Assembly: GCA_032718475.1 (NCBI GenBank)
Contig: JAUCBJ010001658.1
Span: forward strand, 1-36,751
Reading direction: 5' to 3'
Origin: Nemertoderma westbladi
Lineage: Eukaryota; Animalia; Xenacoelomorpha
DNA: 36,751 nt
Made by a program: the position numbers and the translations under genes
Notes under the pieces: generated by a model
What the model was told of the DNA's origin: nothing
Database searches by the model: none
Seen by the model: only the letters and a program-made list of their open reading frames with translations
In this document: piece by piece, positions 1 to 36,751 of the stretch
Layout: each line of letters starts with the position of its first letter
How positions within the stretch are numbered: position 1 is the first letter of the stretch

Positions 1-40
1 ACTAGAAAGCCTGTGGCCCTTCGGGCCACAGCTTTCTAGT
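1..40 (-). other. Helitron 3' terminal hairpin (repeated at 2859-2898, variant at 4937-4976)
   Basis: ACTAGAAAGC-C-TGTGGCCC-TTC-GGGCCACA-GCTTTCTAGT is a near-perfect palindrome with one bulged base. Confidence 0.9.
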
Positions 41-2859
41 GCACCTGCAGATGATATATGACTATGTGTGGGAGATTTGAGAACTGCATATGGAACAGAC
101 ACCATCATTAAATAAAACACCACCCCCATAAGAGATAACTGTCAAATTTCAACTTTAGGCAGATTGTAAATAACAAAATTTCCAGAAAATGATCACTTTC
201 AGATCGACTCCGTAAAGGTACAGCCTATGCTGTAGTAGATGCCTACCAAGTTTCAGTCTAAACCGTTAGTAAATAACAGTAGACTGGGGAAGTGTATAGG
301 ACTCTGCAACTCCCTAAAGATACAGCCTATGATGTAGTAGATACCTGCCAAGTTTTAGCTCAAAAAGATTAAAAAGAACCAAATGGGATGAGGTTTTCAC
401 TATCAGACAATTCGCCCTCTAGCGGCTGACTGTGGAACTGTAGACGTCTCTACTACTCCGCAAAGATATAGCCTATGCTAGAGTAGATGCCTACCAAGTT
501 TCAGTCTAAAAGGATTGTAAATAACAAAGTTGGAGGAGATGTTAACTTTCATACATTTCGCCCTCTAGCGGCAGACGCAGGTAATGTAGACAACTCTGCG
601 CGACTCAGTAAAGATATAGCCTATGCTGTAGTAGATGCCTACCAAGTTCAGTCTAAATGGATTATAAATAACAAAGCTAGAGATGTTAACTTTCAGACAT
701 TTCGCCCTCTAGCGGTAGACTGGGGAATTGTAGACGACTCTGCGACTCAGTAAAGATACAGCCTATGCTGTAGTAGATGCCTACCAAGTTTCAGTCTAAA
801 CGGATTGTAAATAACAAAGTTGGAGAAGATGTTAACTCTCAGACATTTAGCCCTCTAACGGTAGACTGGGGAACTGTAGACAAATCAGTGACTCCGGAAA
901 TATACAGCCTATGCTGCAGTATATAGCTACCAAGTTTCAGCTCAAAAGCATTAAAAATAACAAAGTTGGAGAAGATGTTAACTTTCAGACATTTCGCCCT
1001 CTAGCGGTAGACTGGGGAATTGTAGACGACTCTACAACTCCGCAAAGATATAGCCTATGCTATAGTAGATGCCTACCAAGTTTCAGTCTAAAAGGATTGT
1101 AAATAACAAAGTTGGAGAAGATGTTAACTTTCATACATTTCGCCCTCTAGCGGCAGACACAGGTACTGTAGACAACACTGCGCGACTCAGTAAAGATATA
1201 GCCTATGCTGTAGTAGATGCCTACCAAGTTCAGTCTAAACGGATTATAAATAACAAAGTTGGAGAAGATGTTAACTTTCAGACATTTCGCCCTCTAGCGG
1301 TAGACTGGGGAATTGTAGACGACTCAGTGACTCCGGAAATATACAGCCTATGCTGCAGTATATAGCTACCAAGTTTCAGCTCAAAAGCATTAAAAATAAC
1401 AAAGTTGGAGAAGATGTTAACTTTCAGACATTTCGCCCTCTAGCGGTAGACCGGGGAATTGTAGACGACTCAGCTACTCAGTAAAGATACAGCCTATGCT
1501 GTAGTAGATGCCTACCAAGTTTCAGTCTAAACGGATTGTAAATAACAAAGTTGGAGAAGATGTTAACTCTCAGACATTTAGCCCTCTAACGGTAGACTGG
1601 GGAACTGTAGACAACTCAGTGACTCCGGAAATATACAGCCTAGGCTGCAGTATATAGCTACCAAGTTTCAGCTCAAAAGCATTAAAAATAACAAAGTTGT
1701 AGAAAATGTTAACTTTCAGACATTTCGCCCTCTAGCGGTAGACTGGGGAATTGTAGACGACTCTGCGACTTAGTAAAGATACAGCCTATGCTGTAGTAGA
1801 TGCCTACCAAGTTTCAGTCTAAACGGATTGTAAATAACAAAGTTGGAGAAGATGTTAACTCTCAGACATTTAGCCCTCTAACGGTAGACTGGGGAACTGT
1901 AGACAACTCAGTGACTCCGGAAATATACAGCCTATGCTGCAGTATAAAGCTACCAAGTTTCAGCTCAAAAGCATTAAAAACAACCCAATGAGATCAGGTT
2001 TTCACTATCGGACAATTCGCCCCCTAGCGGCAGACGGGGGAACTTCAGACGGCTCTGAGTATTACGTTGCAACGAGTTAGGGCGAAACATATCGAACGAG
2101 CTATAGTAAGCGAGATTTCATCGAGATTAGATGTATAATATTAGATAAAATAATAATACAGTAAGTATAGGCCTATAGAAATAATTATTTTACTTTTAAT
2201 ATTCATAATATAAAATAACAGTAAAACAAAAATGTTATAAACCTCTCCTTCCATGCAGCCAATGATTGAGAAAGCAGAACTACTCTGAGCAATTCCCAAC
2301 AGACAACCCAAACCCACCCCAATCAACACTCCAGCCTGCTTGCTCCTTATCTGTGCCCAGCCAGCTAGCTGCGAGTTCAATAATTAACTTAACGTTGCTA
2401 TGATACAGAAAACAATCCTTCCCTATTCAATAGCAATAGGCCAATTCGATCGTGCTTGGCGATTATGACATATTTATACACTATTTGATTTTTACTCAAT
2501 AAATAATCATACATATTTATATTAAACACTCGAATAAAATAAAAACTCTGTGAGAATGGGACACGGCGAATCTACCCATGTTAATTTTATACCAGGTGGG
2601 ATAAATGTTAGCCCTCGAAATCATTAATTACCGATAGAAGAACCGAAATAATTCGTTAAATTCGCCCGAAAATCACGAAAATCGCCCTCTAGCGGCAGAC
2701 GGGTGAACTTCAGACGAGTCTGAGTATTACGTTGCAACGAGTTAGAGCGAGACCTTTCTAACGAGCTATAGCAAGCGAGATTTCATCGAGATGGGTTCGA
2801 TTGTATAGCCGATGACAAACACACAGACAGACAGACAATCGAGATTTATATATATTAGA
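2..2859 (-). mobile_element. Non-autonomous Helitron, copy 1
   Basis: Minus strand starts TCTAATATATATAAATCTCG followed by a (TGTC)n microsatellite at 2859. It ends with a GC-rich hairpin and CTAG|T at positions 40-1. Internal ~146-bp tandem array. No Rep/helicase ORF. Confidence 0.85.
205..2060. repeat. ~146-bp tandem repeat array inside Helitron 1
   Basis: Anchor TTCGCCCTCTAGCGG or a close variant at 411, 557, 701, 847, 993, 1139 and onward to ~2016, with spacing of 144-147 bp. Confidence 0.95.
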
Positions 2860-4937
2860 CTAGAAAGCCTGTGGCCCTTCGGGCCACAGCTTTCTAGTGC
2901 ATGTGCAGATGATATATGAATATGTGTGGGAGATTGGAGAACTGCATACGGAACAGACACCATCATTAAATAAAACACCACCCCCATAAGAGATAACTGT
3001 CAAGTTTCAACTTTAGGCAGATTGTAAATAACAAAATTTCCAGAAAATGATCACTTTCAGCTCCACCCTCTATACCTGCGGACTGGTGAAATGCAGACGA
3101 TGCTGCAGTTTGGTAAAGATGGGGTTTATGGTGAAGTAAAATGCCTGCCTTTCAAGTTTCAGCTTAAACAGATTGTAAATAACAAAATTGGTGTAGATGT
3201 TCACATTCAGACATTTCACCCTCTAGCGGTAGACTAAAGAACTGTAGACGAATCTGGGACTCCGTAAAGATACAGAATATGCTGTAGTAGATTCCTGCCA
3301 AGTTCCAGCTCAATAGGATTAAAGAGAACCAATTGGGATGAGGTGTTCACTATCAGACAATTCGTCCTCTAGCGGCAGATAGGGGAACTGTATACAACTC
3401 TGCGACTCCGTAAAGGTAGAGCCTATGCTGTAGTAGATGCCTACCAAGTTTCAGTCTAAACCGTTGGTAAATAACAAAGTTGGAGAAGATGGTAACTTTC
3501 AGACATTTCACCCTCTAGCGGTAGACTGGGGAAGTGTATAGGACTCTGCAACTCCGTAAAGATAGAGCCTAGGATGTAGTAGATACCTGCCAAGTTTCAG
3601 CTCAAAAGGATTAAAAAGAACCAAATGGGATGAGGTTTTCACTATCAGACAATTCGCCCTCTTGCGGCTGACTGTGGAACTGTAGACGACTCTACTACTC
3701 CGCAAAGATATAGCCTATGCTATAGTAGATGCCTACCAAGTTTCAGTCTAAAAGGTTTGTAAATAACAAAGTTGGAGAAGATGTTAACTTGCAGACATTT
3801 CGCCCTCTAGCGGTAGACTGGGAAATTGTAAACGACTCTGCGACTCAGTAAAGATTCAGCCTATGCTGTAGTAGATGCCTACCAAGTTTCAGTCAAAACG
3901 GATTGTAAATAATAAAGTTGGAGAAGATGTTAACTCTCAGACATTTAGCCCTCTAACGGTAGACTGGGGAACTGTAGACAACCCAGTGACTCCGGAAATA
4001 TACAGCCTATGCTGCAGTAAATAGCTACCACGTTTCAGCTCAAAAGCATTAAAAACAACCCTATAAGATCAGGTTTTCACTATCGGATAATTCGCCCTCT
4101 AGCGGCAGACGGTGGAATTTCAGACGGCTCTGAGTATTACGTTGCAACGAGTTAGGGCGAGACCTATCTAACGAGCTATAGTAAGCGAGATTTCAGCGAG
4201 ATTAGATGTATAATATTAGATAAAATAATAATACAGTAAGTATAGGCCTACAGAAATAATTATTTTACTTTTAATATTCATAACAGTAAAACAAAAATGT
4301 TATAAACCTCTCCTTCCATGCAGCCAATGATTGAAAAAGCAGAATTACTCTGAGCAATTCGCAACAGACAACCCAAACCCACCCCAATCAACACTCCAGC
4401 CTGCTTGCTCCTTATCTGTGCCCAGCCAGCTAGCTGCGAGTTCAATAATCACCCTAACGTTGCTATGATACAGAAAACAATCCTTCCCTATTCAATAACT
4501 ATAGGCCAATTCGATCCTGCTTGGCGAATATGACATATTTATACACTATTTGATTTTTAATCAATAAATAATCATACATATTTATATTAAACACTCGAAT
4601 AAAATAAAAACTTTGTGAGAATGGGACACGGCGAATCTACCCATGTTAATTTTATACCAGGTGGGATAAATTTTACCCCTCTAAACAATTAATTACCGAT
4701 AGAAGAACCGAAATAATTCGATAAATTTCGCCCGAAAATCACGAAAATCGCCCTCTAGCGGCAGACGGGCGAACTTCAGACGGCTCTGAGTATTACGTTG
4801 CAACGAGTTAGGGCGAGACCTTTCTAACGAGATATAGCAAGCGAGATTTCATCGAGATGGGTTCGATTGTATAGCCGATGACAAACACACAGACAGACAG
4901 ACTGACTGACAGACAATCGATATTTATATATATTAGA
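2860..4937 (-). mobile_element. Non-autonomous Helitron, copy 2 (same family as copy 1)
   Basis: Same termini as copy 1 and near-identical non-array sequence (2860-3060 matches 2-200, 4090-4937 matches 2016-2859). Fewer array units. Direct CTAG|TC junction with copy 1. Confidence 0.85.
3060..4135. repeat. ~146-bp tandem repeat array inside Helitron 2
   Basis: Same unit as in Helitron 1, anchors near 3215, 3361, 3507, 3653, 3799, 3945 and 4091. Confidence 0.95.
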
Positions 4938-7211
4938 CTAGAAAGCCAGTGGCCCTTCGGGCCACGGCTTTCTAGTTCACAAGCCTATTCACCATTCCAA
5001 ACATTAATTAATTAATTAACTTAACAAAACTTCATATGATTGAGAGTGTTCTCTCAAACAAAAGGACTGATGCTGTTTTACTTTTCAGATATCTACACTG
5101 GTCAACGTCCTTCGCATAGATGCAGCCTTATGATGTAGTACAGTAGACCTCTGACAATTATCAGCGTAAAAGCATTTTTAATAAATAAATGTGAGAATGT
5201 TTTTACTTTTCAGATTCAGATTTTTCGCACCCTAGCAGTAGACTGGAAATCCTCAGACTGGTTAGCGTCCTCCCCATACAAACAGCCTATGGTCAAGCAT
5301 GCCTTTCCCAAGTATAAGCAAAAAAGCATTAGAAACAACGAAATGGGAGAAGGATTTCACTTGAGACATTTCACCCTCTAGCGGCAGACTGAGAAATTGC
5401 AGATTGGTCAGAGTTTTCCACAAACACGCAGTCTATGGTGTAGTAGACCTCTGACAAGTATCAGCCTAAAAGCATTAGAAACAACGAAACGGGATAAGGT
5501 TTTCACTTTCAGACATTTCGCCCCCTAGCGGCCGAATGGAGAACTGCAGTTTGTTAGGCGTCTTACCTAGACACACACCCTATGGTGTACTACACATCTG
5601 GCAAGTGTCAGCCTGAAATCATATTAATAACGAAATTGGATAAGGTTTTCACTTTCAGACATTTGGCCCCCAAGCGGTAGACTGGATAAATGCAGACTGG
5701 TTCTAGCTCCTCCCCAAACACACAGTCTATGGTGTAGTAGACCTCTGCCAAGTATCAGCAAAAAAGCATTATAAACAATGAAATGCATAAAGGTTTTCAC
5801 TTTCAGACATTGCGCCCCCTAGCGGCAGACAGAGCTATTGCAGATTGGTCTTAGTTCTCCACAAACACGCAGTCTTTGATGTAGTAGACCTCTGACAAGT
5901 ATCAGCCTAAAAACATTATAAACATCAAAATGGGATAAGGTTTTCACGTTCAGACATTTCGCCCCCTAGCGGCCGAATAGAGAACTGCAGGTTGTTCGGC
6001 GTCCTCTCCAGACACACACCCTATGGTGTAATACACATCTGCCAAGTGTCAGCCTAAAAGCATTATTAATAACGAAATGGGATAAGGTTTTCACTTTCAG
6101 ACATTTCGCCCCCCTAGCGGCCGAATGGAGAACTGCAGTTTGTTCGGCGTCTTACCTAGACACACACCCTATGGTGTACTACACATCTGGCAAGTGTCAG
6201 CCTAAAAGCATTATTAATAACGAAATGAGATAAGGTTTTCACTTTCAGACATTTGGCCCCCTAGCGGTAGACTGGAGAAATGCAGACTGGTTCTAGCTCC
6301 TCCCCAAACACGCAGTCTTGGTGTAGTAGACCTCTGCCAAGAATCAGCAAAAACGCAGTAAAAACAACGAAATGGGTGAAGGTTTTCACTTTCAGACATT
6401 GCGCCCCCTACCGGCAGACAGAGGAATTTCAGATTATTCAGAGTTCTCTACAAACACGCAGTCTATGGTGTAGTCGACTTCTGCCAAGTATCAGCAAAAA
6501 AGCATTATAAACAACGAAATGGGATAAGGTTTTCACTTTCAGATATTTCTCCCCCTAGCGGCAGACTGGGGAATTGCAGATTAGTCGGCATCCTCCGAAA
6601 ACACACAGCCTATGGTATAGTAGACCTCTGCCACGTATCAGCTAAAAGGCATTAATAATAACGAAATGGGAGAAGGTTTTCAGTTTCTGATATTTCGCCC
6701 CCTAGCGGCAGACTGGAGAACTGCAGATTGATCAGTGTCTTCCCAAACACACAGTCTATGGTCAGGAACGTATCTGCAAAGTATCATTTAGAACAGATTG
6801 AGTCTGTTGGTGCAACCGCTGTTATAGAGTTTCCTGCTGGTTGACAAATTTGGCTGAAAATGGTTATGGAATAATAGCCCAATTTGACCACAAATACGCA
6901 TTCACACATAAATAATGCATAAAATTCGCCTCGATATAACGACGTTTCGCGTCCATGTGCTCGGGGCAGTCTGCATCACGTAGATGCGCATCAAAAAGTA
7001 GCATAATAGTCGGGACCCAACATGTAGAGTGACAGAATGAACTGCTAGGCCTACCGCGCTACCGGTACCAAATTCACGAAATCTGCATTCACGCAAACAA
7101 ACGCGCAAAATAAGACTCGAGATAGCGACAGTGCACGTGCTCGTGACGAGAGCTTTCGTTCGATGTATCGCGAGCTCCGATTGGTGCTTGTGTGTAGAAA
7201 CGTATAGCTTG

Positions 7212-7243
<32 letters not shown>

Positions 7244-7264
7244 CATGATATTTATATATATAGA
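4938..7264 (-). mobile_element. Non-autonomous Helitron, copy 3 (related but distinct family)
   Basis: Minus strand reads A|TCTATATATATAAATATC plus (TGTC)n at 7265/7264. Variant terminal hairpin and CTAG at 4976-4938. Diverged ~147-bp array and different unique segments. Confidence 0.8.
5085..6790. repeat. ~147-bp tandem repeat array inside Helitron 3
   Basis: Anchor TTTCAGACATTTCGCCCCCTAGCGG recurs near 5371, 5517, 5663, 5811, 5957, 6104, 6252, 6399, 6546 and 6693. Confidence 0.95.
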
Positions 7265-8172
7265 TAGGATCAGAGGATATATTTCGGGCAGAATTAAAAT
7301 CAGATTATGCAATATACATCTGTTGTTTTGGATGAGTCAGGATGACGTTAATGATTTAGCTACCAGTACTGATTTAAATAGTGAAAAAATTAATTTAGCG
7401 GCTGACAAGTTAACCACACTCATTTACAACTGTGCACAGAAAGTAACACCGGCACCAAAACACATTTCTAAGGATAATATACTGTACATAATGGTGCTAG
7501 GTGGTTTAATTATGATTGTGTTGTTTCTGAAAGTAAATTTAGCAATGCGCTTAGTGATTGGCGCCGAACCCGTTCCGATCTAGCACTACTTAATGTGCAG
7601 AATGCAAGGAAAATTTATAAAAAAAACTCTCAGACAGGCACGTGTGGTGTACGGAAAAGTAGAGTCGACTAAATTAATGAGGCTGGGTCTAAAATATGTT
7701 AAAATGTTTTGGAATAAACTTAAAAATTATTTTAATACCTCCAAGGGCAAGGCTATGTCAAGTACCGAGGAGTTAGAATGGAATTTTAAGGACTTGCCTT
7801 GTGGAAACTCGGATTTTGAAGATGGAGACTAGCCAATCACAAAGTTTTAATGTATCTGATAGTTTTGAGACATATATTAGTCAACGATTTGACGAGTCTG
7901 AAGTGGCTGCCGAGATTAAGAAATTAAAGTTGGGGAAACACCCGTTGAGGACATGATTTTGAGTGAATTTCTGGTTGCTGGTGTAAATAAACTAACATCT
8001 TCAAATACAGTACGGCTGTTTTTAATGCAGGTTTGTTAACAGGTAATTTCCCAATGAGATGTACCACTGGTCTTATTAAACCATTGTATAAGAACAAAGG
8101 CAGTCGCTTCGACCCGACAAACTTTCGTGGTATTACTTTGCTTAGTATTATTCATTTTAAACAATAGGTTAA
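7265..8172 (+). pseudogene. Decayed non-LTR retrotransposon ORF2 (RTE-X-like), pre-RT and RT N-terminal part
   Basis: Frameshifted fragments include IKKLKLGK and LIKPLYKNKGSRFDPTNFRGITLLS, then ILNNRL at the insertion site. Confidence 0.75.
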
Positions 8173-9766
8173 CCCTATTACCCCTGGGGGGGGGGGGGGG
8201 GGGGGGCGAATCGACCCATTCCTAGTTTTTAGTTGCTGTAACTATGCAACCACATTACGTACCGGCCCAATTTTTTGTGAGAATTAGCCAAATTTAATGC
8301 CGCATCTTTTGCAAAAAACGCCGTTGCAATTGGATTTCTACTTTTCGATGTGGGTGCCACCTCAAAATTTGGTCTCCAGCACCAAATTTTTTGAAATTTT
8401 CGAATTTTACAAAGTCATTAGTGATTTAGTAATTATTTATGTTTGGGCTATTTTTATTTATTTTTATTGGTTTGGATCACTCTAATGCTCTATACAAGTA
8501 TATAAGTGTAGTGGTACGTCATTTTTGGAGCACCAAATTCAGGGCGTGGCACTTTAAAATTTCAAAATTACTTTATTCGGAAAATTTACTAAAGTTCTGA
8601 TTTCGAAGCATTTTTATTGGTTTTCTGGAGCGCTGAATCGATTAAAAGTAGTATAGAAGACTGAAGACTTAGTGGTTCGCCATTTTTGGTGCACCAAAAT
8701 TAGGGCGTGGCACTTCAAATTTTGAAAAATACGAGATTCGGAAAATACACTAAAGTTTTGATTTGCAAAGCATTTTTATAGGTTTTCTGGAGCGCTGAAT
8801 CGATTGAAAGTAATATAGAAGCCTGAAGACTTAGTGGTTCGCCATTTTTGGTGCACCAAAATTAGGGCGTGGCACATCAAATTTTGAAAAATACGAGATT
8901 CGGAAAATACGCTAAAGTTTTGATTTGCAAAGCATTTTTATAGGTTTTCTGGAGCGCTGAATCGATTGAAAGTAATATAGAAGCCTGAAGACTTGGTGGT
9001 TCGCCATTTTTGGTGCACCAAAATTAGGGCGTGGCACTTCAAATTTTGAAAAATACGAGATTCGGAAAGTTCACAAAAGTTTTGATTTCAAATTAATTTT
9101 ATAGGTTTTCTGGAGCGCTGAATCGATTGAAAGTAATATAGAAGCCTCAAATCCTTTGTGTACGTAATTTTCGGTGCACCAAAATTAGGGCGTGGCACTT
9201 AAATTTTCAAAATTACTTTATTCGGAAAAAACACTAAAGTTTTGATTTCAAAAAATGGCTAACTTCTAAGTCTTCAGGCTTCTATATTACTTTCAATCGA
9301 TTCAGCGGCCCAGAAAACCCATAAAGATGCGTTGAAATAAAAAAATTAGGGGCATTTTCTGAATATCTAATTTTTCAAAATTTGAAGTGCCACGCCCACT
9401 TCTTAGGTGCACGAAAAATAGCATCCACTTCAATTTTTGGAAGTGGAATATAATCACATTCGATTCAGCGTCTTGAAAAACCTACTAAATCTAGCCAACA
9501 CTGCCACACTATTAGTTTTTAGAAAACGAAAAATTTTGCAATTTTGTCCTGGGACTACTTTTATTTTTCATCAAAATTATGAGTTCCTGCCATTTTAACT
9601 TTTTAAGGTTTGGTAGTGTTCATCTATAGTTGTTTCACCAACAGCCCAAATTTTGTAGGATTTCATTGGACGACTACAAAAATATAGTGGGTGGGCCGAA
9701 TCGCCCCCCCCCCCCCCCCCCCCCCCCAGTGGTGCTAATGGTCAAAACACCCCAGTGGTAATAGGG
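8173..9766. mobile_element. Non-autonomous piggyBac-like element (MITE 1)
   Basis: TTAA at 8169-8172 and 9767-9770. TIRs CCCTATTACCCCTGGGG and CCCTATTACCACTGGGG (16/17 identical). Removing it restores the LINE frame ILNNRL|IWWAGCFGIIVEAQAGFRTG. Confidence 0.92.
8515..9485. repeat. 162-bp tandem repeats in MITE 1 with an inverted copy at ~9262-9485
   Basis: CATTTTTGGTGCACCAAAATTAGGGCGTGGC at 8681, 8843 and 9005. Reverse-complement unit starts near 9265 (CTAAGTCTTCAGGCTTCTATATTAC to GTGCCACGCCC). Confidence 0.9.
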
Positions 9767-10790
9767 TTAATCTGGTGGGCGGGGTGTTTTGGTATTATAG
9801 TGGAGGCCCAAGCTGGCTTTCGTACTGGATTTTCCACTACGGATCATATTTTTACTTTAAATGGATTGATTGAACATTTCTTACATGGTGCATCAAAAAC
9901 ACGTAAACTTTGCTGTGCCTTCATAGATTTCAAGAAGCCGTTTGATTCGGTAGATAGATCGGCATAGTGGGTAAAATTGATTGCTCTTGGGTTTTCGGGT
10001 AAAGTACTTAATTTAATCAAAGGACTTTACAATGATGTAAAATCTCGGGTAGTTGTAGGTAATGAAGTATCTAAGGAATTTGATTGTTTTCTGGGGGTTC
10101 GACAAGGCGAATGCTTAAGTCCATTGTTGTTTGCATTGTTTACTAACGACTTGCTAATAAATGACTTGGAGGCTGAGCTATCCAGTGGTGGAATTGATGG
10201 AGTTTTCATTGCATCCTTGAAATTATTTCTTCTTTTATTTGCAGACGACATAATTTTAATAGCTGAAACTGAAAGTAGTTTACAAAGAGCTATAGATGTT
10301 CCGAGTTAGTACTGTAAGTTCTGGCGTTTGGAATTTAATCTGGCAAAGTCGGGGGTTGTTGGGTTTAGACGAGGTGGGCGGCTGGCAAGAAGTCATCACT
10401 GGTCACTGGATGGTAATCAGCTCCAAGTGGTTAATCAATATACTTACAGTATTTAGGAATCCTGTTTTAAAGTAGCGGTAAATTCTCTTTGGGCCAGTCA
10501 CAACTAGCGGAGAAGGCTAGTAAAGCTTATTTTTTCTCTTCGGAGGTATTTTATCCAGTTCCCTTGCATTTATTTTTCAGTTGCTCTGAAATTATTCAAT
10601 AGCTTAATGAAACCGATCCTTATGTATGGTGCTGCGGTGTGGGGAATTCATCACGTCGACGATATTGAGCGATTGCATCGAAAATTTATTCGTAACTATT
10701 TGGGTGTCAAAGAATCGACCCCGAATTTCACCATTTATGGTGAAGGAACTGTAGAAGTCTGTCTGTGTGTAGAATTTCAAAATGTTTGAT
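9767..10790 (+). pseudogene. Decayed non-LTR retrotransposon RT domain and C-terminus (RTE-X-like)
   Basis: Motifs QAGFRTGFSTTDHIF, AFIDFKKPFDSV, GVRQGECLSPLLF, LLFADD, PILMYGAAVWG and LGVKESTPNFTIYGE, with stops and frameshifts. No 3' tail seen. The clade assignment is by resemblance only. Confidence 0.85.
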
Positions 10791-11753
10791 AGACTACATG
10801 GTGTACCAAGTTTGGTTCCATTTCATCCATGATTGACCGACTTATTAGCGTTCAAACATTCCTGCCACAAACATAGCCAGAGGCAGCCACAAACAAACAA
10901 AAGCTGCAGGAACTCGAGCGATCATTAATTAATTAATTATTAAATACTGTTTCAATTAAATTATTTACGAAAATCTAGTTATCTCCTTTTAAATATGGAC
11001 CCTGCATTCGTGGAAAATATAATATTTGATAATTCATCAGTCAGCCTACTCTAATTTTGCAGGCTAGGTCCTTTGTCATGGCCTGTTGTTTAGATGGAAA
11101 CAATGCAGCAATAATGTGCCTTGGCTGCTTTTCGAAGTGTGGTAGGCCTATTTCACTTTCTTCAGCCAATCCAGCATTTCCAGATTGCAGTGATAAGTCC
11201 AGTAGTATACCGCGTACCGAATCCTAGTAATGGATACCTAACTGTAGAATCCAGCAGCATATGGGTTTGTACAGTATATACCAAGAAATCCCAGTCCAGG
11301 GTATGTCCAAATGAACAGATATCGAAGTACACAAACGACTACTGGCGAGGAACGGAGCCTGATGTCCCTTCTAAACTTGGGCGAATCAATTGCCGGGCTA
11401 ACTGGACAATCAGGGTGACCGTCCTCTAACCGGTGAGGCAGATGTACAGTCTAAAGATACAGACCAAACTCAATATATCAAACATATATAATATCAAACA
11501 ATCCCCGCATAACGAATCCTAACAACCGCTAATGGACCTAAATACTGTAGACTTGCCGCGGTGTGATTTATATGGGTATAATATGAGCTAGCAGGTTGAC
11601 CGACACTAGCGTAACGCACAATACTGCCAACAGAAAAAGCAGTCAATTTTGCCTAAGGGTGGAACAATACCTCTACAAACAATCTAAAGGACGCGTGTGT
11701 ATGTGTGTGCTATTATAAAACAATTTTGGTGTACTGCTGTTGTACTAGATCTT

Positions 11754-12490
11754 GGATAGTTCTTTTTACAGAACACAGCAGAACACAGTAGAACACTGCA
11801 GAACACAATAGAATACAGGCGGAACATAGGCGAACACAGCTGTAATTAAAATCTACACCAAAAAATAACACACTTGGGAAAGTACCGGATTTAATCATAC
11901 AACTGTAAGATGTCAATTACATATTTAAATTAAATGGCGGTTTTCCATATCCTCCAAAATAAATTACTTCATTATCATTATCCTGTCATTCCCATCATTA
12001 TCCTGTAACCATGGAGAGTTGGTTAGTTCTACAGCAGTACAGTACCGGTAGCTGAGTAGGCCTACATCAGTACATTGGTAATATACTCTACACTGTGCCC
12101 GGTAATTGCCGGTAAATGCCTACATCTGTCTGCCTGTACAATGTACAGTCTGTCAGTCTGTACATGTCTCTACAGCACTAGACCTACTGCAGTACTGGAA
12201 CAGGCTGACAGGCAGACTGCTGGACTAGTAACAGGTACAGGCCTAACCGAACAGCTGATCGGGCAACTCTGATCAGGTAATTTATTTTGGAGGATATGGA
12301 AAACCGCCATTTAATTTAAATATGTAATTGACATCTTACAGTTGTATGATTAAATCCGGTACTTTCCCAAGTGTGTTATTTTTTGGTGTAGATTTTAATT
12401 ACAGCTGTGTTCGCCTATGTTCCGCCTGTATTCTATTGTGTTCTGCTGTGTTCTACTGTGTTCTGCTGTGTTCTGTAAAAAGATACATCC
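11754..12490. mobile_element. Mutator-like (MULE/foldback) MITE
   Basis: 214-bp near-perfect TIRs (11754-11967 and 12277-12490, GGAT to ATCC). 9-bp TSD CTAGATCTT at 11745-11753 and 12491-12499. Confidence 0.9.
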
Positions 12491-12969
12491 CTAGATCTTG
12501 GTGGATGATTTTAACAAAATAACAATACGGGGTGCTAGCTACTAGAATAAGCTAGTCGTATGCTGTATGTGCAATACTTAAATACTGACGTCAAAAGGGC
12601 TCTCTCCTCCTATATTCACAACTCGGATGGGCAATTATGGTGTTAGTAACTACACCCACGATCGGCACTAATACCAGATTCTGATTGTGAAATAGAGAAA
12701 TAGGGTGTTAATTTGCTACCGTACGTCTAGCTGATCTGGTATGTAATTTGTTTCTAGAAATTTTGTTACTGCGGTGGTGTGCAGCAAATACCTATCAGTA
12801 TGTGGCAAGGGCGTGGTAGATTATTAGTAAACCGCCCTTTAGCCAAAATGCGTGCCGGTAGCAGAAAGCTGCCCCCTTGCCTGAGCAAATACATTGGACT
12901 CAGACAGATCAGTCGAACTGCATATGTGACGGGATCGTAGATCCCGACCTGAGCTAGTCTAGACCTGAG

Positions 12970-14943
12970 TGCCGAAATGACCTTCATAAGGCGCAGAAAG
13001 AGTCCCGACTCAAACAGACTACAGCGGCCAAGAAAGCAGTTAAGGCTGCATCTAGGTCCCTGAACAGGCAGTACTCTGCTAATTTACAGGGGCTAATAAA
13101 CCAACAGGTTGATGCCATCAATGATGCTGACGACAGCAGGCAATCATCCCAGGCATGGAAATTGATCAATCTGCTTACTGGGCGGAAAAGCCAACCAACC
13201 ACCAAGGTTAAGGCTGAATCACCAGCCGATCGCCTCAATGGTTGGAAAGCCCACTTTGAAAAGCTCCTCAATAATGACAGGGTATTGCTTGATAACTTTA
13301 TAGAAGTAAAAGTGTCTGAGTCTGTACTCCCAGATATTCCCATTGGCGATATCTCCTTTGCAGAAGTGAAGGCTGCTGCAAAGAGCATTAAGACCAACCG
13401 TGCCAGTGGAGTAGATGGTGTTCCCCCTGAGGTCTTTAAAATACCTGAGTGTTTAAAGCTCATCTATCCCATCATAGTAGACATGTACCGAACAACAAGA
13501 GTCCCACAAGAAATGAAAACAAATAAGTTGGTGCCAGTTCCCAAGAAGGGCAACCTAACACTCTATGGTTCTTTTAGGGGAATCTTATTGATCTCGATTG
13601 CTGCAAAGCTATACAATAGGATTCTATTAAATCGCATCAGGGATCCCATTGAGAGACTGCTCCGTGGAAATCAGAATGGGTTCCGTAAAGGTCATGGGAC
13701 CATGGAGCCCATTTTGGCACTTAGAAGGATAATTGAAGAGTTATCAAAAGAGAAAGACAGGCATCTGGCTGTTATCTTTGTTGACTTCTTCAAGGCCTTT
13801 GATTCAGTCTCTCGCTCACGTATGTTCAGCATACTTTCATTATATGGGATTCCTGATGAAATTATTGCAGCAATCAGATCAGTATACGATGGTTCGACAA
13901 CATTTGTGTCTACTGTTGACAGTGACACAGAACCATTTGAAGTGTTATGGGGCGTCCTCCAAGGAGACACACTTGCACCATTCTTGTTCATTATTGTGGT
14001 TGACTATGTTCTACGCATGTCCTTAGATCATTATAATGATGATGGGGTGATGATAACTCCACCTACTGGCTCCAGAAGTCGAGGAAATCCTGCCAAGTAC
14101 CTAACTGATCTAGACTTTGCTGATGACTTAGGAGTACTCTCAGAATCATTAGAGGGAGCCCAACGGCTCCTCAGCTCATTATAACATGCTGCTTCTAGTG
14201 TTGGTCTTTTTATTAACTCCATAAAGACCAAAATTCTAACAGTTAACTTTGAAAGTCCTCAGCAAGTCTCTGATCGGATGAGCATAAGCTCAAAGGATGG
14301 TATGCTTGAGCATGTGGACGACTTCTGTTACCTGGGATCATGGACCCGGAAGTCTGGTGAGGACCTTCGAATACGTAAGGGAAAGGCATGGGCAGCCTTG
14401 AATAGGCTTTCCAGGATTTGGAAGTCACCGAGAATTAATCGGAAACTTAAGGTCGGATTATTTAGAGCAGCAGTAGTTCCAGTACTCCTCTACGGGAGTC
14501 CATGCTCCTACTGCTGAGGACAACAAATCTCTGGATGGCACATTCACAAGAATGCTACACCGGGTTCATTGTGTCAAGTACAATGCACACATCACCAACC
14601 AGACAGTATATAACATTGGAGGTGTCTCATTGGTTCCCCCAAGCTTGACACTAGAACAAAATCGCCTCCACTTTGCAGGACATTGCTTTCGCCATGAGGA
14701 CCAGCCAGTGCATAATCTTGTACTTTAGCAGCCTCATGGAGTGAATAAGCATGGTGGACAGCCCATGACTTTCTTGAGACGCATCTTAAAGGACACTGGC
14801 CTTAAAGATGCGGATGATCTAGCAAATGTCATGGGTGATAGGGAGTTGTGGCGGTGCAATTTTGTTGACAAGCCGGCACAGCATTCTTAAAAAATGCAGC
14901 TGCAATGCAGCATGCCGATCCTAGTAGTAGTAGTAGTAGTAGT
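12970..14943 (+). mobile_element. 5'-truncated RTE-clade LINE, copy 1
   Basis: RT ORF 13162-14184 (QNGFRKG, FVDFFKAFDSV, GVLQGDTLAPFLF, LDFADD) continues through stops (FCYLGS, VLLYGS, FAGHCFR) to ~14890. Short 3' UTR and (TAG)n tail. The 5' end is approximate and no TSD was found. Confidence 0.9.
13162..14184 (+). pseudogene. Reverse transcriptase of the RTE LINE (premature TAA at 14182, GAA in copy 2)
   Basis: Canonical non-LTR RT motifs in the 340-aa ORF. Confidence 0.9.
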
Positions 14944-15899
14944 CTCCTTTTGGCTGAAAGCCATTGGGGAAAAATAACAGAGTTTGTGTTTCTCGATGTT
15001 AATGTTCCAAATGATAATAGCACAGAATCAGTTACAGTTGGTAAATCAGTAATACAGAATAACAACAGCATTTATATAATTGAACAACAGCAGATATATA
15101 ATTGATGTTAGATGACGGTCAAAAACTATAACCGGTCTGCAACTCTGTGATTAATGTACTGACCGGTAAATCAGTAATACAGAATAACTATATGATTGAT
15201 ACACATAGATATTGGTTTCACCCCTACTCTACTTGGCCTTCTGTATCCAATGGATGCTTTCCTATCTCTGTCCACGTGCTCCCCTGCCTGCTATTGGCTT
15301 ATATACTAATTGTCACTTTGGCACTCCCTGTGAGTGTTTCCCCCTGCCGCTAGCCTTTACTAGCTGTGTTCTCCCTCCGAGGTGGTTTGACCTCTCACCT
15401 CTCTCTGTGGCTTTGGGGCCTGTATCCCCCCCCCCCCCCCGAGTTGGTTATGAGGCGAGATTATTATTGGTAATCTCGTATCGCCAACTATATTGGTAAA
15501 ATGCCACTGGTCCCATTTTAGGGTGGAGAATGAAGGGAATTGAATCCGCTTACAGCATAGCCTTCAGAGCTAAACGGTACTGTACCTCTATTATTGCTAA
15601 TCACCAAGAGCGTGCTTTTTGCACCTAGCGTACTTGCGCGTACTAACAAACAGCATCAGCTCGCACCTGTAAGAGGTACAGGTCGACCGAGGGGTTTCTA
15701 TCTGAATCTGAGGTATTTGTTCCTACACTTTACGGCGTCCCAGGACGTCGTCACACATTCCCCTGATCTAAGGGCTTACGGTGGGCAATGGCGTTGAACA
15801 AAGTCTTACTTCTTCTGACATGAGCGCTTTCAGGCAATCGAGTCATGTTTCAAATGGGCGTGGGTGAAATGGTGCGGGTTCCTTTATGTGATGTGTACA

Positions 15900-15910
15900 T
15901 CCCTCCCCCT
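15900..15910 (-). promoter_or_regulatory. Polypurine tract of the BEL/Pao element
   Basis: Minus strand AGGGGGAGGGA directly followed by TGT. Confidence 0.7.
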
Positions 15911-16328
15911 TGCGTTGCTGTGGCTTAAAGTTTTAGGCAGCCATTCTCCAAAGAGTTTGTCTGTTTGAGATAGATACGCTAAAACTACATGTTCTGAGTT
16001 TGCAATATATTTTAACGTAATTGACCAAAATGATTTATCGAATTAAACTAAATAAAGTAAATCAAGACTTAAACAGTAAGTTAAACAGTAAATAATAAGT
16101 TGTACAGAATAAGAAGAAGTAGTAGTGGGTGATAACCGAGGGCAAATGGTGCCTTATATAGGAAATCCTAAGCATAGAATCGCACTAGAACATTCTACCA
16201 CATTCCATGGGCTCACATTGGACCAATAAATTATCAAACACCTATGATTGGCCCAACTAATCAGTTCATGTGCATTGGCTTATCTAACTTAATGAAACAG
16301 AAAATAAATTGCACAAAATTTAAATTTT

Positions 16329-16400
16329 ACCAGACCCAGATTCGAACTCTCAACCTATCTTATGTGTAACCTGCGCGCTAACATACTGGGCCACTGGACC
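16329..16400 (-). other. Degenerate tRNA-like or SINE-head sequence with Pol III A and B boxes
   Basis: Minus strand GGTCCAGTGGCCCAGTATGTTAGCGCG (A-box-like) and GAGTTCGAATC (B-box-like) at tRNA spacing, with a T-run ~10 nt downstream. Stems pair poorly, so this is not a functional tRNA. Confidence 0.55.
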
Positions 16401-18808
16401 AGTAGCAACTTGTGCCGAAATATACTAAACATAGGTAATATACGAATTTATAACAAACTGTAAGGCAAGACAAATACGTCGGATTTTAAAAGTTTTTTAC
16501 GTATTACTAATTACAAATAGATATCTAACAGTGAAATATTACCACACCGCTCCATGAAAACAGTAAGTAAGTCTGTTTTCACCAATCGAAATATCAAAAA
16601 ACGAACTAAAAAATATATGTAATCTAGGGTAGGGCCTAAAATATAAAATAATCACTGCTTAGGTCTTATTGCATATAAGGTATTGCAAATAATACATAAA
16701 TATAAAACTTTCATACATACAAACAAATACGGATTTACTATTTAATAATATCAAGGCTTGGTGCATAAAATACAAAACTCCCATCGGTTATCCAATATAA
16801 AAAAATTAAGACAAATAATTTCAAACGTATATAATAATCCTTTAAATACATAATACATTCACCAAATTAAATCAGTCCAAATAAAAGAAAACAACAATAA
16901 TCTAAAATAATTTTGCTTAAATGTCCTCCTGACGACTATAGAGTTTGTCCTACTGGTCTAGTCGTCAGTCCTGAGCAGCAACGCTAAAAGTAGGCTTGCA
17001 AGCCTTCCTTTCTCCACAATCTCGCTCATTAATGCCAATGGTAGGCTCGCAAGCCTTTCTTCCTCCACAACCTCGCTCTTTATCGCTTCATCAATCGAGC
17101 TTGGCCTTGCCATTTAATACAACTAATTGGTGATTTCGGTCTAACTGGGCTCGGGCTCCTGCGTCGAGTTGTCTATGGTTCTGGAATCCTGGGAAAAGGA
17201 ACGACTGGCGTCTCGCATAATTATTGGGCGCTTAATCCAAGCAATCCCCGCCTGACTTCAGGTTTTCGTCTAATGGGTCAGATGGAGTCTCAACGATGCT
17301 CGGAGGGAGTTTGAGAAGCGGTACTAGGCTGTCAGCCGACACCTCGCTCTCGGAAGTCGTTTGAACCCTCATGGGTTCAGGCAAAGCATATCCTGTCGCT
17401 CCGCGCGGTTCTCTGGGAAGGGAAACAGTACCTCGGGTCATCCGGATCTGCGACTGAGAAGTCGTTTTGGCAATATTAATCGTCTTCTTGATCTCTTGGC
17501 CCATCTTTTGAGCTCGAAGTATGCGATATGGTGCGTCCTCTTGAGGATGGCGTATCTTGTCCAGCAATGGAGTCGCCTTAAATTTGGTTTCGCACAAGAC
17601 GTCTTGTCGAGTATGCATGAGGTCACGCGCCTGTGATAAAACGCACTCCGGTATGCCCAAGCTATGGAATGCCAGGCTCCCCTGTTTCGCTGCTTGATTC
17701 GCAATTTGTCGAACTCTCTGGCAGTTATTCGGTTCACCACTGTTTGAAAGTTCCAAGTATTCTTATTGTCTGGGTGAACTTGGAGAAAATAATCGCGTAC
17801 GACTCTGAATCCGCTATCCAACAGCAATATGTCGAGTACCTCCAACAACTCATCATACTGAGGCATCGCCGATACATATCCCTCCTTTGACATGATTTGA
17901 GGGTTAACGGCCCAAAATCCTAGGTGCGCCCTCATAAGGAAACGTCGTCGTTGCGTCGACACTAGCTCATCCGCTAAGTCTTCCCAATGGTCGAATAGCT
18001 GTCACATGATCTTTACTGACAAATGTTCGTATGGGACGTCTCGGAGTTGACATTCCGACGCCCTGTGTCCCTTGATGTTACAATAGGTGCACTGCGCTAC
18101 AAAGCACCAGCAAGTGTAGAATGTATGGGATCGCTGATCTCCGCACCAGTTGAACACTAACTCTGGTAGAGATATTTGCTTGGCCCCACATTTCTTTGCG
18201 TGATGTCCTGTTGCTCCACATCTGCCACATATGGTGTTAGCAGGATACCAAATTCATTCATAGATGAGATCACCAATAAGGTGAGCGCCACTGTCCACGT
18301 GATAGTCCTCATCATTGGGATGAGTCAGTACGTCCGTCTCCGTGGGTTGTTCACAAACCATAGCGTCGCTGTTCTCTAGTTCACGGATCTCAGTTCATAT
18401 CTTCCTCAGAAGATTCTCCTCTATTTCAATAACTCGCCACAACAGCTCATCGATTATCGTGGACTCGGTCGGATCTTCATCGGGATGATGAACGGTAGGT
18501 GCATGTGCATTCCATGATCCTTCCAGGTCCTTAATCTCCGCCTGGCGTTCCCCGTCATAGGGTACTAACGTTAACATCAACGGTCTGTCGACGAGACTTC
18601 CCGCGTGGGTGAGATAAACTTGGTGAAAATGCAGAATCCCGCGCACGTGAAAGCATCACAGTGGGCATTGGTGTTGTAGAATGGTTGAAGGTATCGACGA
18701 AATACTTCCATATTCGTCCTCCCTTCCTCGTAAAATATATCTCCCTCTCCTAAACATAGCGGGTGTTGCTCTATAATCCTGGACACTATTTCGGCAATGA
18801 AACATACA

Positions 18809-20001
18809 TTAACTGATGACTCTATAGCCAAATTGTAGAATTATCCACGGAGGTGATGTAATCGCCCATTGTATGCACCCTCTCCATTTCAACTGCGATT
18901 CGAACTCATTGATGTTAGGGGTATCACCTTCTCCATATACGTCCATATATTTGCTCCTCTTACTCTCCTTGTAATACGAACTAAACATTAGATATGAGAT
19001 ATAGCCAGTTCCAGTTTTGAGAGTATTATACTCCCTGAAATATCCTTGCTCTATAGCCCTGAGCAACAATGGTCTGGTATCCACGTATGGTGTAGGCAAT
19101 CTGTCTTCCTCCTCAGGCATCCCGGCAAAATCGCTGATAAGATCGTCCCGTATGCTGGATCCGATCTTCAGGATGCTCTTATCTAATATGTCATCGCGCA
19201 CTGCCTTGGGTAACATCCTAGCCTCTATATTACAAGCTAGGTCCATGGACTTTACCGTCCGCTTAATCATGGCGTGTCGTCGAGTCGTCTCCTCCGGCAT
19301 CTGCATCTTGCGATTGCTCTGCTTTCAGCTGAAGATGTGTAGCACTCCATCTGGTGCTCGAATTTGGATAGTTTTGGCAGAAAACGCCAACACCCAGGTT
19401 TAATCTCGGATAGATTAGCCCAGGTTGAATAGGGTTAACTGATGACTCTATAGCCAAATTGTAGAATTATCCGCGGAGGTGATGTAATCGCCCATTGTAT
19501 GCACCCTCTCCATTTCAACTGCGATTCGAACTCATTGATGTTAGGGGTATCACCTTCTCCATATACGTCCATATATTTGCTCCTCTTACTCTCCTTGTAA
19601 TACCAACTAAACATTAGATATGAGATATATCCAGTTCCAGTTTTGAGAGTATTATACTCCCTGAAATATCCTTGCTCTATAGCCCTGAGCAACAATGGTC
19701 TGGTGTCCACATATGGTGTAGGCAATCTGTCTTCCTCCTCAGGCATCCCGGCAAAATCGCTGATAAGATCGTCCCGTATGCTGGATCCGATCTTCACGAT
19801 GCTCTTATCTAGTATGACATCGCACACTGCCTTGGGTAACATCCTAGCCTCTATATTACAAGCTAGGTCCATGGACTTTACCGTCTGCTTAATCATGGCG
19901 TGTCATCGAGTCGTCTCCTCCGGCATCTGCATCTTGCGATTGCCCTGCTTTCGGCTGAAGATGTGTAGCACTCCATCTAGTGCTCGAATTTGGATAGTTT
20001 T
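18809..20001. repeat. 567-bp direct duplication (18809-19375 and 19435-20001) separated by 59 bp
   Basis: Offset of 626 bp. Both copies start at TTAA and end at GGATAGTTTT. Confidence 0.95.
19376..19434. mobile_element. Orphan piggyBac-like terminus
   Basis: Ends CCCAGGTTGAATAGGG|TTAA with an internal repeat CCCAGGTTTAAT 27 bp inside, the same layout as the MITE end at 9766 and similar to that at 28086. Confidence 0.75.
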
Positions 20002-22850
20002 CGAAGTGAGGCTCTGCTGATGGCTCCCTGCTTCGTTGTTGTAGAACATATATCCATTCTCTCGCAGAGATTGACTCGTCGTGTCCCAATCATCGAGTAG
20101 ATCATCCGTGGGGTTCCAAATCCCTCCAATGGCTTTCGTTAAAACTGATGGGTTTCCCCATCCAGTTGGTTGCAATGTCGGTATCGGTCTCAAATGTGCC
20201 AATTCTGATCCATAAACGGATCGTCCGCGTCCGTGTCAGATATCCTCGCAGGATGCAAGGTGCGATATCCATCCCTGTGCAATCAACCTTGAAATCGGTA
20301 AAATGTGGAGGCACGTTGCGAAGGATTTTCTGAACTATTATTCTACGCAACTCCGCAGCCTCTAACACATCACCAAATGTAACCGATGGGAGGAAATCCA
20401 GGTTTGATATAATCTCCGAATATGAATACACGAATCATAATGCTGATAGGGAAATGGGCTGTCCTCATGTACACTCATGTCTGCTCACTTGTCCGGAGGT
20501 TCAACAAGTATACCGTCGACAGAAGCAGCTTCAATCGGCGGAAGTTGTAACATAGGAGCGTCACCGATAAGATCTCGAGATCTTAAGTTGATATCAACCG
20601 GTTGGGTTGTGCTGTTGCGAAGAGTTTATCTCTGAACTGAGCAACCATCGAAGGATGAATGATGGTTTGGGAGTAGAGATCAGTCATAAGTATCTGAGCT
20701 TCAGGTTGGGCTAAAGCGGCTTCTTCTCTCTCGTCCATTTCGATATGTTTCTCCTCTAGCTGATTCTTCTCTGCTTGTCTTTGAAACCATTCGCCTAAGA
20801 ACTCTTGTAACGAATATGTACATCCAAGTTAAATATCCCTCCAGATTCTCGATTTCTCGATCGAATTGAGGTAAAGCTAATTCTTTTACCGCTTGTACTT
20901 GTTGATGTAATCTACATTTGTCTAAACAATCATAGGTTCCCTTTCCAATCTTTTGCCGAATTGCGTCCAGTGCATTCCATATGACACTTTCCTCCACCTC
21001 GGTGATAGGTTGTATCGGAGTCAATCTGGGACAATTATACGGGTTGAACGGAGATATTAGATGTCCGCATCCCAATCCGGCTAGGTAGGAAGGGTGAATA
21101 TCCAAGGAGCTCAAAACCGGAGTGCCACCGACCAATTGTTTGGGTAACACCAGATCTTTGAACAACCAGTACAACTCAGGAGGATCTGTCATACTGTTAG
21201 GGTCGAGAGTCTGCGGTCGCACTGGAGAATAAGGAGGTCTGACCGAGTATTCTGGAACTCTGATCATAGGTTTACTTAAGGATCGTTTGAGTCGAGCGAG
21301 CGTGGGTGGCACGTCGAACAGGTTTCGCTTAAAACTCCCGTAAGCATAGCAAATGAAACTATGTTTAGCGCAACGTATACAGCTCCACGGGTGTTTATAG
21401 CGTTCCATTTGTTGATTGGGTCTAGGGCATTCATCGCAGTAATATCAAAGAAGCACGTAATGTAAAGGAAACGCTGGTGACTTTTCTCCCGTTTTACAAT
21501 ATTCCTCCATCTGTTTGAAGCTATCCGGTACAGGTAGGGGTCGATTAGCGGTAAGATACATCATAGTAAAATACAATCGTTTAAGTTCCATCATAGGATT
21601 AGGATGTATACCTTGCGGATATCGAGTTTCTAGATTTTGTTGACTAGTTACATTGAGATAAGTTACTCTCAGGAACTCTAAATATTCATAAAAGTTAGTA
21701 CACTTCTCTGGTTCTTCAACATCTTCTCTTTCGAGTCGGTTTTGAATAGAATTTTCATGTTCGATTCTCAGTTTGTTGTTCCAACTCCGCTGGGCGTGAT
21801 ATTTAAATAAAATCATCTCCCTTTCGGTATCCACATCGTCCGTATCGTGTAAATCGATAGGATGACCGGTAGTCAAGAAGTCCATATATGTACCATTGCG
21901 ATGCGTATAGCATGCGGTGAATTTTCTATAGTCCAATTCACGTTTGAGCTGCTCCTCAGACATCGGTGGTTCGATATAACATCCATCATCTTCCGTCGTA
22001 TGTTGACTAGCGTCGCCACTTATCAAACTATCAACAAATGCTTGTAGAGGTAGAGTATATCGCTCCCTGATACCAAGATCATCTTCTATCAACTCAGTCA
22101 TAATATATGTATGAGTTTATGGATATTATAAATCAAGGCTAGCGGGCGTCGCTGCCTCTTTTATCCCCAAACTGCCCCCGGACAGCACTGAGATCCTCTG
22201 CGCTGATGTACTGCTGTCGCTGTGCCTCTTGCCAACGTAGTAGCCACACAACAACAACAATAATCAGCGCGAGTCACTCTACTGTCCGTCCCAAGGGCTC
22301 GAATATACTGGAGGTAATTATTGCAGATGTAGGATAACTTTCACAATTGCAGCTCGCTACTGTAAACACACTTTAGCAGTAACATTCACCTATAAATACA
22401 CAAATTCCACTTTCATGTCACAATTATTTTGTACAAATTAGAGCCATTTGTCCATTAGTCAAATGCCTATTTTTCTTTTAACTTACTTCTAATTCTAGTG
22501 TGGTTGTTACTATCATGACATTATGCAAAGCTAGCATAGCAGTAGAATTAGGGTATTTCTCATGCATGCAGATCTGGGATGCTATTTAATAGCGACTCTT
22601 GGGTTATTAATATTCCCTTTATATATGATATTTATTAATTTTGTCGGCTATTGGCTGCACACTGGGAGTTTCTCTCACACTGCTATACTTAATAAGGTGA
22701 ATCTCCTCTCCCATGATCTATTAATTGACTATAATTTTGGGAATATTGATAAATTGTGTAAAAATGACAATTTATTTAATTCATGAGAGGATATGAATTT
22801 AAAATTTATTCCCATGAATTTTATTATTTAATATTAGAATTGACACAGTT

Positions 22851-23175
22851 TTATTCCAGAACATGTCTGGGGACGCTAACCACTGATTCTATTAATTTTG
22901 TCTTTTAAGTATATCGGTGGGTGCTGCGATATCTTAATCGACTAAATTTTTAGAGGGTTGAAGGGTTTAACAGATTTTTATTTTAACATTTTGTTATAAC
23001 AAATGTTGTTAATATTTAACAGATAGTTAGTATTAGGATGGGCACCGATTTATTCCAGAACATGTCTTGGGACGTTAACCACTGATTCTATAAATTTTGT
23101 CTTTTAAGTATATCGGTGGGTGCCGCGATATCTTAATCGACTTGAATTTCAGATGGTCAAAGAGTTCAACAGATT
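22851..23175. repeat. Imperfect direct repeat of ~120 bp (offset 199) in the integrase/extra-ORF spacer
   Basis: TTATTCCAGAACATGTCT through GATATCTTAATCGACT at 22851 and 23050. Confidence 0.85.
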
Positions 23176-23729
23176 TATTGGTCAAAGAATTTAACAGATA
23201 CAGAGTAAAACTGTTAAACGGACATCTTTCTACTATATATATTATTTCGAAATACAGTATGAGAGCAATATTGCAAGAAGCAATGTCAGTGAGAAGAGGC
23301 AAGTCGTTTCCAAGGTCTACCCAGAGCTTGGTTTAGCCGAGACATGAGGATCTGAACTTTGCATTCCTAATACTCTACTTTACCAATAATACCTTAAGTA
23401 TAGTAGGAGCAGTATATATTGTACTTTAATAATAAGTACCGGTATTTCATCTTACTGTAGTCATGTATTTATAATAGAATACGGACAGTAAGGAAGGAGA
23501 AAATGAAATTATTTCCCACCGTTAACTAAATATATATTATACGCTAAGTAATAAAATACGAAATATATTGCACTCTTCTACTGAATAATCGTCTAGTAAT
23601 TATTCTACTAAATAAAATTAAATAAAACGATCATAATAACATAAATTACATATTAACGCATAAAACAAATAAAATAATGTTGTCAAACACCCACTCCAAT
23701 CGATGTTACATTATGGAGTCCCTAGATGT

Positions 23730-25269
23730 TTATTGGATTAGGGAGGTGGTCATAGGAAGAGTCCCTTGTTTACCGTAGTTACCAGATAACTCTTGGTCTC
23801 GTTCCAATAAACATAGGCGACCAACCGGGCGGTTAAGTTGCTGAGTTTCAAAGACAATTCCAGGTTTTTTTGTAGTTACGTCACATGACTACGAGTTTCA
23901 CTGATCTCACTAAACCATCATCGGATATGTGGGTCTCGATGATACGACCTGCCTGCCACCTCTTACGGGGAAGATCTGATTCCACTATGAGGACCATGTC
24001 TCCGGCGCTGACATTTTCTTGCTGCGCAAACCACTTTGTTCGAAGTTGCAGCGTAGGAAGGTAATATTTTTCGAAATGGTCAGCGAAACGATGGGATAAT
24101 AACTGCATAAGTTGCCAAGATTGTCGGCAGTATTTGTCTCAGTCCGTTATTTCCGACTGAGGAAAGCATGGCTACAGGTTTCTTCAGTAGGGAATGTGCG
24201 GGTGTTAGTGCTTCTAGGGAGTCTGGACTCGATGAGACTGGCATAAGCAGTCTCTTGTTGAGCTAGGCTGCTATTTCCTCCATTACGTGAGCAAAAGTTC
24301 ATCGGTGAGATACGCGCGGCACGGCACTACGAAGTGAAATGCGGTCTTCACGCTACGTATGAGTCACTCCCAACTTCCTCCCCACCAAGGGGCGTTGGCG
24401 GCATTGAAGGTCCAGCTGGATGCTGTCACTCTCAGCTGATCGTCCACCTGTCTTTGGTTCCAGTCATTTACATAAGCTTTGATCTCGTTGTTAGCTCCAA
24501 TGAAATTGGTACCTTTGTCAGATCGCATAGTATTGCTAGTCCCAAAACGAGTGATTTGACGGTGTAAACTCAGTATGAAACTGTTTGTAGATAGATCATT
24601 TACCATATCAACTTGGATCGCTCTACAAGTCATACAAACAAAGATGATGCACAATCGCTTGACTATAGTCCTAGCGCCCATTGGTAGAGGGTGGTTCTGC
24701 CTCTCGCTGTGTTAAAGGCCTACTAAATGCTTTCCTACATGGTATACAGTTCCTAAGAATTTGGTTTAGCGCTTTATGTGGCTTATGGAAATAATAGCGA
24801 GTTCGAATTTCGCTAAGAACTCGTTCTCTAGATGTTCACAGTAAGCTTTACTATGCTTACTGTGAACATCTACAATCATCTTGATTTGTATTTCAAGATT
24901 TCTAATTAGTATGGGGCACTTGGACACTTGGGAGTAAAGGACAATGGAGCATTGGTTAATCTCCCCCCGACACGTATTAGCCCATCTATGATTGTACTAG
25001 AAAAAGAATCCCTTAAGCGCATCATAACATTGCAGGAATCTCAATATTTGCTTGTTGGTATTGTCATGTTCTTGGTAACTGATTTTATCAGTTAGAAACT
25101 TAGTGGGTAGCTGATAAGTGGGAAGGTCTTTGACAGTGTGGACCTTTTCGGCTACTTGAGGGGTGGCGTCATTAGCGAGCTTTGTGCTGGAATAATGATG
25201 ATGGAAACATCGCTTTAAATATACAATGGCTTTGCAAAGCCTATTCCCGGTACTATAATGAGCCCTCAC
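23730..25269 (-). pseudogene. BEL/Pao integrase region (core and DUF5641-type C-terminus), disrupted
   Basis: IFVCMTCRAIQVDMVNDLSTNSF, SDKGTNFIGA, APWWGGSWE, YLPTLQLRTKW, GDMVLI, DGLVRSV and RPVGRLCLLE. Stop near 23730. Confidence 0.9.
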
Positions 25270-25561
25270 TCTCTGGATGATGGGAGAGAGTCCCTTTGAG
25301 ACATCTGGTGTTCCAGACTTCCAATCTCTTTCTCTTATTTCATCAATCGCTTTATTCGGGGCTCCATATCTATGGATTTTGGTTGGTTAGGATCCACAGT
25401 GGCGTCACCGGCGGTATGTAGCACAGACAAATCAATTGCTGGCTTGAACAGTTTGGATTTACTAGTCCGGGTTTAAGGTTTGACCTTTTCCGCTCCCTTG
25501 GCTTGTCTGATCTCAGCCGTGGTAAGATGGGGGGGGGGGGGGCATTCCTCCTCTTCTTTAC

Positions 25562-26500
25562 TTAGGAAGTCGGGCCACCTAACCAATCAGGAGTATCTGT
25601 CAGTTCTTGAGGAGTTGCTCCTCTGGAGGCAATGTCGGTGGGATTAATCGTCCCAGGGCAATGTCTACATTGATCTATATTAGTGCAACTGAGTATAATA
25701 GCTACTCGGTTAGTAATGAAGACGCTGAACTGACAGGCTTCATTAGTGATATATTCCAGAACGAGTAATGCGTCGGTCCAATAAACGGTTTTCTCTAACG
25801 GATATTCGATCTGTTCCATTACATTCTGGCCGATGGCTGTAGCGTATAGTGCCACTTTTAACTCCGCTCCAGGGACTCATAGTTTGTTATTTATTAGGGC
25901 CTTTGAGGTGGCTAATGAAACTTTAATTCCATCGGGAGTTTCAACCCTCAGGTAGGCTACTATGCCTATTCCGACGTCGTTGGCATCTCCAAACACATGG
26001 AGTTGATAGGAATAAGGGGGGAGAGCGTGACCGAAATACGAGCGGAAAATCTTAAAGTTCTCGATAGCTGGTAAAGAATTCTCCCACTTCATCCACTTCT
26101 TTAGCAGTTTTCCCTGGAGTGGATCATCCCAAGAGTGGTTTTCAAGCCACATTTGTTGCACCAGACTCCGAACAACCATGATTACAAGACTAATAAATCC
26201 CAATGGATCGAAATAAGTGCTCAGAATACTCAGGCAAATCAGTTTAGTTCGAACATGATTTTCACATTGTTTCAATTGAAAAAATAGAATGTCTCTCTCC
26301 GTATCCCATATCAGTCCAAGGGTTTTGGTTTCTGGGAGATCATCCTTAATGAGGTCAACATCTTTAACACCTCGGTCTTCCACTGGGATCGACTCCAGGA
26401 ACTCACGGGAGTTACTAGTGAATTTGGTTAGGCAAAATCCACCTCGTTCTAGGCACTCTTGGCAACCTCAATTGCTTCTTCCAAGACTGAGGGGAGGGAC
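25562..26500 (-). pseudogene. BEL/Pao RT C-terminus and RNase H (Pao 'peptidase A17' region), disrupted
   Basis: GGFCLTKFTSN, KTLGLIWD, FDPLGF, WDDPL, LHVFGDA, VAYLR, YWTD, FITNRV and NPTDIASRG. Confidence 0.92.
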
Positions 26501-26504
26501 TTAA

Positions 26505-28086
26505 CCCTATTAAACCCGGGGGGTGGGGTCAATATGACCCCCCCCCGTGGTTTTTTTATTATAATTCTGAAACAAACGCAGTTGGGAATCTGAAATTTTA
26601 TGACTTTTCCTAAAAATCTATTGTCTTCCTAGTTGTGAAAACCGTTTTCAAAAATATTGGGTACTTTTCGAGTTATAGCACCATTTTTTAACCCTACTTT
26701 TGGCACTTTTTTTGAGACGTTTTTTGAAAATTACATTTCATTAAATATGAATTGTAACATCTCTATTTTTGATTTACACCGGTTTTTTGGTGTTAGAAAT
26801 TTGATTAAATTCATATAAATGATTTAGAAATTTCAAACTTGTTTTTTTCGGTGGGTGCAAAATTTTGGTGCCAGCACCAAATTTTGAAATAAGTCAATTT
26901 TGTAAATTGATCGTTTGAAACTTGTTTTTTACGCAATTGGGGTTTTTTGGGTTTCTGGATTCGATGAAATATATACGAGTTGCACCAAGCGTATCAAACT
27001 TGTAATTTTCGGAGCTGTGTGCAAATTTTGGTGCTAGCACGAAATTTTGAAAATCCATTCAATAGATAGAATTGCTTGTGACAATATATTTCTTGCGTTT
27101 TAGAGGTTTATGGCTGTTCTGAATTCAATGGAAAATATAATTATCGAACTAGACATCTTAAACTTATATTTTTCGGATGTGGGTGCAAAATGTGGTGCTA
27201 GCACCAAATTTTGAAAAGCATCAAATATATCAATTGATTGTGTCACCTTGTTTCTTGCGTTATACGGGTTTGTGATGGTTCTGATTTCAATGGAATCAGT
27301 AAAAATTTCCTAAGAGTTCTCAAACTTGTATTTTTCGCCGGTGGGTGAAAATTGTTGTGCCAGCACCAAATTTTGGAAAATATGCAAATTGATAAGTAGA
27401 TAGTATCACCTTGTTTCTTGCGTTATACGGGTTTATGAGGGTCCTGAATCCGATGGAATCAATAAAAACAGCACTGGACAACGCAAACTTGTACTTTTTG
27501 GTGATGGGTACGAAATTTGGTGCTAGCACCAAAATTTGCCAATTTACGGCGAAAAATACAAGTAGCAATGATCTGGCATATTAGAAATGTATTCCATTAG
27601 AATCAGCGCCCTCGAAAACCTGAAAATGTGAATTTATAGCATGAATAAGTGAATTAAAAATTTTGTGTTCTAACTGAAAAGTGCTGGTTACTTGTTTTTT
27701 TTCATTTTTTTCCTACGCAGAGAGGACTAAACAGCCATTTATAGTAATCATATCATTTTTTAATATTTTCCAATGTATTTTGCACCCCAGAAAACCTGTA
27801 TTGAAAAATAATTAGCCGAAAATGTAACTTTCAAATTTGGTGAAAATTGTGCACTACTTGTAATTTTGGTGCTGCAATATAACCACATTTTTTCGAAATT
27901 TTGTTTTTTCGGTCGGATCCAGACATGTGATACCTAAGTACAAACAAAAAATCAGACGTTTTCGTAAATATTTGTAGAATTTAGAGGGGGGGGGGGTTAA
28001 GTAATTTTAGTTAGTAAATTGTAGTTAAGTCCCTCCCCCCCCCCCCCGGTATTTGTACAACATTTTATAGCCCGTTACTAATAGGG
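26505..28086. mobile_element. Non-autonomous piggyBac-like element (MITE 2) with internal ~162-bp repeats
   Basis: TTAA|CCCTATTA at 26501-26512 and TAATAGGG|TTAA at 28079-28090. TTTGGTGC(C/T)AGCACCAAA units near 26865, 27028, 27190, 27353 and 27516. Confidence 0.88.
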
Positions 28087-28090
28087 TTAA

Positions 28091-28985
28091 GGGGGGGGGG
28101 GGGGGGGTATGCCCCCCTCAGGTAAAATTTTCAAATTGTTGTTTCTTTATTTCATCTAGTGCAGAATTTAATGAGGACAATCTGAATCAAATCTGAAAAC
28201 CGCTTAGTGAGACCTCTTTCAGTTCTCGAGTTATCACTGTTTTTCCGTATGATGGTCTGTCCGTCAAATTGTAAGAAAGACAGAAGACCGACAGACAGAC
28301 AGACTAGATTCCACCAAAAATTAAAACTGACATCGGAAATGAAATCAGCGACCCCGAAAACCCCCGTAATTAACATTTTAGCTCGTTGGTGTGCATCCTT
28401 CATGCCGGAAATAATTAACCAACCAGAACGCAGACAGCCAATTTTGGCGGGACGGTTTAAGCTTTGAAGGGCATTTTCTCAGAATGACATTTTTCATTTT
28501 CAAATTACTACTCCTCCGTCATTTTTTAACCAATTTTCTTCGTTTATGGCTCATTCGAACGAGCTTTGGAAGCTCTTTAAAAGTTATCTTATGGAATTTT
28601 GATAAATATTACAATTTTTTCTAATTAGCCAATTTTAATTAAAATATGATAATTAATTAATTAATTAAATTAATTAAAATAAAAATGGCTAATTAAAAAT
28701 TATATAAGATAACTTTTGTAGAGTCGATCACGCTGAGTCCAAAAAAGTTGGTTTCAAGAAATTTGGAATAAATTGAGGGAATAGTAGCAATTTTAGTGAA
28801 ATCTTTAATTCCGCCGCCAGCCGCTAGGGGGAGGCTATAAATTTTCAAATTTTACTATAAAGGCTATTTGGCCTTCCATACAGTGGTTGACCATAACAAA
28901 ATAGCAATATTATCATTTAACACTAATTGACAGCCATTTTAAAAAAAGGTTCATGGGGTCGTAAACCCCCCCCCCCCCCCCCCCC
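28091..28985. mobile_element. Kolobok-like non-autonomous DNA transposon
   Basis: TTAA on both sides (28087-28090 and 28986-28989), G-run and C-run termini consistent with the RR..YY rule. No ORF. Superfamily is inferred from termini only. Confidence 0.6.
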
Positions 28986-28989
28986 TTAA

Positions 28990-29760
28990 GATTGTCATCC
29001 ATGTAAATATCTCGTTTGCTGTTGTCGATGACCGCTTTAGGGAAGGCGTCTCTATTATCATCGGCAGTGGTGCGCAGTACCAAACAAGCGTTCGCAGGGC
29101 TAGATATGATTCCGAAAGCCTGGATGGTCATCCAGTACTCCTCTCTGTTGAGGTTTCCTTCAGGCCACCACAGAAATCGTAGGCTATCCCTATCTCGCTG
29201 TAACGCTTTAACTTGCATAAACATGCCTTCAATGTCTGAGGCGAAGGCGATAGAATATTGCCGGAGTCTTAGTAATATTCCCAATAACGATTGGAGTAAG
29301 TTGGGTCCTGGCAACAACTCGGAATTAAGGGATTGTCCCTTATAAAGGGTGGAGCCGTCAAATACCACCCGGACTTTGTCTGGTTTACCAGGTTTAGGAA
29401 CGTAATGATGTGTCAAGTAATACATTCTTTCCATTATGGGTGTTTCCTCCGGCACTCGCTCCGTGTATCCTTTGTCGATGAATTTCCATAGTTGCGTCTT
29501 ATACATCTCTTTGGCTCGATCGTTAGATGATAAGCGCCGATGCAATTGTGCGATTCTCTTTTCTGCTAAGGGTCGGTTATTAACGAAGCTGGGTTCTCTT
29601 CGCCTAAAAGACAGACCAATCTCGTAACGACCCTCCTCCTTTATATAGCATGTAATTGTCACCTGGATTTTTTTAGCTCTCTCTTCCTCGACTGATAACG
29701 CTTCTTCGTAGGAATTAGGCTCTACAGCTTCTTGAGTAAAAAAACGCACTGCGTGTTCAT
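28990..29760 (-). pseudogene. BEL/Pao reverse transcriptase, N-terminal part up to YMDD
   Basis: YYLTHHYVPKPGKPDKVRVVFDGS, SLNSELLPGPNL, SDIEGMFMQV, LRFLW, FGIISSP and IYMDD. The polyG tail of ORF 28913-29749 comes from the inserted MITE. Confidence 0.95.
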
Positions 29761-29779
29761 CACGTATCTTATCATTATA

Positions 29780-30286
29780 TCACTCTACCACCTCATTGAG
29801 TTCGTCGTTGTAAGTTGATTTGGCAAAGCATTTGGAAAACTCTATAATCCCATTGCTAGGAAACTTCCTGGGCGCTACTAATTTTGCATACAGATATCTA
29901 GCTATGTTAGTCATATTACCATACCTGATGTTAAGTGTATCCCAGACTTGTCTTAATCCATCAGGATGTCCAATAATCTTTAACGCCATTAACTTGGGAG
30001 GACCTTCCAAACACTCGATGAGGAATCGTAGTTTTTCTCCGATAGATAGTAACAGATAGTAACCACTTCATCTCATCTCCATTAAACTTGACAACCTCTC
30101 CCACCTTTACAGCTTGACGAGCTTCCGTCCTAGTCATCTAGGGTCTGACACAACTACTGTAGGGATGGCCTTTCTTACAGTAGGTGGGGACTTGGACCTT
30201 GGTCGGGTCCTTTCTACACTTTGATCTGGGTAACAGATTGTCAGTTCCAAGAGGCTATCTGACAGTATCTGTTTTGGGTCAAACAT
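29780..30286 (-). pseudogene. BEL/Pao gag remnant (DUF1759-type), with the Gag C-terminus and protease deleted
   Basis: KFNGDEMKW and EKLRFLIECLEG...VWDTLNIRYG motifs. Candidate ATG at 30286. It abuts the pre-RT region with no zinc knuckles or protease motif in between. Confidence 0.7.
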
Positions 30287-30470
30287 AATTTAATCACAGT
30301 TGAATGCCTATCACTATAACAACAGTTAAAGTAAGTCGGGTCCTTTCTACACTTTGATCTGGGTAACAGATTGTGAGTTCCAAGAGGCTATCTGACAGTA
30401 TCCGTTTTGGGTCAAACATAATTTAATCACAGTTGAATGCCTATCACTATAACAACAGTTAAAGTAAGTC
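30202..30470. repeat. 133-bp tandem duplication spanning the gag start
   Basis: GTCGGGTCCTTTCTAC through AAAGTAA at 30202 and 30335, with GTC microhomology. Confidence 0.95.
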
Positions 30471-30811
30471 TAAGGTGAATCAGTATCAACTGTCAGTCTT
30501 ATAGTTACCAAATATTGTTACTCAAAGTAACGTAGGTAGATAATGAGTGTTAACACCGGTATACACTCTATAGTATATAACATTATTACACTAACTTATA
30601 TAACATAATAATAATAACTTATATAACATTATTACATTAACTACAGACACAGACTGATATTAGTCACTGAATACCGGTATATGGGTTTAGCCTAAGTTAT
30701 AAATATATAATAAGCTTAAGGTAGACACCGATATTACCAATAATTAAATAAAAACTGATTATATCCGATTTTAGGAATTATTTCCCCTTTACTCTATTAC
30801 TGATAATAAGC

Positions 30812-31813
30812 CTACTGGGGCGTCCTCCAAGGATACACACTTGCACCATTCTTGTTCATTATTGTGGTTGACTATGTTCTACGCATGACCTTAGATCATC
30901 ATAATGATGATGGGGTGATAATAACTCCACCTACTGGCTCCAGAAGTCGAGGAAATCCTGCCAAGTACCTAACTGATCTAGACTTTGCTGATGACTTAGG
31001 AGTACTCTCAGAATCATTAGAGTGAGCCCAACGGCTCATCAGCTCATTAGAACATGCTGCTTCTAGTGTTGGTATTTTTATTAACTCCAGAAAGACCAAA
31101 ATTTTGACAGTTAACTTTGAAAGTCCTCAGGAAGTCTCTGATCGGATGAGCATAAGCTCAAATGATGGTATGCTTGAGCATGTGGACGACTTCTGTTACC
31201 TGGGATCATGGATCCGGAAGTCAGGTGAGGACCTTCGAATACGTAAGGGAAAGGCATGGGCAGCCTTGAATAGGCTTTCCAGGATATGGTAGTCACCGAT
31301 AATTAATCGGAAACTTAAGGTCCGATTATTTAGAGCAGCAGTAGTTCCAGTACTCCTCTACGGGAGTCCATGCTGGGCTCTAACTGCTGAGGACACCAAA
31401 TCTCTGGATGGCACATTCATAAGAATGCTACGCCGGGTTCATTGTGTCAAGTACAATGCACACATCTCCAACCAGACACTATATAACATTGGAGGTGTCT
31501 CATTGGTTCCCCCAAGCTTGACACTAGAACAAAATCGCCTCCGCTTTGCAGGACATTGCTTTCGCCGTGAGGACCAGCCAGTGCATAATCTTGTACTTTG
31601 GCAGCCTCATGGAGTGAATAAGCATGGTGGACAGCCCATGACTTTCTTGAGACGCATCTTAAATGACACTGGCCTTGAAGATGCGGATGATCTAGCAAAT
31701 GTCATGGGTGATAGGGAGTTGTGGCGGTGCAATTTTGTTGACAAGCCGGCACAGCATTCTTAAAAATGCAGCTGCAATGCAGCATGCCGATCCTAGTAGT
31801 AGTAGTAGTAGTA
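30812..31813 (+). mobile_element. 5'-truncated RTE-clade LINE, copy 2
   Basis: Near-identical to 13948-14943. (TAG)n tail. TSD GATAATAAGC at 30802-30811 and 31814-31823. Confidence 0.92.
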
Positions 31814-32650
31814 GATAATAAGCAATAGGTTCAACTGATATTAAGACCTAATTGATGTATAACAGGCTAACTAATTTATAAATCTGATTGAGTTAAATTT
31901 ATAAATATATATGTACCCGTAATGGGTTTTTTCAATTATTGAAATAGATGTTATTATTTCTGAGTACGAAGTCACTACACAGAGGTTTGACGCTCTCAGT
32001 GGAGTGCTACTTGTTAGACACTAAATACTGATAGTTCTACTTAACTAAGTTACTTATCACTACTGATTACTTACGTATAACAGGTTGGGATTACACAATC
32101 TCTAAATAAATAATAAACAAAGTTACACGTACTATTTTTAGGGTAATTTTACAAGAATTTTACAAACCAGACTAACAAGAATTTAGAATTTCTAGATCTT
32201 ACAGGCTGATAGGGAATTTACGGAATTGTGAGACCAATAAAGTAGTATTCAATACGTTGTGATGTCCAGATAAGGAAATGTCACCGTATGATGGCTCATA
32301 GTCTACACTATAAACAAATGTACCCGGAGTGTCCTATACCTAGAGATTAATTATCGAAGCCTACGCTAATGGACCTATTAACCACGTTACAACACAAATA
32401 TACTGCGTATACACTAAATTAACTTTCAGGAAAGTGCAGTACTTTAAACCCTAGATTAGATACTAGCACTTATACAACATATAACTTGCAGTTAAATATA
32501 TGTGAACAGCTAAAAGAACCACAGCATCTGCTGGAGTGACCAGAGTATTTAGGCTTACTCATCCAATGCTAAAGAAATCACCAGTCTGTCCTACGCCAAG
32601 CAGTCCTGAAGTAGTACCGGGGTTAATTTAACTATTACGGTATGCATAAC

Positions 32651-33200
32651 TGTGACGGGATCTACGGATCCCGGTTTATCCATTGGGTTTTCTATCCACG
32701 CGTCCCCGCCGTGTGTGAAAGGTAAAAGAGTTCTGATGTTCGGTAATATGTATAAAGGTATAATAGTCTGATATAGCACAGTATAGTATGACACGGTTAC
32801 CGGTAGATAAGTATGATGGCGGTAGCGGATGGTGACAGAAGTCCCCGTCGACAGAAGTCTGATCTGACTGAGTAAACTAAACTGAATAGGGAAGCACCAA
32901 CAGGTAATATATGTACTGCACAGTTGGCCATATTACTGTACCTAGTCGATGCTGTCCCCCCATTGGCTAATATCCCACTTCTCGCCCTTTCACCTTCCCT
33001 GGTGTGTCTCCCGTTGCCCCTGTTGTTCTCTCTCTGTTAGGGGTTTGGCCCCTGACCCTTATTGTGTGTGTCTCCTTTGGGGCCTATTGTCCCCGTTTAC
33101 TGGGGTGACACGAGGTTGATTGGTAATCAACCTCGTGCTCCCAATATTGCTCAACGGCTTACTTTGTGGGTTCATGTTAGCGGAATTGGATAAGCTAACA
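32651..33200 (-). repeat. 3' LTR (550 bp) of the gag-only element
   Basis: TGTGAC and CTAACA termini, adjacent PPT, and motif similarity to the TSD-flanked solo LTR at 12925-15554. Confidence 0.8.
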
Positions 33201-33238
33201 CTCCCCCCCATGCTATCTTCCCGGTGAGAAGATAGCAT
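33201..33238 (-). promoter_or_regulatory. Polypurine tract and adjacent 11-bp stem-loop
   Basis: Minus strand GGGGGGGAG|TGT. Hairpin ATGCTATCTTC-7 nt-GAAGATAGCAT at 33210-33238. Confidence 0.75.
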
Positions 33239-33599
33239 CCACCAAAAAAGTGCGCTACAATTCCGCTGGATCCCGATCTAGTATCGGGTGTGGGGTGGGT
33301 TATTTTCTTTCGGAGCCGGCTTTCCGGGCCGCTCCCTATGGGTATGATATTGCTACCCTCTGGCGTTTCGTGTCGGGCCGATCGTGCGCTTCTCTCACAC
33401 AACTTTTGTTTCCCCAACACTTTCGCCCTGACTCTACTCTTCCTCTCCTCTCTTGCTCTAACTCTTGGACTTCCCTGTCCCTCACTCTTCCTCTCACTTC
33501 TCCCCCCCCCCCACGCTTGAATTGCGCCCGCACTCTCTCCACACTATCTCCATACCACCTCTCGCTATCTCTCTTGCCCTCCCTAAGGCCCTAATCTCT

Positions 33600-35170
33600 A
33601 ATGCTACCCCTGTGCTATCATACCATCTACCTACTGCTTACTAACTCTAACTATCTAACTCTACTAACTACTAACTCTACTCTCTGCTAACTCTCACTAC
33701 TTCTGGCTCTAACTAAAGCCTCTAACTTTCTACTAACTCTAACTAGAACTACTAAGTCTAACTAACTCCTACTAGCTCTCTACTTCTACTAACTCTACTT
33801 GACTCCTTTGAGTCTACCAACTCTCTAACTCTACTACCTGGCACCCTATGTGCCCTCTCTGCTCTAGTCTACCAACTCTCTAGCCCTTTAACTAGAACTC
33901 CCTAACTCTACTCACTCTTCTAACTACGTGGCGCTTGCGGTGCCCACAACTCCTTTACTACTACTTTCCTGGCACCCTATGTGCCCTTCTACTACTCAAC
34001 TACCTCTCTAGCTCTACTACCTGGCACCCTATGTGCCCTCTCTGCTCTACTCTACTACCTGGCACCCTATGTGCCCTCTCTACTACACTACTACCTCTCT
34101 AACTCTACTACCTGGCACCCTATGTGCCCTCTCTACTACTCTACTCTATCTCTAACTCTCTAACTCTACTACCTGGCACCCTATGTGCCCGTCTCTACTA
34201 CTCTACTCTATCTCTAACTCTCTAACTCTACTACCTGGCACCCTATGTGCCCGTCTCTACTATTCTACTACCTGGCACCCAATGTGCCCGTCTCTACTCC
34301 TCTACTCCCCCTTTACGTCTCATCGCCTACACGTGACGCTCTGAGTGCCGGCAGAGTGGGTACGTTAATTATGTGAACTACTACTGACTCTACTAACTCT
34401 TCAAACTCTCTTCTAACTCTACTAACTCTTTTTGTGCCCGGCACCTCTTGTGCCCGGCACCTTCTAACTCTACTAACTCTACTAACTCTCTACTAACTCA
34501 ACTAACTCTACTACTAACTCAACTAACTCTACTACTAACTCTTTTTGTGCCCGGCACCTCTTGTGCCCGGCACCCACCCTAATTAACATACCCTGCTCTT
34601 ACATCAAACACGTCATCACGCCCGTGCCCCACTAAGTTCAGCGCATTCCCTACTAACTCTAACTACGTGGCGCTTACGGTGCCCACAACCCTCTACTGCT
34701 ACTACTTTCTATGTGGCGCTTACGGTGCCCACAACCCTCTACTGCTCTACTAACACTCCTAACTAGCGGTACTACGTACCCTCTTACTACTCTAGCTCTC
34801 TCTACTAGCTAGCGGTACAACGTACCCTCTTACTACTCTAGCTCTCTCTACTAGCTAGCGGTACTACGTACCCTCTTACTACTTCTAACTCTCTCTACTA
34901 CTACCGGTACTACGTACCCTCTTACTACTCTAGCTCTCTCTACTAGCTAGCGGTACAACGTACCCTCCTACTACTCTAGCTCTCTCTACTAGCTAGCGGT
35001 ACTACGTACCCTCTAACTCTCCAACTAACTAGCGGTACTACGTACCCTCTAACTCTCTACCAACTAGCGGTACTTACGTACCCTCTAACTCTCTAACTAA
35101 CTATCGGTACTACGTACCACCCTTTAACTAACTAACTAACTAACTAACTCTTACTACCTAACTTCTACCT
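33600..35170. repeat. G-poor (CTA/CTAA/CT-rich) minisatellite region with repeated short hairpins
   Basis: GGCACCC(T/A)ATGTGCC 8 times (33840-34288). GGTAC-N3/4-GTACC 9 times (34768-35118, the first six at a 46-bp period). Confidence 0.9.
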
Positions 35171-35202
35171 ACTCTATTATTTAATTATTTTCTTATTTTT
35201 AA

Positions 35203-36751
35203 TTAAATAATTATTTTATATTTTATGCGTGGGAAGGGCGTCTCGCCCTCATTCCCACCCCCCTCAGTCCAAAACTTTGGACGACTAAAAACTCTCACGT
35301 GCCCCTTCTTCCAGTAGGCACTCTCCTGCTGCCCTCCTATACGTCCTCTAACTCTTCGCCACACTCTCTTCGGTGCTACCTTTGCTGGCCTCCCCCTTCG
35401 TATGTGCGCTGGCATTAGAGCCCTCGACGACCCCCGCTCGTCCCTCGGTATACACGACGCCCGTCCATGTAATGCCCCCTCGCACCGTGCCAGCCCCGCG
35501 TGCGTATGCAACACGCCTCCTTCTACTTTCCCGACTCCTTTGCTCATGGACTTCTCTACCCCTGGTTTAGTCCTTTCACATCCTCTCCCTTTCCAACACT
35601 CTCCGGATCTGTGTCCTTTTACCACACATCGATGACATAGTCCGTTTGCGTCTGTGTAGGCTACACGATCTCGTTTGGGCAACGCTTGCCAGTACTTGCA
35701 ACTCCTGGTCGTATGGGTTCCGTCCCGATGTAATTGACATTGGAATCCTGGATTATAGCGTTTCCTGTATAGTCCTTCACGTATCGCGCTTAGGTTTATA
35801 TGTACCGATTTAATGTTTTGGTTGTCTAGACTCGGCCTACTGGGTATAGTGGGATTGTGTTTATTTTTGGTGTTATTTTCTTTCTGTCCCTGCCACGGTG
35901 TGGCCCTGCTACCAGCTAACTGTGGACTAGCAGTCCCCTGTACGGCCGCGTGTGGTGGTGACTGTCCGCACGACCTGTTCTCGTCCAGGGAGTTCGATAT
36001 TCTTGCTCCTATCGGGGTATATTGTCGATATTGTGATGGGGGAATGTCACCCTGTCCCCCCCCGGCCGGTATGTTTGGTACTGGGGTTGATGTTAATATA
36101 TTGGGGCCCATACATCTATCTCCAATAACTCTCCCCTCCCCTGGATATGTGTCATGTCCCTGTGTATTATAGTCATGCTGCTGTACCGATATAGGCCTAC
36201 CTACCTCTCGCCTACCTACCGGTATGTACTCCGCGACTTCCGGGTTTAATCCCGTCGTCCGCGCTACCCTATCGCCCACTCTATCTCTCCCAGCATGGCC
36301 TATAATAGTATGTGCAGTAAGGCCTACAGTATGTCCTGCAGTCTGCATGTGCCCTTTCGAACCGAAGTTTGACTCTTCGCGAATCTCGAATCTCCCGGCG
36401 ACTACCGTACTCTCGATCGGCAGCTATATCCCGTCGGGAAGCTTCTCTCCGATCCCCTCTCCTGTTCTCGACTCTGTATTGGTACGTCTTGTACCCGCCG
36501 GGGACACTCGCAATCTCCCTATTACTCTCCGTCGCCGGGTGTTGCGGTTTACCTGAGCTCGGCCCGCGCATTATCCGCCGACGCCTGTGGGACACTCTCT
36601 GCCCCCCCTCTCTCTCTACTAACTCTCTCGCGGTGGGGTGCCCGTAGCCCCCCCCCCCCCACCCGCCACTTCTAACTTCACTATCTCTTACTACACCTTC
36701 TGCGTCCCTCTTGTCGGACACTCTCTACCCCCCTTCTCTCGCCACTAATCT
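35203..36751 (-). CDS. Gag-like protein with BEL/Pao-type zinc knuckles (frameshifted upstream, start probably outside the window)
   Basis: CQLHRDGTHTTRSC (35739-35698), then LPKRDRVAYTDANGL and CHRCVVKGHRSGEC (35637-35596), matching BEL/Pao Gag knuckle spacing. Low-complexity N-terminal region. Overlapping ORF 36281-36721. Confidence 0.7.

What the first reader, a model, noticed from the sequence alone, without database searches (positions are those of the whole stretch)
17232..22101. BEL/Pao retrotransposon carrying a giant non-envelope accessory ORF downstream of integrase
Seen: between the integrase stop (~23730) and PPT/LTR (15910/15899) lie ~4.9 kb of coding-like sequence on the same strand as pol. 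Ten ORF fragments join through in-frame TGA codons or single frameshifts into one frame of ~1400 codons after removing a 626-bp duplication. It is hydrophilic, has no visible signal peptide or transmembrane segment, and contains Cys clusters and CCHC knuckles. Known: extra genes at this position in BEL/Pao elements (Cer7/Cer13, Tas, roo, Atlas) are mostly viral-type fusion glycoproteins. Inference: this is a different cargo class, a large nucleic-acid-binding accessory protein (anti-silencing factor, RNA chaperone or second Gag-like protein), and I do not recognise its family. This copy is dead.
Basis: partly seen in the sequence, partly recalled or inferred. Interest (0 to 1): 0.85.

Follow-up and report, generated by a model that had tools for sequence, protein, structure and literature searches.

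The report
BEL/Pao retrotransposon carrying exonuclease-knuckle gene
A broken jumping gene in an animal genome has, where a viral coat gene would normally sit, a long extra coding region under purifying selection whose second half is predicted to be an RNA-trimming (DEDDy) exonuclease joined to zinc knuckles; it likely helped the element blunt the host's small-RNA defence, and this kind of cargo was found in print here only for rotifer elements of other families.

Summary
Between the BEL/Pao integrase end (23730) and a PPT/LTR start (15911/15899) lies ~1,415 codons of decayed minus-strand coding sequence, with a 626-bp duplication, no membrane segment and two full CCHC knuckles. It is not wholly unrecognisable. 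The 3' half matches two unnamed environmental proteins collinearly over two domains, and those proteins are DEDDy/DNA_pol_A_exo1 3'-5' exonucleases with a zinc-knuckle cluster, the layout of Trypanosoma RNase D. Sister copies in the same species show purifying selection there (22 of 40 listed differences synonymous, 12 expected) and carry the motif-I acidic residue this copy lacks. The 5' ~470 codons have no detected relative. Weak points: four of the frame changes cluster at the junction between the halves; contig depth drops 20-50-fold there; no 5' LTR is in the window; motif III was not located; my own folds were poor. So 'one giant protein' and 'carried by this element' are likely, not shown. 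DEDDy third genes are known from bdelloid Ty3/gypsy elements and Terminons; a BEL/Pao case with knuckles was not found in ten literature searches. New variant of a known kind.

The parts
29780..30067 (-). gag remnant (DUF1759-like), running almost directly into the pre-RT region; gag C-terminus and protease appear deleted
   Evidence: Pfam DUF1759 E 0.043, below cut-off; sequence
28913..29779 (-). BEL/Pao reverse transcriptase, first part (YMDD motif)
   Evidence: tblastn hits in 15 of 40 motif-selected metagenome loci, best E 8e-25
26505..28912 (.). non-coding nested insertion with 163-bp tandem repeats interrupting RT (ends approximate)
25877..26467 (-). Peptidase_A17 (BEL/Pao RNase H region)
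   Evidence: Pfam E 2.4e-25
24364..24711 (-). integrase core fragment
   Evidence: tblastn hits in 39 of 40 loci, which were picked by this motif; best E 4e-23
23730..24138 (-). DUF5641 (BEL/Pao integrase C-terminus) and end of pol
   Evidence: Pfam E 4.5e-20; stop at 23730-23732
22117..23729 (-). non-coding AT-rich spacer with a 153-bp duplication
   Evidence: path cost at chance, 233 of 300 shuffles reach it
20831..22101 (-). cargo 5' module, ~420-470 codons from ATG 22101, with a CxxC-x15-CxxC cluster; no relative found
   Evidence: cost 1.0 vs 16.4, 0 of 300 shuffles; 23 contigs of run X1 diverge just upstream of the ATG; no significant hit
20130..20830 (-). junction with about four frame changes; contig depth steps down here
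19480..20129 (-). predicted DEDDy 3'-5' exonuclease domain, motifs I and II (copy 1)
   Evidence: a profile built from P0005 and P0006 alone hits 19510-19860 at iE 1.7e-9; alignment A3; selection test
18809..19375 (-). tandem duplicate of the exonuclease second half; it likely arose after the copy died
   Evidence: 97.5% identical; 4 of 14 differences synonymous
18230..18808 (-). end of the exonuclease domain (frame unresolved) and acidic linker
17830..18229 (-). zinc-knuckle cluster (two full CCHC, one partial) and the helical segment after it, shared with P0005 and P0006
   Evidence: Pfam zf-CCHC E 2.1e-5; profile iE 6.7e-12
17232..17829 (-). C-terminal tail, ~200 codons, absent from the two relatives
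   Evidence: 4 of 300 shuffles reach its cost
15900..15911 (-). polypurine tract
15581..15899 (-). 3' LTR; its TG start at 15899 is seen, its far end is not fixed (15581 is one candidate)
   Evidence: no second copy in the window

Best explanation
This is the decayed extra (third) gene of a BEL/Pao retrotransposon, whose 3' half is predicted to encode a DEDDy 3'-5' exonuclease followed by zinc knuckles and which likely worked as an RNA-trimming factor against the host's small-RNA silencing. Shown: BEL/Pao pol, spacer, long same-strand coding region, PPT and LTR start in that order; selection on the exonuclease region among sister copies; collinear homology to two exonuclease-knuckle proteins. 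Inferred: (1) fold and family, about 0.85; (2) both halves belong to this element, about 0.7; (3) expression from a spliced or subgenomic RNA, by analogy with rotifer ORF3s; (4) the knuckles grip single-stranded RNA and feed its 3' end to a two-metal site, as in Trypanosoma RNase D; (5) the substrates are host guide RNAs or their precursors, about 0.4 given the rest. The orphan 5' module with its Cys cluster would serve as a targeting or scaffold part.
For: phmmer of the 628-residue X read-through against 1.84 billion representatives gave 2 hits, P0005 (E 1.9e-5) and P0006 (E 3.3e-5). Both match the middle domain and the knuckle cluster in the same order. P0006 has Pfam DNA_pol_A_exo1 at E 6.2e-5 (23.3 bits, cut-off 23.6). 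For P0005 residues 30-275 the Atlas gives 25 of 30 feature hits in a set led by PF01612 (score 0.94; the family is on 34% of that cluster's members) and TM 0.56-0.60 by query to PF01612 models in 7 of 7 structure rows. A profile from the two relatives alone finds the window domains at iE 1.7e-9, 3.5e-8 and 6.7e-12. A prediction came true: where the alignment calls for the motif-I acidic residue, 16 contigs of run X3, 99.7% of the depth there, carry it although this copy does not. The motif-I Glu and motif-II Asp are invariant in A3. Selection: 22 of 40 listed differences are synonymous, against 12.0 +/- 2.8 expected (1 of 5,000 simulations reaches it); the other two minus frames give 9 and 8. 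Contigs 15-19% diverged cross the region with 0-1 gaps over 340-730 bases. The best PDB sequence hit of the profile is the knuckle part of 7c42 (E 0.0095), an accession cited in the trypanosome RNase D paper, where knuckles boost RNA binding and cleavage (PMC7797062 section 13).
Against: The window domain itself has no Pfam exonuclease hit and only a 0.88 Atlas lead to DNA_pol_B clusters. My two AlphaFold models were poor (pLDDT 45 and 35). Fold searches gave nothing significant: best Foldseek E 0.29, best Z 3.2, both EXD2. Motif III could not be located, and P0006 lacks two of the acidic residues. The selection test used the 40 best-supported of 98 differences in one run and one 331-base stretch. 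No contig bridges pol and cargo or the two halves, and no 5' LTR is present. None of 40 metagenome BEL/Pao-motif loci carries this cargo, though most end within 1-2 kb of the motif. Nothing here tests the substrate.
Confidence: 0.5

Rival explanations
1. Two genes or a mosaic, not one giant protein: an abundant BEL/Pao family carries only the 5' orphan ORF, and this copy's exonuclease-knuckle half, PPT and LTR come from a rarer subfamily or another LTR family by template switching or recombination.
For: Summed contig depth is 78,000-490,000 over 20908-24111 and 96,000-192,000 over pol 24112-26247, but 1,700-7,700 over 15568-20373 in run X1; X2 and X3 show the same step. About four frame changes lie in 20130-20830. 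The two relatives (535 and 558 residues) cover only the 3' half.
Against: The tool warns that summed depth is no copy number. The junction still shows some stop depletion (6 of 300). The exonuclease frame has no ATG shortly upstream of motif I.
Confidence: 0.3
2. The exonuclease works on the element's own nucleic acids, trimming RNA 3' ends or reverse-transcription intermediates inside the particle, with the knuckles as nucleocapsid-like chaperones.
For: This role was proposed for rotifer DEDDy ORF3s (PMC5408684). CCHC knuckles are nucleocapsid motifs (weak PDB hits).
Against: Most BEL/Pao elements are described with gag, pol and at most env (PMC8742986), so the core cycle needs no such enzyme.
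Confidence: 0.2
3. A catalytically dead RNA-binding scaffold, like EXD1 or Maelstrom (named in PMC5408684), that binds or shields the element's RNA.
For: Motif III is not located; P0006 has lost two acidic residues.
Against: Sister copies keep motif I, and P0005 keeps all three motifs.
Confidence: 0.2
4. An independent mobile element nested in the 3' region of the BEL/Pao copy.
For: Nested insertions are common here: 2.4 kb in RT and a LINE piece upstream of gag.
Against: No terminal direct or inverted repeats bound the region; it encodes no RT or transposase; same strand as pol; depth runs on from integrase through the spacer into the 5' module.
Confidence: 0.1

Closest known systems
DEDDy exonuclease ORF3 of bdelloid rotifer Juno and Vesta LTR retrotransposons and Terminons (PMC5408684; parts 2-3 of 5 and passages read)
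   Same: Non-envelope gene after pol in an LTR element; DEDDy-type exonuclease; no membrane segment
   Different: Those are Metaviridae-type elements or Penelope-like Terminons; this is BEL/Pao. That paper mentions knuckles only in gag and pol. Its motif is changed to DEED. Here a knuckle cluster, a ~470-codon orphan 5' module and a ~200-codon tail are added. Sequences were not compared directly.
Trypanosoma brucei RNase D, TbRND (PMC7797062; abstract and section 13 read; PDB 7c42)
   Same: DEDD exonuclease followed by a CCHC knuckle domain; weak profile match over the knuckles (E 0.0095)
   Different: A cellular enzyme acting on U-rich guide RNAs, with four knuckles; no significant match over the exonuclease; the likeness may be convergent
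env-like third genes of Belpaoviridae (roo F-type; mosquito gB-like, PMC13524379 passages; ICTV profile PMC8742986, whole text)
   Same: Position between pol and the 3' LTR
   Different: Glycoproteins; this region has no hydrophobic segment. The element spans at least 14 kb with insertions, against 4.2-10 kb in the profile.
EXD2/WRN/RNase D family (Pfam PF01612 DNA_pol_A_exo1)
   Same: Predicted fold and motifs I and II; EXD2 is the top but non-significant hit (among exonucleases)
   Different: Highly diverged; the family assignment comes through relatives P0005 and P0006

Membership tests
Belpaoviridae (BEL/Pao) | Pol order RT - RNase H - integrase with BEL/Pao-specific domains | tested here: met
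   RT, Peptidase_A17 (E 2e-25), integrase core and DUF5641 (E 5e-20) in that order
Belpaoviridae (BEL/Pao) | PPT directly before the 3' LTR | tested here: met
   15900-15911, then TGT
Belpaoviridae (BEL/Pao) | Paired LTRs, primer-binding site, target-site duplication | tested here: inconclusive
   No second LTR in the window; primer-site motif at chance level; no genome held
env-like third gene | Signal peptide and transmembrane anchor | tested here: not met
   Highest 19-residue hydropathy 1.40; acidic N-terminus (simple scan only)
DEDDy 3'-5' exonuclease (PF01612) | Homology to the family | tested here: met
   Through P0005 and P0006; no direct Pfam hit
DEDDy 3'-5' exonuclease (PF01612) | Motif I (D-x-E) and motif II (D) | tested here: met
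   Glu and motif-II Asp invariant in A3; the first acidic residue is present in sister copies, absent in this copy
DEDDy 3'-5' exonuclease (PF01612) | Motif III (Y-x3-D) | tested here: inconclusive
   Frame unresolved at 18560-18900; best local match, 2 of 300 shuffles, lacks the motif
DEDDy 3'-5' exonuclease (PF01612) | RNase H-like fold from a confident model | tested here: inconclusive
   pLDDT 35; best Z 3.2, rmsd 5.9, 70 aligned, EXD2
DEDDy 3'-5' exonuclease (PF01612) | Metal-dependent 3'-5' activity | not testable with these tools
   Needs an assay
Bdelloid retroelement DEDDy ORF3 pool | Groups with Juno/Vesta/Athena ORF3 in a tree | not tested
   Those sequences were not returned by any search
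Gag | Capsid domain and BEL/Pao gag-type knuckles | tested here: not met
   No gag Pfam hit in the cargo; the knuckle profile scores the window's gag-like ORF at iE 6 against 7e-12 for the cargo

The most novel reading that the evidence does not exclude
A BEL/Pao lineage uses, in place of env, a ~1,400-residue multidomain counter-defence protein: an orphan zinc-binding targeting module fused to an active DEDDy exoribonuclease with an RNA-gripping knuckle cluster that destroys host piRNA guides. It would belong to an undescribed family of mobile exonuclease-knuckle genes that P0005 and P0006 also represent.
Probability: 0.2. Interest if true: 0.8.

Novelty: new variant of a known kind. Interest (0 to 1): 0.52.

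Why it matters
It extends nuclease cargo from rotifer Ty3/gypsy elements and Terminons to a third retroelement family, which supports the idea of a shared pool of accessory nucleases. It also gives a testable candidate for an element-encoded attack on small-RNA silencing: an uninterrupted natural relative (P0005) with all three motifs exists and can be assayed. The 5' module is a selected-looking orphan domain.

Tried and rejected
Word-index protein searches found no new relative: 5' module against proteins of 817-2330 residues, 0 of 2,616 candidates (shorter proteins were not searched); 3' part, 0 of 2,560; profile A2 returned only P0006 among 7,995. The 5' module was not searched in the ESM Atlas or the 1.84-billion set and was not folded, so its orphan status is weakly tested. 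PHROGs: 0 of 10 proteins. PDB sequence searches: none for P0004; weak SPP1 (E 0.044) and SusD (E 0.65) hits for the 5' ORFs, rejected. Locus searches in viral and metagenome contigs confirmed nothing. No RNA holder was listed, which says nothing on expression. The Atlas DNA_pol_B lead (0.88) was not taken as a polymerase. No genome is held, so copies could not be examined at full length. The host species was not determined.
Full report
Setting. The window is repeat-rich eukaryotic DNA. On the minus strand lies a decayed BEL/Pao element: a weak DUF1759 piece (29780-30067), RT (28913-29779) cut by a 2.4-kb insertion, Peptidase_A17 (E 2.4e-25), integrase and DUF5641 (E 4.5e-20), ending at 23730. 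A 1.6-kb non-coding spacer follows, then the region in question, 1.3 kb of mostly non-coding sequence, a 12-purine tract at 15900-15911 and TGT at 15899. No second LTR is in the window and no genome is held.

The observation. A path of stops and frame changes through 17232-22101 costs 18.5 on the minus strand, against 56.1 +/- 4.3 in 100 shuffles; the plus strand is at chance. By part, 0 of 300 shuffles reach the cost of the 5' module, of either exonuclease copy, or of the knuckle-plus-tail part; 6 of 300 reach that of the junction 20130-20830 and 233 of 300 that of the spacer. The 626-bp duplication is real (97.5% over 567 bases), and only 4 of its 14 differences are synonymous, so it likely arose after the copy died. 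Removing it leaves 1,415 codons. There is no hydrophobic segment (highest 19-residue mean 1.40) and there are two full CCHC knuckles with a partial one between. The copy is broken by about five in-frame TGA stops and about seven frame changes.

What it is. phmmer of frame 17441-19324 (X at stops) against 1.84 billion representatives returned 2 proteins, P0005 and P0006, both unnamed singletons from ENA. Each matches the middle domain and the knuckle cluster in the same order. P0006 hits Pfam DNA_pol_A_exo1 (E 6.2e-5, just under the cut-off). The Atlas places P0005 residues 30-275 with PF01612 exonucleases by features (0.94) and by its own model (TM 0.56-0.60 by query, 7 of 7 rows; the two searches count as one source). 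A profile of those two proteins alone finds the window's domains at iE 1.7e-9, 3.5e-8 and 6.7e-12. Alignment A3 keeps the motif-I Glu and the motif-II Asp. It also predicts where the first motif-I acidic residue should be: this copy lacks it, and sister copies have it (16 contigs, 99.7% of depth in run X3). Motif III could not be placed, because the frame is unclear at 18560-18900. My AlphaFold models were poor. Searches with the second gave only weak rows: the top 10 Foldseek rows are all EXD2 (E 0.29-0.74), and 7 of 11 VIA rows (Z 2.0-3.2) are by title exonuclease or DNA polymerase chains. I count these as consistent, not as proof. The 5' ~470 codons and the 200-codon tail have no detected relative, on limited searches.

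Selection and linkage. Three runs of one species hold over half of the region's words (two studies, one may be the source sample). Contigs 15-19% diverged cross the exonuclease and knuckle parts with 0-1 gaps. Of the 40 best-supported of 98 differences over 19750-20080 in run X3, 22 are at third positions and 22 are synonymous, against 12.0 +/- 2.8 expected; rough omega 0.35. In run X1, 23 contigs diverge just upstream of ATG 22101, which supports that start. Summed depth stays high from pol through the spacer into the 5' module and drops 20-50-fold between about 20400 and 20900; the exonuclease, knuckles and LTR are all low. The tool warns that this is no copy number. It coincides with four frame changes and with the start of the part shared with P0005 and P0006, so a two-gene or mosaic structure is a serious rival. 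No listed contig bridges pol and cargo. No terminal repeats bound the cargo. None of 40 motif-selected metagenome loci carries it, but most are too short to tell.

How it likely works. The layout, DEDD exonuclease then CCHC knuckles, is that of trypanosome RNase D, where the knuckles raise RNA binding and cleavage and overexpression depletes guide RNAs (PMC7797062, abstract and section 13). I infer a separately expressed protein that binds single-stranded RNA through the knuckles and trims 3' ends, most plausibly those of host small-RNA guides. The substrate is untested; processing of the element's own RNA and a dead scaffold are the rivals.

Known systems. DEDDy third ORFs are described for bdelloid Juno and Vesta LTR elements and Terminons (PMC5408684, parts 2-3 of 5 and passages; PMC6431247 and PMC6338049, passages). 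The ICTV profile lists only gag, pol and env-like genes and 4.2-10 kb for Belpaoviridae (PMC8742986, whole text). 'Exonuclease' does not occur in the main texts of PMC3118150, PMC2774666, PMC8220671 or PMC6681497 (passages). PMC13524379 (passages) names only glycoprotein cargo for BEL/Pao in the passages shown. Ten searches listed no BEL/Pao exonuclease cargo by title or abstract start; most listed papers were not opened. Subscription papers, Repbase entries and the supplements of these papers were not seen and may hold such cases. Unchecked scan notes report exonuclease cargo in LTR elements of other genomes, which suggests a recurrent theme and lowers the surprise.

Verdict. Real, selected, non-envelope cargo; its 3' half is a likely DEDDy exonuclease-knuckle module and its 5' half an orphan. 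New variant of a known kind; interest 0.52.

Noticed in passing
window 35203-36423 (-) and 33040-35200: A 406-codon ORF with a gag-like Cys/His cluster lies upstream of the DUF1759 piece, out of gag order, followed by 1.6 kb of CT-rich tandem repeats; likely a second, gag-only nested element. No Pfam hit.
   Followed up: no
window 13948-14942 and 30816-31814 (+): Two 96%-identical LINE 3' copies ending in (TAG)n; the left one has RVT_1 (E 5.7e-21). They flank the BEL/Pao copy 16.9 kb apart in direct orientation.
   Followed up: no
window 16960-17231 (-): Some stop depletion continues past the cargo's end (5 of 300 shuffles for 15911-17231), with a 51-codon ORF built on a 51-bp tandem repeat; the cargo may run further or have a small companion ORF.
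   Followed up: partly
window 24754-29877: A contig in three runs joins the integrase region to gag, skipping 5,122 bases (only 20 letters on the short side): possibly an internally deleted family member.
   Followed up: no
window 279-6762: 146/147-bp satellite arrays in three blocks, with a ~2-kb higher-order duplication.
   Followed up: no
window 11747-12498: A 220-bp, 97% inverted repeat around 300 bases, MITE-like.
   Followed up: no
P0005, P0006: Uninterrupted exonuclease-knuckle proteins on ENA contigs of 7.5 and 18.6 kb; P0005 keeps all three motifs, P0006 has lost two acidic residues. Their context could not be fetched.
   Followed up: partly
L026:1-759 and L012:1343-3037: A 253-codon same-strand ORF and a 565-codon opposite-strand ORF downstream of the integrase motif in two metagenome loci; neither matches this cargo.
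   Followed up: no
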